UHGV virus genome: UHGV-1353844
DNA from: a virus
DNA length: 64,000 nucleotides
Reading direction: 5' to 3' (one strand)
This document shows, piece after piece, positions 1 to 64,000 of the stretch. A program made the translations under genes and the position numbers. Numbering within the stretch: position 1 is the first letter of the stretch; each line of letters opens with the position of its first letter. The notes below the pieces were generated by a model, which was not told where the DNA came from, did no database searches, and was given only the letters and a program-made list of their open reading frames with translations.

Positions 1-558
1 GTCGATTTTCGCACTGTAGAACGTTGCATCTTTCATAAAGCTCGCCATTTCTCGTTGTGCTGCCCGAGACTTGCTTTTAATCCTGGCGTGTGCACCACTT
101 TCACCCCAGTGATAAGCCAATGCAATTTCTGCAATAGTGGGCTTGCGTTTGAGTCGTTTAGTCAACCCCTTTTCTAAATGTTTAACGTAGACGGAAGCCA
201 ATAGCACCGCATTACGAGGATTGTACAAATCCGCATTGCGACTAAGTCCGATTTCGGCACCGTAGAGTTTTAGCAAATTGCGCTTTGTGCTCGGTAGCAT
301 CTGAACCAGACTGTGCGCTTTAGACGTTCGATTATACGCCTTCGGATTAAACCGTGACTCTCGATAGATTAGCGTGGTCATCAAATTAGGATCGACACCC
401 TGCTTTCGAGAGATTTCCACAATCAACGGTTTTACCCGTTCGAAACGGTCTTGAATCATTTCGAATTCACGATGGTGTTTGGCATTGGGCGCGGATTTGG
501 ATGCGTATGCGTTAAACGCGAAAAGTGTTACCAGTAAAAGAAAGAAAATACGAAACAT
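1..558 (-). CDS. secreted lytic transglycosylase (SLT domain); 3' end truncated by window edge
   Basis: ATG at 558 preceded by GGAG; N-terminal signal peptide MFRIFFLLLVTLFAFNAYA; SLT-like catalytic region RESRFNPKAYNRTSKAHSLVQMLPS (E-S...NP...LxQM). ORF runs off position 1. Not in supplied ORF track because partial. Confidence 0.55.
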   Translation of the reverse strand, partial: MFRIFFLLLVTLFAFNAYASKSAPNAKHHREFEMIQDRFERVKPLIVEISRKQGVDPNLMTTLIYRESRFNPKAYNRTSKAHSLVQMLPSTKRNLLKLYGAEIGLSRNADLYNPRNAVLLASVYVKHLEKGLTKRLKRKPTIAEIALAYHWGESGAHARIKSKSRAAQREMASFMKDATFYSAKID

Positions 559-658
559 ACTAGTTCTCCAGTTGGATTTATACATTTCCGTGTTCCGTAG
601 AACGAAATCACGGCGCGGACAGCTGGAACTCCTTTGTTGTGTGCCCTAATGATAATAT

Positions 659-1183
659 CTATTTAAAAAGGTTTGGAATTAAAGGTTTTGCTTCTTGGTA
701 AAGCGTATCGGGTAAATAGAAACAGTATTGTTGTCTCCTTGGTACGAGTTTCTTTTCGATAAACAAAAAGATTTGTTGACGTTCAGCTTTTGTCAACCAA
801 CCGTTAGCCATCCCTAACGGCGGTAAAGCCACCCCACCCTCTAAGTTTTCTGCGGCATCTGCCAACGCGGTGATACCCGCGATAACATAAGAAACCTGGG
901 ATTTCAGTTTCCAATGTGTTTTTGTTGGTAAGAGAATGCAGTTTTCCTCGGGATAAACGTACACATTCCCTATTCGTATTTCGTTAGCGAAGCAACGTTC
1001 TCGGTAGTCCTGATAAAGCTCAGGATAGCGTTCTCTGCACGCTAAAGCGATACCCCGACCCATTGCCCCTACGCAATTTATCGTAACGACCTTGAAGCGC
1101 TCAGGGGCGTTAAACAGGTCGTTGTCAATAACCGATTCTGGAAGTATCGTTAGCATAACGGTCTTACCGAGTGAGGTAAGCAT
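659..1183 (-). CDS. macrodomain protein, TARG1/DarG-like ADP-ribosyl hydrolase family (putative)
   Basis: 174-aa ORF; motif TINCVGAMGRGIALACRERYPELY resembles the TARG1-type 'C-x5-MGAGIA-x2-FKK-F' signature; size typical of a stand-alone macrodomain. Start may be the second Met (MLTILPES). Confidence 0.5.
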   Translation of the reverse strand: MLTSLGKTVMLTILPESVIDNDLFNAPERFKVVTINCVGAMGRGIALACRERYPELYQDYRERCFANEIRIGNVYVYPEENCILLPTKTHWKLKSQVSYVIAGITALADAAENLEGGVALPPLGMANGWLTKAERQQIFLFIEKKLVPRRQQYCFYLPDTLYQEAKPLIPNLFK

Positions 1184-1256
1184 AATTGATGCACAGGGAT
1201 AAACCGCGTTCCGCCAATCGCTAACTCAACCAAAATCGCTATATACGTTTTAGACA

Positions 1257-1631
1257 TTAACGATTCCTTTTCACCCATTGACTGATAACGGACTCTAGCC
1301 CTTCATGCTCGAGACCGAGGCGTTTCATGGCAAGGTGCAATTCCAGCGTGTGCGTAATCTGTTCTCGGGTTTGGGCGTCGTTCATCTTCTCCCAGACCTT
1401 CTCCAGATTAATGTTAAATCTTGACAGCATATACGCTTCACGACACGCACCACGACGCCACAAACTCGGTTTAACGAACGGTAATTCGATTTCTGGAATC
1501 AGCCACAGTAGTTTATTAACCCGCGTAAGTTCACTGCCACCGATTTCGTGACACTGATAACAGATTTGTAAGATGTCGCTGTTATCCAGTGGTTCACTAA
1601 ATAGGTACGGGGTTTGGGTTCCTGGTAACAT
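1257..1631 (-). CDS. hypothetical protein
   Basis: 124-aa ORF in co-directional gene string; no recognisable motif. Confidence 0.4.
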   Translation of the reverse strand: MLPGTQTPYLFSEPLDNSDILQICYQCHEIGGSELTRVNKLLWLIPEIELPFVKPSLWRRGACREAYMLSRFNINLEKVWEKMNDAQTREQITHTLELHLAMKRLGLEHEGLESVISQWVKRNR

Positions 1632-1833
1632 CTGGATTCTCCTTAGGCTCGAAAGGTGATTCAGGTGGCAGCGTTCCTAACGCGCCTTGAATACAGGCCG
1701 TCAGTTCAGGTTTACCAAAACACACCTGACCGATCTTGCCCACGTTGGGATGCTGGAGAAATGCTTTTGCGCGTTCGTATTCTTTCCAGCAAATGCTTGT
1801 ATCCATTCCACCTACACCGAAACTGTTTAACAT
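1597..1833 (-). CDS. hypothetical small protein
   Basis: 78-aa ORF, short overlap with downstream gene; no motif. Confidence 0.3.
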   Translation of the reverse strand: MLNSFGVGGMDTSICWKEYERAKAFLQHPNVGKIGQVCFGKPELTACIQGALGTLPPESPFEPKENPDVTRNPNPVPI

Positions 1834-1899
1834 AAGTAGCTCTCCTGACGTAAAAATCTCACACTCATAGTGAGGAACGTCAAGAGAGCCTTTATTGTT

Positions 1900-2343
1900 T
1901 TAGAAAGTTTTGCTGAAATCCACCCATTCTTTATCGTGAGAATAGGTTGCTTTGTAGCCACGACGAATGAAATACTCTTTCGCTTCTTTGCACTTCGTGT
2001 ACATCCCAATGGCAATTTCACCGAATGCTTCATCAGCGGCTATCGCTTTGAAGATTTCTTTCATTACCCCGCGCTGACGGTAATCAGGCAGCACGTATAA
2101 CGAACGAATTTTGAGTACCCCGTTGCGATTACGGTAACTGCAATAACCTACCGCAACATCGTCGATATAAATCAGAACAACACAGTTGCCTTCGATCAGT
2201 TGACGCACGTTTAATTTCGGTACAGCGGTTTTGATTTTCAGCATCGTTGCTTGGTGATCTAAGTAACGGTAATGGAGTGCGAGTAAATCTTTCGCTTGTT
2301 CTTCACCGATTTTAGAAAGTGCGTTCAACAAATAAATTTCCAT
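1900..2343 (-). CDS. GNAT-family N-acetyltransferase
   Basis: 147 aa; acetyl-CoA binding-like segment LYVLPDYRQRGVMKEIF (R/Q-x-x-G-x-A/G) and size consistent with GNAT fold. Confidence 0.55.
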   Translation of the reverse strand: MEIYLLNALSKIGEEQAKDLLALHYRYLDHQATMLKIKTAVPKLNVRQLIEGNCVVLIYIDDVAVGYCSYRNRNGVLKIRSLYVLPDYRQRGVMKEIFKAIAADEAFGEIAIGMYTKCKEAKEYFIRRGYKATYSHDKEWVDFSKTF

Positions 2344-2375
2344 TTATCAGACCTTACAGACGCAAAAAGATGAAA

Positions 2376-2504
2376 TTAAAACCAACGTCCAATGATAAAA
2401 GCGGCTGCGGCGAGAAGCAGTACGGTAATAAAACCCGCACCCCATGTTAGTTCCGCGTTATATAAAGCGCCGATTGCAGCATTGGTAGTATTGACAACAG
2501 TCAT
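2376..2504 (-). CDS. small hydrophobic membrane protein (42 aa)
   Basis: Hand-called; GAGGG SD upstream of ATG at 2504; product MTVVNTTNAAIGALYNAELTWGAGFITVLLLAAAAFIIGRWF is largely one TM helix. Below ORF-track length cutoff. Confidence 0.3.
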   Translation of the reverse strand: MTVVNTTNAAIGALYNAELTWGAGFITVLLLAAAAFIIGRWF

Positions 2505-2661
2505 GGTTTTCCCTCGTAAAACGCCCTCCCAGTTACCCAGGAGGGGGTTCTAACTTAACTGTGCGTAGAGCCTTTGAAAGCCCATCCGTACTTATTAATC
2601 AGCCAGTTGAGAGATTTCCCAATAACCCACAACGACCCAAGTGTTAACAGAATACCCTCAA

Positions 2662-2862
2662 TCATGACTTCCCTCCAACACACCGCCACTCACATTCGCG
2701 TTGGTGCCAAATTGAACCCCAGGCGAGTCTAATCGCGTACGCTAAGACCACCCATAAAATCGCCGTTATACAAAATAGCACGTACAGAATGGCAACCAGC
2801 ACCATGACGCTAAACCCTAAAACGCTTAGTAACTGACGCCACCAATCAGTTTGCGTAGACAA
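2662..2862 (-). CDS. small membrane protein
   Basis: 66 aa with long hydrophobic stretches; overlaps end of upstream ATPase gene by 17 nt; stop overlaps ATG of a further 36-aa hydrophobic ORF (2555..2665) in ATGA arrangement. Confidence 0.35.
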   Translation of the reverse strand: MSTQTDWWRQLLSVLGFSVMVLVAILYVLFCITAILWVVLAYAIRLAWGSIWHQRECEWRCVGGKS

Positions 2863-5350
2863 TTTTTACTCCTTCGTTGTAAACCGCAGGCAGTGTTACG
2901 CCTTCAGGTTCAATAACACAGTATGCGGCTTCGTTAAGTTTTGAATGAATTTCTGCTTCGTGAGATACCACCAGTAACTGAGAGAACTCACCGGAATTCG
3001 CCAGGGTTTTAATAAACCCGACAAGATTATTTCGGTGTTCCTCATCCATCCCTTCTGACGGTTCATCCAACAGTAGCGGATACTGATGAAGTTTCAGGGC
3101 TTTGTAAGCGGTTAAACGAAACATCAAATTAAAGATGGCCCGCTGCGCTTTCGACCCTTTCCGCACGTCAGGTACCGGTTCAGGATGAGTTTTCAACTGC
3201 ACTGGGAACGTGTAGTCTAAGTCACCGTCGGTTAAGTCACACGGCATGACCCGCATAGGGTAGGTCCAGACTTGTTCGATATATCGCGTCATTAATTCTG
3301 TGATTCTCACGATAGCGTTGTAGAAGTATTTGCGTAATACCCCTTTCTCGGGCGAGAACGCTTGAATCATCAGCTTGTTATTAAATTGCTGCGCTTGTAA
3401 ATCCGATAACTCCTTTTCTAACGCAGTAAGTTGGTTGAGTTCGTTTTCCATCTGACGGTACCTTTCCCGTGCTGTGGTGAACGCATCCAACTTGTTTTCT
3501 CGGGCGTTTAATAACGTTTCGACCACCGTGTTGGTTAATGTTACCTTAACGTCGTTCTCTAAACGCTCAAAAACCGCATTAAAATTGTCTACAGTGACTT
3601 TAAGTTCGTTTAGATAACAAAAGGTATCATTAGCAACTGCGTGCTCTCTACGGCGCTCTGAGAGCGTTTCTGTTGCCTTACCCAAACGTTCCTGCTGGAA
3701 GGCAATTTTCTGCTGTAGTGCACCGTCAACGTTACCTACCGCTGCAACCGCATTTTCCCACTCTTTTTCCGCTTTAGCAAAACGCTGTTTCGTTTCGTGG
3801 TACTCAATTGCGGAATAAAGTTCACGATCGAACTCTGCGCACAGACTGCCAAACTGACTGCGGTTATCCGTAAAGACATTCCGCTCCTGGAGACGTTTAA
3901 AGAACAAACTCAATACCGGGTCTTTCGAGTATGTTAAAACGATTTCCCGTACTTGACGCATGTAATTAACGTCCGACTCTAATTCCGTACGGTCTCGCAA
4001 TACGGAATCAAGTTGAGTCTGTAACGTATTACGTTGCTCCATTTGTCCACGAATGGCTTCTTCCAATTCAGGCAAAGAACGACGGACACCCGGACGGAAT
4101 TTAAATTGACACTGCGGACAATCAACCTCGGCGGTTTCCAAATAGTGATTCCGTTCGTGGTTGAGATTCTGCAATACATTTTCAACACGCTGTAACCTGT
4201 CACGCAACCCAGATGAGTTTTGGTCTAAGGTCAACAGTTTCTCTTCCAGTACGTTCAACCGCTCCGTTGACTTAATAGCATCCAGTGTTGTTCCTAAACG
4301 TTGTCCCCAGACACGCGCATCGGTTGCTGCTTTAAGCTGGTCGATGTTAACGGTCTCTGCAAACAGTTCAGGGAAAAGGTGCTCAGTGTCCCACTGCTTT
4401 ATTAACTCGCGTAGTTTCGCAACCGTGTTTTTTAACCCCTCGTGATTCCGCATCAGGTAATCTTGGCGAGTGGACTCGTCCATCAACAAAGACAAATCTT
4501 TGTTTAGCATGGATAGTTCTGTTTCAGCAGAGACCACCGCTTCACGGGCAGTGGCTTCAATCCGTCGTGCTTCCTCTACTTGTTCTTCCGTAGGTAATCC
4601 GCCACGGTGTTCCAAGATAGCATTAATCGGTGCTTCGATTTTAAGCAATAGCGATTGAATCGTTGCCACCGTAACGTCACGATTCAGACCAGGCAGTTGT
4701 TCAATCTGTTTGTTGAGTTCACGTAAATCCGCTTCTAACGCTTTTAACCGCGTTGCTAATTGCTGACGTTCCTCTTCGTTATCAATTACGCGGGTACGCA
4801 ACTCTGCAATCTTGCGGCTGGTGATTTCAATACCACCGTTTAGCATCGTCAGGTTTTTTCGTAAACGTTGATAAAAACCTAACGCGTAAGTTAAGTCTGA
4901 CGTACTTAAACGGTAGAACCACTTACGGCGCAGTTCCGTTCCTGCATCCGTTAAAAGCACTTCCCCGTTCAGTAACTCTTTAATCTCTTTTGTAATGCCC
5001 GTGATTTCTTCTACGCGAGAGTTATACACTTTCGCATTACCTTGCTCGACGATTTTGGTACCCGTCGTCAGGTTCTCGATATCGCAAACCAATGAGTTGC
5101 CTTTACGTGCAACCTTAAATTTGTAACGATGGTCGTTAACCAAACAGATATTGGTGTAAGAACCCCCGTCACGGAATTCGGATTTCGAAGGTGCGATAGG
5201 TAGAAACACGGACAGTAAGCTGGTCTTACCGCAGCCGTTACCACCGAGGATAATGGTGGTTGGGGAATGGATAGTAAAATCGAAGGTTTCGATTTCGTGT
5301 AACCCCATTCCGGTAAATCCTTTAAGTACAATACGTTCAACTTTTAACAT
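2846..5350 (-). CDS. SMC/Rad50(SbcC)-like ABC ATPase with central coiled coil
   Basis: Walker A GGNGCGKTS near N-terminus; long heptad-rich middle with CPQC (zinc-hook-like); C-terminal signature-like GSKAQRAIF, Walker B LLLDEP and H-loop SHE. Start moved to ATG at 5350 (GGAGG SD 5 nt upstream) rather than GTG at 5368. Confidence 0.6.
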   Translation of the reverse strand: MLKVERIVLKGFTGMGLHEIETFDFTIHSPTTIILGGNGCGKTSLLSVFLPIAPSKSEFRDGGSYTNICLVNDHRYKFKVARKGNSLVCDIENLTTGTKIVEQGNAKVYNSRVEEITGITKEIKELLNGEVLLTDAGTELRRKWFYRLSTSDLTYALGFYQRLRKNLTMLNGGIEITSRKIAELRTRVIDNEEERQQLATRLKALEADLRELNKQIEQLPGLNRDVTVATIQSLLLKIEAPINAILEHRGGLPTEEQVEEARRIEATAREAVVSAETELSMLNKDLSLLMDESTRQDYLMRNHEGLKNTVAKLRELIKQWDTEHLFPELFAETVNIDQLKAATDARVWGQRLGTTLDAIKSTERLNVLEEKLLTLDQNSSGLRDRLQRVENVLQNLNHERNHYLETAEVDCPQCQFKFRPGVRRSLPELEEAIRGQMEQRNTLQTQLDSVLRDRTELESDVNYMRQVREIVLTYSKDPVLSLFFKRLQERNVFTDNRSQFGSLCAEFDRELYSAIEYHETKQRFAKAEKEWENAVAAVGNVDGALQQKIAFQQERLGKATETLSERRREHAVANDTFCYLNELKVTVDNFNAVFERLENDVKVTLTNTVVETLLNARENKLDAFTTARERYRQMENELNQLTALEKELSDLQAQQFNNKLMIQAFSPEKGVLRKYFYNAIVRITELMTRYIEQVWTYPMRVMPCDLTDGDLDYTFPVQLKTHPEPVPDVRKGSKAQRAIFNLMFRLTAYKALKLHQYPLLLDEPSEGMDEEHRNNLVGFIKTLANSGEFSQLLVVSHEAEIHSKLNEAAYCVIEPEGVTLPAVYNEGVKIVYAN

Positions 5351-5380
5351 GTCCACCTCCATATTCACGGAGCGTGGTGT

Positions 5381-5428
5381 AAAAAGAAAAAAAATAAAAG
5401 AGAAGGGAGAGAACCCGAAGGTTCTCTC
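5381..5428 (-). terminator. rho-independent terminator (minus strand) upstream of ATPase gene
   Basis: Stem GAGAGAACC / GGTTCTCTC with 4-nt loop, followed on minus strand by long T-rich run. Confidence 0.5.
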
Positions 5429-5434
5429 GCGGTA

Positions 5435-6043
5435 TTACGGCTGGTAGAGTTTGTAACCCATCTCCTGCCAGTTTTGGATATTTTTCGATTGCTCAACCCA
5501 AGCCTGGCCTGCATCTGACGCAACAACTTCCATCGTCAGTAAACAAATCAGATTGGTAACGGGAACACATTTCCCTGGTGTAACGTCATCCAAATACACC
5601 GGATACAGATATGGCGATTTGATGCTTTGGTACGGATAGGAATAATGTGTTCCTGCAACCCAACCTTCTTCCACTGGGCAGAGGTTAAAGGTACGCGTTT
5701 CTGGGATTTCCCCTTCAGAGATCCAATTTACAACGTCGGCCTTAATACGCCCGTTGTCGATGTAGTAGAACACAACACGTTGTGGGATACCTGCACCCCC
5801 GGTAGGGTCTATTGCTTCCAGCGCTTTAAACGGTGTGGTGTTCAACGTAGTACGGTTATCTAACGCGTACATTAGCTTTTCGTAAGCGGTTGGTGTTTTA
5901 CGTTCAAAATATGCTTTCAAACGCGGGTACGCTAAGAACCCTTCTACTTCTTCTTCCATCAAATCAATAAATAACGGAGAGTGTGGATTAGCTTCGTTTT
6001 GACGCATCGCTTCAATAAAACGAACCAAAGTAATTTCGTTCAT
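5435..6043 (-). CDS. hypothetical protein
   Basis: 202-aa ORF upstream of the ATPase, separated from it by a terminator-like hairpin; no metallophosphatase (Mre11/SbcD) motifs seen. Confidence 0.45.
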   Translation of the reverse strand: MNEITLVRFIEAMRQNEANPHSPLFIDLMEEEVEGFLAYPRLKAYFERKTPTAYEKLMYALDNRTTLNTTPFKALEAIDPTGGAGIPQRVVFYYIDNGRIKADVVNWISEGEIPETRTFNLCPVEEGWVAGTHYSYPYQSIKSPYLYPVYLDDVTPGKCVPVTNLICLLTMEVVASDAGQAWVEQSKNIQNWQEMGYKLYQP

Positions 6044-6060
6044 GTTTCAGTTTCCTTGGG

Positions 6061-6089
6061 CAAAAAAGAAGCCCCGTACACAGCGGGGC
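6061..6089 (-). terminator. rho-independent terminator (minus strand)
   Basis: GCCCCG-TACACAG-CGGGGC hairpin followed on minus strand by TTCTTTTTTG. Confidence 0.5.
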
Positions 6090-6097
6090 CGGGCTAA

Positions 6098-6574
6098 TCA
6101 CAGCCCTAAGTGCGTGAGTGATAAGATAGGCTGTGAGACACCCTGGATAGTAGCGTGGGAACGATACATTTCAGCGTTGGTTGAGAATACCTCGTTAGCG
6201 ATAATGCATTCACCCGTCTCTAAAGATAGGAGATAAATGTAATCGCTCCATACGCTTTGTACCAAGACCCACTCTAAGGATGGACCACAGTCTGATGTTG
6301 CTTGCAAATAGTGGAAATAAGGACGTATCGCATCCACCGCCGCATTAAAGCGACGATGATAAATTCGAGTTAAGTCAAACGACCAAATTGTTTCCAGATC
6401 AATAGGGCGTAAAGTACGCACGGTTTTGATAATAGTTTCCTGGTCGTTGTGTCGTGCTGCATCAGCAATCAATAACAGTTTCCAAGCCACCGTTAAGTTG
6501 TGGCGAATATACTCAGGCTTAGCCGTCAGTTCGTGATGGAATTGGGCCGCTTGATAAACATTAGATAAACGCAT
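6098..6574 (-). CDS. hypothetical protein
   Basis: 158-aa ORF flanked by hairpin terminators. Confidence 0.45.
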   Translation of the reverse strand: MRLSNVYQAAQFHHELTAKPEYIRHNLTVAWKLLLIADAARHNDQETIIKTVRTLRPIDLETIWSFDLTRIYHRRFNAAVDAIRPYFHYLQATSDCGPSLEWVLVQSVWSDYIYLLSLETGECIIANEVFSTNAEMYRSHATIQGVSQPILSLTHLGL

Positions 6575-6602
6575 TTTTAATTCTCCTTTAGGTAAAACAG
6601 GT

Positions 6603-6642
6603 CGTAAAAAGGACCCCGGACGAATCGGAACGAACCGGGGTC
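6603..6642 (-). terminator. terminator-like hairpin (minus strand)
   Basis: GACCCCGG…CCGGGGTC stem (15-nt loop) followed by CTTTTTAC. Confidence 0.4.
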
Positions 6643-6653
6643 AAGACTACACA

Positions 6654-7043
6654 TCAGTAATCTAATTCGATAGCGCCTAGCATCTCACCGCGTTCTTCGA
6701 TGACGATAAGATGACGGTCACGTGATTTGCTTTTCGCAAGCGTTAGTACAACTGTGGGGTCACACGTTTTGGTCGTTACAGGAAGCACCTCTTTTGCTAC
6801 AGCGTCAAGTACGAAATAATAACCCGCAGGGCAGGTTGTTCCGCCGTCTGCTTTTACGAGTATATAGCGTCCATCTGCGCCAACTTCTTGGCACTCGCCT
6901 GCATCGCCTTCGCAGACTTCAAAACCCGGTGGGTTGTAGTGATAGTCTGTGTTCGTTGCCGGGGTAAGTAATAAATCGTCGATGTGTGTAGAAGCCATAA
7001 CTCCGATTGAGAAAAACGCCAACAAAGCGCAGATAAGACGCAT
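6654..7043 (-). CDS. secreted small protein (signal peptide, Cys-containing)
   Basis: N-terminal signal peptide MRLICALLAFFSIGVMA; 6 Cys in mature part; member of 5-gene array of exported proteins. Confidence 0.5.
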   Translation of the reverse strand: MRLICALLAFFSIGVMASTHIDDLLLTPATNTDYHYNPPGFEVCEGDAGECQEVGADGRYILVKADGGTTCPAGYYFVLDAVAKEVLPVTTKTCDPTVVLTLAKSKSRDRHLIVIEERGEMLGAIELDY

Positions 7044-7053
7044 GGTTTACTCC

Positions 7054-7464
7054 TTAGATTTTAAGTTTGTCCTGAGCGACAACGATGGGTGCTCCAGAGG
7101 TGTCGATAACACCTACAGTCGGCACACCATTTTTGATTTTGAAGAACGGTTTGTTTTCGCCTGAACACAGTTGGTTGTCTTTGTATTCAATTTTCTGTGC
7201 TTTCCAAGTTTCCAGATTGAGCACCGACATAGGGCTGTCGTAGCACCAGGCACCGCCTTGCTCAACAACGAAAACATACCTGTTACCTTTGTATTCAAAC
7301 AAATTCTTTGTCTGGCAATACAGACCGTCAATTTCTGTGCAGTAGAATTCGTCGGTACTGTTGACGTATTTGATACCCGCCGGTAGTTTTACTGTTTTTG
7401 CTGCTACGTTAAGAGAGAACAGAACAGTTACAGCAACGAGTAAAGTTTTGATAAACGTTTTCAT
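7054..7464 (-). CDS. secreted small protein (signal peptide)
   Basis: Signal peptide MKTFIKTLLVAVTVLFSLNVAA; several Cys (FYCTEIDGLYC, WCYDSP). Confidence 0.5.
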   Translation of the reverse strand: MKTFIKTLLVAVTVLFSLNVAAKTVKLPAGIKYVNSTDEFYCTEIDGLYCQTKNLFEYKGNRYVFVVEQGGAWCYDSPMSVLNLETWKAQKIEYKDNQLCSGENKPFFKIKNGVPTVGVIDTSGAPIVVAQDKLKI

Positions 7465-7479
7465 GACAGACTCCTTAAA

Positions 7480-7962
7480 TTAGTTAACCGCAGCTACGTA
7501 TTTCTTAACCAGATAGGCGAATTCATTAACGCCGATATCGCCAAACCAAACCAGATAACCTGGGTCGACGTTGTAATAGTAACCTACTACGACATGGGTC
7601 TGAGGGTTATAAAGCGTCGTGATGTATTCCCAACCACAAGCATTGCTTTTGCAAGCGGTAGACTCAAGCCAGACTTTGCCGTTGATTTGCACGGGAATAA
7701 CATCGCCGCCAGGACCATTCATTACACCATCTTTACCGAATAATCCGTCTAGTCCGACCGGTTTCAACGCTTTATCGATTGCGGCTTTATAAGTCGCATC
7801 GTCAGTATAGAGTGTGTTGATATCAGGACACGCTCCAGGTTGTTCAGCCCAGGCTTCCGGGTTACAGCTAAGTGCTTGTTTTACGGTAGCCGCTTCTGCG
7901 TTAAAGGTAAAGCCTGTGAACAGAATAGCCACGAAGAACATCAGGGTATGTAAACGTTTCAT
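7480..7962 (-). CDS. secreted small protein (signal peptide)
   Basis: Signal peptide MKRLHTLMFFVAILFTGFTFNAEA. Confidence 0.5.
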   Translation of the reverse strand: MKRLHTLMFFVAILFTGFTFNAEAATVKQALSCNPEAWAEQPGACPDINTLYTDDATYKAAIDKALKPVGLDGLFGKDGVMNGPGGDVIPVQINGKVWLESTACKSNACGWEYITTLYNPQTHVVVGYYYNVDPGYLVWFGDIGVNEFAYLVKKYVAAVN

Positions 7963-7980
7963 TGTAAATTCTCCATTAAA

Positions 7981-8373
7981 TTATTCAGCGCTACGATTTA
8001 AAGTAATACGGCCAATCAGTTCTGCATTATGGAAGAAGTCCACAGCAGTATAGTTTCCGACCTCTAACGGATGAATACTGACCGACATGACTTTTGGTTG
8101 TTCGCAGGCGATATCCGTCAGACGTTGGTAGACTTGTGCACGGGTGTCGGCAATGAGTAATCCGGTACACGTTTCACCGCGTACTAAGCGATAAACTTGC
8201 AGTTTACCGAAACTGCGCATTAACGTAGGTGACTCGTCCGGGTTGATAATGGGTGAGTCAGGAGCCGGTTCGTAATGGCGGACGTCCGAATCGCCGAAAG
8301 CATAAGTGCCAGTAATACCGATTGCACAGAAAATAATGATGGTATAAAGTATAGTTCTGATATTCATTTTCAC
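7981..8373 (-). CDS. secreted small protein (signal peptide)
   Basis: Signal peptide MKMNIRTILYTIIIFCAIGITGTYA. Confidence 0.5.
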   Translation of the reverse strand: MKMNIRTILYTIIIFCAIGITGTYAFGDSDVRHYEPAPDSPIINPDESPTLMRSFGKLQVYRLVRGETCTGLLIADTRAQVYQRLTDIACEQPKVMSVSIHPLEVGNYTAVDFFHNAELIGRITLNRSAE

Positions 8374-8395
8374 GCACTCTAAAAAAGATTATTAG

Positions 8396-8857
8396 TTATT
8401 TGTTAGGACGGGTGTGTCCACAGTTCTGGAAGAAAGTTTCAGATAAACGATCGCCTTCTACGGTAAAGTTAGCGGCATCGTTACCATTGATACTCACACT
8501 GAAAGTTTTGGCATTACCGATAGCATTAACGAAAGCAACCCAAGCGAGTTCTGCTTTGTCACTACCGTCCACGGTAGGGATGTTATAGGTTTTGCCGTTT
8601 ACGACAATATCCATCGTGTTATCTTCAGCGTTAGTTGCACCTACGGGTTCCCCGTAATACCAAACCATCCGACCGTAAAATTTGCGATTCGCAGTTTCAG
8701 TGTCACAGTTGATAGACAGTCCGTTTCCGGCGGTGTCTTCGATTTCGTAAACTACCTGGCCAGGGTTTTGTATTTGTTCCCAGCTATTGATAGCGGCGTG
8801 TGCGCTATTGAGGCCGAAAGTTAAAATGGTTATTAAGAATGTGGTAAAGGTTTTCAT
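8396..8857 (-). CDS. secreted small protein (signal peptide)
   Basis: Start moved to ATG at 8857 (AAGGAG SD 8 nt upstream), giving signal peptide MKTFTTFLITILTFGLNSAHA; track ORF extended to 8899. Confidence 0.5.
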   Translation of the reverse strand: MKTFTTFLITILTFGLNSAHAAINSWEQIQNPGQVVYEIEDTAGNGLSINCDTETANRKFYGRMVWYYGEPVGATNAEDNTMDIVVNGKTYNIPTVDGSDKAELAWVAFVNAIGNAKTFSVSINGNDAANFTVEGDRLSETFFQNCGHTRPNK

Positions 8858-8903
8858 TGAAATGCTCCTTCGGGTTATGGGGAAGTTCCCACAAAACATG
8901 AAA

Positions 8904-9275
8904 TTAAATAACTGTGTTGGGGAATGCTTTAATCTGCGTATAGCTATCTCCGATACCTCTTATCATCTCCAGACGTTCTTCTGTAGAAAGGCTTTGGTTA
9001 ATGTCTTTGTCAAGATTGAACAGTGTCAAGAGTTTTGCAATTGCAACCGTCAGGTTGTCGGACAGCTGGTTGTTTTTACGCCATTCTTCGTTACGGAAAA
9101 TAGAGATAAGGTCTTTCACCTGGCCTTCAGCGTGTGGTTTGGCTAACTGCGCGTCACGCTGTTCGATAAGGTATGCTTCGTTGGCAAGTAAACGTTTCAG
9201 GTCTTCTGGGTTAGTGGCAGCGCGAGTAACGATCAGTAATACAACAAACGGGTCTTTGAACAATTCGCTTTTCAT
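8904..9275 (-). CDS. hypothetical protein
   Basis: 123 aa; preceded (in coding orientation) by terminator, conserved AT-rich motif, hairpin and AGGAG SD. Confidence 0.45.
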   Translation of the reverse strand: MKSELFKDPFVVLLIVTRAATNPEDLKRLLANEAYLIEQRDAQLAKPHAEGQVKDLISIFRNEEWRKNNQLSDNLTVAIAKLLTLFNLDKDINQSLSTEERLEMIRGIGDSYTQIKAFPNTVI

Positions 9276-9305
9276 CGTTAATACTCCTAAAATGGTTTTA
9301 GTTAA

Positions 9306-9347
9306 GTGAGAGCTTTTGTACTCTCACCTAAGTAATATATATCTGAG
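9306..9347. promoter_or_regulatory. conserved AT-rich motif (CTAAGTAATATATATCTGAG) with adjacent 7-bp-stem hairpin; promoter-like
   Basis: One of five copies; sits between a terminator and the SD of the gene starting at 9275. Confidence 0.45.
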
Positions 9348-9365
9348 ATTATTTTTAATGTTAGA

Positions 9366-9397
9366 GAACAAAAAAAAGGTGGGGTTTACACCCCACC
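9366..9397 (-). terminator. rho-independent terminator (minus strand)
   Basis: GGTGGGGT-TTAC-ACCCCACC hairpin followed on minus strand by T8. Confidence 0.65.
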
Positions 9398-9401
9398 GTT
9401 G

Positions 9402-9980
9402 TTAAACGTCGAATCGATACTGACGAGAATTGATTAAGAATTCTGTATTCAGTTCGATCCATTCGAGCAGGTCACCCAATTGTAAACGGCTTGGGTTTTC
9501 TATCTCGATAGTGGCAACCGGATAAGAGTTTACTAATTCCGTAATTGCCTCGATACCTTCTTGCGTTCCATCGTCTTCTAAGGTAATTATAAACGGCATA
9601 TCGGTACGCTCTGCGTTCGGGTTATACAGACTGACTTTCGTTGCCTGTACAAACGCCGAGTAATCGTCACGTATGATCCTAACGTCAGGCGATAACGTTA
9701 CCCAGAGGTGTTGTCCCGGTTGGAGTTTACGTTTTGCGTAGTTTAAGAACGGATTAGCCGGTAAGTTTTCCAAACCACTGCAAATGTTCCGTAAATGAAT
9801 TCCTCGCGGATCTTTATAGTCCACAGTGAAAATTCCTACCGGCTCACGGTCTGCCTGTTTTACCAGAAAGGCCAATACCGTGTCCGCTCTCTCTGGTAAG
9901 GAAAGCTCTATTCCCTCAAGCTCCCCATCGACGAGGTTTTCCAACCAAACGTCTTTTCTCATTTCTATTAATCGGTACAC
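9402..9980 (-). CDS. hypothetical protein
   Basis: 192-aa ORF followed by strong hairpin+T8 terminator. Confidence 0.45.
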   Translation of the reverse strand: MYRLIEMRKDVWLENLVDGELEGIELSLPERADTVLAFLVKQADREPVGIFTVDYKDPRGIHLRNICSGLENLPANPFLNYAKRKLQPGQHLWVTLSPDVRIIRDDYSAFVQATKVSLYNPNAERTDMPFIITLEDDGTQEGIEAITELVNSYPVATIEIENPSRLQLGDLLEWIELNTEFLINSRQYRFDV

Positions 9981-9992
9981 GGTACCACCTCT

Positions 9993-10766
9993 TTAGTTAT
10001 TGAGATTTACATCTGCGATAAACAGCAATTGTTTGCCGTGCTGCTGTACTTCTTTCCAACCTAACTTCATAGCAGTATCAACAACATCAACCATGCTGTA
10101 ACGGGACATCAAAGATTCTGATTTTGTTCCTGACATTAAGTAAAGTGGCTCATTAGGGCTACGGTCACGTGCGTCAGGAAGTTCACGTACGACTGCCGAG
10201 CCTTCGGGTGCGGTAACAACATGAATCACGGTAAATGGCCTCTTGTGCGTTAAATAGATACGAAATCCAACGTGTTCAGATTCATGAAAGATTTTCTTCA
10301 CAATCACATCTTTCAGTGTTGTTTGAACATCAGCCCCAGGCGATATCATAGACTTGCTGGAAACGAAGCAACGACTATTTTCAATCGTGGAGAAATAATT
10401 ACGTATCGGCAAACTGGCGTTATGATCGCGCAGTTTTTTGCTCAGTAGATCGAAGTTCAGTTCTTTAACTTTTTCTAACCACTCTTTGGCCTGTTGAATG
10501 TAATAACTACCAACAGCGCGATAAGTTAATACTTTACCTGTGCTCACTTTCCAAAGCTTGATGGTTAGTGAGTTTGGCTTATAGCGACGATACTCACCCC
10601 GCGTATGGTTGATGCGCTCGTAGCGCTCTACATCGTTAATCGGTGCAGATTCGACCGATTGTAATTGCAACGTTCGATCTAGTCTATCGGCAAATAGTAG
10701 CGACGTTAGCGGGCCTTCGATCATATACGGTTCGGTTTTAAAGATATCGTCTAAATGGACTTTCAT
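9993..10766 (-). CDS. hypothetical protein, paralog family with conserved C-terminal module
   Basis: C-terminus ...GWKEVQQHGKQLLFIADVNLNN shared with two adjacent genes. Confidence 0.5.
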   Translation of the reverse strand: MKVHLDDIFKTEPYMIEGPLTSLLFADRLDRTLQLQSVESAPINDVERYERINHTRGEYRRYKPNSLTIKLWKVSTGKVLTYRAVGSYYIQQAKEWLEKVKELNFDLLSKKLRDHNASLPIRNYFSTIENSRCFVSSKSMISPGADVQTTLKDVIVKKIFHESEHVGFRIYLTHKRPFTVIHVVTAPEGSAVVRELPDARDRSPNEPLYLMSGTKSESLMSRYSMVDVVDTAMKLGWKEVQQHGKQLLFIADVNLNN

Positions 10767-10833
10767 TTCTATTTCCTTCTTAACAAAAGCCGCGACTAAA
10801 GCGCGGCAGTTAGAGAAAGTGTATTTTCACTTA

Positions 10834-11985
10834 TTAAAGGTCAGCAACAAACAGCAGCTGACTGCCGTACGGTTCGACAGATTTCCAACCGTAATCTTTA
10901 CCGATCGTCGTTAAATGGCCGGTATTTAACTTTTTGTCAACCATCCGCAGACGCATCATTAGCGTATTGGATTCTGCCGCATCGAGTAACAACGCAGGTT
11001 CTTTTTCAGTGCGGTCATCCGCTTTCGGGAAGAAACTGTAATATTGACTTTTGGGCAGATCGATTGACAACGTATAATTTTTCTTTGTAACGAATAACGC
11101 CATCCCTTCGAAATTGCAATCGAAACGATATTCCCAACCCGCTTCTGCTAAAACGTCTTTTAGCATTTCCATGACTTTAAGCTGGTTAACGCTGGGCAGT
11201 CGGTAGATTGCAAGACCACTTGGGAAAATGCGTATACCGTCGACGACACTATCGGTGGTCTCGTCAATAAGTTCAGGATAGCGTTGTGAGAAAATGTGTT
11301 CGCTCTTGCTTTTCTCTTCGACGTCACGAATGAATTGGGCTAATTCGTCTCTTAAGGCAGACATTTGATTTTCTCCTTTGTCTTCAATAATCAGGTGGGG
11401 TTCGCCGCTAATTAAAATGTGGTAAACGAGATCGTCGGTAGAACGGTAAGTGAGCTTGATAGCTTTATCACTTAACATTTCGTAGCGGAAGAAACTTTCG
11501 TACCAGGTCGAGCCGAAATCGTTTCGTGTGAGTTCCTGCTCAACTTTGATGGTTTTTGCTTCAAAACCAATTAACCCACTTAATAACGCGAGTTCTGGTT
11601 TAGTTAAAATAGCTGCACCGTGAAAGGACACTTGCTCAAGCTGAAAACATAAACTACTGACTTTACCGCTTGGGAAGACCTTAAACATAATCTTCCGGCC
11701 GCTACTCTTTTCTCTAACAACGAGTTTACGGTAATTTAGTCCAGAATTTGTGTAAACCTCGAACTGGTAACCTTCAATTTCTTCATCGTAAGTACAGACA
11801 TCGACAGGCGCGATAATCTCATCGTATTCACTCAGTACACAGCAGCCCAAGTTATAACCAAACAACTCGCGTTGTAATGAAGACTCGATGGTTAAGCTTG
11901 GCAGAGGCCAAGTCTGATTATAGCATCTGTCCATCAGTTCTTTTAGGATCTTGACATGTCCTGGTTTAGAAATAATATTTCGCAT
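10834..11985 (-). CDS. hypothetical protein, paralog family with conserved C-terminal module
   Basis: C-terminus ...GWKSVEPYGSQLLFVADL. Confidence 0.5.
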   Translation of the reverse strand: MRNIISKPGHVKILKELMDRCYNQTWPLPSLTIESSLQRELFGYNLGCCVLSEYDEIIAPVDVCTYDEEIEGYQFEVYTNSGLNYRKLVVREKSSGRKIMFKVFPSGKVSSLCFQLEQVSFHGAAILTKPELALLSGLIGFEAKTIKVEQELTRNDFGSTWYESFFRYEMLSDKAIKLTYRSTDDLVYHILISGEPHLIIEDKGENQMSALRDELAQFIRDVEEKSKSEHIFSQRYPELIDETTDSVVDGIRIFPSGLAIYRLPSVNQLKVMEMLKDVLAEAGWEYRFDCNFEGMALFVTKKNYTLSIDLPKSQYYSFFPKADDRTEKEPALLLDAAESNTLMMRLRMVDKKLNTGHLTTIGKDYGWKSVEPYGSQLLFVADL

Positions 11986-12014
11986 TTTTACTCTCCTTTA
12001 GGGTTGTTCGTTAC

Positions 12015-12572
12015 TTAAACGTTATAAGCTAAGAACAACAGTTGCTGACCGAGTTTGCGCACTGTATGCCAACCGTGTGCTTTTGCTGTCCCTACCAATG
12101 TTTCCCAGTCATCAATATCACAACCGTCCTTTTTCAGTTCTGTAAGTAGTGCCTCTGCTTCTTTATCTGTTAGTAGTATTCCTGGGTTACTTAACGTACA
12201 CGTAAGTGGGTTAGGGAAATATGCGTAGCGTCTTGCGAAAGTAAAGTTCACGAGATAACGTGCATCTCCTCTGTCTAGAAGGGTAATAACATTGCCACCG
12301 TAGAACGCACTCGTTACTTTCCATCCGGTACCGGAAAACAGATGACGGAATATTTCGGTAAAACTATCTCCGACACTATGATAATTAAGTCGTGAGAAAC
12401 GGCGTTCCCAAACCACAGCATCTCCATCAAATTCTTCAACTTGAAGACCGGTAATCATTGTACCTGGCCGGATAACGTTAGACTGTATAACGCAAGGATA
12501 ATCAAGTTGGTGTTTACCTGCACCCAGCTTAACAAACTCAATAGCTTGTTGTTTCATTTCGATAGTAATCAT
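12015..12572 (-). CDS. hypothetical protein, paralog family with conserved C-terminal module
   Basis: C-terminus ...GWHTVRKLGQQLLFLAYNV; leader CCATTTTAGGAG shared with genes at 9275 and 45066. Confidence 0.5.
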   Translation of the reverse strand: MITIEMKQQAIEFVKLGAGKHQLDYPCVIQSNVIRPGTMITGLQVEEFDGDAVVWERRFSRLNYHSVGDSFTEIFRHLFSGTGWKVTSAFYGGNVITLLDRGDARYLVNFTFARRYAYFPNPLTCTLSNPGILLTDKEAEALLTELKKDGCDIDDWETLVGTAKAHGWHTVRKLGQQLLFLAYNV

Positions 12573-12631
12573 GATATATTCTCCTAAAATGGAATAAGGG
12601 AGTCACTACGTTCCTCTGGGAAGAGTATGTC

Positions 12632-12690
12632 GGTATACTACGTATACCTCCGCTATTTATATCCGTATACATATTGCCCCCTACCCCCTA
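12632..12690. promoter_or_regulatory. operator-like palindrome GGTATAC-TAC-GTATACC plus tandem CCCCCTA repeats in divergent intergenic region
   Basis: 17-bp perfect palindrome at 12632..12648; CGTATAC half-site again at 12664; tandem CCCCCTA x2 at 12677..12690. Confidence 0.35.
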
Positions 12691-12876
12691 CCGGTATCCC
12701 GAGTAGCAGAATAAAGGGACAATCTGTAAATTTTAAGTAATACTATGATTACCGAGGAATAGCCGGGTTGTAGCGTTTGAACAGTACGATGACTTCGTCC
12801 AATCCGCTTTTCTTCTCAGTAGACATTGGTCTGTCTCCTAATCACATGGTAACTCCGTTTCGAAAGAAACGTGCCC

Positions 12877-12931
12877 ATAGGGGCTGAAGTGCGAGTTCAG
12901 CCCCTATTCACTTAAGTAAAATATATCTGAA
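12877..12931. promoter_or_regulatory. conserved AT-rich motif (CTTAAGTAAAATATATCTGAA) with adjacent 12-bp-stem hairpin; promoter-like
   Basis: Hairpin ATAGGGGCTGAA-GTGCGAG-TTCAGCCCCTAT at 12877..12907; motif at 12911..12931, ~27 nt upstream of ATG at 12959. Confidence 0.4.
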
Positions 12932-12958
12932 TTCATTTCCGATCTAAGGAACGACCTA

Positions 12959-13924
12959 ATGGAGAAATCCAGCGTTGACTTTTTCTCGATTGGTATCGTC
13001 GCGGAAGACAAACCCCGTGGTACAGATCGGGTAAAAGTGATACCAATTGAAACCAACTTTGCGAACCCTACCGTTGTACAATCAGTTTCCTCAACCGCTG
13101 AAAAGGTACACGATACTGGGGGTGCTATCGACAACCTAACGATTAAAACCGGTAACACGATTACTGCAAAGTGGTGGAAATTTAATTCCAACCGAATTAA
13201 TTCCCCAGACGTTAAGCGAGAAGATTACGTTATCTTGCTACGTCTAGGGCAAACTGATATTTATTTTTGGATTGATTTGAATTTCGCTAACGTTAAGCGA
13301 TTAGAGGATGCGGTTTACGCGTGGTCGGCTGACCCGGAAAACCAGATGGCGGATGACTTGTCGAACGCGTATGTGTTAAACGTCTCAACGATTGACAAAC
13401 ACGTTACCCTAAGAACAAGTATGGTGAATGGGGAGAAAGCGGCGTGGTTATTCCAATTCGATAACGCTAACGGGTCGTGGCAGTGCGTTGACCATAAAGG
13501 GAATAAGTATTACATTAACTCGGTGGAAGACGATTTAGGTTTTGAGAACGCGATGCTCTCGAAAGTGAACATCAACAAAGAAGATGCGTTCATTTACGCA
13601 AAACGTTCGATTAACCTGGAAACGAAAACGATTAATGAGAAATGCGAAGTTCGGAATACCGAAGCGTCGAAATCGGTTACCTTTAAAACAGAAACCTGGC
13701 TAACTGAAGCTTCTGGTTCAACAACGTATAAAACGCCGAACTTTAAGCAAGAAGGTAACGAAGCGATGTTCACCGGTAATTTGGAAGTTGCTAAGAACTT
13801 CAAATACGGTGGTACGGGCGAAGGCGTGGGTATCTTTACGGTTAAGGATGCGGTGATTTCCGGTATTACCTTCAGCGTACACATCCACGACGGCGTCCAT
13901 GGCCCAACTTCAGGCCCACGCTGA
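12959..13924 (+). CDS. hypothetical protein, possibly virion-associated (C-terminal H-x-H motif)
   Basis: 321 aa; AAGGA SD; first gene of plus-strand structural-like block; C-terminus ...SVHIHDGVHGPTSGPR. Confidence 0.45.
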   Translation: MEKSSVDFFSIGIVAEDKPRGTDRVKVIPIETNFANPTVVQSVSSTAEKVHDTGGAIDNLTIKTGNTITAKWWKFNSNRINSPDVKREDYVILLRLGQTDIYFWIDLNFANVKRLEDAVYAWSADPENQMADDLSNAYVLNVSTIDKHVTLRTSMVNGEKAAWLFQFDNANGSWQCVDHKGNKYYINSVEDDLGFENAMLSKVNINKEDAFIYAKRSINLETKTINEKCEVRNTEASKSVTFKTETWLTEASGSTTYKTPNFKQEGNEAMFTGNLEVAKNFKYGGTGEGVGIFTVKDAVISGITFSVHIHDGVHGPTSGPR

Positions 13925-13944
13925 TTTCCCCTTTTTCTTACGCT

Positions 13945-13961
13945 GGTATTATATATTGTGA
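13945..13961. promoter_or_regulatory. weaker variant of the conserved AT-rich motif (GGTATTATATATTGTGA)
   Basis: Upstream of the DUF1471 gene; partial match to motif. Confidence 0.25.
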
Positions 13962-14042
13962 CCTGACGTTGGTAAGCTTCTTATCAACACTTTTCTTAAA
14001 CCTCATCGTTTAGTTAAGCAGGCCACTTTTTTCGCGCACTCA

Positions 14043-14080
14043 CTCCTCCCTTCGGGGAGGAGCTATCTTATGCTTTGGTT
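14043..14080 (+). terminator. terminator-like hairpin after 12959..13924
   Basis: CTCCTCCC-TTCG-GGGAGGAG followed by moderately T-rich tail. Confidence 0.4.
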
Positions 14081-14123
14081 GTAACACGATACAGTCCTTC
14101 CTTTCTTTAACTGGAGAGTAGCT

Positions 14124-14333
14124 ATGGCTATTAAAGAATTCTCTTCTGCTGAACACATTCCTGAAGAGTTCAAGAAAATTGGTAACGTAAGCGCTTTCGG
14201 TGATACCGTAGACGACGTTACTGCTAAGCTGGCTGTCGAAGCTGAAAAGATCGGCGGTGAAGCGTTTAAAGTTATCGGTATTTCCGGTAACAACAAACTG
14301 CACGGTAACGCGATTGTCTACAAAAAAGACTAA
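14124..14333 (+). CDS. DUF1471 (YdgH/BhsA/YjfY-like) domain protein, no signal peptide
   Basis: 69 aa; resembles the enterobacterial BhsA/McbA small-protein family (…AKLAVEAEKIGGEAFKVIGISGNNKLHGNAIVYKK); own SD; flanked by hairpin terminators. Confidence 0.5.
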   Translation: MAIKEFSSAEHIPEEFKKIGNVSAFGDTVDDVTAKLAVEAEKIGGEAFKVIGISGNNKLHGNAIVYKKD

Positions 14334-14350
14334 GTGAAAAAAACGTGCTA

Positions 14351-14391
14351 CTCCTACCCTCTTAGAGGGTAGGAGGTTACTTATTTTTTTC
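14351..14391. terminator. rho-independent terminator (bidirectional-like)
   Basis: CTCCTACCCTC-TTAG-AGGGTAGGAG followed by TTATTTTTTTC; lies between convergent genes. Confidence 0.6.
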
Positions 14392-15643
14392 TTGCACGGA
14401 AACGATGCATTTCCAAATAGACTTTTTCCCAGGGACCGAAAGGTCCTACGATTGCCTGTGCATCGTTAATTTTCTTCTGGTTATACCAACGGGCCTCACG
14501 GAACACGTAGTTTTGACTGTCGAATTCCGTGGTGTTAAATACCCATTCCCCTTCTTCCCACGTCGGCCAATAAGCAACGGTTTTACCGAAGCGGTTTAAC
14601 AGATAGCCCAGCTGTTTTTCCCCATCAGGGTCATTAGGATCTTTAAGGTATAAACGTCCCCAGATAGCGTTGTGAGAAACCCCCACAACTTCTTCTTCCA
14701 GATACGGATTATCCACCGTAAAGATAAACGACGACTCGTGGGTTAAAAGCGCCTTTAATGTTTCTGGGTTGCGGATACGCTGTACGCTGGTCGGGGATGA
14801 CAGATCGCCAACACCGATGCTATCCCAGTCGTAATAACGTCGGGTTTCTAACACAGTACGCGCAACGTCAAAGTTCGGTAACGAGACCATAATGGCTTTG
14901 TCGGAGAAGTACCCAGTAACCGGTAACCAGTGTATCAGACCCCCGATAACAAACCCCACGGTTTTACCCGTAATAGATTCCGGTAAAGAAATCATTAACG
15001 TGGAATAATAGTCACGGGTGGTGTCGAGTTTGTTTAGGGTCAAGTTAGCAATGGGGTACGTTTTAACATTCCCCAATTTACTAAAGACCATGCAGCCGAT
15101 ATCCGGTGTCCCTGCACGACGTACTATCTTACCCGCGCCCGGTAAACGTACACCAACTGTATCCGACTGATGTGGTACCCATTGACCGTTGATGTTGTAC
15201 AACACCCCGTTACGGTATTTGTCTTTCCATTTATCTTCGCAAACAATCACAACGTCGTCAGCATCGTCTATACTGAAATCTTGACTGTAATGGTAACCGG
15301 GAGGACACAGGTAGGTTTCTACTGGAACATCGGCATTAATCGATTGGTAGTGTGCCCAATCAAACTCTAACGTCGGTAAACCGTCTTTCAACGCAGAGAT
15401 AACCACACCGGCTTTTTCATTCAGCCAGTCTTGTAACGTATCGGTACGGTTTTGTAAGTCAGCGAGGTGATATTGGCTAATTAACGTATAGTCTTTACCA
15501 AGCGCACTCAGACCGACTTCGAAAATATGGTAATCAGAACACAAGGTTTCTAAGGGTTGCGTGACGTCGATGGCTCCCCAGGTACGGGTCTCTCGAGAGA
15601 AGCCAAAAGCGCTGTCAGGCCGCACTTGATAAGCAGTAGTCAC
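14381..15643 (-). CDS. hypothetical protein
   Basis: Track ORF (to 15859) would overlap the divergent fibre gene by 149 nt; in-frame GTG at 15643 has GAGG ~9 nt upstream, giving a 420-aa product and a 67-nt divergent intergenic region. Confidence 0.4.
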   Translation of the reverse strand: MTTAYQVRPDSAFGFSRETRTWGAIDVTQPLETLCSDYHIFEVGLSALGKDYTLISQYHLADLQNRTDTLQDWLNEKAGVVISALKDGLPTLEFDWAHYQSINADVPVETYLCPPGYHYSQDFSIDDADDVVIVCEDKWKDKYRNGVLYNINGQWVPHQSDTVGVRLPGAGKIVRRAGTPDIGCMVFSKLGNVKTYPIANLTLNKLDTTRDYYSTLMISLPESITGKTVGFVIGGLIHWLPVTGYFSDKAIMVSLPNFDVARTVLETRRYYDWDSIGVGDLSSPTSVQRIRNPETLKALLTHESSFIFTVDNPYLEEEVVGVSHNAIWGRLYLKDPNDPDGEKQLGYLLNRFGKTVAYWPTWEEGEWVFNTTEFDSQNYVFREARWYNQKKINDAQAIVGPFGPWEKVYLEMHRFRARKK

Positions 15644-15710
15644 AGCTCTTTTCCTCAATAGATTCAAGTCATAGTATGAACTCGACGCCCACGGACTATA
15701 GGAGTAGATA

Positions 15711-18700
15711 ATGGCTGTCGTCCTAGACCCACACTTCAAAGAACCGGGGAATAAAATAACCGGTGAAGCGGTCGCCGTCATTGGTACGAAGTACCGAATG
15801 TTGGTACCTGCCCACGCCCCTTTTTTCACCACATCCCTGGTGGTCAAGAGCGGCGGCAAAATACTGACCTTAGGCGACGATTACGTTATTACACACCCGT
15901 ACGAGACCGGTATGTTGCGCACAGCCTATCTCGTGCACGGGATGATTTGGATTGTTAATGACAAATACAAATCGAATTTCACGGTAGATTACCACGCCGT
16001 AGGTTGTGGTGAAGCGACCCAAGAACAGATTACCGCAGAACGCGAACTCAATAAAGATAAATACCCGTCTGCGTGTCAATGGGATACCGTTATCGGCGAA
16101 GTTTACTTTCCACCGGTCGATATTCAGTTCGACTGGGAAAACTGGAAAGGTGAACTGGAATTAATGCAGGCCATTGCAGGCTTAGGTGATTCGTTAGGTA
16201 ACGTGGTGAATCGGGTAGACCCGATTGCACGTAACACGTTAGATATCGAGCATCGTGCTAATGGTACGGTTATCACGTCTGAACAGTACGCAACGTACGA
16301 CAACAAAGGTGGGTATACTTACAATACCGCTAAACGCCGTTTCTCCGTTACGTACAAAACCACCACGTTAAATGAATATTCCCTGTCGATGAAATACCGT
16401 ATTCCGGCTATTTTTCCGAATATGGGGAGTATTAATCCGAACGAACAAATCGATTGGATGTTGTGCTACGCGAACGGTGGCGCAAGTATCCTTCGTCTCC
16501 AATTAAAACAACGTAAAATCAGCCTACGACTGACAGTTGCGTTAGGCAGTGGTTCGACCGATTATGATTATACGTTAATCAACGGTTTGACCGACGATGA
16601 ATTAAAAGGCGAATTAACGTTTAGCGTTGTTCGTCAACCGGGTAACGGTGTATACGTTATCGAGGTGACGACTAACAAACAGTCCATGGACTACACCTTT
16701 AACGTTGACACACCGCCAGACGAATTCTCAGCAGGTTACACCAAAACGGATGTTGCGAAGTGGCTGAAGTACAAAACCAACGTTAACTTAAACTGGTGGG
16801 CGGCTGAGAACGATTATGCTCAATTCCTTGCGTTACCTGGTGCGCCAGAAGCAGACGTAAGTAACGACGTTTATCAGTTAATCGTTAAGTACCATCAGTT
16901 AGTAGAACAGCTCTATCGCAACGCGCCTGCGCACGAACACGTCACCCGTAAGGATAACCCACACGCTGACACCTGGGGTCCGATTCGTGCGTTAGAATTA
17001 AACGGCATTGCATCCGACGCAGCATTAGCCTACGGGAAAACTAAGGAGCAATTAACCGATTACGTAAACGCTAAGTACCCAACGCAGGCAACGTTAACCG
17101 CCCAGAAAAAACTGCTTCGTGAATCAGCGAGCAAGAACGTTAACGGCACGATTACAACGCTCCCCGGCTTTACGTCATTTACTACTGAAGTCGACCCAGT
17201 GTCGATGTCGAAGTACGTGAGTCCTTATTTTAGTGAAAGCTATGTTAGTAGTGGCCACAGATATCACGGTGCGCTTCGTTATACAGGAACGAAAAGCGGT
17301 TTCAGTGCTAACTTTAATGCGGTACCTGCCAACCTGCAAGATATTGACTTTATTGTTACCGGACGTAAAACAGCGTCTGGTAATGAAGCGGTCGGTAGGG
17401 TTGGTTTTCGTTTCTACGAAAATCCCGGTAGTAACTCCGGTAAGTACGTAGAGATTACCGGTGAAGTCTGGTCCGGTACTCTTACTATCGAACTGGCGTT
17501 GCACGGTTACGGTAGTCCTGTACCGGCAGTTCGGTATATTTCGCAAGCTCCTAATCCGGCAATACCGGATGGGGATTTTACGCTACGTTTTCAACTGAAG
17601 CGTACAGGGAATGTGTTTGACGTCGTTATTACCGTAAACAGTAAAACGTATAGCGGTCGGATTAACTTCAATAACATGGACGCTGCGTTAGAAGCATTAG
17701 AGAATCAGCACCACTTTAAATCGCTGATCAATAATGTTGCTGACGGCGTCAATATTAGTTCGCAAAACAAAGGTAACACGGTTACCATTAAGAAAGCACC
17801 TGGCGTTGTTGACGAGAGACGTTTAGGTGCTCAGTTTGTCGTTGATCCGAAATCCATTAAGTTCATCGGTCAAGGTTCTACTGACGTTAACGTGGGTAAC
17901 AACCCGGTAACGTTGCAAGCGGGAGATAACCAGCTTGTGCTATATCCTGATGACCGTGGATTACTGTGGCGCGGTAAGAAACTCTTAGACCCCACTACGG
18001 TAGCGCCGTATTTGCCGGGCAATACCGCAGGCGGTACGGGATTATTCTACGGTGCAACTACAGCTACAGTGGAACTTACGGGTAGCGGGATTAAAGCGTC
18101 GCCGTTTGTCGCAACGTTTATTCTTCCGGTTGCCGAAGACGTTACTACGTTAGCGTGTTGGCAGTTAACGGACGAATTCGGTACGGCTGAAAACCTCGCA
18201 GCAACCCCTGCGTTAATTGAAAAACTGGACGCAGAGTTTACCGGTAAGTTAGTTGCCGCCAAGTCGTACATCAACGACATGCAGCTTACCAGTTCGGTTA
18301 CTATCGACAAAATTACCTTTGGTTTAGGTAACGTTGCGAATACCCCGGACGTTGACTTACCGATTTCTGTTGCACAGCAGACCGAGCTGGACAAATACTC
18401 ACCGAAGGTTCACCAACACCCGTCTTCCGTATTCGGTGTTGCGAACGCAGACACCACGAAACGGGGCCTGATTAAATTCGGTCTGGAAGTGGATGATGCC
18501 ACTTTAGCGCTCGACGGTAGTGTGGTGATGGCGCAGACTTCCCAGATTGAAGATTTGGAGAATACCGTCGGCGGGGTTGACTCGGGTGCGCGCGTTGACA
18601 TTATTCGCTTTGGTAAGTCCGGTAACGACCTAATTGACGTTACGGTTAAAGACAAAATCCTAGTGACACTTCCTGCTTCCACGTATTTCGTTGGCGGCGA

Positions 18701-20033
18701 AACGTACGACGTGCCGTTGATGTCGGTTAACGTCACTGAACGTTTCCCGAATCTGAATAAGGAAATTTACGCAGGGATTTTTGTTGACATTGTCGATAAC
18801 AAAGCGAAGTACATTATTCACGACAGCTACAGTCAGGCTGAAACGGATACCATGACGCGCGTGGGTCTAATCGGTATTAACGACCTTTCTGAAGTGTTCG
18901 TTACTGAACTACGTAACGTGACACGGTTAGGCGATTTCCGTGAGCTGAAAGACCACGTCGCCAATGATAACGCACACATTCAGCGTTCTGCTTCACGTGC
19001 AGTGCTGGGGTTAAGCAATTTAACAGTAGGTGCGCCCTGCTGGGCTTCTGGACTTCAAGCGGTTGTGCGTGGCGAAGCAGACTGGCGTTATGTGGTTGGC
19101 GGTGGATATAAAGCACTCGATGGTGTGAAATACGACCAGCTTGCGTCGAAGTGGGTGTTTGATGCAAAAGGGGTAAGTGATAACGTTCACGGGTTTATCC
19201 ACAACCTGTTCCCGGTATTTAACAATGCGGGGATGCGAGTCAGTTGGGAAACCGAAAGCAACGCAAAAACCGGAACGGTGCTAGAAACCATCCTGGCTTG
19301 CTGGAAAAATACCGAAGACGAGTTTATGCGGTTGTCGTTACTTATCACCCGTGGTTATCGTTTAACCGACAGTAACGGTGAGTATTGTTACGCCGGGTTT
19401 GGTTTAAACTTCGGTAACGGGAAATCCGTGGTGTTAGGTTTCACGCCGACCAAACGCGTTACCCCAGCACCGTGGAGTACGTTACATCCTGACGTATCAT
19501 TTACCCACACGCGTGGTGCGAATAACGAATTAACGTTTAACGCAACGCTGACCTTAGCAGGTACTGTTTACACTATTGTGGTGTATTTGTCTGCGGCAGA
19601 TAAATACGTAAGCTGTACGGCGGCAGGTGGTACTACGCAGAAAATCTCGCTGACCGACCGTTTAACTGGGTTCAACCTCGCGCCTATCGTTAACGATCCG
19701 TACACCCCTATTTACTACGGTTTAGGGGGACTTTATGAGGACGAAGTGCGTGCTAATATCCGTTCTACGACAGACAGCATAACCGGGAACAAACTCTACG
19801 GTACGCTGTTGGATTATATCAGCAACTACTCCTCGTTAAATCGTGTACGCGTCATGGAATTGGCCGGGACAAGCTCAGACCCTGAAACGCTTAATGCGCT
19901 AGTGGCAACCGAGTTTAATAACAGCCTGGCGGATTACGCTGCGTTACCGATACCTCCTTATCTTAACAAGGAGCGCGTAATGTCGTTTATCGACACCAAC
20001 AATAAAGTGCAGGCGGTAATCATTCGCGATTAA
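15711..20033 (+). CDS. large fibre-like structural protein (1440 aa) with shared N-terminal anchor module
   Basis: GGAG SD 8 nt upstream; N-terminus carries the P-F-F ... G-D-Y module shared by the next three genes; size and position suggest tail fibre/tailspike. Confidence 0.55.
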   Translation: MAVVLDPHFKEPGNKITGEAVAVIGTKYRMLVPAHAPFFTTSLVVKSGGKILTLGDDYVITHPYETGMLRTAYLVHGMIWIVNDKYKSNFTVDYHAVGCGEATQEQITAERELNKDKYPSACQWDTVIGEVYFPPVDIQFDWENWKGELELMQAIAGLGDSLGNVVNRVDPIARNTLDIEHRANGTVITSEQYATYDNKGGYTYNTAKRRFSVTYKTTTLNEYSLSMKYRIPAIFPNMGSINPNEQIDWMLCYANGGASILRLQLKQRKISLRLTVALGSGSTDYDYTLINGLTDDELKGELTFSVVRQPGNGVYVIEVTTNKQSMDYTFNVDTPPDEFSAGYTKTDVAKWLKYKTNVNLNWWAAENDYAQFLALPGAPEADVSNDVYQLIVKYHQLVEQLYRNAPAHEHVTRKDNPHADTWGPIRALELNGIASDAALAYGKTKEQLTDYVNAKYPTQATLTAQKKLLRESASKNVNGTITTLPGFTSFTTEVDPVSMSKYVSPYFSESYVSSGHRYHGALRYTGTKSGFSANFNAVPANLQDIDFIVTGRKTASGNEAVGRVGFRFYENPGSNSGKYVEITGEVWSGTLTIELALHGYGSPVPAVRYISQAPNPAIPDGDFTLRFQLKRTGNVFDVVITVNSKTYSGRINFNNMDAALEALENQHHFKSLINNVADGVNISSQNKGNTVTIKKAPGVVDERRLGAQFVVDPKSIKFIGQGSTDVNVGNNPVTLQAGDNQLVLYPDDRGLLWRGKKLLDPTTVAPYLPGNTAGGTGLFYGATTATVELTGSGIKASPFVATFILPVAEDVTTLACWQLTDEFGTAENLAATPALIEKLDAEFTGKLVAAKSYINDMQLTSSVTIDKITFGLGNVANTPDVDLPISVAQQTELDKYSPKVHQHPSSVFGVANADTTKRGLIKFGLEVDDATLALDGSVVMAQTSQIEDLENTVGGVDSGARVDIIRFGKSGNDLIDVTVKDKILVTLPASTYFVGGETYDVPLMSVNVTERFPNLNKEIYAGIFVDIVDNKAKYIIHDSYSQAETDTMTRVGLIGINDLSEVFVTELRNVTRLGDFRELKDHVANDNAHIQRSASRAVLGLSNLTVGAPCWASGLQAVVRGEADWRYVVGGGYKALDGVKYDQLASKWVFDAKGVSDNVHGFIHNLFPVFNNAGMRVSWETESNAKTGTVLETILACWKNTEDEFMRLSLLITRGYRLTDSNGEYCYAGFGLNFGNGKSVVLGFTPTKRVTPAPWSTLHPDVSFTHTRGANNELTFNATLTLAGTVYTIVVYLSAADKYVSCTAAGGTTQKISLTDRLTGFNLAPIVNDPYTPIYYGLGGLYEDEVRANIRSTTDSITGNKLYGTLLDYISNYSSLNRVRVMELAGTSSDPETLNALVATEFNNSLADYAALPIPPYLNKERVMSFIDTNNKVQAVIIRD

Positions 20034-20046
20034 GGAGAATTTTTTG

Positions 20047-23000
20047 ATGAAAGCGTATCCTTACGATCCTCGGGGGACGAAAACCGAGAATCACTTCTTA
20101 GAGGAGCGTATCATCGGGTCAGAAAACAACAACGACCGGGTGGTGATTTTAGACCATCGCCCGTTCTTTGAAGACTTAGTCGTCAGACAACCAGGTTCAA
20201 CCACCCCACTGAGCCGTGGGGTGGATTACGAACTGCAATATCAGCTGACGGAACTGGATGACTCGGTAGCAGCCAACGTGTATTGTGGGGTACACCTTAT
20301 CAACCCATCCATCAAAGGCATTGTAACCTTTGAAGGGCAAATGCTCGGCGGTACGTTCTACGACCCGTTCGTTGACATGCTCGACGAGCTGGTGAAATAT
20401 TTGAATAACCCGGTCAGTGCAGACTGGCTGTTGTTAGACGGTAGACCGTCGTTATACCCGGCTACGCCAGCGGCAACGTCCTGGGCGGACTTGCTGAACA
20501 AAAAATATTTAGCGTCAGCGATTCACGATATCGAGCTGAAAACCGATGATGCTAACCAGCTAATTAAAGATAAATTAGCCGAAGTTAAAGCGCTAGTGGC
20601 TGCGTTGGGGAAAGAAATCGAAGCGTTTAACTACCCAGCACATATCGCCGCGACGAACCCGCACGAAACCACGAGCGCACAAATTAATGCCCATCCCGTT
20701 AACCTGAAAACACCTGACACCTTTATGGCGTACGGGTTAAAATTAAAAGCGTTAACGGAAGAACTGAAAGCGTTTCGTTTACCACAGTCAGTTATTGACA
20801 CGTATATCTCCCACTGGATTTCTTCGGAAGTACGGGGCGTGTTTAACTGTACGGTGTCTGGAAACCGCGCACAGTTCCGTTCGAAAAATGGTGAGTCCGA
20901 AATCATTTTTGCGAATGATGGCTTTACGTTAAAATCCAACGGTTCTGTGGTATTGGCGGTAGGGCATCTGGAAGGCACAGGTGCGGGACGTTACATTAAC
21001 TGGCGTGCGGGTAAAAACACCTTACGTATCGAGTCAACCGGTGACGCTTTAGGGATGAACAAACTCACTCTGAACGGTAACCCGTTGTTGACCACCACAG
21101 CGCTGATGGAGTATCAGCAAGACCCTGATGCTGGCGGGAGTGGCGGTAGCGATCCTGATGACTCCAAAGTGTATATCGAAGGCCGTAACGGGATTAGTTT
21201 TACCGGTAAAGGTTCTCGTGCCGATCCTATCGTGGGGACTATCGACCCGACGAAAGCGACCACCGCTGAAAAAGGTGTTGTTAAACTTAAAACCGGTAAA
21301 GGCACAGAAACGGTTGGGGTTGCTGCAACCCCTGCGTCATTAACGCCGTATTCAACCGACTTATCAGGGTACGTGACTAAAACGACCATGATTAACGGTA
21401 AACCGATGAACGACGGTTCCAGGACAATCACAAAAGCTGACCTGGGATTAGGGCAAGCGGATAACACCGCAGACCTCGACAAACCGTTGTCAACCGCACT
21501 GAATGCTTCGGTTAGTGGTTTAGCAGACGTCGGACACCATCACGACTGGTCAGAGTTAGGCATTTATAAAGCCTCGCAGTCGATTTACGGCATCGGTCGT
21601 TACGCAACTAACCAGAACGGCTTAGTTGAAAACCGTGCGGTGGTACCGAACATCTTAAAAGAGCTTTCAGCCCGTTTAGATGTGGTGGCTGCTGCAATTG
21701 CAAACGCGAAAGAAGGCACGGTAACTGATTTTGCTGCTGTGAAAGGTGCAGACTGGCGCTTTAATAGCCAGGGTACGTCAATCTCCGTTCAGGATTTGAA
21801 ATATTTCTATTTGCTGGACGGGACGAAAGGCGACAGCACCGTTACTGGTGCGATTGACCTGCAAACCACCCCGATGTTTAACTGGTTCTCACCGAATAAC
21901 CAGCTTGAACTGACCTGGCCTACGGGTAAGGTGAGTAACGGTACGGGAATCAACTGGACGGGTATTGAAGAACCGCCGTTGATGGGGTTCCAGTCTGTCC
22001 CGGTAGGTAAAACTGCTACACAGATGGGTGACCAGTCAGTCGTTACGGTTCTGGCAAAAACGCGTGTAAGGGCGTACCAATCGAAGCTCTGGGTTTATGC
22101 CGCAGGGGGCGGACCGGTAACCGTTTATATCAACGGTAACCTAGCAGCTTCAGGCGAATCTCCACTCGTTGCAGTGTATGAAACGTCAGCAGACGTTGAA
22201 AACTACACGATTGCGGTTAAAGCTGAATGTAGTGACACGGCTAAGTCCGCAGCGGTACAGTTTGAAGTTTACGATGGGGATTACCCTGTTTACTTCAGTG
22301 GCCCTGAAACGCGCGTAGAGCTTCTCCAGGAGTTTGTTACCACGCACGTAGGGATTCGTCACTATCTGTACGTTAACATGCTCACAGGCTCTCTGTATTC
22401 GCGTGCTGAACCGATTCAGAGCATCGCAGTTGATCCTGAACGTGGTTATATCGGTTACGTTGATATTGTTGCTGGTGAGAATTACGCGAATAAAACGGTA
22501 GGGTTCGAAACCACGTTTGATTTCGGGAAAAGTGCCGAGGTTAGTGAACACATCGACACGCGTAAAGCACACGGACTCAGTTCTGTGGACTGGGCGTTAA
22601 CGGATAACCCACGTTTGCCGTTATTAAACCGTGCTATTGCCGAACCAAGAGCGTGTATCTTTAGGAAAGCGTTAACAGCCGGAACAGGTGATGTTTTCCA
22701 TCTTGTCAGTCGCGGTCTTTATACTTACGCACACAACCAAAACGTGAAGTCCAGTCTTCAGTACGTTGTGATGCCTGAAGGTGCTACACCGTATTGCTGG
22801 TTTACACCGTTTAACCCGAAAGAAAACAACGCACCGACGTTCGAAGGTTCGTTTGCATTCGATGTTGACGACGTCGGTGGAACACAAGCACTTACTGCCG
22901 CACCAGATTTGGTGCTATGTACGTCAACGCAAGGGGCGAGTGTTAAACGTCGTTATGTACGTATTGACCTGACGGACAAAGCGTGTAAGTTGGGGATTGG

Positions 23001-24228
23001 TTCCCGTTCAGTTTCAGACGTTACTGACATTCCGTTGGTAATGGAAGAGTCTGGGGAAACAGCGGTGAATGCAACGTTTAAGGACGTGTTGTTCAACGGT
23101 GAAGAAACCAACCCCGCGATTCTCGATTTGATTGGCTGGGGTGCCACCCGAGATAAAATCTCTGCAAACCATGCACCTCGTGGGATGATTCGTTACCGTT
23201 ATAACGTAAGTACGCGTGTGTTACGTTTAGCGTTGTCGTTCTCGCAGTTTGGGACGACGACAGTTAAACAACGTCAATTGGAGATTCAATTCCCGTTTGA
23301 CTTGGTGGATTATTTCACCGGTGACGGAATAGGGTTGTCGTTTAAAGAACTGAGCGCGAAATGCCGAGTAACAATTAGCCACGCACTGATTGATCCGGTT
23401 ACGAACAACATCGACATTGATAAGTATCATTACTTACGTTCGTTGTTTGAGTCGTATTTGGATTCATCCGTTGGGTATTTGGCTGATAACAAAGACGCTG
23501 ATTATAGTCAGTCTGTGATTGACCCTGCGACTTATGAGATTAGTCAAAAATACCGTGCCACGGAGAGCATTGCCTTGCCAACTGGTCAGGGAAACGTTGC
23601 GGTTTCTCACGATGGGCAGTTACCTGCGCAGTTCTTTGATCGTAAGCTGTCTCGCGGTGCGCTGATGGCGAAGAAAAACGAACTGCATACTTCCTGGAAC
23701 AACGAGTGGAGTACGACTAAGGCTGCTGCAAGTCGTTATCGTCACAAACTCATTCTCCGTTTTGCACAAGGTGCCGATAAACAACAGTACCGAATTGCAA
23801 AAGTGTCAGGAACGATAAAAAGTAACTGGCCAGGTAAGGTGATTATCGGCGACGCAGGGAAAGACCCATTCTTAGCGTCTACTGATAGCGCAGAGTTTGC
23901 TCTGTCAACCAGTGCTGACGTAGGTAAAGCGATTAGTATCACGGCCACCGACTTACGTGTAGGTCAGGACATCTATATTGTCTTAGACCCGCCGGGTGAT
24001 AATCCCGAAGGTTACGAGCTTAACTTTACCTGTTCGTTAGACGTGACTGATGAGCAAAGCACTCGTCAGGATCAGCTTAATGCGCAGAGCTTCGAACTGC
24101 GTAGCGGTGAAAAGCAGTTCTTAATGGAGAAACGCAATCCGTACCATATCACGAGTAAAGCGTGGAAATGGATACTTTCTGTACTGAAACGTGAACTTAA
24201 CGGGAAGCAGTTAGGGGATCGTACTTAG
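20047..24228 (+). CDS. tail fibre protein (1393 aa) with shared N-terminal anchor module
   Basis: ATG at 20047 with AAGGAG SD (track starts at TTG 20044); N-terminal HRPFFEDLVV...GVDYEL module; canonical tail-fibre motifs ATTAEKGVVKLKT and ITKADLGLGQADNTADLDKPLSTAL. Confidence 0.65.
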   Translation: MKAYPYDPRGTKTENHFLEERIIGSENNNDRVVILDHRPFFEDLVVRQPGSTTPLSRGVDYELQYQLTELDDSVAANVYCGVHLINPSIKGIVTFEGQMLGGTFYDPFVDMLDELVKYLNNPVSADWLLLDGRPSLYPATPAATSWADLLNKKYLASAIHDIELKTDDANQLIKDKLAEVKALVAALGKEIEAFNYPAHIAATNPHETTSAQINAHPVNLKTPDTFMAYGLKLKALTEELKAFRLPQSVIDTYISHWISSEVRGVFNCTVSGNRAQFRSKNGESEIIFANDGFTLKSNGSVVLAVGHLEGTGAGRYINWRAGKNTLRIESTGDALGMNKLTLNGNPLLTTTALMEYQQDPDAGGSGGSDPDDSKVYIEGRNGISFTGKGSRADPIVGTIDPTKATTAEKGVVKLKTGKGTETVGVAATPASLTPYSTDLSGYVTKTTMINGKPMNDGSRTITKADLGLGQADNTADLDKPLSTALNASVSGLADVGHHHDWSELGIYKASQSIYGIGRYATNQNGLVENRAVVPNILKELSARLDVVAAAIANAKEGTVTDFAAVKGADWRFNSQGTSISVQDLKYFYLLDGTKGDSTVTGAIDLQTTPMFNWFSPNNQLELTWPTGKVSNGTGINWTGIEEPPLMGFQSVPVGKTATQMGDQSVVTVLAKTRVRAYQSKLWVYAAGGGPVTVYINGNLAASGESPLVAVYETSADVENYTIAVKAECSDTAKSAAVQFEVYDGDYPVYFSGPETRVELLQEFVTTHVGIRHYLYVNMLTGSLYSRAEPIQSIAVDPERGYIGYVDIVAGENYANKTVGFETTFDFGKSAEVSEHIDTRKAHGLSSVDWALTDNPRLPLLNRAIAEPRACIFRKALTAGTGDVFHLVSRGLYTYAHNQNVKSSLQYVVMPEGATPYCWFTPFNPKENNAPTFEGSFAFDVDDVGGTQALTAAPDLVLCTSTQGASVKRRYVRIDLTDKACKLGIGSRSVSDVTDIPLVMEESGETAVNATFKDVLFNGEETNPAILDLIGWGATRDKISANHAPRGMIRYRYNVSTRVLRLALSFSQFGTTTVKQRQLEIQFPFDLVDYFTGDGIGLSFKELSAKCRVTISHALIDPVTNNIDIDKYHYLRSLFESYLDSSVGYLADNKDADYSQSVIDPATYEISQKYRATESIALPTGQGNVAVSHDGQLPAQFFDRKLSRGALMAKKNELHTSWNNEWSTTKAAASRYRHKLILRFAQGADKQQYRIAKVSGTIKSNWPGKVIIGDAGKDPFLASTDSAEFALSTSADVGKAISITATDLRVGQDIYIVLDPPGDNPEGYELNFTCSLDVTDEQSTRQDQLNAQSFELRSGEKQFLMEKRNPYHITSKAWKWILSVLKRELNGKQLGDRT

Positions 24229-24265
24229 GACAGGCTGCCTGCGGGCAGTTGTGTGTCCGTAGGTA

Positions 24266-24300
24266 ACCCCTCCCTGTAATGGGGAGGGGTATCCATTTTA
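24266..24300 (+). terminator. terminator-like hairpin between fibre genes
   Basis: ACCCCTCCC-TGTAAT-GGGGAGGGGT followed by ATCCATTTTATTT. Confidence 0.45.
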
Positions 24301-24322
24301 TTTAAAAGTAGGAGTCTTTACG

Positions 24323-27300
24323 ATGCCGAGAGAAGACGCGGCGCAGTTTAACGGTACGCTAAGCACAGCGACGTACCCTAACCGATTTAACGTGGTCATT
24401 CCGCCTGAAGGACCTTTTTATCGTATCGGATTAAAACTCACAGTAGCCGACGATACCGCGCCTAACGGACGTCGTACTCTGATTGAGGGGTTGGACTACT
24501 ATTTAGGCTATTACTTTAAAGAACTCGCAGAAGCTGAACAAGATCAGATTTACGGCGGGTTTATGTTGCTTACTGCAACAGAAATCGAATATGAGATTTT
24601 AGGGGTAGCACGTCAATACCGTGTACCGCAATCTGAAATCGGGAAGTTCTTAGTTCGTACTGACCTGAAAGACCCACGTAACGTGGACTGGTCTGAACTA
24701 ATGGCGTATGCGCCGGTTATTCAGCCTATCGACCCGCCTGCTAACTTAGAAGAAGCGATTCTGAGGGATGAGGTTGTTAAGGCGTTAGAAGACATTCGCA
24801 AGAAAATCATCAAACGTTCTACGGAATTAGATGCTGCGTTCAGTGAAGTCACTAACTTGATTTACGAGAACGGTAAAAAGGTTTTCGACGAAGAGTTATA
24901 CCAGCATCACCGTAACCCTAACGCGCATCATTATACCACTGATGACATTGCTGCTCTCCCGGTATTAGGTCGTGCTGTTGACGCTACAAAAGCGTTTGGG
25001 TTGACGATTGACGAGTTGGCTACGCTGATGGGTTCAGCGGGTATTGAGCAATCGGACGTTGACCAGTTAATGGGTGAAGCCCTCGGCACCGTTTACGGTC
25101 GATGGGGTACCACGAACGGTAATGAATTAACGTTTAAAACGTCAGGTGGCCACATCATCAGTATTCGTGGTGATAAGTGGTTAATTACCTCGCCACAACC
25201 GTTGGTGATTAAAGCAGACCAGGACAACAACGAATCGGGTTTAGCGGTTGAATTCAGTGCGGGTCTGAATACGCTTTGGGTTCACTCGGGGTCGGAACAG
25301 GACGTATTAGCGCCAGTTTATAACTCCGTGTACCTGGTTACACCAGAAATGGTGAACATGTATCTGACGTCAGTAACGTTGCTTGAAGCAAACGCGTATT
25401 TCAAAGCGTCAGACACTGTAAAACCGTACGGTACCGCAAAACAGACTAACCCGGTTACGTTAAACGCGAATATTCCCACGGCGTCCGAATCAGTTTATGG
25501 GTTGTTCTCGATTACGAATATCTCTACGTCTGCGGCGTTAGGTACTGCTATCTCCCAGAAAGCTGTAACAGAATTAAAAGACCGCTTGGACTTGTACGTT
25601 GACGATGACTATACCGTTAACGGTAAAGGGTTTGTTAAAACAGGCGACAATATGGTGTTAACCTTAACGAAAACCGATTTCGGTATCGATAAGATGGATA
25701 ACACCATACCGAGTGATAAGCCTGTGACAAAAGCGTTAACGAACGTGTTGAAAAACAAGAGTTTGAAAACGCACACCCACACCACTGCTGACTTGGATAA
25801 CGTCCCGATTGGTAGTGCAACGGTTGACGGTATCTTACAGCTCTGGGATGCAATTGACACCACTAACGATAAAGCTGTCACGTCGCGTCAAGGCTGGTTG
25901 TTCGCAAAAGAGATTAAGAAGGTCTCTGATAAACTGAATACCATCTTACCGGCGTGGACGGTAGGTGGAGCGAAATTCGGTAACAAGAACTTCTTACCTA
26001 TCCCAGCGTTAGGTAACTACGCAGGCTATACCAAAAACCAGTCCTACCAGAAAGGGGTTGTTGGGTATCAGCAGGGTAAGGTTTATTCGCTCCGTAACGG
26101 TTCTAACGGCGTGCCGGGTACGGAAGCTATTTATTACGGCTATGCTGACATTGACACGTCAAACGCGTTTGTAAATCCGCAGCAGACCTCAGTGAAATAT
26201 CACCCTGCCGGGATGAGTAAATATCCTGGGGTGACCCTAATAGCGATATTGATCGGTGGCCAGGAAGCGATTATTTGCCTGGGTTCTGACAATAACCGTT
26301 ATTTGGTGCTGTTTAATGGCTCGATGGACCACACTAAGCACACGGTGGTATGTCGCGTTACGATGCCCGTGTACCGTAACGGCAACCCCAGTGGTACTGT
26401 GGAACAAACCTGGAACCCGTGGCCGGAAGCTGACGATGTCGTGTTGGTTGAGGACTACGTTTATCTTCTCCGTTCAACGGTAAATAACTCCGCTTACGCC
26501 GTAGCAGCTTGGCGTCTACGTAAGGCCGATTTGTCTACTAACACTACGTTAGAATTTGAACGTGTAACTCTAACCGGCGAGATGGGACAATTCGGAGATA
26601 ACCTCTGCTTGCGTATTGGTCAGAAAACCGAAGAGTCGCAAACGGGTCAATTCTTTACATATCTCACACCGGAGGGTCGTGCTAAATGGACGATCGGGCG
26701 TAACTTTGTTCACGGTCCAGAATGTAACCACGCGTGTGCTGTGCGCGATAGCGTGATTCGTGTGAACCATATGCCTACCGTGTGGTTTGCAGCGGCCGAC
26801 GGTACGACGATTAATTTCCTTCAATGGGCAACAAGTTTTACAATCGATACGTTGACGGGCAAGGTTACGTTAGAAGGCCGCGAACGCTTCCCCATCAAGG
26901 CTGATGCTACTACTACACTCTCGTTCGCAGATGGTTCAACTGTAGGAACCAATCGTAAGTGGGGTGGTGGCCAGGCAAACAACCGTTGTTTCGCGACGTA
27001 TGCTAAACCCAACGGTACAGGAATGATGCTTTCCTGTTGGCAAATTGCCGATGCGGACCAAATGCCTAATGTTTCTATTAAGAGTACACAAGGCAGAGAG
27101 CTTTTCGATTATCTGCGTTACGATAACCCAAACAACACCTCGGGCGAAGGAACGTTTACCTGGGATAAAGGCCGTGGCTCCATTTACACCATCGGTTTGT
27201 CTTATCCAGTAGGGATTGGTGGTTCGAATAAGGTCTGGTTATCGAACCCTCGTAACCGTTACACGATCGAAGTGGAAGTTGATCCGAACAAACCTTACGA

Positions 27301-29509
27301 TGTTTCTGGGTATAGTGGGTACGGTCCGAACAACAACCGTCGTGAAGTCGATCCAACGCTTTACGAGCAGCTTAGCTGTATGGCTGCGTGCATGATCCCT
27401 GAGGAGCGTCATGGACAGTTGAACGGCTGGTATTTGACCAAAGCAGAAACGTTCCCGTATCGTAACATCTACGGTAACTTCGCATTGTCTTCCGAACGCT
27501 TAACGCTAGAAGAAGCCGATCGGCAGAAAATGATTCGGATGATCGTTGACGGTGCGCCATCTGGTCAAGCAAATGGTTACGCGAACGAACGTATTAGTGC
27601 TGCACATCAAACCGGTAATGCATTGTTTGCTCTTTGGATGTTGGGTATCAACACCGTGTGCGAATTTGACTTGTTGCAAGTTTCGTGCATGAAAACCTCA
27701 AGTAACGGACGTCGAATTCTTGACATCTATTACTTCATGGTGAGCCCATCTAAAGAGAACGGCTACTTACGTTTCAACTCAGCCACCTTTAAGTTGGTGG
27801 ACTGGTTCTTAGACCTCGATTATGGTTTAAGTTATCAGTCACTAAATGGGGGAGCGGGAGGTAAAACGAGGCGCGTGGGGCAGCCTATTTTTGCATCTGC
27901 GGATGGAACTAACTTCGGTATCTGGTTACCTTATACGTTAACTACCCGAAATATCGGGGACTTAAACGCCCTGGGCTACGCTGCTAAATATACCTTCGAC
28001 CCTGGTTCAGGTTGGACACGCGTTGCAGGTAAATCACAGTTACGGCAGATGGCCCCTGAACATAGACCAGAATCTGGGTGCTATATGGGTGCCGGTGATT
28101 GGGACAAGATGGCGTTGATTTACTCTAAAGCTGACCGTGTTTTCTGTTCAGGTAACGCGTATACAGCCGCAGAGTTCGTTAACGACACGACGTTCTCAAC
28201 CGGAGGTCAGGCGGTTATTATTGCCGGTGTGGAAACAGCGGAAGGTTGGATTCTGTATTTGACAGAAGAAGTCAAATTAGATTTCGGTAGCAGCAGTTAC
28301 ACACTCCCAACGTGGTCTGTGGATTTAAGCAGTGAGTTCCCATCCAATCACGCTAACCAGACGTTCTACGTGCACGCTGAGGTGTCGGGTTCTACCGCGC
28401 AATACCGCATCGGTTTGGAGCAGTTAGCCGATACCTCAACAAGACTGTTCGTTGGGACAGTAACCACCGATTCCAGCCGTATTACTGGTATCAGTATCGA
28501 CAAAGTAAAACGTTTGGGTCGTGTGAAAGAACTGGAAGACCACGCAGCAATTATCGACCAACACGATGTAGCAGCAGCGTTTGACAGAAAGACGGGTCCT
28601 CTATTAACACTGGTTAACAAGCCCGTTAAAGCACCTACGGCGTCTGCGTCGAAAGGTGAAGGGTATGTTGACGGTCAGAAATGGGGTTCACTGTCCGGCA
28701 TTACGACGCGTCCTAAGTTACCAATTCAGGAAACGTATTCGGGTTATAAGAGCGTGGCCAGGGTAGCGTATGAGAACTGCGCTGACCAATTCTGGCAGAA
28801 AGCGGTAGCTGCTAACATTGCGACAGCCACTGCTTCTGAGAACATGCAGGCAGCGTCTGCGAACATGAAATGGATTGGTGCGTATACGAAACCGACTACC
28901 GGAACGAATGCTTACTTAGCATTGAGTTTGCGTGTTCAGGTGCCAGGTAATCCAGGAACGGCGAATCGTGCTCTGAAACTACGACTTGCTGCACCAACCG
29001 GTATTGTTGAAGCTCGGTATGCATTAAACCAGGCCGGTGGTACGATGACTGAACAAACGGTAACGTTAACCGCCAACCAGTACCTGGAAAAAGAGCACAG
29101 TGGGTTTAAACCTGCCGAGGAGGTTCGTGTTCATGTCACGTTCGTTATTCCGAAGAACGAGTATGAAAGTTATCGTACGAAGTTTGGGGCGGTACAGTTG
29201 ATTGACGTTGAATCGAACACCATCGTCAAGCAGGCTGATATCGACACACCGTTCTTTGTCTTTACGGACACTGAACTGGCTGCGCAATCTGGTTTGGTGT
29301 ATAAAGCGGTCAAGGGTCAGTTTGACAATCTCCCGAGTGAACCTACGCTCATTGTCCGAGATGGTCAGACCGGAACTAACCCACCGGTGAAATCGTCTTA
29401 CGCTAACGGTACGCTAACCGTTTACGTAGCGACCGCGTACGATGCCGTGAATCCGGCGGAAACTCGCGATATCGACAAACTCCAGTTCAATCTTATGTTT
29501 ACATCTTAA
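24323..29509 (+). CDS. tail fibre protein (1728 aa) with shared N-terminal anchor module
   Basis: AGGAG SD; N-terminal EGPFYRIGL...GLDYYL module; fibre motifs VYGLFSITNISTSAALGTAIS and DKMDNTIPSDKPVTKAL. Confidence 0.65.
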   Translation: MPREDAAQFNGTLSTATYPNRFNVVIPPEGPFYRIGLKLTVADDTAPNGRRTLIEGLDYYLGYYFKELAEAEQDQIYGGFMLLTATEIEYEILGVARQYRVPQSEIGKFLVRTDLKDPRNVDWSELMAYAPVIQPIDPPANLEEAILRDEVVKALEDIRKKIIKRSTELDAAFSEVTNLIYENGKKVFDEELYQHHRNPNAHHYTTDDIAALPVLGRAVDATKAFGLTIDELATLMGSAGIEQSDVDQLMGEALGTVYGRWGTTNGNELTFKTSGGHIISIRGDKWLITSPQPLVIKADQDNNESGLAVEFSAGLNTLWVHSGSEQDVLAPVYNSVYLVTPEMVNMYLTSVTLLEANAYFKASDTVKPYGTAKQTNPVTLNANIPTASESVYGLFSITNISTSAALGTAISQKAVTELKDRLDLYVDDDYTVNGKGFVKTGDNMVLTLTKTDFGIDKMDNTIPSDKPVTKALTNVLKNKSLKTHTHTTADLDNVPIGSATVDGILQLWDAIDTTNDKAVTSRQGWLFAKEIKKVSDKLNTILPAWTVGGAKFGNKNFLPIPALGNYAGYTKNQSYQKGVVGYQQGKVYSLRNGSNGVPGTEAIYYGYADIDTSNAFVNPQQTSVKYHPAGMSKYPGVTLIAILIGGQEAIICLGSDNNRYLVLFNGSMDHTKHTVVCRVTMPVYRNGNPSGTVEQTWNPWPEADDVVLVEDYVYLLRSTVNNSAYAVAAWRLRKADLSTNTTLEFERVTLTGEMGQFGDNLCLRIGQKTEESQTGQFFTYLTPEGRAKWTIGRNFVHGPECNHACAVRDSVIRVNHMPTVWFAAADGTTINFLQWATSFTIDTLTGKVTLEGRERFPIKADATTTLSFADGSTVGTNRKWGGGQANNRCFATYAKPNGTGMMLSCWQIADADQMPNVSIKSTQGRELFDYLRYDNPNNTSGEGTFTWDKGRGSIYTIGLSYPVGIGGSNKVWLSNPRNRYTIEVEVDPNKPYDVSGYSGYGPNNNRREVDPTLYEQLSCMAACMIPEERHGQLNGWYLTKAETFPYRNIYGNFALSSERLTLEEADRQKMIRMIVDGAPSGQANGYANERISAAHQTGNALFALWMLGINTVCEFDLLQVSCMKTSSNGRRILDIYYFMVSPSKENGYLRFNSATFKLVDWFLDLDYGLSYQSLNGGAGGKTRRVGQPIFASADGTNFGIWLPYTLTTRNIGDLNALGYAAKYTFDPGSGWTRVAGKSQLRQMAPEHRPESGCYMGAGDWDKMALIYSKADRVFCSGNAYTAAEFVNDTTFSTGGQAVIIAGVETAEGWILYLTEEVKLDFGSSSYTLPTWSVDLSSEFPSNHANQTFYVHAEVSGSTAQYRIGLEQLADTSTRLFVGTVTTDSSRITGISIDKVKRLGRVKELEDHAAIIDQHDVAAAFDRKTGPLLTLVNKPVKAPTASASKGEGYVDGQKWGSLSGITTRPKLPIQETYSGYKSVARVAYENCADQFWQKAVAANIATATASENMQAASANMKWIGAYTKPTTGTNAYLALSLRVQVPGNPGTANRALKLRLAAPTGIVEARYALNQAGGTMTEQTVTLTANQYLEKEHSGFKPAEEVRVHVTFVIPKNEYESYRTKFGAVQLIDVESNTIVKQADIDTPFFVFTDTELAAQSGLVYKAVKGQFDNLPSEPTLIVRDGQTGTNPPVKSSYANGTLTVYVATAYDAVNPAETRDIDKLQFNLMFTS

Positions 29510-29549
29510 TGACTCGAGACAAGGACGTCTCGAATAAAGGAGAGTGGCC

Positions 29550-30749
29550 ATGGCCTCCATTGTTTATCAATATCCTTTAGATTTAACGGGCTCGCTAACG
29601 TCTAACGCTGTAGAGCGTCAGATTACGTTAGGTACAGGTAAAGTAAACCGTGCTTTTGCTTTTCCTGACGGCCCGTTCTTTGCGGACACGTTCCGTTTAC
29701 GTGTTGCTAACCGACCGGATGCAACCTACGAACGTGGTACCGATTATGAGTTGATTTTTGCACACCCGACTTATGAAAAGCTGACTAAAAACCGCGAGAT
29801 TGTTATGGCGGTGGTGGTCACTAACACAGCGATTCCAACAGATATTACGGTATCTGCGCAGGTCGTTGGTGGTCCACAGTCTGCGAACATTGTGGCTATC
29901 GAACAGGCGATTGCTGAATTAAACCTCGATAACCGTACGATTGCGTTTAAAGACCTGCGTAACGTACCGGATACATTCCCATCTGCACCGACGTATAAAG
30001 ACGTGGGTGACATCTACGGTTTTGAATATATCATTACCGTATTGGCGGGTATTAAAGATGCGATCAGTTCCGGTGACGCGGTACAGTTAGAGAACATTAA
30101 AGCGATTTTAGAAAGCCTGAAAAATGACTTCTTAGACGCTTTAAATGCACACATCAACGCAACCGGTAACGTTCACCATCTTGATATTCATCAGGTTAAC
30201 GGGTTAACAGAAACTGAAATCCGTGCGCTTATTCGTGACGTCCAGTCTGCCATCGACGCAACGATTACGGAAATCAATGCACTGAAGAAAGCGGACGAAG
30301 CTTTAGGTAAGCGTATTGACGCTGTTGTCAACTCTCTGGAAGCGTGGAACGACCAACTTAACGTGGTTGCTCAAAACTACCAGAAAATGGCCTTAGCGTT
30401 AGCGAACCTGAACTCGTTAGTGTTACAACTGCAAAAGAGCATCAACGATTTAAACACAAAACTGAATCAGGTTATTCAGCGTGTTGCCGCGTTAGAGCAA
30501 CAGGGTCAAGAAACCGATCAGAAAATCGATCAGGTACAACAGAACCTGGATGCGCTTAAACAGCAAGTTAACAATAACACGAACGCAATCAGTCAAGCGA
30601 ACCAGAACCTACAAAACCACATCGCGGCAGATAACCCGCACACCGGTTATCTCCACAAGAGATACGGTGGTGTGGTTCAGGCCCCAGTACACGTTAACGC
30701 TAACCTGACGTCTCGTGATGACGTACAGGCGGAAGCGGGTACGAAATAA
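29550..30749 (+). CDS. fibre-associated protein (399 aa) with shared N-terminal module and C-terminal coiled coil
   Basis: ATG at 29550 with AAAGGAG SD (track starts at GTG 29544); N-terminal DGPFFADTFRL...GTDYEL; C-terminal half Q/N/L-rich heptads. Confidence 0.55.
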   Translation: MASIVYQYPLDLTGSLTSNAVERQITLGTGKVNRAFAFPDGPFFADTFRLRVANRPDATYERGTDYELIFAHPTYEKLTKNREIVMAVVVTNTAIPTDITVSAQVVGGPQSANIVAIEQAIAELNLDNRTIAFKDLRNVPDTFPSAPTYKDVGDIYGFEYIITVLAGIKDAISSGDAVQLENIKAILESLKNDFLDALNAHINATGNVHHLDIHQVNGLTETEIRALIRDVQSAIDATITEINALKKADEALGKRIDAVVNSLEAWNDQLNVVAQNYQKMALALANLNSLVLQLQKSINDLNTKLNQVIQRVAALEQQGQETDQKIDQVQQNLDALKQQVNNNTNAISQANQNLQNHIAADNPHTGYLHKRYGGVVQAPVHVNANLTSRDDVQAEAGTK

Positions 30750-30758
30750 TTTAATTAC

Positions 30759-30803
30759 AGGAGGAACTATGCTTATGGCTGGTTCCTCCTCTATTTTAAT
30801 TTT
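30759..30803 (+). terminator. terminator-like hairpin separating fibre module from Cys-repeat/radical-SAM operon
   Basis: AGGAGGAAC…GTTCCTCCT stem (13-nt loop) followed by CTATTTTAATTTT. Confidence 0.4.
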
Positions 30804-30814
30804 AAGGAAGCGTA

Positions 30815-31207
30815 ATGGCGATTAGTGTTAAACAAATGCGCGATCGGTTAACCACAGTAGAAAATACAGTCGCTACCGGCCCTCGTGTCAATGCGCAGGT
30901 CGCATCGAAAGCGCATAACGCGGCAGATTCGTTTTCCGGTTGGACGCCTTCGCGTTTAGACTGCGGAGGAGCGTGTTCGTGGACATGTTCTAACGGATGT
31001 ACTCACGGTTGCTCGAGCTGTTCAGGAAACTGTTCAGCGTCGTGCGTGGGTAGCTGCTCTTCGTCCTGTGGGGGCAACTGTTCGGGATGCTCTGGCTGCT
31101 CGGGGGCTTGTTCTAGCAGTTGTACAAGTACCTGTACTGGAAGTTGTACTGGGCGTTGTTCGCATAACTGTTCGGGTGCTTGCTCCGGCGGTTGCTCTGG
31201 TCGATAG
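30815..31207 (+). CDS. Cys-repeat protein 1 (130 aa): N-terminal leader-like region + (Cys-x3)n core; candidate radical-SAM substrate
   Basis: AAGGAAG SD; C-terminal ~80 aa has 20 Cys at almost strict 4-residue periodicity separated by S/G/T/A/N (…CSWTCSNGCTHGCSSCSGNCSASC…). Confidence 0.55.
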   Translation: MAISVKQMRDRLTTVENTVATGPRVNAQVASKAHNAADSFSGWTPSRLDCGGACSWTCSNGCTHGCSSCSGNCSASCVGSCSSSCGGNCSGCSGCSGACSSSCTSTCTGSCTGRCSHNCSGACSGGCSGR

Positions 31208-31216
31208 GGGGAAGAA

Positions 31217-31612
31217 ATGGCGGTTGGATTAGCTGAATTAGTAAGACGTCTTAATAACGTCGATAGTATCGCGCTGAAAAACACCACAGGTGTACAGAAC
31301 TACATCCGCAATAAGGCCACGAATAACGCGGACCTGTTCGGTGGTCGGAATCGTGCGCATTATGACTGTGCGGGCACGTGTTCCTTTACCTGCTCGAGTT
31401 GCTCTGGTGGCTGTACAGGGAACGCGTCTGGTGGTTGCGGTTCTTCATGCTCTGCAAACTGTACGTCAGGGTGTTCAAGTAGCTGTTCAGGGTGTTCGGG
31501 GAGTTGTTCGGGTGGGTGCGCTAATGCGTGCTCGGGCACTTGTACGGGCGGCTGTACAGCATCGTGCTCCAGTAGCTGTACCGGTGGCTGCTCGTCGTGC
31601 ACAGGACGATAG
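31217..31612 (+). CDS. Cys-repeat protein 2 (131 aa), paralog of 30815..31207
   Basis: Divergent N-terminal ~50 aa then (Cys-x3)n core (…CSFTCSSCSGGC…CSGSCSGGCANACSGTC…). Confidence 0.55.
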   Translation: MAVGLAELVRRLNNVDSIALKNTTGVQNYIRNKATNNADLFGGRNRAHYDCAGTCSFTCSSCSGGCTGNASGGCGSSCSANCTSGCSSSCSGCSGSCSGGCANACSGTCTGGCTASCSSSCTGGCSSCTGR

Positions 31613-31622
31613 GAGGTGAGAA

Positions 31623-31832
31623 GTGATTTCCCTCAAAAATATTCGAGACAGAATCGGTCAGGTTGAAGGCTACATTAAAACCACAGATGCGAATAACTAT
31701 ATTGCTAATCAGGGTACGGTGTCCTCAACGAATAACTTGGCAGGATTACCGTTAACTCACTATAACTGTAATGGGAGTTGTAGCTGGGCGTGCAGTGGTA
31801 GCTGTAGTAAAGGTGCAGGGGGAGGCAGGTAA
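31623..31832 (+). CDS. Cys-repeat protein 3 (69 aa), short paralog
   Basis: GTG start with AGGAGG SD; N-terminal region similar to the other two, short core CNGSCSWACSGSCS. Confidence 0.45.
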   Translation: MISLKNIRDRIGQVEGYIKTTDANNYIANQGTVSSTNNLAGLPLTHYNCNGSCSWACSGSCSKGAGGGR

Positions 31833-31953
31833 GTCTTCTGGTGGTGGTTCCATACCAAGCCCTTCGAAACCATCCTTGATAACAAAGCTGCTGTTTATGT
31901 TGGGTCTGAGCTAGACGCTAAAGATACTACCCGTGAAATAATTGGAGTAATCA

Positions 31954-32841
31954 ATGAAGAACGATCTACATCTTGCATATACGACAACGTTCAATCATCC
32001 ACTTCACATCTCTTCCCCTGATTCGGTACGTCACCATCTTGCTGATGATGTACGCTTAATTGCCATGATTCCTGGGGAATGGCCGAAAGTGCGTGGTCGT
32101 CATATCGCTAATCGTGACAACTTTACGGTTGAGAATACGTTCAAAATTCGTGATATGGTTGGCGAAAGCATCGTTGTCTTTACCGGTGACAACTCACAAC
32201 GCGGTAAACTTATCGACGGTAAATATTTCTTTAGCGACGGTGTGTTAAATAATACAGTTGACTTAGAACTTATGTTCACACCGTTTGAAGAACTCGATGC
32301 TAAACCAATGGCCCGTCGTTGGTGGAGTCCAGACTACCTGGGTGCGTTCCCTAACTATTACGCGTTGGTTGAAAAAGATACCAAAGAGTATTTTGATACG
32401 GAACCGTATATCGATATTGAAGGCTATCAAGAACTCGGAATTACGCATCTGGCCGACTTAATGGCGTACAGCTATAAGTTCGAATGGATTCGTGAACGTT
32501 CGGTTTGGAAAGCCATCACTGACGAACACGTGATTACGAAACGCATTCGTAAACCGTGGATGCAGCATATGGTTCAGGTACGTTTTGGTCAGAGCCCAGC
32601 TACCGAAGCGGACATTTCCAAACTCGTCAGCTTCTTGCTGTCGAAAGTTAAACTGACTGACGAAGAAGCCGAAGCAGTTAAGCCGATGCTTGACCGTGTT
32701 GTGACCTTAGAAGACCTCAAACGGATGAATAGCCGCTACAACGAACTTAACCGTTTACTGGAAGCGTATAATTCGCCACTGATTTTAAAACCCGGTGTTA
32801 ACTTCGACGAAGATCCTTTATTCGCCATCGATTATATTTAA
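31954..32841 (+). CDS. hypothetical protein in radical-SAM operon
   Basis: 295 aa; GGAG SD; between Cys-repeat genes and radical SAM genes. Confidence 0.5.
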   Translation: MKNDLHLAYTTTFNHPLHISSPDSVRHHLADDVRLIAMIPGEWPKVRGRHIANRDNFTVENTFKIRDMVGESIVVFTGDNSQRGKLIDGKYFFSDGVLNNTVDLELMFTPFEELDAKPMARRWWSPDYLGAFPNYYALVEKDTKEYFDTEPYIDIEGYQELGITHLADLMAYSYKFEWIRERSVWKAITDEHVITKRIRKPWMQHMVQVRFGQSPATEADISKLVSFLLSKVKLTDEEAEAVKPMLDRVVTLEDLKRMNSRYNELNRLLEAYNSPLILKPGVNFDEDPLFAIDYI

Positions 32842-32861
32842 AAATACTGGAGCAACCTGCA

Positions 32862-33779
32862 ATGATAGACAATGTGGAATCCAGGATCTCGACGAAGTTG
32901 TACGATAAACCCACTATATTGTCCGTAGTTACGACGTCTAAGTGTAACCTAGACTGTAGTTTCTGCGGTGGAGCCTACTACATGAATCGTGAAGATTCGT
33001 CTCGTGCTTTTCAACGCGAACGTATCCTGGAATTACTACAAGAGAATCCAGCTATTAAGGAAATACATTGGACGGGTGGTGAACCGCTACTCGTCCAACG
33101 TAAGATTGAGGATTTCGTTAACGAACTGAAAGTGTCTCATCCGCACCTTGAGCATCACTTGTATACCAACGGCTTAAAACTGCGTAAATCGCATCTTACG
33201 CTGCTAAAAGACTTTGAGCATGTGTTTGTATCAATTGATGGCTACAAACGTTCTGAGCGCCCTTTTATGCGCTTTATTGAAGAGGATAGCCACGAAGCAC
33301 TGGAAGCGTTATACGAACTCGATAACTTCCAAACCTGGGCTGTGATTACGCGTGACCAGTTAGCCGATAAGCGCTGGTATGAAGATATTGTGGATTTACA
33401 TCGTGCGATGTACCACTATCGTCCCCGTGCGTTTTCTCTGATGTTTGATGCCCAAATGCCAAAACCGTTGTCTCCCGATCACATCATGAACTTCGTTTAT
33501 GGTTATTTAAAGATTCAGGAGAATATGGAACGGCTGAACGTCCAAACCGGAGAATCGTGCGGCGTGTCTGTCAGCAAGATTTTCGAAAACGAGTGTAATG
33601 TCTGTAGCGAAGAGTTGTATTTGAACGCAGATGGAACAGAACATCAGCTTCAGAATGCACCGGCTATCTTAAACGGTGGGTGCAATCAGCTTGCTTGCTC
33701 TATCGGGGTAGGTGCTTACGAGTACATTAAACGCGTGATTTATGCAGAGCGTAAAAGGATAAGCAAAGATGAGCAATAA
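32862..33779 (+). CDS. radical SAM enzyme
   Basis: CxxxCxxC cluster (SKCNLDCSFCGG) at residues ~27-34; GGE motif (WTGGEPLL); additional C-terminal Cys pairs (CNVCSEE…CNQLAC). Confidence 0.7.
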   Translation: MIDNVESRISTKLYDKPTILSVVTTSKCNLDCSFCGGAYYMNREDSSRAFQRERILELLQENPAIKEIHWTGGEPLLVQRKIEDFVNELKVSHPHLEHHLYTNGLKLRKSHLTLLKDFEHVFVSIDGYKRSERPFMRFIEEDSHEALEALYELDNFQTWAVITRDQLADKRWYEDIVDLHRAMYHYRPRAFSLMFDAQMPKPLSPDHIMNFVYGYLKIQENMERLNVQTGESCGVSVSKIFENECNVCSEELYLNADGTEHQLQNAPAILNGGCNQLACSIGVGAYEYIKRVIYAERKRISKDEQ

Positions 33780-35103
33780 TGAAGCACCACGTTCACAACG
33801 TACTTACCAGGTGGTAACGAACCTGTCTTGTAACTTAGACTGTGAGTATTGTTACGAACGTAAGTATCCGCGTAATAACAAAGCGGCGGATATCGTGGAT
33901 TTCTTACACGCCTGTTTTGAGCGTGATAAAGATATTCCGAACATCGACGTCATTATTGATATCATCGGCGGCGAACCTTTTATGCAACCGAAACTGCTGT
34001 TAGCGGCGTTTGAAACCGCAGAACAGTTGTGTAAGGAGCATAATCGACCGTATATGTTCAGTATCTCCACGAACGGGACGTTGTTAGACCGTCCGTTAAA
34101 CCGTGAGATCGTCGAGCGTTGGAAAGACAAACTCTCCATCGGTGTGTCTATCGACGGGCTGCCAGAAGTCCATGACCGTTATCGTATCTTTACCACGACG
34201 CGTCAGGGTTCTTACGAAGCCGCTGTTCGTGGCTATAACTACTTAAAAGAAGTGGGTATTGCTGAACTGGGTATCAAGGCAACCTTTACAACCGAAACCC
34301 TCCCGCATTACGCGGCGAGTATGAAGTCGTTAATCGATATTGCGGGTGGTGGTACGATTTCGGGTAACGTGACGTACGAAGATATCCTTCCACGGAGCAT
34401 GGCAACGGATATTGCGTTGCAGATGATCGAGGTGATGGATTATTGGATTGAGAAAGGGCTGCACACCAATCCACGTAACGTGTTGTCCCACATCATTCCT
34501 GAAGGTCTGGATTTCCGTCAGATTTGGGACCCAGATTGGCGTGATAAACTGCTGTACGACGACACGCACCGTTATAACCCTGAACGTTTACGTCCGTTCT
34601 GTGGGACGTTGACGTTTATGACTTGTTTAGGTTTTGACCGTAAGGTGTATGGTTGTAACCGATTCATGTCAACGGTAACGTCACGCTCTGCGGTGTTTGA
34701 GTTAGTCGGTCGTGAGTTTGTTAGCTTAGACGGCGGGAAACTGCTGGAAGAGATTCAGACGCAATACACCAACTATCCTGAAACGTGCTTAGGTTGTCCG
34801 ATGAAACACGGTTGTGGGAGCTGTGCAGCTGCTTCCTACGAAAACGGTGAAGGGACACTGGAAGACCGTAAGGCGTACCACGCTGAACGACGTCAATGTG
34901 GTTGGACGACCGCAAAACTGATGGCGGCAGAATACTGGCGTCAACGTACAGGCACCGTCCACGCATCGTCACTGCACGATTCGTCTGTTTGTTACTGTCC
35001 GAAATGTACGCGTGAGCGTGAGCAAGCTAAACGTGCGTTAAATGCACAACCTACTGAGGCAAATAATGAAATCAATTCTGATCCACAATTTTACGAAGCG
35101 TAA
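33769..35103 (+). CDS. radical SAM/SPASM-domain enzyme (peptide-maturase-like)
   Basis: CNLDCEYC near N-terminus, GGEP motif, C-terminal Cys-rich SPASM-like cluster (CLGCPMKHGCGSC…); 11-nt overlap with the preceding radical SAM gene. Confidence 0.7.
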   Translation: MSNNEAPRSQRTYQVVTNLSCNLDCEYCYERKYPRNNKAADIVDFLHACFERDKDIPNIDVIIDIIGGEPFMQPKLLLAAFETAEQLCKEHNRPYMFSISTNGTLLDRPLNREIVERWKDKLSIGVSIDGLPEVHDRYRIFTTTRQGSYEAAVRGYNYLKEVGIAELGIKATFTTETLPHYAASMKSLIDIAGGGTISGNVTYEDILPRSMATDIALQMIEVMDYWIEKGLHTNPRNVLSHIIPEGLDFRQIWDPDWRDKLLYDDTHRYNPERLRPFCGTLTFMTCLGFDRKVYGCNRFMSTVTSRSAVFELVGREFVSLDGGKLLEEIQTQYTNYPETCLGCPMKHGCGSCAAASYENGEGTLEDRKAYHAERRQCGWTTAKLMAAEYWRQRTGTVHASSLHDSSVCYCPKCTREREQAKRALNAQPTEANNEINSDPQFYEA

Positions 35104-35632
35104 ACTCCACCTGGTTGAGCGTTTTCTGCGCAAACACAAACTCTATAACGTTCACGCCATTATCCCTGGTGAAGACTTTACAGATGAGATTAAACCTCTG
35201 TTGATTAAGTACGGGCTAAACGTGATGATTCCCGTTTACTGTACAGAGACAGGCCATGAGTCCGTTGTGGAAATCGAAAAACGTAATCCGGGTTTCGAAC
35301 AACGCGTACTGGATTACCCACGCCACAAGATCGAATTGCTTCGTTATTCTGCGGAGAATCCGAGTAGCGCATCTATTGCTGCATTAGCGGTGTCTTTCCC
35401 GCGTCTGCCAATCCGTTGCTTGCGTTCTACGTCTATCTACGATGCTTATTACGTAGAGCATCAGACGTTCAACGAAAATGTGTTACCACAGTTAACGGAT
35501 GAAGAACGCGACATTGCAAACGTGGTGTGGTCAAACGATCTCTCTGAAACCTTCCAGTTGGTTGATTTTGGCTTGCTGCAAGAATTAGGTATGGTTGGAG
35601 AAGAAGAATGTCTGCTTCTAACAAAAGCTTAA
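35066..35632 (+). CDS. hypothetical protein in radical-SAM operon
   Basis: Start moved to ATG at 35066 (GAGG SD) rather than 35042. Confidence 0.4.
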   Translation: MKSILIHNFTKRKLHLVERFLRKHKLYNVHAIIPGEDFTDEIKPLLIKYGLNVMIPVYCTETGHESVVEIEKRNPGFEQRVLDYPRHKIELLRYSAENPSSASIAALAVSFPRLPIRCLRSTSIYDAYYVEHQTFNENVLPQLTDEERDIANVVWSNDLSETFQLVDFGLLQELGMVGEEECLLLTKA

Positions 35633-36282
35633 CGAAAGAAGAGATTCGGGCGCGTTATTTCGCGCACGATCTGCCAATTGACCGCCACGGTAACTACATG
35701 GAACGTGTAGGTAACGAAGACCGTGGTCGTACGGGGTTCTGTGCATTACTGCACTATAAGTTGATTGAAGGGATGAGTGATGAAGAAGCTTTAGCTCAGA
35801 TGCAAACTTACGAAATGTCTCCTATTGAGGCGAAGTTTACACTGAACAAAGCAAAAGAATTCATTACTGACGTTCTGGAGATTAACCTGGACGAGATTCG
35901 TTCGAATATGCGCTCGACGTCTCGCTATATCTATTTAGATATCCAGAAAATCATGTTGGAAATTGAACACCGATACGAAGACCAGCGTCACGGTTATATC
36001 GAAGTTGACGGCCATCATTTCCAAGCGGATGAAACCTCTCGTCAGATGCTGGGTCAATATATCCAGTCTGAAACTGCACCGGATTATTGGCTGGACACGT
36101 CGAATACACGTATAGAACCGTTTACGCTGGAGCAATGTAAAGCGTTAATGGCGGCTATTGTGAAACGTGACCAACAGCTACACAACGCGATGTCTGCCCA
36201 GAAAAGTGAAATTCGTCAGTACGCCGAACAGCGTGACTACGACACGATCCGTGCACTTGCGCTGGAAATGGGATTAGAATAA
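35608..36282 (+). CDS. hypothetical protein, last gene of radical-SAM operon
   Basis: 224 aa; GGAG SD; followed by bidirectional terminator. Confidence 0.5.
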   Translation: MSASNKSLTKEEIRARYFAHDLPIDRHGNYMERVGNEDRGRTGFCALLHYKLIEGMSDEEALAQMQTYEMSPIEAKFTLNKAKEFITDVLEINLDEIRSNMRSTSRYIYLDIQKIMLEIEHRYEDQRHGYIEVDGHHFQADETSRQMLGQYIQSETAPDYWLDTSNTRIEPFTLEQCKALMAAIVKRDQQLHNAMSAQKSEIRQYAEQRDYDTIRALALEMGLE

Positions 36283-36286
36283 AAAA

Positions 36287-36329
36287 TACCTACCTCCGTA
36301 AAGGAGGTAGGTAAACTTATTATTTTTTG
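36287..36329. terminator. bidirectional rho-independent terminator
   Basis: TACCTACCTCC-GTAAA-GGAGGTAGGTA flanked by A-run upstream and T-run downstream; between convergent genes. Confidence 0.65.
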
Positions 36330-36350
36330 TTATAGTAGTTGACTTAGCGG

Positions 36351-36881
36351 TTAAGCAGTAAAACCGTCCAATTCACCGTCGGTGGTGGCCAGGTCAATAC
36401 GATTATCGACTACCTTCGGTGTAATTACGAAAGTTGCCATTACACCCGGTTTATAACGGAGGTTCTGTTCAGTAACGGTGCATGTCACGGTACGCAGAGT
36501 GACGTTTTCATGTTCGTCTTTCTGGTCTTCGGTGCTGTACACAACGTCACCTGGCGCGATAGCGTCGTCAGGTTTTACTTTGTTGATGTATAGCTGTAAC
36601 CAAGCGCGGAGTTCATTTTCTTGAACCCAACGAGACAGATCGTCAGTTAGTTCAATCCGTCCTACAACACCCGGCTCCAGACGATCGTAATGCAGTTCGA
36701 TTTCGCCTTTGAAATTCTCAGAACCCGGTAGTGCGGTCATGGTAACTTTGGTATTCTTACTTTCGCCTTCCAGCGCAGTAGGGAGACCAAAGGACACTTC
36801 TTTATCTGTAATCTGATGCGGTAGCTCAGCGTTAGCAGCATTATAAAGCGCGACCAACATCATCTGGTTAGTAGCGGCCAT
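36351..36881 (-). CDS. hypothetical protein, paralog pair (C-terminus ...ELDGFTA)
   Basis: 176 aa; shares N-terminal pattern and C-terminal GELDGFTA with 36951..37487. Confidence 0.5.
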   Translation of the reverse strand: MAATNQMMLVALYNAANAELPHQITDKEVSFGLPTALEGESKNTKVTMTALPGSENFKGEIELHYDRLEPGVVGRIELTDDLSRWVQENELRAWLQLYINKVKPDDAIAPGDVVYSTEDQKDEHENVTLRTVTCTVTEQNLRYKPGVMATFVITPKVVDNRIDLATTDGELDGFTA

Positions 36882-36916
36882 TATCTTAGGTCCTTAATAG
36901 AACAAGTTAGAGAAAT

Positions 36917-36942
36917 ATCGGGGGAGGTCACCCCCCCCGATT
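36917..36942. repeat. homopolymeric C8 tract (G8 on coding strand) within imperfect hairpin; shared flank TCA-Cn-GATT
   Basis: ATCGGGGGAGG-TCA-CCCCCCCCGAT between the two ELDGFTA paralogs. Confidence 0.5.
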
Positions 36943-36950
36943 TAACTTAC

Positions 36951-37487
36951 TTAGCCACCGACACCCGGTGCAGTGAAGCCATCAAGTTCACCTTCCAGAC
37001 CGCTCAGCGCTACCTTCTCAGGAGCTGGGTTGGAATAAGTGAAGGTGGCAATAGTACCAGCCAGGAATTTAATGTGTGCATCGTTTACTTTGACAGTGTA
37101 AACTTTAGCACCACTATCCCCGTCAGTTTTCTCAATGGTCAGTTCGCTTTCAGCGAAATAGTCATCGACATAACCTTTAGTAACCATTTCTTCGTTCAGT
37201 TTGGTTACAATGGCAGAGTTTTCCAGATCGAGGCTACCGGCTTTTTCGTAAGCTTTGGCACCGATCAGGTCTTGAGAAGCCAGACGAATGTAGTGGAATT
37301 CTTTCTCGCCTTTGAAGTTCTGGCTTTCTGCCTTGGCGGTCAGCGTAATTTTGGTGTTACGACCACCGGTACCGCTGTGCGCTTCGACAGCACCAAAATC
37401 GACATCATCAACCGTCAGATTAGAAGCGGTTCCTGGGTTTTTAGCAATTACAGCTTCGACGAACTGCAGTTTGAAGGTTTTAGCCAT
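36951..37487 (-). CDS. hypothetical protein, paralog pair (C-terminus ...ELDGFTAPGVGG)
   Basis: 178 aa paralog. Confidence 0.5.
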   Translation of the reverse strand: MAKTFKLQFVEAVIAKNPGTASNLTVDDVDFGAVEAHSGTGGRNTKITLTAKAESQNFKGEKEFHYIRLASQDLIGAKAYEKAGSLDLENSAIVTKLNEEMVTKGYVDDYFAESELTIEKTDGDSGAKVYTVKVNDAHIKFLAGTIATFTYSNPAPEKVALSGLEGELDGFTAPGVGG

Positions 37488-37625
37488 CTTTTTACCTCGT
37501 AAGTGGTAGGGGTGGATTGCATAAGAATGTTATTTTAGACATTTCCTAAAATATAGATATGACGGTTGGCAGTAGGCGCTAACCTGAAAAAATTAATTTT
37601 TCTTAATTTTAATAAGGGTGAGATT

Positions 37626-38105
37626 ATGCTAAAACGCATTCTCGTGGTCGTTGCTTTTGTAATGACATTGGCAAGTTGTGCTATTCAGCCGAACGCAGAA
37701 GGTCAGTTCTCCACCGTACCTGTTGACCAACACGATATGGTCATTTACACCTGTACAGCTGCTTCTCAAGAATTCGACGATTTTAAACCGGTACCGTCTA
37801 GCCTAAAACTGATGCCCCTTTCGGTGTTAGTCATGGATACAGGGGCGAATTGGGTCGCTACATGGGACGAAGGTAAAATTGAATCTCCGCAACTTTATAA
37901 AGACCTGTTAGGCAAGGTGGACGGTAACTTAAACGTTGTTACCGGTGAGCGCTATTACCGTGTAAACGGGTTACTGTCGAAAACCCCAACGTTTGCGTAT
38001 TCTACCGTCAACTACAAAACGGGTGAAGGTAAAGGTGTAACGTTCTTCAGATGTCACGAAGGCAGCATTCCGGATACCGGCACTATGTTGCACCCGGTAG
38101 AATAA
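37626..38105 (+). CDS. lipoprotein (signal peptide with lipobox L-A-S-C)
   Basis: ATG at 37626 with AAGGGTGAG SD; MLKRILVVVAFVMTLASC…; only plus-strand gene in a minus-strand region; own terminator. Confidence 0.55.
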   Translation: MLKRILVVVAFVMTLASCAIQPNAEGQFSTVPVDQHDMVIYTCTAASQEFDDFKPVPSSLKLMPLSVLVMDTGANWVATWDEGKIESPQLYKDLLGKVDGNLNVVTGERYYRVNGLLSKTPTFAYSTVNYKTGEGKGVTFFRCHEGSIPDTGTMLHPVE

Positions 38106-38110
38106 TAAAT

Positions 38111-38145
38111 ACCCTCCTGCTTAGCAGGAGGGTAGGCTTATTTTG
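38111..38145 (+). terminator. rho-independent terminator after lipoprotein gene
   Basis: ACCCTCCTGC-TTA-GCAGGAGGGT followed by AGGCTTATTTTG. Confidence 0.55.
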
Positions 38146-38225
38146 TCCGTAAAACGCTCTAGAATGCGTTCTAAGACAGTTTATACAAAATAATGTACAA
38201 TCACCCTAAGTTAAGGATTATGCGC

Positions 38226-38741
38226 TTAGATTTTAACTAAGGCGCTCCAATCGATAGGGCTTTGTTTCACGACTTTCACAGTACCGCGATTCGGTGACCA
38301 GAACGTGATATTCGGTTGGTTACGAACGTCGATATGTAACCAACTGATGTCGCATTCGATAAAGTGAATGAACGGAAATTCGTCAGGATTAGCGGCGATA
38401 TAGTCGTGGACTTGTTTTACCGTTGAGTCTAACAGTGTTGCGTCAAATGCATTACCGAACTTGTGCTGACTCCCTGAATCAGAGTAGAGTTGTAACGCAC
38501 GTTGTTTATAGTTACCACCCTTAGGCTTTTCTTGGTTGATGAAAAAGTCTAAGGTTCTTAGGCCACGCTGTTGCGCAGCAGACGAGTTAATCACCATTCT
38601 GCCGAAACGGTTACGAATCTGTTGTAGCGAAATCATTAACAACGGGTTCATAAACCGAATTGCAGAATCACCGTATTTGGCGATGTACGATTGTGGTACT
38701 AACTCTTTGAGTTTAAAGTTACTCGGATTTGGATGAAACAT
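38226..38741 (-). CDS. peptidase M15-family peptidoglycan hydrolase (T5-endolysin-like)
   Basis: Zn-binding H-x6-D motif (SQHKFGNAFDA) and downstream His (WLHIDV), as in M15 phage endopeptidases. Confidence 0.55.
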   Translation of the reverse strand: MFHPNPSNFKLKELVPQSYIAKYGDSAIRFMNPLLMISLQQIRNRFGRMVINSSAAQQRGLRTLDFFINQEKPKGGNYKQRALQLYSDSGSQHKFGNAFDATLLDSTVKQVHDYIAANPDEFPFIHFIECDISWLHIDVRNQPNITFWSPNRGTVKVVKQSPIDWSALVKI

Positions 38742-39384
38742 CTTCCCTCCCAGACAGAAAAGCCCGTTTGATGTTCAAGTATTTGACATTAACGGGACAA
38801 CCTGTGGTGATATCAACACGTTCGTGGTCAGGAATAGCAGGCTCCTTAAACTCACGAACGAACAAATAGTTTCGATTGTAATCTAACGTACGGTAATCGT
38901 TAGTGGTATAAGACGGCTTCGCGTTAGGGTCTACGTAAGCATCCCAACCGAACCCCGCCACGGCTTTATAAAATGTTTGGCAGATATACGGCGAGATTTC
39001 CAACGACTGCATAATACGCAGGAATGTTAAGTCAGAGAACTCTTTATCGATAATACGCGAAACGTTACCACCCGGTGTCATGGGATAGCTACGCTCCGTG
39101 TTACATTTTTGATAGAGTAAGTCGTGAATGCAGGCCGCAGGTGCCCACGGTCCGTCAGGATGGAAAATTCCCTGTAAGTGTTCAGGAATTGACGCTAAAT
39201 CGGTAACGAACCCTTTCGGAGCGGTTAACCACAGTTGCGTGTCAGGTAATACACCGGTTAAATAAACCGCACGGTCTAAGTGTACGTGGTCGTGATAAAT
39301 CTCACGTAACGTAAACGGATAATGGTAATCCTCCGTTAATACAAACCACTTATTATCTAAACGTTTATATTGAAGCTTTTCCAT
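38719..39384 (-). CDS. DUF1353 domain protein
   Basis: Segment GFVTDLASIPEHLQGIF…AACIHDLLYQ resembles DUF1353; ATG at 39384 with AAGGAAAGG SD (track begins at GTG 39393). Confidence 0.45.
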   Translation of the reverse strand: MEKLQYKRLDNKWFVLTEDYHYPFTLREIYHDHVHLDRAVYLTGVLPDTQLWLTAPKGFVTDLASIPEHLQGIFHPDGPWAPAACIHDLLYQKCNTERSYPMTPGGNVSRIIDKEFSDLTFLRIMQSLEISPYICQTFYKAVAGFGWDAYVDPNAKPSYTTNDYRTLDYNRNYLFVREFKEPAIPDHERVDITTGCPVNVKYLNIKRAFLSGREDVSSKSE

Positions 39385-39399
39385 TACCCACACCTTTCC

Positions 39400-39504
39400 T
39401 TACAAAAACCAGAAGAACTCTTGTCCACGTTTTTCGTCTTTACGTTTCCGTCCAGACGTTAACGCTTTCCACAATAACGCTAAGAGTTTAGCAAACCAGT
39501 TCAT
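39400..39504 (-). CDS. small ORF (34 aa), start overlaps the endolysin stop (ATGA)
   Basis: Hand-called: MNWFAKLLALLWKALTSGRKRKDEKRGQEFFWFL; hydrophobic N-terminus, basic C-terminus. Confidence 0.25.
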   Translation of the reverse strand: MNWFAKLLALLWKALTSGRKRKDEKRGQEFFWFL

Positions 39505-40091
39505 TTTACTAACCCCGCTTTTACCGCATAATCTGCCATTTCTCTGAAGACGCGGCCGTACCAACCGTAGGTGTATTTCTCGTTTCTCTTACGTTTTTCG
39601 GAGATTTCCGTGTAGTAAGTTACTTGGTGCGAGATTAACGCAAAGATTAAAATGCTTAGCCCTTCATCTTTACGATATTTCAGGTACGCGTTCAACGCGC
39701 CCAGCGTTTTAGGCCCCATACCGCCGTCGGTATCGATGTCCGCGTAGAGTTTACCTTCGTTGTTCAACACGTTGAGAATACGCTGTAGCGATTTCACGCA
39801 GTTGGCACGACCTGCGTTAATACCAAAATCAAACATCCGGTCCGCGAGTAACGGTGAGATAGCGAAAATCTCATCAAGTTTGAGCTTCTTCCACCAACCG
39901 CGATCGTAGATATCGAATGCTTGTGCACGGGTAAGGTCTTTCATCTTCCCTGTGTAACCGTACTCACGTGCAGTCGTTACCGTGATACCGTGGTTCGTTT
40001 CTGCACCTAAGTCGTCAGGGTCGTTGACGTACCCGCCTTCCAAATCGGTTTTGGATTCAATGATACCTTCTTTAGACCAACGTTCAGCCAT
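39501..40091 (-). CDS. endolysin, GH108-family muramidase with PG_binding_3-like domain
   Basis: N-terminal EGGYVNDPDDLGAETNHGIT (GH108 signature) and DGGMGPKTLGAL (peptidoglycan-binding motif). Confidence 0.65.
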   Translation of the reverse strand: MAERWSKEGIIESKTDLEGGYVNDPDDLGAETNHGITVTTAREYGYTGKMKDLTRAQAFDIYDRGWWKKLKLDEIFAISPLLADRMFDFGINAGRANCVKSLQRILNVLNNEGKLYADIDTDGGMGPKTLGALNAYLKYRKDEGLSILIFALISHQVTYYTEISEKRKRNEKYTYGWYGRVFREMADYAVKAGLVK

Positions 40092-40110
40092 TTTCGTTTA
40101 ACTCCTCTTT

Positions 40111-40150
40111 TACACAAAAAAGAAAAGAGGGTGGGGATTACCCCCACCCT
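40111..40150 (-). terminator. rho-independent terminator (minus strand)
   Basis: AGGGTGGGG-ATTA-CCCCACCCT hairpin with T-rich runs on both sides. Confidence 0.55.
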
Positions 40151-40154
40151 GTAA

Positions 40155-40634
40155 TTATTTTTTCTTCTTAGCGCGTGATGGCTTAGCTGGCGGTGTTTCA
40201 ACAGCCGGTTTACGTGCAACACGCACCGTAAAACCGCCGACCCAAGTCAGACACTCAGGACGGAAGAAAATACCGTGTTCGATTGCGCTACCGTCCAACG
40301 GTAACTCACCAACCTGTTCTACCCACACGTCGTCTTCTGTAAGGGTTAGGCTGTACTGCTCGTTAATGACGGGCAGTAAGTCAGCGGTAGTCGTTGCAGA
40401 TTCTACCAACAGTTTCGGTAATACGTTCAGGAAATACAAACCTGCGTCAATGCGGTTATACTGGAACGTTTGTTCGTTAGTGTAACCGAGATTCTTAATT
40501 GACGCAACTGTGATTTCGGTATTGTAAGTACCGGTGGTCACAACCGGATCGCCCAGCGTGACTTTGGTGGTGTCGAACTCAGCGTCCGGGTTAGCCTTTT
40601 TAATAAGGTCGAAGATAGTTTCTTGATTGGTCAT
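40155..40634 (-). CDS. hypothetical protein (lysine-rich C-terminal tail)
   Basis: 159 aa, ends ...PPAKPSRAKKKK; N-terminal pattern resembles the small-protein family at 36351/36951. Confidence 0.45.
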   Translation of the reverse strand: MTNQETIFDLIKKANPDAEFDTTKVTLGDPVVTTGTYNTEITVASIKNLGYTNEQTFQYNRIDAGLYFLNVLPKLLVESATTTADLLPVINEQYSLTLTEDDVWVEQVGELPLDGSAIEHGIFFRPECLTWVGGFTVRVARKPAVETPPAKPSRAKKKK

Positions 40635-40647
40635 TACTGTAATCCTC

Positions 40648-41496
40648 TTAATCTAAGAATCCCGGTAAGACCGGATTAGTCTGTGCTAATTCAATCTTCG
40701 ACTTCGGACGATCGGTACCGTTAAAGTGAATTAACAGGTTACCGGTCAGGTTAGAACACAGCGGGCTGAGCGTTAGCACCAACACACGAGTGAACTTCGT
40801 ATTTGCGCCTTCGTAACCTGCGGTTGGACCATCGTAAATAACTTTAGCACCGTACAGGTTGTTAGCCGCGTTCTTAGGTACACTTACCCATTTCTCATCA
40901 ACGACGCCATCCAGTTTAGAGGCTAACTCTACCAAGTCTACGGTGTCGTTGATAGTAATCGGGTCAAGGTAATCTTTTTCTGCGGTGAAATCAATCGGGT
41001 GTGAATAAACCGCAGCGTTACCTTTCTTAGTGGACGGATACTCTACCAGATTCTCTAATTGAGTAACTGGTAAAAGTTCAGTCAGGTCAATAGGATCATG
41101 CAGCGTAAGCGTTACTACACCGCACCACTCGTAAGATTTCTCGTTAGCGGTAAGCTGATGGGTTTCGCCTTCAACTTTTGCGTCAACGATATCCGAGGGT
41201 AAAATATTTAGGCTGTATTTTGCGTTGATCGCATTAAGCAAATCTGATGCGGTTACCACACTGTCGTTACCGAATACCAACTCACCGGTTAAGTAGTCAG
41301 GTAAATTACGACGGTGGTAAGTCACTGTTAAAGTAGTAGACTCATCGCCTTTGAGTTTAGAGGTCAGAACCACCTGGGTATCAACCCCAGTACCGGTAGG
41401 TTCTCCGATATCAACATCACTGAAAGTCAACGGTGGACTAATATTGTTTTCAGTGTTGATGAGTTTTAGCAGTTTCTGTTTTGACGTAAGAGACAT
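40648..41496 (-). CDS. hypothetical protein
   Basis: 282-aa ORF; N-terminal LLKLINTEN…FSDVDIGEPTGTG pattern. Confidence 0.45.
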   Translation of the reverse strand: MSLTSKQKLLKLINTENNISPPLTFSDVDIGEPTGTGVDTQVVLTSKLKGDESTTLTVTYHRRNLPDYLTGELVFGNDSVVTASDLLNAINAKYSLNILPSDIVDAKVEGETHQLTANEKSYEWCGVVTLTLHDPIDLTELLPVTQLENLVEYPSTKKGNAAVYSHPIDFTAEKDYLDPITINDTVDLVELASKLDGVVDEKWVSVPKNAANNLYGAKVIYDGPTAGYEGANTKFTRVLVLTLSPLCSNLTGNLLIHFNGTDRPKSKIELAQTNPVLPGFLD

Positions 41497-41662
41497 CGCG
41501 TTAACTCACAGTAAGTAAAAAGGTTTAAGAGGTCGTTTTACATCCCTCAGCCAGCATAGGAATAGTCGGGTAGGGTGTAAGTAAAGTAGCGTCAAAATAA
41601 CAAAAAAGAAAAGGGAAAGAAAATTAATTCCGCTATAGACCGAAGCCTATAGCGGAGAGAGG

Positions 41663-42094
41663 TTAGCGAACGTTGTGTGCTAGGTACATCAGGGTCCGGG
41701 TGTCGATATCACGAGAAGTTTGCGACATCTGACTCAGTAGAGTGCTGGCAGTAGGGTCGTTGTAAACACGACTTAACCACTCGTCAACCATTTCTGGTAC
41801 AGTGTCGACTAAAAGCGGATAGTTAAGATTTTCCAGTGTGTATTCAACGAATTCGTGCATCAGATTCTGGTCACGATGCATAGAGTCGCCTAATTCACCT
41901 GCGGGATACTCTTCACGAGGACGTTTACCCCAGCTACAGATGTGCATGTAGTTAGTATTCACAATTTCCTGATATTCTTCTAACTTAACTAAATCGAAAT
42001 CAGTATTTGGACGACAGAAACCTGCTAAAACGCCCAGGGCAATCGGGTTGTTGCGAATGTAGTTACGGATATCATCTTTTAATACGAAAAACAT
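41663..42094 (-). CDS. hypothetical protein, paralog of 43352..43783
   Basis: 143 aa; shared N-terminal pattern L..D(I/L)R(N/D)YIR..P. Confidence 0.45.
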   Translation of the reverse strand: MFFVLKDDIRNYIRNNPIALGVLAGFCRPNTDFDLVKLEEYQEIVNTNYMHICSWGKRPREEYPAGELGDSMHRDQNLMHEFVEYTLENLNYPLLVDTVPEMVDEWLSRVYNDPTASTLLSQMSQTSRDIDTRTLMYLAHNVR

Positions 42095-42163
42095 TTTAAT
42101 GCTCCTTTAGGTAAATACAATAATAGAGGGGTGGTTTACCACCCCTTGGACGATTTTAGTTAA

Positions 42164-43330
42164 TTAGCGATGCTTCTGACAGTTAGGGCAGTTGCAACCT
42201 ACGCCAGAAGATATTTCTCTAAAGTACGCGTCGAGTAAGTGCTCGTTATTATTAAGAAAACGAACTGACCACAAGTCACGCAGATGAGTTTTTAACTTTC
42301 CAATAATACCGGGTTCATAGTTGAGTAGAATGGTAAGTGTATCGTTTTTGTAAGTCCACTGACGGACTTTCTCAGGAAACCAACGAGTGATATCACGCAT
42401 AAACGTATCGGCATCTTCTTTCCCAATAGTAGTGATTGTTAGAAGACGTAGACGGTTGTCAACAATCTCATTAATGAGACTATGAATTTCTTCTTCAAAA
42501 GCAATGTTCCACCATTTCCATTTAAAGGTGAGTTTTTCGCCCTCGAGTTTGGTCTCTACCTTGGTAGAATAGAATGCTGTCAAAGTGTCATTAATCGCTT
42601 CGGCATCTGGACCAGTGTATGTAAAGGCTTTCAACACATCGGACTCTTCACGCGGTTGCTCCCCTTCTTCGAGTTGGTTAAGAAAAATTTTCTTTGTTAA
42701 CTTACGCATACAGATGTTCAGTTGATTAATAACAACAGGGTCATTATCAACAAGCACAGTTAGAGTATCGCCAGCATAATTAGACTGGCGAATTTTCTCC
42801 TTGTGTTCGTGAACAACTATACGCATGAATTCGTCCGCTTCACCTTTTCCGATACCTTGAAACGAAATAAGTCGAACGGTGTCGTTATCGATCAGCTCAG
42901 CGACAGAACGTACTTCTTCCATGAGGTTACGATCGTCATTCTTCAATCGAACGACGAGTTTGCTGTTATCCCAGTAAATGCCTAAATCATCGGGATAGAA
43001 GGTCTCTAACGCCTCTTTAATATCCTTAATCTTTTCGCCTTCGTACCAGAGGACGTGCGGTTCGTCTTTCTGCTGCTCTTCGACTTTCGGTTGCTCTGTC
43101 TCGGTTGTTTCTACCGGGTTGAGCAACTCACCGATTTCCACCGCGATAGTGTCGCAAAGGTAATCGTTGCTGTGAGTCCAGTAGAACACGATGCTTTCAT
43201 CGTTGACTTGTTCTACACGGAAATGCACACCTTTATCCAGGAATATACGATAAAGTTGATCGAGTAACTGTGCTTCAGGAACCGGACGGATTTCAGTTTT
43301 AACGAGCGGTGTAATCTCAATATTAAACAT
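42164..43330 (-). CDS. hypothetical protein with internal tandem domain duplication and C-terminal Cys cluster
   Basis: 388 aa; two similar ~80-aa segments; ends ...GCNCPNCQKHR. Confidence 0.45.
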   Translation of the reverse strand: MFNIEITPLVKTEIRPVPEAQLLDQLYRIFLDKGVHFRVEQVNDESIVFYWTHSNDYLCDTIAVEIGELLNPVETTETEQPKVEEQQKDEPHVLWYEGEKIKDIKEALETFYPDDLGIYWDNSKLVVRLKNDDRNLMEEVRSVAELIDNDTVRLISFQGIGKGEADEFMRIVVHEHKEKIRQSNYAGDTLTVLVDNDPVVINQLNICMRKLTKKIFLNQLEEGEQPREESDVLKAFTYTGPDAEAINDTLTAFYSTKVETKLEGEKLTFKWKWWNIAFEEEIHSLINEIVDNRLRLLTITTIGKEDADTFMRDITRWFPEKVRQWTYKNDTLTILLNYEPGIIGKLKTHLRDLWSVRFLNNNEHLLDAYFREISSGVGCNCPNCQKHR

Positions 43331-43351
43331 GGTACTTTTCCTTTTGGTAAA

Positions 43352-43783
43352 TTATTCGTAGTTGTGCTTAAGGAACTCTAAAGCACGTTGGTCATTGGTT
43401 AATGCTACCGCCGACATTTTCTTTAAGGCTTGACGACAGTAAGCGTCACTCACAATACGTTGCTGCCAAGCATTAACAATTTCCGTGACTGTTTCTCCTT
43501 CTACAGCCGTATTGAGTTTATCGATAAAGTGACGTCCCATCAGATACGCAACTGCGTAGTCTGTGAACATCTCTGTACCGAAATCGCCGTCTGGGTAGTC
43601 AGCACGTTTCCGCACTGACATATCGGTAACAATTTGATACGACGACTTCACCACTTCGTGGAATTTTTCTACCGTTAAGGTATTAAGGTCCATACCCGAT
43701 AAAGAGAGTGAAGCCAGTACCGGAATACTGGCTGGGTATTTACGAATGTAATCACGCAAATCAGAATTTAGGGTTTTCATCAA
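43352..43783 (-). CDS. hypothetical protein, paralog of 41663..42094
   Basis: 143 aa. Confidence 0.45.
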   Translation of the reverse strand: MMKTLNSDLRDYIRKYPASIPVLASLSLSGMDLNTLTVEKFHEVVKSSYQIVTDMSVRKRADYPDGDFGTEMFTDYAVAYLMGRHFIDKLNTAVEGETVTEIVNAWQQRIVSDAYCRQALKKMSAVALTNDQRALEFLKHNYE

Positions 43784-44525
43784 TTAATCCTGCCTTTATC
43801 CAATTTAAATAGTTAACACCAACTTTTACCGGAGTAAGTTTGTCGAGTTCCTTTATTAGCAGATCGTAGACGCGACGACCGACGCGGTTGTCACAAGTGA
43901 ACGAAGTTAATCCGTTAGCTCTTACAGTCACGCAAAACATTTCGCGAGTTTGTAAGTAGTCGTCATTGATTTTGTCTACAATTCCTTTGATCTCTTCGTA
44001 ATTGTAATAAGCAATCCGATCTTTGTGTAATAAGAACCATTCCGTAGCCTCGAATCTTCCCGGTACATGCGGAATATAGTCATAACGAATAAGGTTGTTA
44101 GGATGTACTTTTCCGTCGTAAGCGAGGGTGTAAAGATCTACGCAGTATGAAGGGTTGTGTTCAAAAAACTCTCTGAGTTTAGTGAGGTTTTTCTTTGGAG
44201 AATGCTTAAAATAAACAATATAGTTATTGCTATCAACCTCAACGATACCGTATAGTTTCTCAGAAACTGCCATAAATAACTTCTCGGCAGACTTTATGTC
44301 TTCTCCAGGTTTAACAAAGTTCAGAACTAAACAGGTAGCTTCGTCGGCAATAACGTCGGTAATGAATTCGTTTGCCCTATTTAATTCAACTTCATCAAAA
44401 CCGGCAATCTTAAGTTCGTTCCCGTAGAATTGATAAGCTAAATGCGGTGTAGAATTTTTCAGGAAGCTCGTGATAATGTGTCCTTGCTCGCGTACGTTGC
44501 TGTTTTTGAATTCGATAGTTTTCAT
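43761..44525 (-). CDS. hypothetical protein
   Basis: 254-aa ORF. Confidence 0.45.
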   Translation of the reverse strand: MKTIEFKNSNVREQGHIITSFLKNSTPHLAYQFYGNELKIAGFDEVELNRANEFITDVIADEATCLVLNFVKPGEDIKSAEKLFMAVSEKLYGIVEVDSNNYIVYFKHSPKKNLTKLREFFEHNPSYCVDLYTLAYDGKVHPNNLIRYDYIPHVPGRFEATEWFLLHKDRIAYYNYEEIKGIVDKINDDYLQTREMFCVTVRANGLTSFTCDNRVGRRVYDLLIKELDKLTPVKVGVNYLNWIKAGLIDENPKF

Positions 44526-44571
44526 TTTTATTTTTCCTTTTAGATTTACAAGTCGAAGTGTTAATTTAGGT

Positions 44572-45066
44572 TTAGAGATGTTTTCCGATAACTTCCGAAA
44601 CTAATTCGTAAAGGTCATCGTCACTACACACATCCACACTAATTCCGATATCGATACTACGACTACGGAACCCTACTTTGAGCGATTTACCGAATTCGGT
44701 TTGGAGGGCTTTGTAGAGGATGTTCTTATCTTCTTCTGTGAGGTGTGCAGGTAGTCTAACGGTGAACTTGTAATGCTCTTTCGAAACAAGTTCGTTGGAA
44801 TAATTAAGACGATTAGCTCCACGCGTTCCGATAATCTGTGTTACCAGCTTAAACATTTCTTCATCGGTATACGCTGTTGCGCTGTAACCGATATCAATAG
44901 TGTTTCTGCGGAAACCTGCGCAGAACAAAGCACCGAACTGCTCACGGAATTCTTTGTGCAGAACATCTTTTTCTACGTCCAGTAATCCGTAACCCAAGTC
45001 AACGGTGAATTTGTATTTTTCTTTGTCAACTAATTCGTTAGTGTAATCAAGTCTAGTGAAGTTCAT
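44572..45066 (-). CDS. hypothetical protein with internal tandem duplication
   Basis: 164 aa composed of two ~80-aa repeats (RLDYTNELVDKEKYKFTV… / RLNYSNELVSKEHYKFTV…). Confidence 0.5.
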   Translation of the reverse strand: MNFTRLDYTNELVDKEKYKFTVDLGYGLLDVEKDVLHKEFREQFGALFCAGFRRNTIDIGYSATAYTDEEMFKLVTQIIGTRGANRLNYSNELVSKEHYKFTVRLPAHLTEEDKNILYKALQTEFGKSLKVGFRSRSIDIGISVDVCSDDDLYELVSEVIGKHL

Positions 45067-45096
45067 GGTATATGCTCCTAAAATGGTTTTAGTTAA

Positions 45097-45138
45097 GTGA
45101 GAGTAGCTGAACTCTCACCTAGGTAATATATATCTGAA
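45097..45138. promoter_or_regulatory. conserved AT-rich motif (CTAGGTAATATATATCTGAA) with adjacent hairpin; promoter-like
   Basis: ~80 bp here nearly identical to 9276..9347, including hairpin and leader CCATTTTAGGAG. Confidence 0.45.
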
Positions 45139-45148
45139 ATTATTTTTA

Positions 45149-45430
45149 TTAAAACCCCGCAATAAAGCTACCTAACGAAAGCCGCTGTAGGTATTTTGGC
45201 TTACGTGCCAGGTAACAGTTCTTAGGATTACCTATCGCCATCTGTGCAACCGCACGTTCTAAACGCGGTGCTTCTAAGATAGCACGATAGTTCCCTTCGT
45301 AATGCATTAACCATGCACACTCTTCAACAAAACGTTTTGCTTCTCGGTATTCTAACGTACGAATACGTTTCTTACCACGATACAAAACCACATCACCATT
45401 ACTACGAAATACAACCGTTTCACGCTTCAT
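45149..45430 (-). CDS. hypothetical protein
   Basis: 93-aa ORF. Confidence 0.4.
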   Translation of the reverse strand: MKRETVVFRSNGDVVLYRGKKRIRTLEYREAKRFVEECAWLMHYEGNYRAILEAPRLERAVAQMAIGNPKNCYLARKPKYLQRLSLGSFIAGF

Positions 45431-45773
45431 TAATAACCTCCCAATTCGCTCTTATAACTTCACGTTTATAATCATCAATTTCTTTACGGTAGAACTCTGT
45501 TTTTTCTTTTAATAATTTTAATATCTCTTCTTTAGGTAATTTTCCCTCACAACCCAATTCAGCAATAGCACAAACAAGGATGGTCAGATATTCCACTGAA
45601 CCGGTTTTCGCGCGGTATTCAGAGATAAGTTCTTTTTGCGTTTCAACTGTTTCTTCTAATAACTTGATATATTCTTCGTGCTTTGCACACTCTTTGCATT
45701 TTCCGAAACCTAACAATTTAAAAACCATTGTTACCACCGTTAGCAATCCAGGTTGCAACACGAACGTGTGCAT
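45420..45773 (-). CDS. hypothetical protein
   Basis: 117-aa ORF; two CxxC-like pairs (CKEC… CAIAELGCEG). Confidence 0.4.
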   Translation of the reverse strand: MHTFVLQPGLLTVVTMVFKLLGFGKCKECAKHEEYIKLLEETVETQKELISEYRAKTGSVEYLTILVCAIAELGCEGKLPKEEILKLLKEKTEFYRKEIDDYKREVIRANWEVINEA

Positions 45774-46026
45774 TGTGAAAGTTAGAGACTAAGAGTATCA
45801 CGCCACCTAACGTACGTGGAACACGTAAGGCTTCGAAACGACGACAGTAAGAACGTACGCAATACTCAGAACCCAAGATAACGACTTCGCAGTATTCTGA
45901 ACGAATCGGCAGTAGTTGAGAAACGAGTTTATCGCACGTTTCTTTATTGTCTTCTAACAATCCGCCACTGAGAATATAGTTGACAATGTTCTCAGGTGCT
46001 GATGTGTTCGTGATTTTACTTTCCAT
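45718..46026 (-). CDS. hypothetical protein
   Basis: 102-aa ORF, 56-nt overlap with downstream ORF; start uncertain. Confidence 0.3.
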   Translation of the reverse strand: MESKITNTSAPENIVNYILSGGLLEDNKETCDKLVSQLLPIRSEYCEVVILGSEYCVRSYCRRFEALRVPRTLGGVILLVSNFHNAHVRVATWIANGGNNGF

Positions 46027-46029
46027 CTT

Positions 46030-46404
46030 TTAAATCTCCACCGTAGTTCGTTCAGTTTCTTTAATAAATCTATGGACCGACTCACCTAATTTCTTTACAC
46101 TATTACTAAGTTTAATAAGCGTATCGAAATAGTGTTGCGCTGTTCGACCAAATAACATCGGTCCTGCTTTCAGTTCCAATGCAGAAACCAGATAGAGTTC
46201 GGGAAGAAAAATAGCACCGCCTTTACGACCTATCCTGACGGTGATATTGCGTACCTGAACATTAATTAGTTTACCGTCAGGGAGTACCACAATTTCGGTA
46301 TACCAGTCTGTTGCTTTAACGATCGTTCTGACATTCTCACCACAAGCCCAGGTTTTAAACGAGGTGTCTAGCCAACATCTGAATTTGTATAACAGTAATG
46401 ACAT
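46030..46404 (-). CDS. hypothetical protein
   Basis: 124-aa ORF. Confidence 0.4.
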   Translation of the reverse strand: MSLLLYKFRCWLDTSFKTWACGENVRTIVKATDWYTEIVVLPDGKLINVQVRNITVRIGRKGGAIFLPELYLVSALELKAGPMLFGRTAQHYFDTLIKLSNSVKKLGESVHRFIKETERTTVEI

Positions 46405-46446
46405 ATTGTTACTCCACCCTCTCAGGAATTCCTGAGAGGGGTTATA

Positions 46447-46728
46447 TCACAGCTTCTCTTCTATTGTGTCGATTCGAACTAACGCGTCGTGACTGACTTT
46501 CCGTGCGTGTCCAATCGTACTGCCTAAAGCTTTTGTTGTTGGGTCTAAGGTATTCAGACGGTGATACTGATAATCGATATCGCGTATACAGCGCGCCTGT
46601 TGTTTTACCATCCGAATTAACTGTCGTTTGGTTTGACGATTGTTACTAAGCTGCTGCCGTAACCGCGTGTTTTCTTTATAAAGCTCCTGTTGACGTGAGT
46701 TAATTAAACCCAACAACCAATCTAACAT
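46447..46728 (-). CDS. hypothetical protein (coiled-coil-like)
   Basis: 93 aa, Q/R/L-rich. Confidence 0.4.
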   Translation of the reverse strand: MLDWLLGLINSRQQELYKENTRLRQQLSNNRQTKRQLIRMVKQQARCIRDIDYQYHRLNTLDPTTKALGSTIGHARKVSHDALVRIDTIEEKL

Positions 46729-46730
46729 TT

Positions 46731-47246
46731 TTACCCCCGGTGCAAGAAAATACGGTTAGTGTTTTCGAATTTCGGTTCTGTCCACTCTAGTTCCCAGTAA
46801 GCCTGGTTAATATCGCGAGACGTAAGTTTCAGATTCGAAACATTGGGGATATCGCACATTTGAAGTAAACGGATAATCGTCACCAGCTCTTTACGAGGTC
46901 GGTCCCAGATAACCTCCAGATATTCTTTTAAACGTTCTGGATAAGCGACAGGACGAATATAGACCATACCCGACGGATACTCAATCGCTGAAGGTGTTTT
47001 AGGGACTAACCAAACCCAGTCTTTTAATACTGGGCCAGGATGATAATTCGAGAGCTGGGTAAGTGCGTTGGCGACAGAACGGCAACGGAAATACATGATG
47101 TCCCAGTCTTTCTCGAAACAGTTGTGTGCGACAACGACTTTTAATGGGTCGATAGGTTTACCGTCAATCGTAGTAACACCTGGCTGATTAGCCAAGATTT
47201 GACGTTCACGTTTGGTATAAAGATTCATGTTGATTGTTACAGACAT
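46731..47246 (-). CDS. hypothetical protein
   Basis: 171-aa ORF. Confidence 0.45.
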   Translation of the reverse strand: MSVTINMNLYTKRERQILANQPGVTTIDGKPIDPLKVVVAHNCFEKDWDIMYFRCRSVANALTQLSNYHPGPVLKDWVWLVPKTPSAIEYPSGMVYIRPVAYPERLKEYLEVIWDRPRKELVTIIRLLQMCDIPNVSNLKLTSRDINQAYWELEWTEPKFENTNRIFLHRG

Positions 47247-47288
47247 TTAATGCTCCTTTAGGTAAATAGTGGGGTAATTAAGCCTTCG

Positions 47289-48131
47289 TTATTTAAGATT
47301 CCGAACTTCTCTCATCTCGTTACAAAATCTATCAAACAGCTGGGCGTATTCGCCAACGTGAGCTTCTAGCTGTCCAAAAAAGTGGCGTGAAAGTCGTTCG
47401 CTGATTTCTTTTTCGTATTTCTTGAGAACGTGTTTAAAATATTCACCATCTCTCTTAATTTTCTGCGCAAGGGGTTCCAGAACTTTAAGAACCCATGGTT
47501 TGTTTGGGATCAAGAGATTCAGGTTACCTTCAAGATATTTGCTTTGATAAATTATAAATAGATGGTGTTCGTGTTCATCTTTCACTGCGCGAATAAACTC
47601 GGCAGCATCGGCCTCGCTAATATCCTCAACTGTAAATAGCAGAATATTTTCTTTCTCTATGTCATTCAATAGGTTATTTAAAAAAGCGCGATAAGTAGCA
47701 CCTTCATAGTTCACTTTAAGCACGTTGTTTTCAACCAGATAAGTGAATTTGTCGTTGTAAAAAAGGTATAATATCGAACCGATTTTACCTGCCTGTTTGG
47801 GGGTAAGTGGAATCTCGTCTGTGAAGTAAGCGACGTCTTTCGCAGTTGGCTTGTCTTTTAGCCTACAAGTCATTTGATCCGGAATTTCTGGATCTTTAGG
47901 CGTCTCAACAGCCCGTACTAAAATATCCATAACCGCACTAATGAGCTTGTTAGGGAAATCGACCTCGCCTTCTACCCAGAAAATGTTAAACGCTTCTGAT
48001 TTAACTTTATAGTAAAACGTGTACGTGTTTTGTAGCTCAGTGATTTCTTTAATTTGATCCTCAGTAGGGATAGGGGAAATTTTAAACTTGTTGATAACCT
48101 TTTCTTCTTCGGTGAGTTCGAACTGAAACAT
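47289..48131 (-). CDS. hypothetical protein (shares a domain with 42164..43330)
   Basis: 280 aa; segment …ILLFTVEDISEADAAEFIRAVKDEHEHHLFIIY… resembles repeated module of the 388-aa protein. Confidence 0.45.
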   Translation of the reverse strand: MFQFELTEEEKVINKFKISPIPTEDQIKEITELQNTYTFYYKVKSEAFNIFWVEGEVDFPNKLISAVMDILVRAVETPKDPEIPDQMTCRLKDKPTAKDVAYFTDEIPLTPKQAGKIGSILYLFYNDKFTYLVENNVLKVNYEGATYRAFLNNLLNDIEKENILLFTVEDISEADAAEFIRAVKDEHEHHLFIIYQSKYLEGNLNLLIPNKPWVLKVLEPLAQKIKRDGEYFKHVLKKYEKEISERLSRHFFGQLEAHVGEYAQLFDRFCNEMREVRNLK

Positions 48132-48142
48132 GCTACTCCTCC

Positions 48143-48586
48143 TTAAATCATTGCTGGGAATTCGAAATCAATCTTATTTACGATCCCGTAATCTTCTTTT
48201 AGTTGAATGTTTAATGTTCCCTGAAATAACTCAAGAGAACCGATGAAGAACGCTGTGTAACAGTTTCCACGAACAGAAAAGGCAAGATCCAATCCCCTTA
48301 AACAGCGTTTTAAGGTATCGTGTTCTTCTTTACTACCGAACAACTGGAAATTGATAACGGTAATCCGTTTGTTAATGATTGCCATTAACCAATCTTTAAT
48401 TCTTCTCGTGGTTATACTCTCTTTAAAATCGTTAGCTTCTGGTAGCCAGGTAACGTGAACAAACGGTGCAGCATAGTCCACGCAAACCTTTTGCTGCCAA
48501 CGTACTTGCATCAAACCACGAATACGATTTGCTAACGTTTCAGAATCACAAAGTAACATAATGCCGTTAGTAGTATTTGGTTTCAT
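48143..48586 (-). CDS. hypothetical protein
   Basis: 147 aa; first gene downstream of terminator + conserved motif. Confidence 0.45.
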   Translation of the reverse strand: MKPNTTNGIMLLCDSETLANRIRGLMQVRWQQKVCVDYAAPFVHVTWLPEANDFKESITTRRIKDWLMAIINKRITVINFQLFGSKEEHDTLKRCLRGLDLAFSVRGNCYTAFFIGSLELFQGTLNIQLKEDYGIVNKIDFEFPAMI

Positions 48587-48711
48587 AATTGTCCCTCTTT
48601 CTTAACGTAGTCTTCAACTAATTTATCAAACACGATTTTTTATCTTCACCCAATTCACCAGAACAGATAATACGGGTGATAGAACTAATCCTCCTTTCGG
48701 CTATAACTAAT

Positions 48712-48757
48712 AGAGCGAATGTAAATTTCGCTCTCCCCTAGGTAATATATATCTGAG
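48712..48757. promoter_or_regulatory. conserved AT-rich motif (CTAGGTAATATATATCTGAG) with adjacent hairpin; promoter-like
   Basis: Immediately follows (minus orientation) the terminator at 48758..48801. Confidence 0.45.
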
Positions 48758-48801
48758 AAAAAATAAAAAAGAAAGGTAGTAGGGGCTTAGCCCCTACTAC
48801 C
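48758..48801 (-). terminator. rho-independent terminator (minus strand)
   Basis: GGTAGTAGGGGC-TTA-GCCCCTACTACC followed on minus strand by TTTCTTTTTTATTTTTT. Confidence 0.65.
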
Positions 48802-48960
48802 TAATATTTATTTCATTCCGTTCTGAGAAAGCGTTGTCCCTGTAAGATGCGTAATAACGATCTTAACAGGCAATAGACGCTAACACCACCACACCAGTGA
48901 TGTCTTCTGAAAGTGTCGGTAGCTCGCGAATGCGTACCTTTCCTACCAGTTCAGCCACTA

Positions 48961-49473
48961 TTAACCACCAAAGGTTAAGACGCGATTATCTGCGGTAACG
49001 ATTAAATCGTTGTCTTTTACTACAGCGGCTTCTTCGTCGTTACCGAAAACCAGAACGGAGAATTGGCCTTTATAACCTAACGAGTTGGGTGAAACCTGTA
49101 ACGTTACAGCGTCTTTCCCTACGGTAAATGATTCGTCGGTAAGATCGTCGGGTTGTAAATTACAACCGCAAGCCGCGTTAATTCCGTCGATTAGATCGTG
49201 TGCGGTAAAACCATTACCGGAAACCTTTACCAGAATAGGTTGCTGGTTTAACCACCGCTCTGCGGTTAAACGGTTGTAATAGATTTGTAACGTTCTGTTA
49301 CCAGGACGTTTTATCTTTACAACAGCAGTGGTGTCACGATCCATTTCGTTACTGGTCTTTACGTCGCTGACTTCAACCTCGTTCTCTTGCAGGTCGAGCT
49401 GGAGGTCATGGTTAACCAGTGAAATAACCATGTTAAGTGAAGTTAACGACAAATCAGGCGTGAATTGTTCCAC
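48961..49473 (-). CDS. hypothetical protein, paralog of 58897..59460
   Basis: 170 aa; N-terminus PDLSLTSLNMVISLVNHD… and internal …CG(C/T)NLQP(D/E)DL… shared with the 187-aa protein. Confidence 0.45.
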   Translation of the reverse strand: MEQFTPDLSLTSLNMVISLVNHDLQLDLQENEVEVSDVKTSNEMDRDTTAVVKIKRPGNRTLQIYYNRLTAERWLNQQPILVKVSGNGFTAHDLIDGINAACGCNLQPDDLTDESFTVGKDAVTLQVSPNSLGYKGQFSVLVFGNDEEAAVVKDNDLIVTADNRVLTFGG

Positions 49474-49525
49474 GTATGGTTACCTCCTATGATTGGGGAG
49501 ACATAAAATGTTGGCTAAAAACATT

Positions 49526-49542
49526 TCACCCCCCCCCCGATT
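49526..49542. repeat. homopolymeric C10 tract (G10 on coding strand); shared flank TCA-Cn-GATT
   Basis: TTTCACCCCCCCCCCGATTA in the leader of gene 48961..49473. Confidence 0.5.
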
Positions 49543-49572
49543 ACGTTTTCAAGCACATTCGCTTGAAAATTA

Positions 49573-50076
49573 TTAACTAATCTTCAAATCTCTTAATGTG
49601 CCGGTTGATTTCATCACGTTTTGGAAAGCAGTGCTAATGTTAGAGGTCCAGTAATAATGTTGACCATTAATAACCTGCTGATAGGCTACCGTACAAGTGT
49701 TGCCGCCTAGATTTACGGTGATGTTAGAAGCTCTCCCACCTTGTAAATAGACCGCTAAACTTGGTTTTGCATCAGCAGCCAATGTGATCAATAGTAGTTG
49801 GATACCAATAAGTGTGCCTACGCCGCAGCTACCAGGATTCTGAATAGTCCCTTTATTTTTCTGCGCTAACGGCCAGTTTGGTCCCACCGCACCCCAAAAT
49901 TTAGCCATTGAATCGCTATATGCAGCAGTTGCGATTTTACAGCCAAGAGATCGGCCCACCATTTGACTCATCATAAAAGGTCTACCCAATCCTAATTTAC
50001 TACCAGCAGCACTCATCCATTGTTCGCCCGTTTCGTTCTTGGCCGAAGAACCGACCCATCCAGATGCTACCCCCAT
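49573..50076 (-). CDS. gp38-like adhesin paralog (shared N-terminal fibre-binding module, distinct C-terminus)
   Basis: N-terminus MGVASGWVGSSAKNETGEQWMSAAG… matches N-terminus of adjacent glycine-rich adhesin; no glycine-rich region. Confidence 0.45.
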   Translation of the reverse strand: MGVASGWVGSSAKNETGEQWMSAAGSKLGLGRPFMMSQMVGRSLGCKIATAAYSDSMAKFWGAVGPNWPLAQKNKGTIQNPGSCGVGTLIGIQLLLITLAADAKPSLAVYLQGGRASNITVNLGGNTCTVAYQQVINGQHYYWTSNISTAFQNVMKSTGTLRDLKIS

Positions 50077-50136
50077 TATACCCTATCCTTTTGAAAGGTG
50101 TGAGGAGGGGAGTGAGTATCCCCATACTTTTTCAAA

Positions 50137-50919
50137 TTAAACACGTGAACCATATATTGCACCTACTGCGTCCCATCTTGGCGCATTACCTCTAACGGCT
50201 GCACCAGCGGCTCCGCCGTTATATTCTGTACCGTTACCATGAGTATTACATCTTCCTCCAGCAGCACCGACATTACCACCCGAACCGCCTGTATATGCAC
50301 TAAGAGACCCCTCACCAACAGATCCTCTACCAGGAGCGGAAATAGTACCAGCAGCTGCACCGGAACTCATATGTGAGGAAGACCCACCAGCACCGAATGG
50401 GCGACCACCGCCACCACCAAATATTAGTCTACCCCTGTTACCGCCGCCACCGCCGCCACCGCCTCCGGCAATAGCGCCACGGTTGGTTATACGCAGTCTG
50501 TTTCCTATTCCGTTCTGTATTGCGGTTCCACCTGCACCGCCTGGTGAGTTAGAACCGCCGTTGCCTCCTCTGCCGTATACTGTAACCCCAGGATTGATGA
50601 TGAGTGTAATATACGAATTTGGAAGATTGCTAGGGAATTCTAAACAAGGAACCCCGCTACTATAAGACACTAAATCCCCTGTAATGGTCACAACGACAGC
50701 ATTAGAGCCTATAGAACGTAAATAGTTAATAAGCGTATCTTTATTGTAATTGTGATTAGCCCCGATCGAATACTGAACCTCTTTTGATTTTCCCGCCAAT
50801 TGCGACATCCAGCCTGGAACCGGCACACCAAGTGTGCGCATCGCGCCAGACATCCAATCGTTACCAGTTTCAGCTTTTGCTGAAGAACCAATCCAACCAC
50901 CTACGCCGACAACTGCCAT
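50137..50919 (-). CDS. gp38-like tail-fibre adhesin (T2-type, glycine-rich motifs)
   Basis: N-terminus MAVVGVGGWIGSSAKAETGNDWMS… and poly-Gly tracts (GGGGGGGGGN, GGGGGRPFGAGGSS) typical of T2/T6-type gp38; immediately downstream of the long tail fibre gene (TAATG overlap). Confidence 0.55.
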   Translation of the reverse strand: MAVVGVGGWIGSSAKAETGNDWMSGAMRTLGVPVPGWMSQLAGKSKEVQYSIGANHNYNKDTLINYLRSIGSNAVVVTITGDLVSYSSGVPCLEFPSNLPNSYITLIINPGVTVYGRGGNGGSNSPGGAGGTAIQNGIGNRLRITNRGAIAGGGGGGGGGNRGRLIFGGGGGRPFGAGGSSSHMSSGAAAGTISAPGRGSVGEGSLSAYTGGSGGNVGAAGGRCNTHGNGTEYNGGAAGAAVRGNAPRWDAVGAIYGSRV

Positions 50920-53900
50920 TAGGATCTTCCTTTAATTTCGTTAACCTCTTGACGCAACGCTTTCATACCCTCTACTAACAGCGCAATAACGCCATTGTAG
51001 TTTAGACGTAAACGTTTTTCGCCTGAAATGGCATCATCATCCTCAGACACAAGTTCAGGTAACGCTTCTAATGCGTCTTGAGCAATTAGACCTACCGAAG
51101 TGTTCCAACCGTCGTCTGGATGTTGAACCTCGTACAGATAGCCGGTAAGCGCTTCTAACCGATCCAAAGCCTTATCCAGCTTCACCAGATTACGTTTGTT
51201 GCGACGGTCAGAACGAATCTGTACGTCGTTAAACGAACCGTTACCGTTGCTAGAAATGTTATGACCAAAGGTTACTTGACCGTTAGAGTTATTAAAATAC
51301 AACGGACGTAGTCCGTTCCAGGAACCCGTTGCGGCTTGTCCGGAGTCGGTTACTAAGAAATAGGTATTGGCACCATCATTACGTAAAATGAAACCGCAGC
51401 TACCGTAAGCGATTCGGAAATCAGCATACTTCGTAACCAGTTTACCGTTAACCGTTAAATCGCCAGTGACAGTACCGCCGCTGTTCTTCAAAAACAGCGC
51501 ATCAATCCAGCCTGCAAATCCTGACTTATTGATGTATAAATTTCCATCATTTGCCAGAATGCCGCCACCCGGCGTCTTGAGAGGCTGACTCACATTTTGC
51601 AGCGTCAGCACACCATTCAATTGACCGCCAGATAATGGCAACGCCCCAACATCCGCAGCAGTTGGCTTGTTTTTCGTATTGTAAGCGCGACGCCAACCTG
51701 GTGAGTAAGCATCACCGTTATTTACGTAGATAAACTCCGCATTAGTGAGTGCGCCGCCGACGCTCGTCGTTGTGGGGGTCGTTATACGGATCGTGTAGTT
51801 GTTTGCGCTGTTACTAATCACTTCTATAACAGCCCCAGCTAACGGAATAACACCACAACCCGTCTCGCTGTTCGGTATGGACGCACTAGCAGCATAAGCC
51901 CATGCACAGCGAGCAACCCATGATTTTGTGGTAAACGCGCCGTTATTTTGCAATAACGTCACTAGCTGTGCTGTAGTTATTGCGCCGCCGTCTTTACCAG
52001 TCTCCAACCAACCAGTGGGCGAAGCCGGACAACCTATATCGGCAGGCCCTAACGATATATTTCTAGTACCGTCAAATGCGATACCGTTAATGGTACGCGC
52101 TGTCTGCAACTTTGTTGCCGTGGCTGCGTTTCCGGTAGTCGACTGATTACCCGTCTGGTTTACACCGGGCAGACTAATGTCTTGCGAACCGTCAAAGTTA
52201 ACACCGCCGATCTTACGTGCTGTTTGTAACTTAGTAGCGGTCGCTGCATTACCTGTCGTATTCTGGTTGCCTTGCTGGTTAACCCCCGGTAAATTGATAT
52301 CCCCAGTACCGTCAAAGGTAACGCCGCCGATTCTGCGAGCGGTTTTCAGTTTCGTCGCGGTAGCGGCATTGCCAGTAGTATCCTGATTACCGGTGGTATT
52401 TACACCAGGAATACTGTCACGGGCAGTATAAACTTGTGCCCAATCTGACCACGGCGCATCAGCCGTATCGCGTCGACTACGAATATAAACGGGTGCGTGT
52501 GCACCACTCGTGCCCGACCAACCAATTAACAACTCACCTTCGCCTAGCGCATTAGCACCACCTAAGTGCAGCAAGTTACCATAGGCGGTTGGATAACCGT
52601 TATTGTAAACTTCGTACATCTGGATACCAGGTGTACCCTTGTTCGACCCGGTCAGAGCGGTAACCCGTCCACGACCTACCAAGGTGTTGATATTGATGTC
52701 TCCAGAGCCATCGAATTTCACACCGTTAATATTTCTGGCGGTTTGAAGTTTAGTGGCTGTCGCGGCGTTACCTGTGGTGTTTTGATTACCTTGTTGGTTA
52801 ACACCTGGGAGGTTAACGTCGCCGCTGCCGTCGAAAGCGACCCCGCCAATTCTACGCGCAGTCTGGAGCTTAGTGGCGGTTGAAGCATTGCCGGTTAACT
52901 CACCTGCTAACCCTTTTGCAAAGGTCTGTTTCTCTGCCCAAGTGTGGGCTGCGTTCAACACAGGCATCTGTCGTGGCGTAATCGTACGGCTACCCTTCTC
53001 GCCAGCGATACGTACTGCAAAGAAGCGATAGTTAGCAGTAGACACTGTACCGCGCCAGACCAACATACTCCGACCAGTACCGGTGTCCTCTGACGCCCCT
53101 ACGAGAATACTGACCAAGTTACCGTCAATAACACCCCAATCCATTCCCGCAGGAATGTTTTTCATGGTATTCAACGGTGTACTTATCATCTGGCCAGGAA
53201 CGAAATCGAAGGTTTGCCAGTCTAACGGATCGACCTTGGCAGCAACCCCACCGATCCCTAAAGCCAACGGGAGTGAATAGGATGTGAAAATCTCTCGCCA
53301 TTCGCTCCAGGCGTTTCCTGTACGAATTCGTTGGAACTTGCGACCTTTCGTAGTTGCGCCTGTACCGTATGTGGTATAATTTTGTTCAACGCCTGAACCG
53401 TCTAAGCGTAAGGTAACTTCGCAAACACCTAACAAGGTTGCGCCAGCAGAGTCTGTTAACGGACCGTCAGTAGCCTCACCGGTAACACTAAAACGACCAG
53501 GTTTAGTTAAGTCATTAAAGCTACCCTTATAGTAGGCACCGTCTACCTGATACCCAACTTGAATCCAATCTTCCCACTGTGGATTAGACGCATCCCAAGT
53601 CGCAGTCAACCCACGGACATACATCGTACCACGACGAGTGGTGTAACGTTGCATACGTCCGTAGAGACCACCTTCCATTACTTCTAATACACCTTGAGCA
53701 TTACCACCTTCTTCGGGATAATGACGATCGAACGTCGCAAGAGAAGAACTGGAGTTACGCCACTGACCCATGTGTTCAACACCACCTAAAGTGTTAAGGT
53801 CAATAGTGGTGGAGAGCGGACGGTTCGCGGTAGTTGTCATTCTCCAGGGCGACCAAGGGCCGTTAGTACCGTTCCAGGTTCCTGTTAAACGACGAGTATA

Positions 53901-55385
53901 GACGTTACCGTTACGTATGGTAAAACGTTGGCTTCCGCTGTAGTTACCTGCTTTGAATACCTCTAAGTAACCAACTGCATCGTCTTCCGGGAAGTTCTTT
54001 GCAATTGTTGCATTCGTAGACGTGGCTTTAGACCAGACACCCATAAACGCTTCGACTGGGCCGAAGGTGTTGATATCCGCATCTACTGCCATTTCCCCAT
54101 TAAACTTCAAATACGTCTCTGCTGACAACCCGATGTTCTTCGCGAAGGTGACTTTATCTGGAATATCGGCACCGTTAGAACTGCGTTGCATAGCACCCGC
54201 AGCTTTATCAACAGTGGTTTTCAAACCCAGGAAGTTAATGATATCTGCCGTCGACCCTTTCGCTAACAAATCACGCGCAGTCGAGGTGAAATCCGCTAAC
54301 CCTACCTGATTACTACCGGTAAAGTAAGGGAGTTTGTTTGCAGCGGTGGTGACTGCGGCAATCGCTGTCAGTAACGGACTTAACGGCTGTTTACCCGCGA
54401 GTTGGTTCGTCATCGTTGTCGCAAAGTTAGGATCGTTTCCTAACGCAGCTGCAATTTCTGATAACGTATCTAACGTCTCGGGTGAAGAGTCCACTAATTC
54501 AGCAATCGCTTGCCGTACCCATGCGGTCGTTGAGACGCTCGTGTCGTTAGAATCCGAAGCAGGTGTTGGTGCTTTTACCACACCGGTAAAAGTTGGGTTG
54601 TGACGGTTTGCTTTTAACTGCAAATCTTCATTTAACTGCTTAACCGTTGACGGCGTAGCCGCTTCAGTAACAGAGTCACTGCTTAAGGTATTATTAAGTC
54701 TAACGATACCTTTACTGGTCGTTGTTGCATCAACGTTACCTTTTGCAGCGATTTCTTCTGCACGCTTAGCCGCTGCCTCAGAACGCGTTGCCGCATTCTC
54801 TGCGGTTTCTTTGTCTGTGGTAACTTGCGTTGCTGTAGCTTCTACAGCGGCTTTTGACGACTCTACCGACGCGACAGCTTCGTTAACTGCCGTAAGCGAC
54901 TGTTCGACTTGACCGGCTTGTGTGGCAACAGTTTCTGCTTTCTTCGTAACGGTAGTCACCGCTTGTGTGACGTTGGCCTCGCTTGCCGCTACCGCTTGCG
55001 CTTTCTCATTAACGGACACAACCTGGGTATCTACCGCCGTTTTCGCGGCTAACACTTCAGTGTGTTTTGTACCGACTTCAGTTGCTTTTTCGGTTACAGT
55101 TTGCGCTTGTTGAGCAACTGTAGCCGCAACGGTGTCAGTTTGTTGTTTTGCTGTTTCTGCTAAATTCTTTGCTTGTGTAGCCTGAGTTGCAGCTTCTTGT
55201 GATTGTGTTGCTGCTGTTTGTGCATCAGACACCGCATTACGTACGGTGTCAATATCTGCAACGATCTCACGGACAGGTAACTTATAATCTTTCTCATCCT
55301 TGGAAAAAAGTAAAACACCTTCACCTATATCCCCGGTGTATGGACGTAAATCGTGTAAACGAATTTTCTTTACCGCTTTAGCCAT
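50919..55385 (-). CDS. long tail fibre protein with C-terminal intramolecular chaperone (peptidase S74) domain
   Basis: 1488 aa: N-terminal anchor, Ala/Thr/Gln-rich coiled coil, six Phage_fiber_2-type repeats (TGNAATATKLQTAR-I-G--FDGS), C-terminal SDRRNKRNL…GLIAQDALEALPELV matching auto-cleaving chaperone domain. Confidence 0.75.
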   Translation of the reverse strand: MAKAVKKIRLHDLRPYTGDIGEGVLLFSKDEKDYKLPVREIVADIDTVRNAVSDAQTAATQSQEAATQATQAKNLAETAKQQTDTVAATVAQQAQTVTEKATEVGTKHTEVLAAKTAVDTQVVSVNEKAQAVAASEANVTQAVTTVTKKAETVATQAGQVEQSLTAVNEAVASVESSKAAVEATATQVTTDKETAENAATRSEAAAKRAEEIAAKGNVDATTTSKGIVRLNNTLSSDSVTEAATPSTVKQLNEDLQLKANRHNPTFTGVVKAPTPASDSNDTSVSTTAWVRQAIAELVDSSPETLDTLSEIAAALGNDPNFATTMTNQLAGKQPLSPLLTAIAAVTTAANKLPYFTGSNQVGLADFTSTARDLLAKGSTADIINFLGLKTTVDKAAGAMQRSSNGADIPDKVTFAKNIGLSAETYLKFNGEMAVDADINTFGPVEAFMGVWSKATSTNATIAKNFPEDDAVGYLEVFKAGNYSGSQRFTIRNGNVYTRRLTGTWNGTNGPWSPWRMTTTANRPLSTTIDLNTLGGVEHMGQWRNSSSSLATFDRHYPEEGGNAQGVLEVMEGGLYGRMQRYTTRRGTMYVRGLTATWDASNPQWEDWIQVGYQVDGAYYKGSFNDLTKPGRFSVTGEATDGPLTDSAGATLLGVCEVTLRLDGSGVEQNYTTYGTGATTKGRKFQRIRTGNAWSEWREIFTSYSLPLALGIGGVAAKVDPLDWQTFDFVPGQMISTPLNTMKNIPAGMDWGVIDGNLVSILVGASEDTGTGRSMLVWRGTVSTANYRFFAVRIAGEKGSRTITPRQMPVLNAAHTWAEKQTFAKGLAGELTGNASTATKLQTARRIGGVAFDGSGDVNLPGVNQQGNQNTTGNAATATKLQTARNINGVKFDGSGDININTLVGRGRVTALTGSNKGTPGIQMYEVYNNGYPTAYGNLLHLGGANALGEGELLIGWSGTSGAHAPVYIRSRRDTADAPWSDWAQVYTARDSIPGVNTTGNQDTTGNAATATKLKTARRIGGVTFDGTGDINLPGVNQQGNQNTTGNAATATKLQTARKIGGVNFDGSQDISLPGVNQTGNQSTTGNAATATKLQTARTINGIAFDGTRNISLGPADIGCPASPTGWLETGKDGGAITTAQLVTLLQNNGAFTTKSWVARCAWAYAASASIPNSETGCGVIPLAGAVIEVISNSANNYTIRITTPTTTSVGGALTNAEFIYVNNGDAYSPGWRRAYNTKNKPTAADVGALPLSGGQLNGVLTLQNVSQPLKTPGGGILANDGNLYINKSGFAGWIDALFLKNSGGTVTGDLTVNGKLVTKYADFRIAYGSCGFILRNDGANTYFLVTDSGQAATGSWNGLRPLYFNNSNGQVTFGHNISSNGNGSFNDVQIRSDRRNKRNLVKLDKALDRLEALTGYLYEVQHPDDGWNTSVGLIAQDALEALPELVSEDDDAISGEKRLRLNYNGVIALLVEGMKALRQEVNEIKGRS

Positions 55386-55417
55386 GATATTTAATTCTCT
55401 ATCGGGAGCTAAAAGAT

Positions 55418-55444
55418 CTGGGGGAGGTAAAGCACCTCCCCCAA
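55418..55444 (-). terminator. hairpin between 1001-aa gene and long tail fibre gene (possible partial terminator)
   Basis: TGGGGGAGGT-AAAGC-ACCTCCCCCA; weak T-run on minus strand. Confidence 0.35.
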
Positions 55445-55463
55445 CATTTTTATAAGCGGGTTA

Positions 55464-58400
55464 TTATTGCTCCGGTTTTAATGGAACATCTTCTATCGTT
55501 AACGTAACGTCTAAGACCGCTTGACTGTGGTCAGTAATCGCTAAGTCACGATAAATATTAGCGTTGGGTCCGTAGGTTTTATAAGTAACGTAGAGACCTA
55601 ACGCACGTAGCACTTCTCCAGTGTAGAACCCATAAGCCATTCCGTTATCAGAAGACTCTCGAGCGGCTGGAGACCACGCTCCATTAATCGGCTTATTCGG
55701 AATTGAGGTAATCGTAAACCCTTCACCTAACTCCTTAATTGCCGCATTAACCACTTTTTCGTAGTTCGGATTCGTTGCACCGGCGAGTAATGCCCAGCAA
55801 CACCCTGCTAACCACAACCCACACATATGTGCGGTGAAGTCGTTTTCCACCCAAACAGCTTTATCCGGTGCTGTAGGGAACTCGTTAGGAGTGTGGCCGT
55901 TAAACCGATCCACAAACCCACCTAGCCAATTCACCCAGTTGTCAATATAGGTTGTTAACGCCTCGGGAACGTCTTTACCTCGCAGTTTCAGTTCGTACCA
56001 ACACCGACACGCAGCATGAAACGCGCGAGGCTGATACCCTGCCCAAGGATGGTCATCACCCCAATGGAACGTCGTCCAGGTATCCGCTTCTCCGTAGCTG
56101 TAGTTGTCCCAACGGTTCCAGATATAAGCTGCGCAACCAGGTCCTAATTCCCCAATTTGCTGTTGGTAAGCCAACTGCGAATCGTGCAGGAATTGAATCT
56201 GGTTATCTAACCACAACTTATACCGGTCGTCTTTGTGGATACTGTACATAAACGGATACTGATAACCTGGATAAGGCATCCCGTGCCAAGCACCTAACTG
56301 TTCTGAACCTTCTAAGTAGCTGTTCGTGAACGGTATCGTACCCGGACAGTACGCTAACGAATCCAATCGGTAATCTACAATCGTACAATCACCCACCTTT
56401 GCATCAAACTCTGCACCACCGCGTAAGGCAATACGGAAGGTTAAAATATAACCATCGTCTTTATTAAAGACCGGTGGGACATCGTTAACACAATAGTAAG
56501 CAAAGTGTGCATGGTCAACTGTGGAGTCAGGAAGAATCGTGACCTGATCCACCTTATCGAAATTCGGTGCTGAAGGTTTAGGGTCAGCGTCTGTGTGGTC
56601 TGGCTGATAACCGGAAAGTGTGGCTTCATCCGGATTCAACGTTACCTGACGCCATTCGTTGTTTGTGTTGGGTAACATCCACCACCAAAGCCAGTTATCA
56701 CTGTCGACTAAACGCAAGTTAAAATCTGCGTCTGCACGGTAAACAATAGAAACGGGTTTTACCTTCTCTTCAGCGGTTAACCAAAACCCGATAATAAACC
56801 CGGCACTGTCATCAGGAAATTCCGCTTCTACCACGGTACCCGCGCGACCATCGTAAATGCTATCCTCAAAACGTTCTTCCCACGTACAACCACCGTAGTC
56901 CGAACACGCACGGGCTTCAGCTATCAGGTAGTCTCCCCCTTCTGGGGTGGTAATACGGGAAAGTTGGCCTAAGTCAACATCGTACTGTTTAACGGTATTT
57001 ACCGTAGACCGAGGTAAGGTTAAACCGTACCAGTTTACCTCCTCGGTATCAGCTTTCGCAGGGTTAATGTTCACCATCACTTTACAGTAGACAGGATCGC
57101 CATTCTTACAAACTCCACCGTACGTGACACGTAGTTTAGAGTCTTTGTTAATCCTGAACCTAACCGCTTTTTGCTCCATAAAGTGCTGCGCCGCTTCAGG
57201 CACGTGGATGGTAATGTCTCCATTCTCATCACGGCCGTAGGTGGCACTTACGGTATCTGGGTAATCGAAATCGTACGAAATACCGTCAGTAAACGGTGTA
57301 TCCGCAGCGGTAGAACGACGGAAGAATTTATCTGTCGCATCAATATACGTGTACTCATGTGCGGTGTAGAAAGCACAGTCTAATGCTTGTTTGTATTTCT
57401 CTTCACCTGTGATTCGCCACAGCAAATAACAGGCGTCGATAAACCACAGTTCAGCATCAGCGGCGTTACCGTATTGGTTTTTCGACCCTAAGAACGGTGT
57501 GTGGACCGGACGGTTGTGCCACGGCTCATTACGTTTAAATTCGTAACCGCCGTGTTCGACAGGAAGTTTTACCGCGTAGTTAATTAAATAGACACCGTTT
57601 AACTGTGTGTCTTTTAACTGTACGGTACCTTTATCAGCGTCTGCTAATCCCGTCTCAATAATTTCACCATCCTGGATTTTGTTACCCGTCCAGGCAATTA
57701 TCCAGTCAACGTCGTGTTTAGGAGCTTTTGTTGCAGAGCCGCCCCAAAGCGGGGTGTAACCTGTAGTATTATTTAGCAGTGTTGGCCAATCGACCCAAGC
57801 TGTGCTTTCGTAAGGCTTATCAGGATTAGTAATAACGTGAGTTAAAACGTCTTCCCAATTAATCGACCCTTCTTTGTCTTCCTTGATAATCTGTACATCT
57901 GCGTTAATCGCGGCCCAGGCAGGGTGGCCACGATATGCAAACGTACAGATATCCAAATACTCTCCCCAGAAAGGTGCACCGTGCGGTATCTTACATTGGC
58001 CATTTGTAAACCTTACAGGAACACATTTATACCCGCCGTTGGTAGGTTCCGTAGGGTGAATAGGATAGTGTGCTAATACCGGTTCTTTCCCGTTTACTAA
58101 CCAGTTACAAATCCGACGCTGGGGTGTTGTCGGAATAGGCTGTCCGGCGTAGAAGTACGTGTTGTACGCATCCCAGGCGTGTTTCGCAGCATCTAACCAT
58201 CTTTCGTCTTTTGTTGCGATATACATGTGGCAATAACCGATAATGTGTAACGACTGACCCTCGGTCGTTGCGTCACCGTTCGGTTGGTATTCCGCCATGG
58301 TATCAGCGATGAAATGACGGTTATTCGACAGAACACCTTCTTCGTTTTGAATGTAATGATCGATATGTGCGTCGTTAGTCGTTCCCGTATTCCGGGTAAC

Positions 58401-58469
58401 GAAGGATTGGTGACCGTAAGCTAACGATAACGCGTAGCTAATCGCGTGACGCTGAAAATGTTTTCTCAT
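55464..58469 (-). CDS. large Trp/aromatic-rich protein (1001 aa), putative receptor-binding enzyme (tailspike/depolymerase-like)
   Basis: Start codon immediately follows stop of the small anchor-bearing gene (TAAATG); function inferred only from context and composition. Confidence 0.4.
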   Translation of the reverse strand: MRKHFQRHAISYALSLAYGHQSFVTRNTGTTNDAHIDHYIQNEEGVLSNNRHFIADTMAEYQPNGDATTEGQSLHIIGYCHMYIATKDERWLDAAKHAWDAYNTYFYAGQPIPTTPQRRICNWLVNGKEPVLAHYPIHPTEPTNGGYKCVPVRFTNGQCKIPHGAPFWGEYLDICTFAYRGHPAWAAINADVQIIKEDKEGSINWEDVLTHVITNPDKPYESTAWVDWPTLLNNTTGYTPLWGGSATKAPKHDVDWIIAWTGNKIQDGEIIETGLADADKGTVQLKDTQLNGVYLINYAVKLPVEHGGYEFKRNEPWHNRPVHTPFLGSKNQYGNAADAELWFIDACYLLWRITGEEKYKQALDCAFYTAHEYTYIDATDKFFRRSTAADTPFTDGISYDFDYPDTVSATYGRDENGDITIHVPEAAQHFMEQKAVRFRINKDSKLRVTYGGVCKNGDPVYCKVMVNINPAKADTEEVNWYGLTLPRSTVNTVKQYDVDLGQLSRITTPEGGDYLIAEARACSDYGGCTWEERFEDSIYDGRAGTVVEAEFPDDSAGFIIGFWLTAEEKVKPVSIVYRADADFNLRLVDSDNWLWWWMLPNTNNEWRQVTLNPDEATLSGYQPDHTDADPKPSAPNFDKVDQVTILPDSTVDHAHFAYYCVNDVPPVFNKDDGYILTFRIALRGGAEFDAKVGDCTIVDYRLDSLAYCPGTIPFTNSYLEGSEQLGAWHGMPYPGYQYPFMYSIHKDDRYKLWLDNQIQFLHDSQLAYQQQIGELGPGCAAYIWNRWDNYSYGEADTWTTFHWGDDHPWAGYQPRAFHAACRCWYELKLRGKDVPEALTTYIDNWVNWLGGFVDRFNGHTPNEFPTAPDKAVWVENDFTAHMCGLWLAGCCWALLAGATNPNYEKVVNAAIKELGEGFTITSIPNKPINGAWSPAARESSDNGMAYGFYTGEVLRALGLYVTYKTYGPNANIYRDLAITDHSQAVLDVTLTIEDVPLKPEQ

Positions 58470-58934
58470 TTAGTAACCCGCTGCAAGAAGAGAACCTTTC
58501 CAAGTGGCACCCCCGTCAAGGGTATAAAGCGACAGAGTGTCTTCCGCATTTGCCGTGTAGGATAAAACCGGTTTTGCACCGTGAGGCCACTTAACGTTTT
58601 CAGGCCAGGTTACTTTATTCGCCCCTGTTCCCTGCTTAAACGTTAGCATTACTTCGAAACGGGTATTTTCCGCAACGTTAGTAAGGGCTGCGAACGTCAC
58701 CGTAGTAGTGGGATCGTTTAACACCAGAATAATGTCAGTGCTGGTATTGAAATCCAACGTGGCGGCATTATTCGAACCGTTAACCGTGGTGACTGTCGCA
58801 ACCGGGGCTAACTTATCAACATCAATTTTATATTCTTTATTGTCTTTGCTATACAGCAGTACCCCGCCCTGCGGTGTGCCTGCGTAGCTTTCGAGCTCAT
58901 GGAGTCTCGTCTTCTTCAGTGCTGTCGCCATCTG
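58470..58934 (-). CDS. small protein with N-terminal long-tail-fibre-like anchor
   Basis: Start set to ATG at 58934 (GAGG SD): MATALKKTRLHELESYAGTPQGGVLLYSKDNKEYKIDV parallels fibre N-terminus MAKAVKKIRLHDLRPYTGDIGEGVLLFSKDEKDYKLPV. Confidence 0.45.
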   Translation of the reverse strand, partial: QMATALKKTRLHELESYAGTPQGGVLLYSKDNKEYKIDVDKLAPVATVTTVNGSNNAATLDFNTSTDIILVLNDPTTTVTFAALTNVAENTRFEVMLTFKQGTGANKVTWPENVKWPHGAKPVLSYTANAEDTLSLYTLDGGATWKGSLLAAGY

Positions 58935-59460
58935 TAACCTCGAATGTAAGAACGGCATTGTCACCAATACAGAAGATTGCATCTTCTTCGTTTGCTAATG
59001 CCCGTTCGGTTGTATCAAACAACGTCACCATAAACGCGTTCATCCACGCAGGAGAATCGTCGGCAACGTTAACGGAAATGGGATCGTTACCTAAAGTGAT
59101 ATCTGAAGCACGTAAATCCTCGGGTTGTAAGTTCGTTCCGCAGAATTCATTTACAACACTAAGAATGTCACGAACGTTGTCTTCAGTACCGTCTAACGAA
59201 ATCAGAATGGGTTCATACGTTAATACTTCATCTGCGTCGAGTCTGTCGTAATAAACCACAACAGACGCACCATCTGGTTTTCTGATTTTACTGATTTCGG
59301 TAATGGTGTTACGACGCGAAGTTGTTGGAGATGAGTTTGTTACGGTCCCGCTAATACGTATTTCGTTTAGCGTAAGCTGTAACCCATTATCGTGATTGAT
59401 TAAAGCGACCACTAGCTCTGCTGAGGTCAGACTCAAATCAGGTACGTATGGTGTGGCCAC
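58897..59460 (-). CDS. hypothetical protein, paralog of 48961..49473
   Basis: 187 aa; GTG start with GGAGGG SD; acidic C-terminal tail. Confidence 0.45.
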   Translation of the reverse strand: MATPYVPDLSLTSAELVVALINHDNGLQLTLNEIRISGTVTNSSPTTSRRNTITEISKIRKPDGASVVVYYDRLDADEVLTYEPILISLDGTEDNVRDILSVVNEFCGTNLQPEDLRASDITLGNDPISVNVADDSPAWMNAFMVTLFDTTERALANEEDAIFCIGDNAVLTFEVTDGDSTEEDETP

Positions 59461-59474
59461 TTAACCCTCCGAGA

Positions 59475-59520
59475 TCAAAAAAAAATAAAACACCTACCGC
59501 CCATAGAATCGGGCGGTAGG
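59475..59520 (-). terminator. rho-independent terminator (minus strand)
   Basis: CCTACCGCCC-ATAGAATC-GGGCGGTAGG hairpin followed on minus strand by GTTTTATTTTTTTTTG. Confidence 0.6.
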
Positions 59521-59586
59521 AGACTATTCTGTAGTTAAAAATCAAGAATGATTAGTGATTTTTCCGGAAGATTTCGATAGAATTTT

Positions 59587-59961
59587 TTATTCGGTTAATT
59601 CTCCACACAACACAACGTCGATACCAAACATCATTCCCACTTCTTGAAGTTTGTTCGCCAGTAAGTGTCGATGACAAAACTTACCTGCGGGACAATAACA
59701 CATCAAAACCAAGTCATCGTGTCTGAGTAACGACACTAAAACTTCGGCATCAGTATCTAACAGTCGTTCGAGTTTGTACAAATACTTTATCGTGTACTCA
59801 CGTTCAGCGGCAGCGTCCTTGACAGAAGATTTATACGCCATTAGGAAATCCCAGTCGGGGGCGAGTTCCTTTCGACCTGACTTCACGGTGATATCCACCG
59901 CGTGAAATCCTTTCTGCTTAGCTAACCGCCACTTAGCGAGTTGTAGCGTCCAGATACGCAT
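59587..59961 (-). CDS. DUF488-like protein (putative)
   Basis: 124 aa; C-terminal motif LVLMCYCPAGKFCHRHLLANKL resembles DUF488 (YeaO-like) signature C-x-C…C-H-R-x-L-L-A. Confidence 0.4.
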   Translation of the reverse strand: MRIWTLQLAKWRLAKQKGFHAVDITVKSGRKELAPDWDFLMAYKSSVKDAAAEREYTIKYLYKLERLLDTDAEVLVSLLRHDDLVLMCYCPAGKFCHRHLLANKLQEVGMMFGIDVVLCGELTE

Positions 59962-60158
59962 TAGGAGCGAGTCTGCGATTCAGCCATCAACGCACAACTT
60001 TTTACAGCTTGTGCATGAAGCTCTGTACCCGGTGTATAATCCTTTATACAGTCCTGGTACAATTCACGTTTCGTTTCTAAAGTACGGCTATCTAACTCAG
60101 CACTTGCGAGTGCCCCTGCAATAACGATAAAAACTAGAATCGGCAACCAAATTTTCAT
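59961..60158 (-). CDS. small secreted/membrane-anchored protein
   Basis: 65 aa; N-terminal hydrophobic segment MKIWLPILVFIVIAGALASA; two Cys. Confidence 0.4.
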   Translation of the reverse strand: MKIWLPILVFIVIAGALASAELDSRTLETKRELYQDCIKDYTPGTELHAQAVKSCALMAESQTRS

Positions 60159-60367
60159 TTCCCTCCTCCCATTCGATTAGCGTATTCCGTACACGCCATT
60201 ACTAATTCAGCGTAGCGTGGATTATCTACAGTAGTGCCTGACATACATTCACGATAAAGGGAGTCTCTACGTGATTCGTCAGACGTCTTAACGTAGAACA
60301 TCAACATCGCTACAATCAACGCAGTTGAAACGATTGCTGAAATGATATATCCGTCATTTATTTTCAT
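60155..60367 (-). CDS. small membrane-anchored protein
   Basis: 70 aa; TM segment ISAIVSTALIVAMLMFYV; Cys pattern similar to neighbour. Confidence 0.4.
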   Translation of the reverse strand: MKINDGYIISAIVSTALIVAMLMFYVKTSDESRRDSLYRECMSGTTVDNPRYAELVMACTEYANRMGGGK

Positions 60368-60884
60368 CTATAAAACACCAAGGTTCCGGATAAAAGTCTG
60401 TAAGTAAATCAACGTAAAAACTACGTAAATTTGTTAGCCTTATAACACACCCTAACAAATCCTGATCAGTGCGATGATAAATCACCACAGAAGTTTCTGA
60501 TAATCGTTTAACATGTATAAACCCATCATCTTTTATTCTGCGATACAGCATCTTAAAATCGATTTCACCTACCGTATCAGGTTCACCTACGACGGAAAAC
60601 CGAATATGTGGCCGTTCGCTACCTTGGGTTGATAAAAATTCCTCTGTCGTCATTGCATAAACCTGCCCTAAAAAGGATAGGTGTGGAATTACTTCTTTAC
60701 GCAACTCGCTGCTCGAAATCTTAGCAAAAACCTGACGTTCCGTTAAGCGCATTAATCCACCTAATCTCTTCAAGTCTTTGTTATATCTCAAAAAAAGAGC
60801 CACTTTCTCGTCATGCGTAATAGGCGGCCATTCGACCGCCTTTGCACGACATTGCTTAAACCAACCCACAAGTCGTGCTATCAC
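60354..60884 (-). CDS. hypothetical protein
   Basis: 176-aa ORF. Confidence 0.45.
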   Translation of the reverse strand: MIARLVGWFKQCRAKAVEWPPITHDEKVALFLRYNKDLKRLGGLMRLTERQVFAKISSSELRKEVIPHLSFLGQVYAMTTEEFLSTQGSERPHIRFSVVGEPDTVGEIDFKMLYRRIKDDGFIHVKRLSETSVVIYHRTDQDLLGCVIRLTNLRSFYVDLLTDFYPEPWCFIDENK

Positions 60885-60886
60885 GT

Positions 60887-61579
60887 TTAGTAATCCTCAA
60901 TCTGGTTTACTACACTTTGAATACGTGTTGCGACTTCATTAGTGTCCAGGTCAGTTTCGTCTACTTTATCCACGAGTTTCTGTACTTTACGTACATGTGG
61001 CTCGGTGATATCAAAACGACCACGGTCGGCTAACAGCAACGTTACCATATCCTTACGCGAAACCATCAGTTCCTCTTCAGGTAAGTGTAAGGATTTGTCT
61101 AATAGTCCAGAATGCATGAAGTTTTCCAGTAAGCGTTCTTCTCCCTGGTCGAAATCATAGCGTTCATTAGGCGCAGCAACGAAAGCATAGCCGAAGTAGT
61201 TTTCTTCTGTCTCACGTAGCGACTTGATGATTTTGTCGCCGTGCTGACAGAAGTCACTTAACGTGTAGTCGTCAAGCGTGGCCACGACGGTTTCTGCTTG
61301 TACACCATTATCTGTTTCGTACAGATGCGCAACCCAGAGTTTCCAGTTACGTGGTTCGTCAAACAAACCACCGATTAACATATCAGTCGCTGCCATGCGC
61401 ATACGCGGTGACGTTGTGAACTGGAAACCACGACCTGCGTACGGACCAATAGGACGAATAGAGCTACCGACGAAAGTAATACGGTTTAGCGCATTTTCAG
61501 CAATGGTGTGCGCAGTACGGTTAGCAGCCGCTTTCGGGTTATACTTTTTGTTACGAGGTTTCTTTTGTTTGGTAGCCAT
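60887..61579 (-). CDS. hypothetical protein
   Basis: 230-aa ORF; basic N-terminus (KQKKPRNKK). Confidence 0.45.
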   Translation of the reverse strand: MATKQKKPRNKKYNPKAAANRTAHTIAENALNRITFVGSSIRPIGPYAGRGFQFTTSPRMRMAATDMLIGGLFDEPRNWKLWVAHLYETDNGVQAETVVATLDDYTLSDFCQHGDKIIKSLRETEENYFGYAFVAAPNERYDFDQGEERLLENFMHSGLLDKSLHLPEEELMVSRKDMVTLLLADRGRFDITEPHVRKVQKLVDKVDETDLDTNEVATRIQSVVNQIEDY

Positions 61580-62061
61580 TATTTATTCTCAACTAATACT
61601 GTGTGAAATGCTTTGTAAAGAGCTTGACGTGCTTCAATTAATACAGGCCGATTAATCAAGCACATGTATCCGATTTTCCAAGACCAGTAAGACGTGTCAT
61701 CGGTATTTAATCCATAGTCAGGTTCAAGATATACCAAATCCGTGTATGCGTCTGGTATATAAAGACGACACAAACTAAGATTCCAGAAATTCGGTAAATC
61801 TGATTTTGCAAGTTCGGTCATAACCTGCATTGGAATCTGACTTCCAATAGCGTCTGTTGCAAAAACGATATGCAGATTTCCAGGTGACTTAGAATACATA
61901 CCGTGACCTTCACAGCTCCACATTGTCGCCAGGTGCGGATGGTCGTTGATTAGTTTACAGGTATCACGAACACCTTTCTCAATGTAACCGTTTTTGATTG
62001 CAGACTGAGCACGTTCTTTAAACGACGCCAGTCTTTCTGCGCCAACAGAAAATTGAATCAT
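61579..62061 (-). CDS. hypothetical protein
   Basis: 160-aa ORF. Confidence 0.45.
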   Translation of the reverse strand: MIQFSVGAERLASFKERAQSAIKNGYIEKGVRDTCKLINDHPHLATMWSCEGHGMYSKSPGNLHIVFATDAIGSQIPMQVMTELAKSDLPNFWNLSLCRLYIPDAYTDLVYLEPDYGLNTDDTSYWSWKIGYMCLINRPVLIEARQALYKAFHTVLVENK

Positions 62062-62522
62062 GACGGACTCTTCCCTAAAATTATCTCACGCATTTCCAGG
62101 TAGGTGTCAAACGGCACCACGGTGTCTTTATAACGCAACGTTACGTAGGTTACGAAGTGTTGCGGTGCCAGGAAAGCACGTTTTGGCGACCCGTCGTGGT
62201 TGTAATACTGTTTCGGACGATAATTGTTGAAAATATCTTCCCGTGGGAACAGCGATTTCTGAATAACCACTTCCCAACGATGTGGTGTTTCCAAAAGCGC
62301 AATACGACCCAGTATGTCATCTACCCAACGTTCCTTGTTTTCAGTTAATACGAAACTGATGTGGTGATGTTGAACTTCTGCTAATGCAATTTCGGGTTCT
62401 TTATCCAGTTTCAGCAATACCGCAAACAGAGGACGGTAATCGGAATCGTACAAGTCACGGAAAGTGGTTTTCTCACGCTGTTTAAACAACTCAACAATTT
62501 CTTTAGATTCGAAGCAATTCAT
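62058..62522 (-). CDS. hypothetical protein
   Basis: Start set to ATG at 62522, overlapping upstream stop as ATGA (track ORF extends to 62564). Confidence 0.4.
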   Translation of the reverse strand: MNCFESKEIVELFKQREKTTFRDLYDSDYRPLFAVLLKLDKEPEIALAEVQHHHISFVLTENKERWVDDILGRIALLETPHRWEVVIQKSLFPREDIFNNYRPKQYYNHDGSPKRAFLAPQHFVTYVTLRYKDTVVPFDTYLEMREIILGKSPS

Positions 62523-62914
62523 TTTGAAATCCCCAATTCGTAAGTAACTAAATCGAACAAACACATTTCCAGCATTGCCTGATACAAGGTGTGTTCTCCA
62601 TTACCTACAAAACCGTTGGTCAACATTTTATACGTATCTTTCCCAAACATCGTCATGGTGTCAATAGGACGTTTTTCGATAATACGTAGTAGCGAAATTT
62701 CCATTACAATCCAATAAGCAGGTTCAACCCTAATTCTAAATAACGGATCAATTTTACTTATTGTTTTATCCCAAATCCTAAACCAACGAACCCATTCTGT
62801 GCTATTCTGGGGTATACGCAATCTAAGACGCGTATACGGTGAGTTGTTATATTGGTCAATAAATGTCTCAATGACATCAGCTTTTCTTGACATTATACCT
62901 AATATTGCGGTCAT
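62519..62914 (-). CDS. hypothetical protein
   Basis: 131-aa ORF. Confidence 0.45.
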   Translation of the reverse strand: MTAILGIMSRKADVIETFIDQYNNSPYTRLRLRIPQNSTEWVRWFRIWDKTISKIDPLFRIRVEPAYWIVMEISLLRIIEKRPIDTMTMFGKDTYKMLTNGFVGNGEHTLYQAMLEMCLFDLVTYELGISK

Positions 62915-62960
62915 CTCTATATTCTCCTAATCATTAAAATAGCCGCAGTTGTAAAAAAGA

Positions 62961-63482
62961 CTACGGGTTAAAAGGTAGCGGCTTGCAATCCCGCTTTTTC
63001 AACTCTTCTACTAACTCAGGTAATGTACACCAACGTTTAAATTTGTTGTTGGCTTTAAAGTGGCCGAGAATCTCCTCTACGCGTTCAATAGACCACTTCC
63101 CTTTACCCACGTTATCCAAATCTTTACGTACCGAGAGCGTCTCAATGGTAAACGCTAACTCTGAACTATCCGAGTGGTCGTACAACAATCTTACTGGTGT
63201 AGATTGGTGTAGCGTAACACGCCACCCTGACTCTTTAGCCCAGTAGACGTCTTTAATTCGACCACTGACGTCAATTACGGAACTGATATAAGTCCAGTCA
63301 TCTTCCAGTTTATTCTCTTCAGCAGTTAATGCTTCTTCTAATCGTAAAGAGTTAGGAGTCGGAATCCACCAACCGTATTTACTGTAATAGTCGTCTACTA
63401 CAGTAATACCTTCGTAATACAGATATTGTGTTTTTGTATTAACGAAAATTTCATCGCCAATTAAGACAGCGTTTATCTTCAT
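62961..63482 (-). CDS. hypothetical protein
   Basis: 173-aa ORF. Confidence 0.45.
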   Translation of the reverse strand: MKINAVLIGDEIFVNTKTQYLYYEGITVVDDYYSKYGWWIPTPNSLRLEEALTAEENKLEDDWTYISSVIDVSGRIKDVYWAKESGWRVTLHQSTPVRLLYDHSDSSELAFTIETLSVRKDLDNVGKGKWSIERVEEILGHFKANNKFKRWCTLPELVEELKKRDCKPLPFNP

Positions 63483-63970
63483 CGTAAGTGCTTCCTGTAA
63501 AATAAGTCGTACGTTTGTGATGAAGCTGTATCAATCGAACCTACTAAGGGAATGATATTCTTTTCGGTTATACCTGTTGCCCATGCTGCTCGAGCAAAAC
63601 CTTGACCCGAACCCGTTGCCCAAACCGTGTTTTTATTCAGTACACGAGATTCAAATTTACCCTCTAGCAGCCCGAGCCAGTGTGTTTCCTTAGCTGTAAA
63701 AATGATAACCTGATCGAAAAGTTGTTCTTTTTCGATAAGATCTTTAAATATCTCTTCAACCTTAGTTCGCTTTTCTTCGATCAAATATTTTTCTGCTCCG
63801 GACATTATCGTCGTTTTCCAGAGATCCGAGTCCAATACACGTTCCCCAGTGTAAACAACGAATTTGTTTTTGTATTTGTGTAATTTAGGAAGCTCTTTAA
63901 CTGTGCCGCCGTAATCAACCAACCGATCAGCTAAAATGTAATCCTTTGTTACTAATACCGTTGTCATCAC
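63479..63970 (-). CDS. hypothetical protein
   Basis: 163-aa ORF; ATGA overlap with downstream gene. Confidence 0.45.
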   Translation of the reverse strand: MMTTVLVTKDYILADRLVDYGGTVKELPKLHKYKNKFVVYTGERVLDSDLWKTTIMSGAEKYLIEEKRTKVEEIFKDLIEKEQLFDQVIIFTAKETHWLGLLEGKFESRVLNKNTVWATGSGQGFARAAWATGITEKNIIPLVGSIDTASSQTYDLFYRKHLR

Positions 63971-64000
63971 ACACCTCGAAGAAAAATAAAAGTACCCTCT

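What the first reader, a model, noticed from the sequence alone, without database searches (positions are those of the whole stretch)
37626..38105. Lone opposite-strand lipoprotein gene: candidate superinfection-exclusion factor
A 160-aa protein with a lipobox (LASC) is encoded on the plus strand inside a minus-strand region, with its own SD and terminator. The arrangement resembles phage lipoprotein genes such as T5 llp, which masks the receptor after infection and is transcribed separately from adjacent receptor-binding genes.
Basis: partly seen in the sequence, partly recalled or inferred. Interest (0 to 1): 0.45.

Follow-up and report, generated by a model that had tools for sequence, protein, structure and literature searches.

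The report
Jumbo-phage outer-membrane lipoprotein, accessory gene
A giant Salmonella-type phage carries a small self-contained gene for a protein that is almost certainly lipid-anchored to the infected cell's outer membrane; its position and relatives suggest it stops further phages from attaching or entering, but it belongs to no known family of such blockers and nobody has tested it.

Summary
Window 37626-38105 (+) encodes a 159-aa protein with a textbook lipoprotein signal (MLKRILVVVAFVMTLAS|C), a Shine-Dalgarno sequence, and a strong hairpin terminator. It is the only plus-strand gene among minus-strand genes.

The window comes from an SPN3US-like jumbo phage, and the gene is the orthologue of SPN3US gp159 (phrog_9559, function unknown). 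The family is tiny: 14 representatives among 1.84 billion proteins. Every member keeps the lipobox cysteine and two further cysteines, and none has Asp at +2.

The model (pLDDT 82) shows a tethered, roughly 8-stranded beta-barrel. It resembles only generic barrels, not T5 Llp. The gene is under purifying selection and has no row in the SPN3US virion proteome tables.

It is absent from Derbicusvirus relatives. Compared with them, it looks like an opposite-strand insertion at the junction between the M15 peptidase gene and a gp160-like gene. In distant relatives the gene lies directly after a tail-fibre gene, with a chaperone gene between them in two loci.

My best reading is an outer-membrane, periplasm-facing factor that blocks adsorption or entry, working like Llp, Cor or Rtp45 (confidence about 0.4). 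It is not a member of those families, and its function is untested. Interest is moderate.

The parts
37557..37563 (+). Conserved upstream element ATATGAC. TATG lies at 37558-37561, so the putative +1 G is at 37561, which would give a 65-nt leader.
   Evidence: TATGAC is present 45-70 nt upstream of the start codon in all 16 aligned loci, while the rest of the spacer diverges. It is the only intergenic ATATGAC in the window. TATG with +1 at the G is the core of phiKZ non-virion RNA polymerase late promoters (PMC4666361). Promoter function here is inferred, not shown.
37614..37622 (+). Shine-Dalgarno-like AAGGGTGAG, 3 nt before the ATG
   Evidence: Read directly from the sequence.
37626..37676 (+). 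Lipoprotein signal peptide, residues 1-17 (MLKRILVVVAFVMTLAS), with lipobox L-A-S-C
   Evidence: The lipobox is conserved in all 24 members of A4 and all 17 of A2.
37677..38102 (+). Mature lipoprotein, 142 residues. It comprises acylated Cys18, Ala at +2, a flexible tether up to about residue 27, a beta-barrel spanning about residues 28-145 with invariant Cys43 and Cys143, and a disordered tail (146-159).
38103..38105 (+). Stop codon TAA
38110..38134 (.). Bidirectional intrinsic-terminator-like hairpin (11-bp stem, 3-nt loop) between the convergent lipoprotein and M15-peptidase genes
   Evidence: Folding energy is -22.1 kcal/mol with z = -4.1. The stem is kept by compensatory changes across loci.
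36951..37487 (-). Divergent neighbour: a gp160-like DUF7941 protein ('g160b'). It is hypervariable. A conserved minus-strand TATG lies at 37523-37520.
   Evidence: Pfam and PHROG hits. It is always adjacent and divergent in all 18 jumbo-phage loci compared, L001-L018. It lies in the same divergence island as the lipoprotein gene. SPN3US gp160 is a head protein present at more than 300 copies (PMC5694885).
38226..38741 (-). Convergent neighbour: an M15-type peptidoglycan peptidase-like protein (orthologue of SPN3US gp158)
   Evidence: It carries the motif SQHKFGNAFD...HIDV. The Phobos orthologue is annotated 'putative peptidase M15A' and is 57% identical. It partly matches phrog_894.

Best explanation
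The gene encodes a phage protein made in the infected cell. It would be exported by Sec, lipid-modified on Cys18, and cleaved by signal peptidase II. [quoted passage not shown] There a folded beta-barrel of about 120 residues would hang in the periplasm on a tether of about 10 residues.

It is a self-contained accessory cassette with its own promoter-like element, SD and terminator, placed inside the fibre / peptidoglycan-hydrolase region of an SPN3US-like jumbo phage.

Its most likely job is envelope-level superinfection exclusion, also called lytic conversion. It would bind the periplasmic face of an outer-membrane component that this phage group needs for adsorption or penetration. Infected cells and lysis debris would then no longer capture or admit phage. 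This is how T5 Llp, Cor and Rtp45 work.

Shown: a real, constrained gene; an invariant lipoprotein signal; an independent and conserved transcription-unit architecture; accessory status; linkage to fibre genes in distant relatives.

Inferred: export and outer-membrane sorting; the disulfide; middle or late expression; the target; the exclusion activity itself.
For: 1. Lipoprotein signal. Cys18 is invariant across all aligned members at 26-96% identity to the window protein. The lipobox reads L/V-x-G/A/S-C, and no member has Asp at +2. Two more invariant cysteines (C43, C143) lie in the first long strand and the last strand of the barrel, which fits a periplasmic disulfide.

2. Not a virion part. 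The SPN3US virion proteome tables have no row for gp159, while the neighbours gp160 and gp158 are reported.

3. Own transcription unit. A conserved TATGAC element lies upstream, a terminator hairpin with covarying stem lies downstream, and the orientation is opposite to the neighbours in all 18 jumbo-phage loci compared, L001-L018.

4. Accessory, moron-like. Derbicusvirus phages CR5 and Phobos have DUF1353, M15 peptidase and gp160-like genes contiguous on one strand with nothing at this junction. Within the 'phages' collection, about 9 related records that carry DUF1353 lack the gene.

5. Host-range neighbourhood. In four distant homologues (27-32% identity) the gene follows a tail-fibre or tail-protein gene directly. 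In two of them (L019, L022) a Caudo_TAP or DUF4376 chaperone gene lies between. All four sit among fibre-like DUF7941 proteins. Two of those upstream genes are homologues of the window's own fibre and tail genes at 50919-58469.

6. Protein evolution about 10 times faster than the neighbours. dN is 0.24 against 0.02-0.05 versus locus L008, and the gene lies in a 1.4-kb divergence island (36900-38300) at about 60-68% nucleotide identity, against mostly 80-97% in the flanks.

7. Plausible target class. The window encodes a Gp38-type adhesin (PF05268, E = 3e-69). From established knowledge of T-even phages, this class binds outer-membrane proteins.

8. Matching layout. T5 llp and oad share the same divergent, short-spacer arrangement.
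Against: - No sequence or specific fold relation to any proven exclusion lipoprotein.
- The protein is more than twice the size of Llp or Rtp45 and forms a closed barrel.
- The reported receptor of the SPN3US relative is the flagellum (PMC11428620), not an outer-membrane protein.
- Several loops (ESPQLY, RYYR, GxGxG) are invariant across phages of Salmonella, Erwinia and Proteus. That points to a conserved target rather than a strain-variable receptor.
- Lipoprotein alleles do not co-vary with the big fibres, the T-even-like fibre or Gp38 in five close relatives.
- The conserved upstream motif resembles a late-type phiKZ promoter core, whereas Llp is made early.
- In the window the nearest neighbours are peptidoglycan hydrolases and a head protein, not a receptor-binding protein.
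Confidence: 0.4

Rival explanations
1. Spackle/MliC-like inhibitor. The barrel binds and inhibits a peptidoglycan hydrolase in the periplasm. Candidates are the tail-borne M15 peptidase (gp158-like) or a lysozyme of incoming phages. This would block cell-wall penetration by superinfecting phage or prevent lysis from without. It is still exclusion, but it acts at the penetration step rather than at the receptor.
For: - The gene is convergent with the M15 peptidase gene and lies within 1.5 kb of the GH108 endolysin.
- SPN3US gp158 was detected in virion preparations but not in tailless particles (PMC5105663).
- Like MliC, it is a lipoprotein barrel with one Cys in the first strand and one in the last. 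hhalign aligns the lipobox plus the 'YxC' strand at 43% probability.
Against: - The barrel similarity is generic. Cap15, NHBA and nitrobindin score as well or better.
- The MliC Pfam model is not matched even at E <= 1.
- By eye, the MliC loops SxSGAxY and YxxxTKG are not evident.
- Distant homologues sit beside tail fibres, with no hydrolase listed nearby.
- Linkage to the GH108/DUF1353 genes is rearranged in L013-L015.
- Asesino-type phages lack gp158 yet keep the lipoprotein.
Confidence: 0.13
2. Lysis component. It would act as an outer-membrane spanin subunit or another outer-membrane-disrupting accessory, working with the nearby endolysin at the end of infection.
For: - It is an outer-membrane lipoprotein close to two peptidoglycan hydrolase genes.
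- It is the only clean lipobox gene in the 64-kb window.
- It has a late-type promoter-like motif.
- SPN3US has a candidate spanin pair elsewhere: a type-II membrane protein at 180017-180487 followed by the lipoprotein at 180497-180976. In the window's closest relatives the second protein of that pair has no canonical lipobox. A different lipoprotein might therefore be needed.
Against: - There is no adjacent or overlapping gene with an N-terminal membrane anchor. The gene is monocistronic and on the opposite strand.
- The mature protein is a folded 141-aa barrel with a probable internal disulfide. That is unlike the short, proline-rich, largely unstructured o-spanins described in the spanin literature (my knowledge, not checked here).
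- The C-terminus is the least conserved part of the protein.
- Derbicusvirus relatives, which have an orthologous DUF1353/M15 peptidase block, lack the gene.
- Distant homologues lie in fibre clusters, not lysis clusters.
Confidence: 0.08
3. Ligand-binding or host-physiology accessory protein unrelated to exclusion. One possibility is a lipocalin/YceI/nitrobindin-like barrel that binds a lipid, polyisoprenoid or envelope precursor. Another is a surface-exposed 'adhesin-like' lipoprotein that alters the envelope of carrier-state cells.
For: - An automated third-party annotation calls the identical protein 'adhesin' (DAH66012.1).
- Near-identical phage contigs of about 220 kb occur in many Salmonella and E. 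coli isolate assemblies. This hints at prolonged carriage, in which a conversion gene could matter.
- The invariant Arg109, Tyr111 and Arg112 could form a binding site for an anionic ligand (inference).
Against: - This reading does not explain the repeated placement behind tail-fibre genes.
- No ligand-binding family signature is detected.
Confidence: 0.17
4. Cytoplasmic role. The hydrophobic N-terminus is not used as a signal, and the protein acts as a fibre-assembly factor or as a minor virion component.
For: It is linked to fibre and chaperone genes in the neighbourhood.
Against: - The lipobox Cys is invariant and the n-h-c signal architecture is intact in every member, down to 26% identity.
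- A conserved Cys pair suits the oxidising periplasm.
- The protein has no row in the SPN3US virion proteome tables.
Confidence: 0.03

Closest known systems
T5 Llp (lytic conversion lipoprotein; blocks FhuA from the periplasmic side)
   Same: - It is a phage-encoded lipoprotein from a strictly lytic phage.
- It has its own promoter and is divergent from a virion gene across a short spacer: 80 bp in T5 against 138 bp here.
- The mature part contains a pair of cysteines.
- The proposed site of action is the periplasmic leaflet of the outer membrane (PMC9586334).
   Different: - There is no homology. hhalign aligns only the signal peptide.
- Mature Llp is 61 aa, against 141-142 aa and a beta-barrel here.
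- The divergent partner of llp is the receptor-binding protein pb5. Here the partner is a gp160-like protein whose SPN3US orthologue is an abundant head protein.
- Llp is made early, whereas the motif here resembles a late-type one.
- The host phage is a siphovirus, whereas this is a nucleus-forming jumbo myovirus.
Rtp45 and Cor-type exclusion lipoproteins of small siphophages (Rtp45 binds LptDE; Cor acts on FhuA)
   Same: - They are small-phage lipoproteins that act at the periplasmic outer-membrane interface to prevent receptor-binding-protein attachment, including to lysis debris (PMC12685063).
- From my own knowledge, these genes lie near the tail-fibre or receptor-binding genes.
   Different: - They are proteins of about 6-7 kDa.
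- No family model for exclusion lipoproteins matched this protein in Pfam, NCBIfam or PADLOC.
- They have proven targets. None is known here.
MliC/PliC periplasmic lysozyme inhibitors and, functionally, T4 Spackle
   Same: - They are lipoprotein or periplasmic 8-stranded barrels with a first-strand to last-strand cysteine pair.
- The gene sits beside peptidoglycan hydrolase genes.
   Different: - The MliC Pfam model is not matched.
- hhalign covers only 25 columns at 43% probability.
- Other, unrelated barrels score equally well.
- From my own knowledge, Spackle is helical and not a lipoprotein.
Lambda Bor (opposite-strand lipoprotein moron beside the lysis genes)
   Same: It is an independently transcribed, opposite-strand outer-membrane lipoprotein gene inserted next to lysis genes. 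This description of Bor rests on my own knowledge.
   Different: - Bor belongs to a temperate phage, is expressed from the prophage, and confers serum resistance.
- The Lambda_Bor Pfam model is not matched.
- The phage here belongs to a group of lytic jumbo phages.

Membership tests
Bacterial-type lipoprotein (Lgt/LspA/Lnt substrate) | N-terminal signal with a positively charged n-region, a hydrophobic h-region, and a lipobox [LVI][ASTVI][GAS]C with the Cys at about position 15-35 | tested here: met
   MLKRILVVVAFVMTLAS-C18 passes the PROSITE-style rule. The Cys is invariant in A2 and A4.
Bacterial-type lipoprotein (Lgt/LspA/Lnt substrate) | Actual acylation and cleavage by signal peptidase II | not testable with these tools
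   This needs palmitate labelling, globomycin treatment or mass spectrometry.
Outer-membrane-sorted lipoprotein (Lol pathway, Enterobacterales +2 rule) | No Asp at position +2 after the lipid-modified Cys | tested here: met
   Residue +2 is Ala here. In all aligned homologues it is A, S, V, Q or K, never D. The sorting rule itself is established knowledge.
T5 Llp family | Sequence homology of the mature domain to Llp | tested here: not met
   hhalign of the family profile against verified T5 Llp aligns 17 columns, all within the signal peptide.
T5 Llp family | Binding to, and inactivation of, the phage's own outer-membrane receptor | not testable with these tools
   The receptor of this phage is unknown. 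Adsorption and EOP assays are needed.
Functional class: receptor-masking exclusion lipoproteins (Llp, Cor, Rtp45) | Gene placed in or next to the receptor-binding / tail-fibre module | tested here: inconclusive
   This is met in four distant homologues. In the window and in 18 jumbo-phage loci the direct neighbours are a gp160-like protein and peptidoglycan hydrolases, with fibres 8 kb or more away.
Functional class: receptor-masking exclusion lipoproteins (Llp, Cor, Rtp45) | Allele co-variation with the receptor-binding protein, as for T5 versus BF23 | tested here: not met
   The two lipoprotein alleles (A and B) do not track the alleles of the three large fibre candidates, the T-even-like fibre tip or Gp38 in five relatives. 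This is a small sample.
Two-component spanin, outer-membrane subunit | Partner gene for an inner-membrane subunit that is embedded, overlapping or adjacent on the same strand | tested here: not met
   The gene is monocistronic, and neither flanking gene has a membrane anchor. A separate candidate pair exists in SPN3US at 180017-180976.
Two-component spanin, outer-membrane subunit | Short, proline-rich, largely unstructured mature domain | tested here: not met
   The mature domain is a confident beta-barrel of about 120 residues (pLDDT 82).
MliC/PliC lysozyme inhibitor family (PF09864) | Match to the family profile and its conserved inhibitory loops | tested here: not met
phrog_9559 (phage protein family of unknown function) | Full-length profile match | tested here: met
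   E = 9.7e-70, residues 2-150 of the protein against positions 2-152 of the 166-position profile.

The most novel reading that the evidence does not exclude
This would be the first envelope-level superinfection-exclusion device found in nucleus-forming jumbo phages. It is a portable, self-transcribed cassette encoding a new beta-barrel lipoprotein fold. It would not mask a variable receptor. Instead it would disable a conserved step from the periplasmic side. Two possibilities are inhibiting the tail-borne peptidoglycan peptidase of incoming jumbo phages (Spackle-like), or jamming a conserved outer-membrane or flagellar-base component used for irreversible binding. The invariance of its loops across phages of Salmonella, Erwinia and Proteus would fit such a conserved target.
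Probability: 0.12. Interest if true: 0.7.

Novelty: new variant of a known kind. Interest (0 to 1): 0.42.

Why it matters
Nucleus-forming jumbo phages are studied intensively for how they protect their DNA inside the cell. How they deal with competitors at the cell surface is almost unexplored. A 2026 review of jumbo-phage biology does not contain the words superinfection, lipoprotein or spanin.

If this protein blocks adsorption or entry, it would add a third structural type of exclusion lipoprotein. It would also point to the true terminal receptor or entry step of SPN3US-like phages. It would matter for phage cocktails too, because a cell infected or carrying such a phage could become refractory to others. 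Near-identical contigs of about 220 kb occur in many Salmonella isolate assemblies.

If the protein does something else, it is still a conserved, exported jumbo-phage protein with a tractable assay.

Tried and rejected
- Megablast of the region against phage genomes found nothing. Protein-level searches were needed.
- The following gave nothing beyond the signal peptide: Pfam, NCBIfam and PADLOC scans, a PDB sequence search, and hhalign against Llp and MliC.
- I tested whether lipoprotein alleles co-vary with fibre or adhesin alleles in five close relatives, and found no co-variation. An apparent link to the gp160-like neighbour is only partial. L008 and L009 share the lipoprotein allele but differ strongly in that neighbour.
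- Gene-wide dN/dS shows purifying selection, not positive selection.
- I tried to use a spanin-like pair elsewhere in SPN3US to exclude the spanin reading. The argument is weakened because the second protein loses its lipobox in the window's closest relatives.
- The SPN3US infection-proteomics paper (PMC6384053) is not held, so expression timing could not be checked.
- Rfam found nothing in the window.
- The upstream TTG start (179 aa) is rejected, because all homologues align from the ATG.

Full report
**Observation**

Window 37626-38105 (+) is an intact ORF of 159 codons plus a stop. Its product begins MLKRILVVVAFVMTLAS-C. This has two basic residues, a 13-residue uncharged hydrophobic core, and the lipobox L-A-S-C with Cys at position 18.

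A PROSITE-style lipobox rule applied to every ORF of the window picks this gene plus only short antisense or internal ORFs. AAGGGTGAG lies 3 nt before the ATG.

Five bases after the stop there is a perfect 11-bp hairpin (38110-38134) with T-rich tracts on both strands. It folds at -22.1 kcal/mol, z = -4.1.

The gene is the only plus-strand gene between two minus-strand genes (36351-37487) and a long minus-strand run starting at 38226.

**Origin of the window**

There is no near-identical phage genome in the reference collection. At protein level the gene has orthologues (47-60% identity) in 56 jumbo-phage records: Salmonella SPN3US-like (Seoulvirus), Erwinia Asesino/phiEaH2 (Erskinevirus), Wellington-like and others.

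The SPN3US orthologue is gp159 (SPN3US_0159), which sits in the same lone orientation between gp160 and gp158. The exact protein is in GenBank as DAH66012.1, from a metagenome-assembled Caudoviricetes genome with the automated name 'adhesin'. Its 90% cluster contains about 220-kb contigs from many Salmonella and E. coli isolate assemblies.

**The protein family**

The protein matches phrog_9559 (unknown function) over its full length. It matches nothing in Pfam, NCBIfam, PADLOC or PDB sequences, apart from signal-peptide-level noise.

An exhaustive profile search of 1.84 billion representatives found only 14 proteins, two of them scrambled-looking. The 5.8-billion-cluster search found 24 clusters.

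In alignments reaching down to 26% identity, the lipobox Cys is invariant. So are Cys43, Cys143, Gly73, Arg109, Tyr111, Arg112, Ser126, Gly133 and Gly135. No member has Asp at +2.

With 24 sequences, AlphaFold2 gives pLDDT 82 and pTM 0.71. The model has a signal helix, a low-confidence tether, an all-beta domain spanning about residues 28-145, and a disordered tail. Cys43 and Cys143 lie in the first long strand and the last strand. In a closed up-and-down barrel these strands are neighbours, so a barrel-closing disulfide is likely.

**It is a functional gene**

dN/dS is 0.05-0.22 in four close pairs. At saturated synonymous divergence, its protein changes about ten times faster than the neighbouring peptidase, DUF1353 and endolysin genes (dN 0.24 against 0.02-0.05).

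In two otherwise close relatives, the gene and the gp160-like neighbour form a 1.4-kb island (36900-38300) of about 60-68% nucleotide identity, against mostly 80-97% in the flanks.

**Transcription unit**

Upstream regions from 16 loci share almost nothing except two elements. One is TATGAC on the gene's strand, 45-70 nt before the start (window 37558-37563). The other is a TATG on the opposite strand before the gp160-like gene (37523-37520).

In phiKZ, T-A-T-G with +1 at the G is the necessary core of late promoters used by the non-virion RNA polymerase (PMC4666361; PMC7598289). I therefore infer, but have not shown, two back-to-back phage-polymerase promoters 41 bp apart and middle or late expression.

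The terminator stem is preserved by compensatory substitutions in eight loci.

**Neighbourhood and phyletic pattern**

In all 18 jumbo-phage loci compared (L001-L018), the gene is divergent from a gp160-like gene. The GH108 endolysin and DUF1353 genes are always within a few kb, but they have been moved to the other side in three loci.

SPN3US gp160 is a head protein present at more than 300 copies. gp168-170, which correspond by position to the window's three giant ORFs at 15711-29509, are baseplate or fibre candidates (PMC5694885). gp158 is a low-abundance protein seen in whole virions but not in tailless particles (PMC5105663). gp159 has no row in the virion proteome tables.

Derbicusvirus relatives (CR5, Phobos) have the same block: g162, g161, DUF1353, M15 peptidase and gp160-like gene(s). 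In them the block is collinear on one strand, with only about 60-90 bp between the peptidase and the first gp160-like gene, and no lipoprotein gene. Relative to them, the lipoprotein gene is an opposite-strand insertion carrying its own promoter-like element and terminator. That is the classic anatomy of a moron or accessory cassette.

**Distant relatives are the most informative**

Four homologues at 27-32% identity come from uncultured phages. Each lies on the same strand immediately behind a tail-fibre or large tail-protein gene:
- L019: Phage_tail_fib / Phage_fiber_2, phrog_6722 at E = 8e-239, followed by a Caudo_TAP chaperone.
- L022: fibre gene followed by a DUF4376 chaperone.
- L020: a 1375-aa tail protein (phrog_2871).
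- L021: lies between two DUF7941-headed fibre-like proteins.

Two of the upstream genes are homologues of the window's own genes at 55464-58469 and 50919-55385.

The latter is a T-even-like long fibre (Gp34_trimer, Peptidase_S74). It is followed by a Gp38 adhesin (PF05268, E = 3e-69) at 50137-50916. From established knowledge of T2-type phages, Gp38 adhesins bind outer-membrane proteins. So this phage plausibly uses an outer-membrane protein, whatever the flagellar dependence reported for SPN3US (PMC11428620).

**Mechanism**

Established knowledge of Lgt/LspA/Lnt processing and of the Lol '+2 rule' predicts an acylated protein in the inner leaflet of the outer membrane, with its barrel in the periplasm.

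This is a non-virion, exported, accessory and fast-evolving protein, and in relatives it travels with fibre genes. For such a protein the best-supported role is exclusion at the envelope. Known phage lipoproteins of this kind are T5 Llp, which acts on FhuA (PMC9586334), and Rtp45, which acts on LptDE (PMC12685063). They bind the periplasmic face of the receptor and stop receptor-binding-protein attachment to infected cells and debris. T5 llp has the same divergent, short-spacer layout.

I put this reading at about 0.4. The reasons for caution are:
- there is no homology to any proven exclusion lipoprotein;
- the mature protein is about 141 aa against about 60 aa;
- several loops are invariant across phages of different host genera;
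- there is no allele co-variation with fibres or Gp38;
- the promoter motif looks late-type.

**Rivals**

- Spackle/MliC-like inhibitor of a peptidoglycan hydrolase. This is attractive because the gene abuts an M15 peptidase and lies near the endolysin, and because the lipoprotein-barrel-disulfide design recalls MliC. However, the profile tests fail and the fold match is generic.
- Spanin subunit. This is disfavoured by the lack of a partner gene, the folded barrel, the variable C-terminus, the absence of the gene from relatives with an orthologous DUF1353/M15 peptidase block, and the fibre context. SPN3US has a separate spanin-like pair at 180017-180976. The second member of that pair lacks a lipobox in the window's closest relatives, so this rival is not fully excluded.
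- Ligand-binding or conversion function unrelated to exclusion. This remains possible.

**Verdict**

It is best described as a new, structurally distinct candidate within the known functional kind 'phage exclusion / lytic-conversion lipoprotein', in a phage group where no such function has been described. A 2026 jumbo-phage review mentions neither superinfection nor lipoproteins. Interest is moderate.

Noticed in passing
window 49573-55385 (-): A T-even-type long-tail-fibre module sits in an SPN3US-like jumbo phage. It comprises a 1487-aa fibre (Gp34_trimer plus a Peptidase_S74 chaperone domain), a Gp38 adhesin (PF05268, E = 3e-69) at 50137-50916, and a second Gp38_N protein at 49573-50073. 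The fibre is highly mosaic among close relatives, while Gp38 stays at about 95% identity.
   Followed up: partly
window 6654-8373 (-): Four tandem small ORFs (129, 136, 160 and 130 aa) each start with a signal-peptide-like hydrophobic segment. This looks like a cluster of secreted or periplasmic phage proteins.
   Followed up: no
window 38160-38173, and the same spacer in Asesino- and SPN3US-type loci (A5): A conserved near-palindrome, TAGAA(T/C)GCGTTCTA, lies between the lipoprotein terminator and the next gene's stop codon. It is kept across the Salmonella-type and Erwinia-phage loci in A5. It has no significant repeat elsewhere in the window. Its function is unknown. It could be a second stem-loop or a protein-binding site.
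   Followed up: partly
window 38226-38741 (-): The convergent neighbour has an M15-type zinc-peptidase motif (SQHKFGNAFD...HIDV). The Phobos orthologue is annotated peptidase M15A. SPN3US gp158 was seen in whole virions but not in tailless particles (PMC5105663), so it may be a tail-borne cell-wall peptidase.
   Followed up: partly
SPN3US NC_027402.1 180017-180976 (L033 33017-33976); L037 16029-16991: This is an unannotated spanin-like pair: a 156-aa type-II membrane protein followed by a 159-aa lipoprotein (LLTGC). In the window's closest relatives the second protein has only a Sec-like signal with no canonical lipobox (MKSLLFIMILCVGLVSNGYG). The pair would lie about 5-6 kb beyond the window's left end.
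   Followed up: partly
window 36351-37487 (-), 40155-41496 (-); L019, L021, L022: DUF7941 / phrog_1037 forms the N-terminal part of the small gp160-like proteins, and SPN3US gp160 is an abundant head protein. In distant phages the same domain heads 570-1480-aa proteins with LRR, DUF285 or TIM-barrel C-termini that look like fibres or spikes. The copy next to the lipoprotein gene is hypervariable, with three alleles among five close relatives.
   Followed up: partly
protein cluster of window 37626-38102: Near-identical copies lie on contigs of about 220-227 kb in assemblies of many Salmonella enterica serovars (Agona, Enteritidis, Javiana, Chester and others) and of E. coli. This suggests that this jumbo phage often travels with isolates, either in a carrier state or as contamination.
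   Followed up: no
window 55464-58469 (-); L048 4000-10100; L040/L043: The 1001-aa tail protein gene is absent from the related contig 113438. It also carries an internal stop in contig 095954. It is therefore dispensable or variable, even though its homologue sits next to the lipoprotein gene in distant phages.
   Followed up: partly
window 32862-35103 (+): By synteny with SPN3US gp164 and gp163, these two ORFs are radical-SAM proteins. They lie between the giant fibre candidates and the DUF4376 chaperone-like gene. That is an unusual place for such enzymes.
   Followed up: no

Follow-up and report, generated by a model that had tools for sequence, protein, structure and literature searches.

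The tail-fibre locus described here probably encodes a T2/S16-type, adhesin-capped tail fibre housed in a jumbo phage, with two adhesins that most likely serve as alternative caps. The tip of the fibre is of the ordinary T2/S16 type. What is less ordinary is that two different adhesin genes follow it in tandem, an arrangement that may confer two receptor specificities on the phage. The DNA under consideration (the window, a stretch of 64,000 nucleotides) comes from a jumbo enterobacterial phage of about 225 kb, to which SPN3US, Goslar, and the Erwinia jumbo phages are distant relatives. Exact-sequence look-ups with the 167-aa and 260-aa proteins returned no identical record, while a 99%-identical homologue (P0001) led to related contigs. 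No account of the arrangement turned up in the literature on dual, tandem, or second gp38 adhesins, the coverage of which was incomplete, so this is a weak sign of novelty. The original prediction, a 1488-aa fibre followed by ORFs of 260 and 167 aa, proved exact in coordinates and lengths when the ORFs were checked, with all three on the minus strand:

50919 to 55385, minus strand: tail-fibre gene, 1488 aa (ORF; Pfam; tblastn; many PHROG tail-fibre families)
50137 to 50919, minus strand: long gp38 adhesin gene, 260 aa (Pfam GP38 and Gp38_N; 6F45_D; phrog_2056)
50077 to 50136, minus strand: 60-nt spacer between the adhesin genes, with a 5-bp GC hairpin at 50107-50123 (from sequence)
49573 to 50076, minus strand: short adhesin gene, 167 aa (Pfam Gp38_N; phrog_1121; AF2)

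Judged by its sequence, the fibre is a mosaic, in which a clade-specific N-terminus is joined to a shaft resembling those of P2 gpH, P1 gpS, and Goslar gp090, and the shaft in turn to a T-even gp37-type tip. Its parts are as follows:

55263 to 55385, minus strand: N-terminal module of 41 aa, a putative baseplate/adaptor anchor, common to a second tail-fibre-type ORF
54741 to 55253, minus strand: Ala/Thr/Val/Gln/Glu-rich segment, residues 45-215 (composition)
52026 to 52910, minus strand: five fibre repeats of about 40 residues, GNAATATKLQTAR-x-GGV-FDG (regex and direct reading)
51642 to 52040, minus strand: domain like the P1 tail fibre protein S/S', residues ~1116-1248 (PDB 8ju3_A, E=1.6e-33)
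51297 to 51482, minus strand: Gp34_trimer-like trimerisation domain, residues 1302-1363 (Pfam PF21446, E=2e-16)
51213 to 51296, minus strand: distal tip of the mature fibre, ...NGNGSFNDVQIR(1391), the predicted adhesin docking surface (aligns with the S16 gp37 tip, 6F45_A)
50922 to 51212, minus strand: intramolecular chaperone (IMC; Peptidase_S74), residues 1392-1488 (Pfam PF13884; S16 alignment)

By tblastn the fibre is 58% identical to that of P1 and 51% identical to that of Goslar, in each case over about half of the protein, and residues 388-1262 are 56% identical to P2-like sequence. An N-terminal anchor had been predicted, and it is supported by the 54% identity between residues 1-41 and residues 18-58 of a small tail-fibre ORF (58470-58982); the module is also conserved in the fibres of L009 and other relatives. 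The 171 residues from 45 to 215 include 43 Ala, 29 Thr, 22 Val, 17 Gln, and 17 Glu, a composition compatible with a putative coiled-coil stalk. The six Phage_fiber_2 repeats that were predicted to follow did not materialise: hmmscan gave no match to Phage_fiber_2 (PF03406) at E<=1, either with the whole protein or with segments of it. Direct reading shows instead five repeats of another type, GNAATATKLQTAR...FDG, spanning residues 826-1120 with an insert of about 93 residues between the second and third, plus one motif, TSKGIVRL...ATPSTVKQL (residues ~223-251), that by eye resembles a Stx-phage fibre segment matching Phage_fiber_2. Precomputed Pfam annotation lists PF03406 for the L007 and L009 homologues of the fibre.

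The Gp34_trimer region also matches T4 gp34 and the fibre structures of Mu and P1. Beyond it, the last ~140 residues align with S16 gp37 (6F45_A, E=4e-14), cleavage motif included, placing SDRRNKRNL of the fibre opposite SDRRIKKDI of S16. Peptidase_S74 (PF13884) matches residues 1392-1446 (E=1.6e-10; 41.5 bits, where 22 is the cut-off), and this match and the alignment with S16 together uphold the S74 chaperone that had been assigned to the C-terminus. Cleavage is predicted between R1391 and S1392, with K1397 lying five residues past the serine. Family S74 proteins carry a Ser/Lys dyad at the cleavage site, and both residues are found at the expected spacing in the fibre (IR^S1392-DRRN-K1397, compared with SDRRIK in S16).

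The long adhesin follows without a gap, its ATG overlapping the stop codon of the fibre gene (TAATG). The two adhesins are built from these domains:

50794 to 50919, minus strand: Gp38_N docking domain of the long adhesin (Pfam PF21721, E=1.5e-15)
50140 to 50781, minus strand: polyglycine-sandwich receptor-binding domain of the long adhesin (Pfam GP38)
49957 to 50076, minus strand: Gp38_N docking domain of the short adhesin (Pfam PF21721, E=3.8e-20)
49576 to 49944, minus strand: compact β-sandwich head of the short adhesin, unrelated to the polyglycine domain (AF2)

GP38 (PF05268) matches the 260-aa protein over 218 of 218 profile positions (E=3.1e-69), and S16 gp38 (6F45_D) aligns with it over its full length, polyglycine tracts against polyglycine tracts (E=3e-50); together with Gp38_N, these matches confirm it as the gp38-type protein with polyglycine tracts that it was said to be. 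It is 80% identical in amino acid sequence to the gp38 of CMS-2020a, 78% to that of Bas45, and 77% to that of JSE, and over the C-terminal third the gene is 88% identical in nucleotide sequence to Bas45 gp38. The gene is intact and under purifying selection (dN/dS 0.18-0.26). Bas45 uses OmpA as its receptor. The long adhesin is probably a porin binder as well, and OmpA, by analogy with this closest characterised relative, would be the best guess, albeit a weak one because gp38 receptor specificity can switch through a single residue.

The short adhesin shares the docking domain and nothing more. Gp38_N is its only Pfam match, the C-terminal GP38 domain being absent from the 167-aa protein, and its PDB match is confined to residues 1-44. 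The profile phrog_1121 ('tail fiber adhesin') matches residues 1-165 across profile positions 1-178 of 181 (E=7.7e-46), and AF2 predicts the head to be a compact β-sandwich, devoid of polyglycine, with pLDDT >90. An exhaustive HMMER search with this head found only six clusters, of which the credible ones are all adhesins of ~165-170 aa or fragments of them, and therefore there is no evidence of the head fused to fibres. The gene is intact and under purifying selection (dN/dS 0.095 against L009, at dS of about 1).

That both downstream proteins begin in gp38 fashion agrees with the original prediction, since each matches Gp38_N, and the proposed check of their similarity to gp38 profiles gave significant matches (again Gp38_N) for both. 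Of the Trp residues by which S16 gp38 docks, all three are kept in the long adhesin and two in the short, where Met takes the place of the third. A recent tandem duplication of the adhesins was considered and rejected: their Gp38_N coding segments share no DNA repeat. In the spacer, a terminator-like call is confined to the plus strand, and a promoter-like site was set aside as it overlaps an ATG; promoter-like sites within 48800-55600 are no more numerous than expected by chance.

The assembly of such a fibre is known from T2, T6, and S16. In T2 and T6, gp37 undergoes proteolytic cleavage at its C-terminus and is then capped by gp38 (PMC3157838). In S16, the IMC comprises the last 113 residues, and autocleavage at DLNVS^SDRRIKK exposes the surface on which gp38 docks (PMC7917993). 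I propose that the 1488-aa protein forms a trimer aided by the S74 chaperone at its own C-terminus, and that this chaperone, by homology to S16, T2, K1F, and T5, would then cleave itself off at R1391|S1392. This would bare a tip ending in ...NGNGSFNDVQIR, to which a single adhesin would dock by way of its Gp38_N domain of about 40 residues. In the 6F45 structure, three chains of gp37 are accompanied by a single gp38, that is, one adhesin per tip, and therefore the two adhesins are most likely alternative caps. They have the docking domain in common and differ in their unrelated heads, polyglycine-sandwich gp38 in the one and a β-sandwich in the other, and capping by either would yield virions with mixed fibres and two receptor specificities. 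Exchangeable adhesin tips are a plausible mechanism, and the one favoured here, with precedents in Edwardsiella phage PEi20 and in relatives of the window phage. It is a real possibility, advanced tentatively, that the unrelated adhesins compete for one docking site on each trimeric tip, so that every virion would be a stochastic mix of receptor specificities and the mix itself a clade-stable trait.

The tip motif NGNGSFNDVQIR is identical in the relatives L006-L012, which include three (L006-L008) that possess the short adhesin only, and it is nearly identical in the short-adhesin-only fibres of P13374 and CMS-2020a (CP054387). The tip of a CMS-2020a fibre that is followed by the long adhesin only (CP053388) is GGNGSFNDVYIR, nearly identical to that of the window. 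Homologues of the phrog_1121 type follow S74 fibres in Stx, SSU5-like, PEi20, and jumbo phages. Within the jumbo clade, two Gp38_N genes are found in 9 of 13 loci, and the pairing of long with short recurs in four more contigs (L015, L016, L018, and L019), where the long adhesin is 95-98% identical to that of the window.

One might argue that only one adhesin works here, the other being a passenger in a recently acquired cassette or else the partner of a different S74 fibre whose gene lies beyond the 64-kb window. This is unlikely, but the history of the locus, highly mosaic as it is, lends the idea some substance. With respect to the closest relatives, L006-L008, the long-adhesin gene amounts to a clean indel:

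50078 to 50931, minus strand: indel comprising the long-adhesin gene and the spacer (blastn)

Homology to these relatives (87-94% by blastn) ends at 50932 and restarts at 50077. As for the short-adhesin gene, its dS in comparison with L006 and L007 is 0.02-0.04, far under the 0.39-0.46 of its flanks, which points to recent exchange. On the other hand, the pairing of long with short is retained in at least five independent contigs, amidst shuffled flanks and with two types of IMC, and both genes show purifying selection. The missing third docking Trp of the short adhesin does speak against shared docking, and the ~160 kb of genome beyond the window could encode a second IMC fibre to serve as partner to one adhesin. 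But the window itself has only one IMC-bearing ORF, and the Gp38_N genes examined all directly follow an IMC fibre of their own, Krischvirus excepted.

A second alternative is that the 167-aa protein is an assembly or capping factor, akin to T4 gp38 or the Tfa chaperones, needed to mount the long adhesin. This is very improbable. A protein of the same type is the sole Gp38_N protein behind the fibre in L006-8, L017, and the Stx and SSU5-like phages, and therefore must suffice as the cap there, and long-gp38 T-even phages lack any such short partner. Pfam finds no match to Caudo_TAP or to the T4 gp38 chaperone in either downstream protein, and the head of the short adhesin varies more than the docking domain does, as would befit a determinant of specificity.

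There is finally the premise of the original prediction, that gp38 normally caps fibres lacking an auto-cleaving chaperone. The literature on T2, T6, and S16 refutes it, as do Pfam and the loci in IMG/VR. According to Pfam, Peptidase_S74 lies directly upstream of a Gp38_N adhesin in Bas45 gp37, PEi20 gp37, P13374 ORF65, and the fibres of SSU5-like CMS-2020a; of the 53 IMG/VR loci in which a Gp38_N gene occurs, 52 have an ORF ending in an IMC immediately upstream of it; and in the window, too, a Gp38_N gene stands immediately downstream of the fibre gene. An S74 fibre with a gp38 adhesin is the canonical arrangement of T2, T6, and S16. The notion of a hybrid between two normally separate strategies, assembled by a previously unseen route, deserves almost no credence, for the S74 chaperone and the gp38 elements, both certainly present, each make up half of a single known pathway (that of T2, T6, and S16) and co-occur in essentially every locus examined.

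The correction has consequences. Self-cleavage by S74 and capping by gp38 are to be regarded as steps along one known pathway, not as rival strategies. The T2/S16 tip cassette is seen to move as a unit, here being joined to a jumbo-phage shaft that resembles those of P2 and P1, and the slot for the adhesin accommodates either one or two interchangeable genes, matters of practical value in predicting host range and in engineering phages. If both adhesins are mounted, then the clade offers a simple natural model of dual-receptor targeting by alternative caps. If, moreover, the two caps compete, then host-range bet-hedging would be hard-wired in a clade of ~225-kb gut/enteric jumbo phages, in a manner unlike the invertible fibre segments of Mu and P1, diversity-generating retroelements, or branched multi-spike adaptors.

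Amongst known systems, the gp37-gp38 tip of Salmonella phage S16 (PDB 6F45) is similar in that its fibre gene is directly followed by that of the adhesin, the tip and IMC align through the SDRR-K motif, and the long adhesin aligns at full length. It differs in that the shaft and N-terminus in the window are like those of P2, P1, and jumbo phages, not parts of a multi-protein gp34-37 fibre, in that a second, short adhesin gene is added, and in that the genome is jumbo, not of Straboviridae. PaulHMueller (Bas45), a T2/T6-type Tequatrovirus specific for OmpA, likewise has a gp37 with Peptidase_S74 (2.4e-15) followed by a gp38 of 260 aa, but that is its single adhesin, and its tip motif is NAPNVYIR in place of NGNGSFNDVQIR.

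A precedent for two adhesins is PEi20 (Kanagawavirus), in which an S74 fibre is followed by tandem Gp38_N adhesins of 171 and 165 aa. Their heads are 44-45% identical to the short adhesin of the window across the tblastn match, but both are short, with no polyglycine gp38, and the genome is T4-like. The Stx phages P13374 and phi191 (Oslovirus; ORF65/ORF66) and SSU5-like CMS-2020a have a tip and IMC almost identical to those of the window (NGNGSFNDVQIR^SDKRNKRNL), and after the fibre comes a 170-aa short 'Gp38' adhesin, 58-62% identical to the window's; another CMS-2020a record has the long gp38 instead, at 80% identity. Each has only one adhesin, however, their fibres are shorter and collagen-like or otherwise different, and the backgrounds are those of podoviruses or phage-plasmids.

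In the Escherichia jumbo phage Goslar, gp090 and gp089 (Tfa) lie in a neighbourhood like that of the window fibre, made up of a tail protein, a small structural protein, and a long fibre, and the shaft is homologous (51-73%), but the Goslar fibre has a P1/Mu-type tip served by a separate Caudo_TAP assembly protein, encoded where the window has its adhesin genes, and neither S74 nor gp38. Set against the window, it illustrates a swap of the tip cassette. Lastly, T5 pb1 and K1F endosialidase have a C-terminal chaperone of the same Pfam family (S74) as that of the window fibre, but in these the cleaved, mature fibre or spike itself binds the receptor, whereas the fibre of the window, like those of T2 and S16, is expected to gain a docking site for an adhesin.

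The three genes of the receptor-binding locus lie on the minus strand, with exactly the coordinates and sizes that the original prediction had given them:

50919-55385, minus strand: tail-fibre gene, 1488 aa (ORF reading)
50137-50919, minus strand: long adhesin gene, 260 aa (ORF reading), its ATG overlapping the fibre TAA (TAATG)
49573-50076, minus strand: short adhesin gene, 167 aa (ORF reading), separated from the long adhesin gene by a 60-nt spacer

Pfam finds Gp34_trimer in the fibre (residues 1302-1363, 2e-16) and, beyond it, Peptidase_S74, the C-terminal intramolecular chaperone or IMC (residues 1392-1446, 1.6e-10, exceeding the gathering score). The long adhesin contains the docking domain Gp38_N plus a complete GP38 domain (3.1e-69), the short adhesin Gp38_N alone (3.8e-20); in PHROGs they match phrog_2056 ('tail fiber protein; host specificity') and, over its full length, phrog_1121 ('tail fiber adhesin', 8e-46). 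Of the gp37-gp38 tip of phage S16, gp38 aligns with the long adhesin over its whole length, polyglycine tracts included (PDB 6F45_D, E=3e-50), and gp37 with the ~140 C-terminal residues of the fibre (6F45_A, E=4e-14), placing ...NDVQIR-SDRRNKRNL opposite ...RDLNVS-SDRRIKKDI in the cleavage region. The match of the short adhesin to 6F45_D is confined to residues 1-44. The Phage_fiber_2 repeats also claimed for the fibre were not found by hmmscan. Read directly, it has five repeats of ~40 residues each, GNAATATKLQTAR...FDG, and a single TSKGIVRL...TPSTVKQL motif; a motif of this kind matches Phage_fiber_2 in a Stx-phage fibre.

Is a self-cleaving fibre with a gp38 cap a hybrid of two strategies, or a new assembly route, as had been proposed? 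The idea is unsupported, as the pairing is canonical. In T2 and T6 the C-terminus of gp37 is cut proteolytically before the gp38 cap is added (PMC3157838, citing Drexler 1986), and in S16 the IMC, made up of the 113 C-terminal residues, cleaves itself off, which exposes the gp38 docking surface (PMC7917993; also a 2026 preprint). A Peptidase_S74 domain is carried by the gp37 proteins of PEi20 and the T2-like phage Bas45, by ORF65 of the Stx phage P13374 and by both fibres of the SSU5-like phage-plasmids CMS-2020a, and in all these cases a Gp38_N adhesin follows directly. I built HMMs for both the docking domain and the IMC and scored with them 53 IMG/VR loci encoding a Gp38_N protein; at 52 of these the next ORF upstream terminates in an IMC. 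The sole exception is a Krischvirus-like contig, and gene 38 is known to be displaced in Krischvirus. Literature, tested fibres and IMG/VR loci together show that the premise, that gp38 normally caps fibres lacking a self-cleaving chaperone, was wrong.

I propose that the fibre would trimerise on its IMC and cleave at R1391|S1392, with K1397 at +5, as in SDRRIK of S16, and that one adhesin would dock on the tip so exposed. The docking Trp residues of S16 gp38 have been described as prongs (PMC7917993). Both adhesins keep the docking signature, with all three prong Trp in the long one and two of three in the short one, where the third position is Met. Natural fibres with nearly the same tip motif, (N/G)GNGSFNDV(Q/Y)IR, include some that have only a short adhesin and some that have only a long one, so both should fit the fibre tip of the window, and since 6F45 holds three gp37 chains and one gp38 chain, one adhesin per fibre is expected. 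The most economical reading would be alternative capping by the two adhesins, giving mixed virions, and the earlier suggestion of alternative adhesin tips is plausible. It could also be that one adhesin is a passenger, or partners a further S74 fibre encoded elsewhere in the genome: the 64 kb of the window contain a single IMC, but the ~160 kb beyond could hold another. An assembly role for the short protein is unlikely, as in many phages it is the only cap present.

The receptor of the long adhesin may be OmpA, which is used by Bas45, whose gp38 is its closest characterised relative (78% identical; 88% nucleotide identity in the C-terminal third). The guess is weak, since a change of one residue can switch gp38 specificity. 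The short adhesin is 58% identical to Stx-phage tail-fibre adhesins, 62% to those of SSU5-like phage-plasmids and 39-45% to those of Kanagawavirus and Kosakonia T4-like phages, and its homologues carry a tail-fibre adhesin annotation in several phage groups. Modularity of gp38 was noted earlier for RB43 and T6, whose proteins have a common N-terminus and unrelated C-termini (PMC3157838). Both genes are under purifying selection: the long adhesin has dN/dS of 0.18-0.26 in comparisons with CMS-2020a, Bas45 and JSE, and the short one 0.095 against L009, a related locus, at dS~1.

Elsewhere in the window, nucleotide identity to the matching jumbo phages (Erwinia pEa_SNUABM_29; SPN3US-like phages of Salmonella, Proteus and Escherichia) is only ~73%. 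Contigs from a Salmonella assembly and from sequencing runs carry the short adhesin at 99% identity, and ~225-kb metagenomic contigs that keep the gene order of the window carry more diverged copies of it. The window thus belongs to a clade of ~225-kb enterobacterial jumbo phages. Within it the two-adhesin arrangement is recurrent, not unique to the window; no description of it was found in the searchable literature. Of 13 clade loci compared, window included, five carry the long and short pair (window, L015, L016, L018, L019), four the short adhesin alone (L006-8, L017), and four (L009-12) the short adhesin preceded by a different Gp38_N adhesin, of 181 aa, with a 76-aa lipoprotein-like gene in between. 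In PEi20, too, gp37 is followed by a pair of short gp38 genes.

Compared with L006-8, the long-adhesin gene forms a clean indel (window 50078-50931). Across the five pair-bearing contigs the long adhesin is 95-98% identical, and its surroundings are shuffled: the short adhesin (63-85% identical), the IMC, which is of two types, and the flanking sequence. A DNA repeat between the two docking-domain segments was looked for and none was found, which rules out origin of the pair by duplication and implies that the adhesins were acquired independently. The long adhesin of L016 (3319-3978) has an in-frame deletion of ~49 residues in the polyglycine region (211 vs 260 aa), which could have arisen naturally, by slippage between GGn tracts, or as an artefact of assembly. 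Against L006/L007 the short-adhesin gene (49573-50076) shows dS of only 0.02-0.04, and its flanks, the fibre tip and the DUF7941 gene, 0.39-0.46, which suggests very recent horizontal exchange of this gene alone among clade members. The spacer between the short-adhesin gene and the downstream DUF7941 gene holds a G10 homopolymer (49529-49538, minus strand), the only one in 64 kb (0.03 expected by chance); the tract could be prone to slippage or be a hotspot of sequencing errors.

Receptor-blocking superinfection-exclusion lipoproteins such as T5 Llp are encoded beside RBP genes. The position of the 76-aa ORF (L009 8557-8787, also L010-L012; lipoprotein signal MLRKVLLGFALLTVSGC...), between two adhesin genes, is reminiscent of these; it is absent from the window.

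The surroundings of the three genes are as follows:

48961-49473, minus strand: DUF7941 paralogue ('virion structural protein' PHROGs)
55418-55444: strong 12-bp GC-rich hairpin, then a T-run, between the 1001-aa and fibre genes
55464-58469, minus strand: 1001-aa tail protein (phrog_2871; weak GH76-like match)
58470-58982, minus strand: 170-aa tail-fibre-type ORF, its N-terminal module common with the big fibre, its start probably M18
58897-59460, minus strand: DUF7941 paralogue ('virion structural protein' PHROGs)

The hairpin and T-run before the fibre gene suggest that the fibre and both adhesins may form their own transcription unit. The 170-aa ORF ends in TAA, and the ATG of the 1001-aa gene comes directly after it in frame, a split found also in L006; the two may be the parts of a single spike or be fused by read-through. 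Both are missing from L007 and L009-12, making them a second, dispensable RBP cassette. The DUF7941 paralogues flank the receptor-binding cluster, a layout kept in all relatives and in Goslar-like genomes.

N-terminus, shaft and tip of the fibre form a mosaic. Residues 1-41 share 54% identity with the N-terminus of the 170-aa tail-fibre-type ORF, the shaft resembles P2 gpH, P1 gpS and Goslar gp090, and the last ~190 residues are of the T-even gp37 type. Goslar, in a similar neighbourhood, has instead a P1-type fibre tip that a Caudo_TAP assembly protein serves; evidently the tip cassette has been swapped. The locus belongs to the known fibre-adhesin systems of the T2/S16 type, in an unusual jumbo-phage background.
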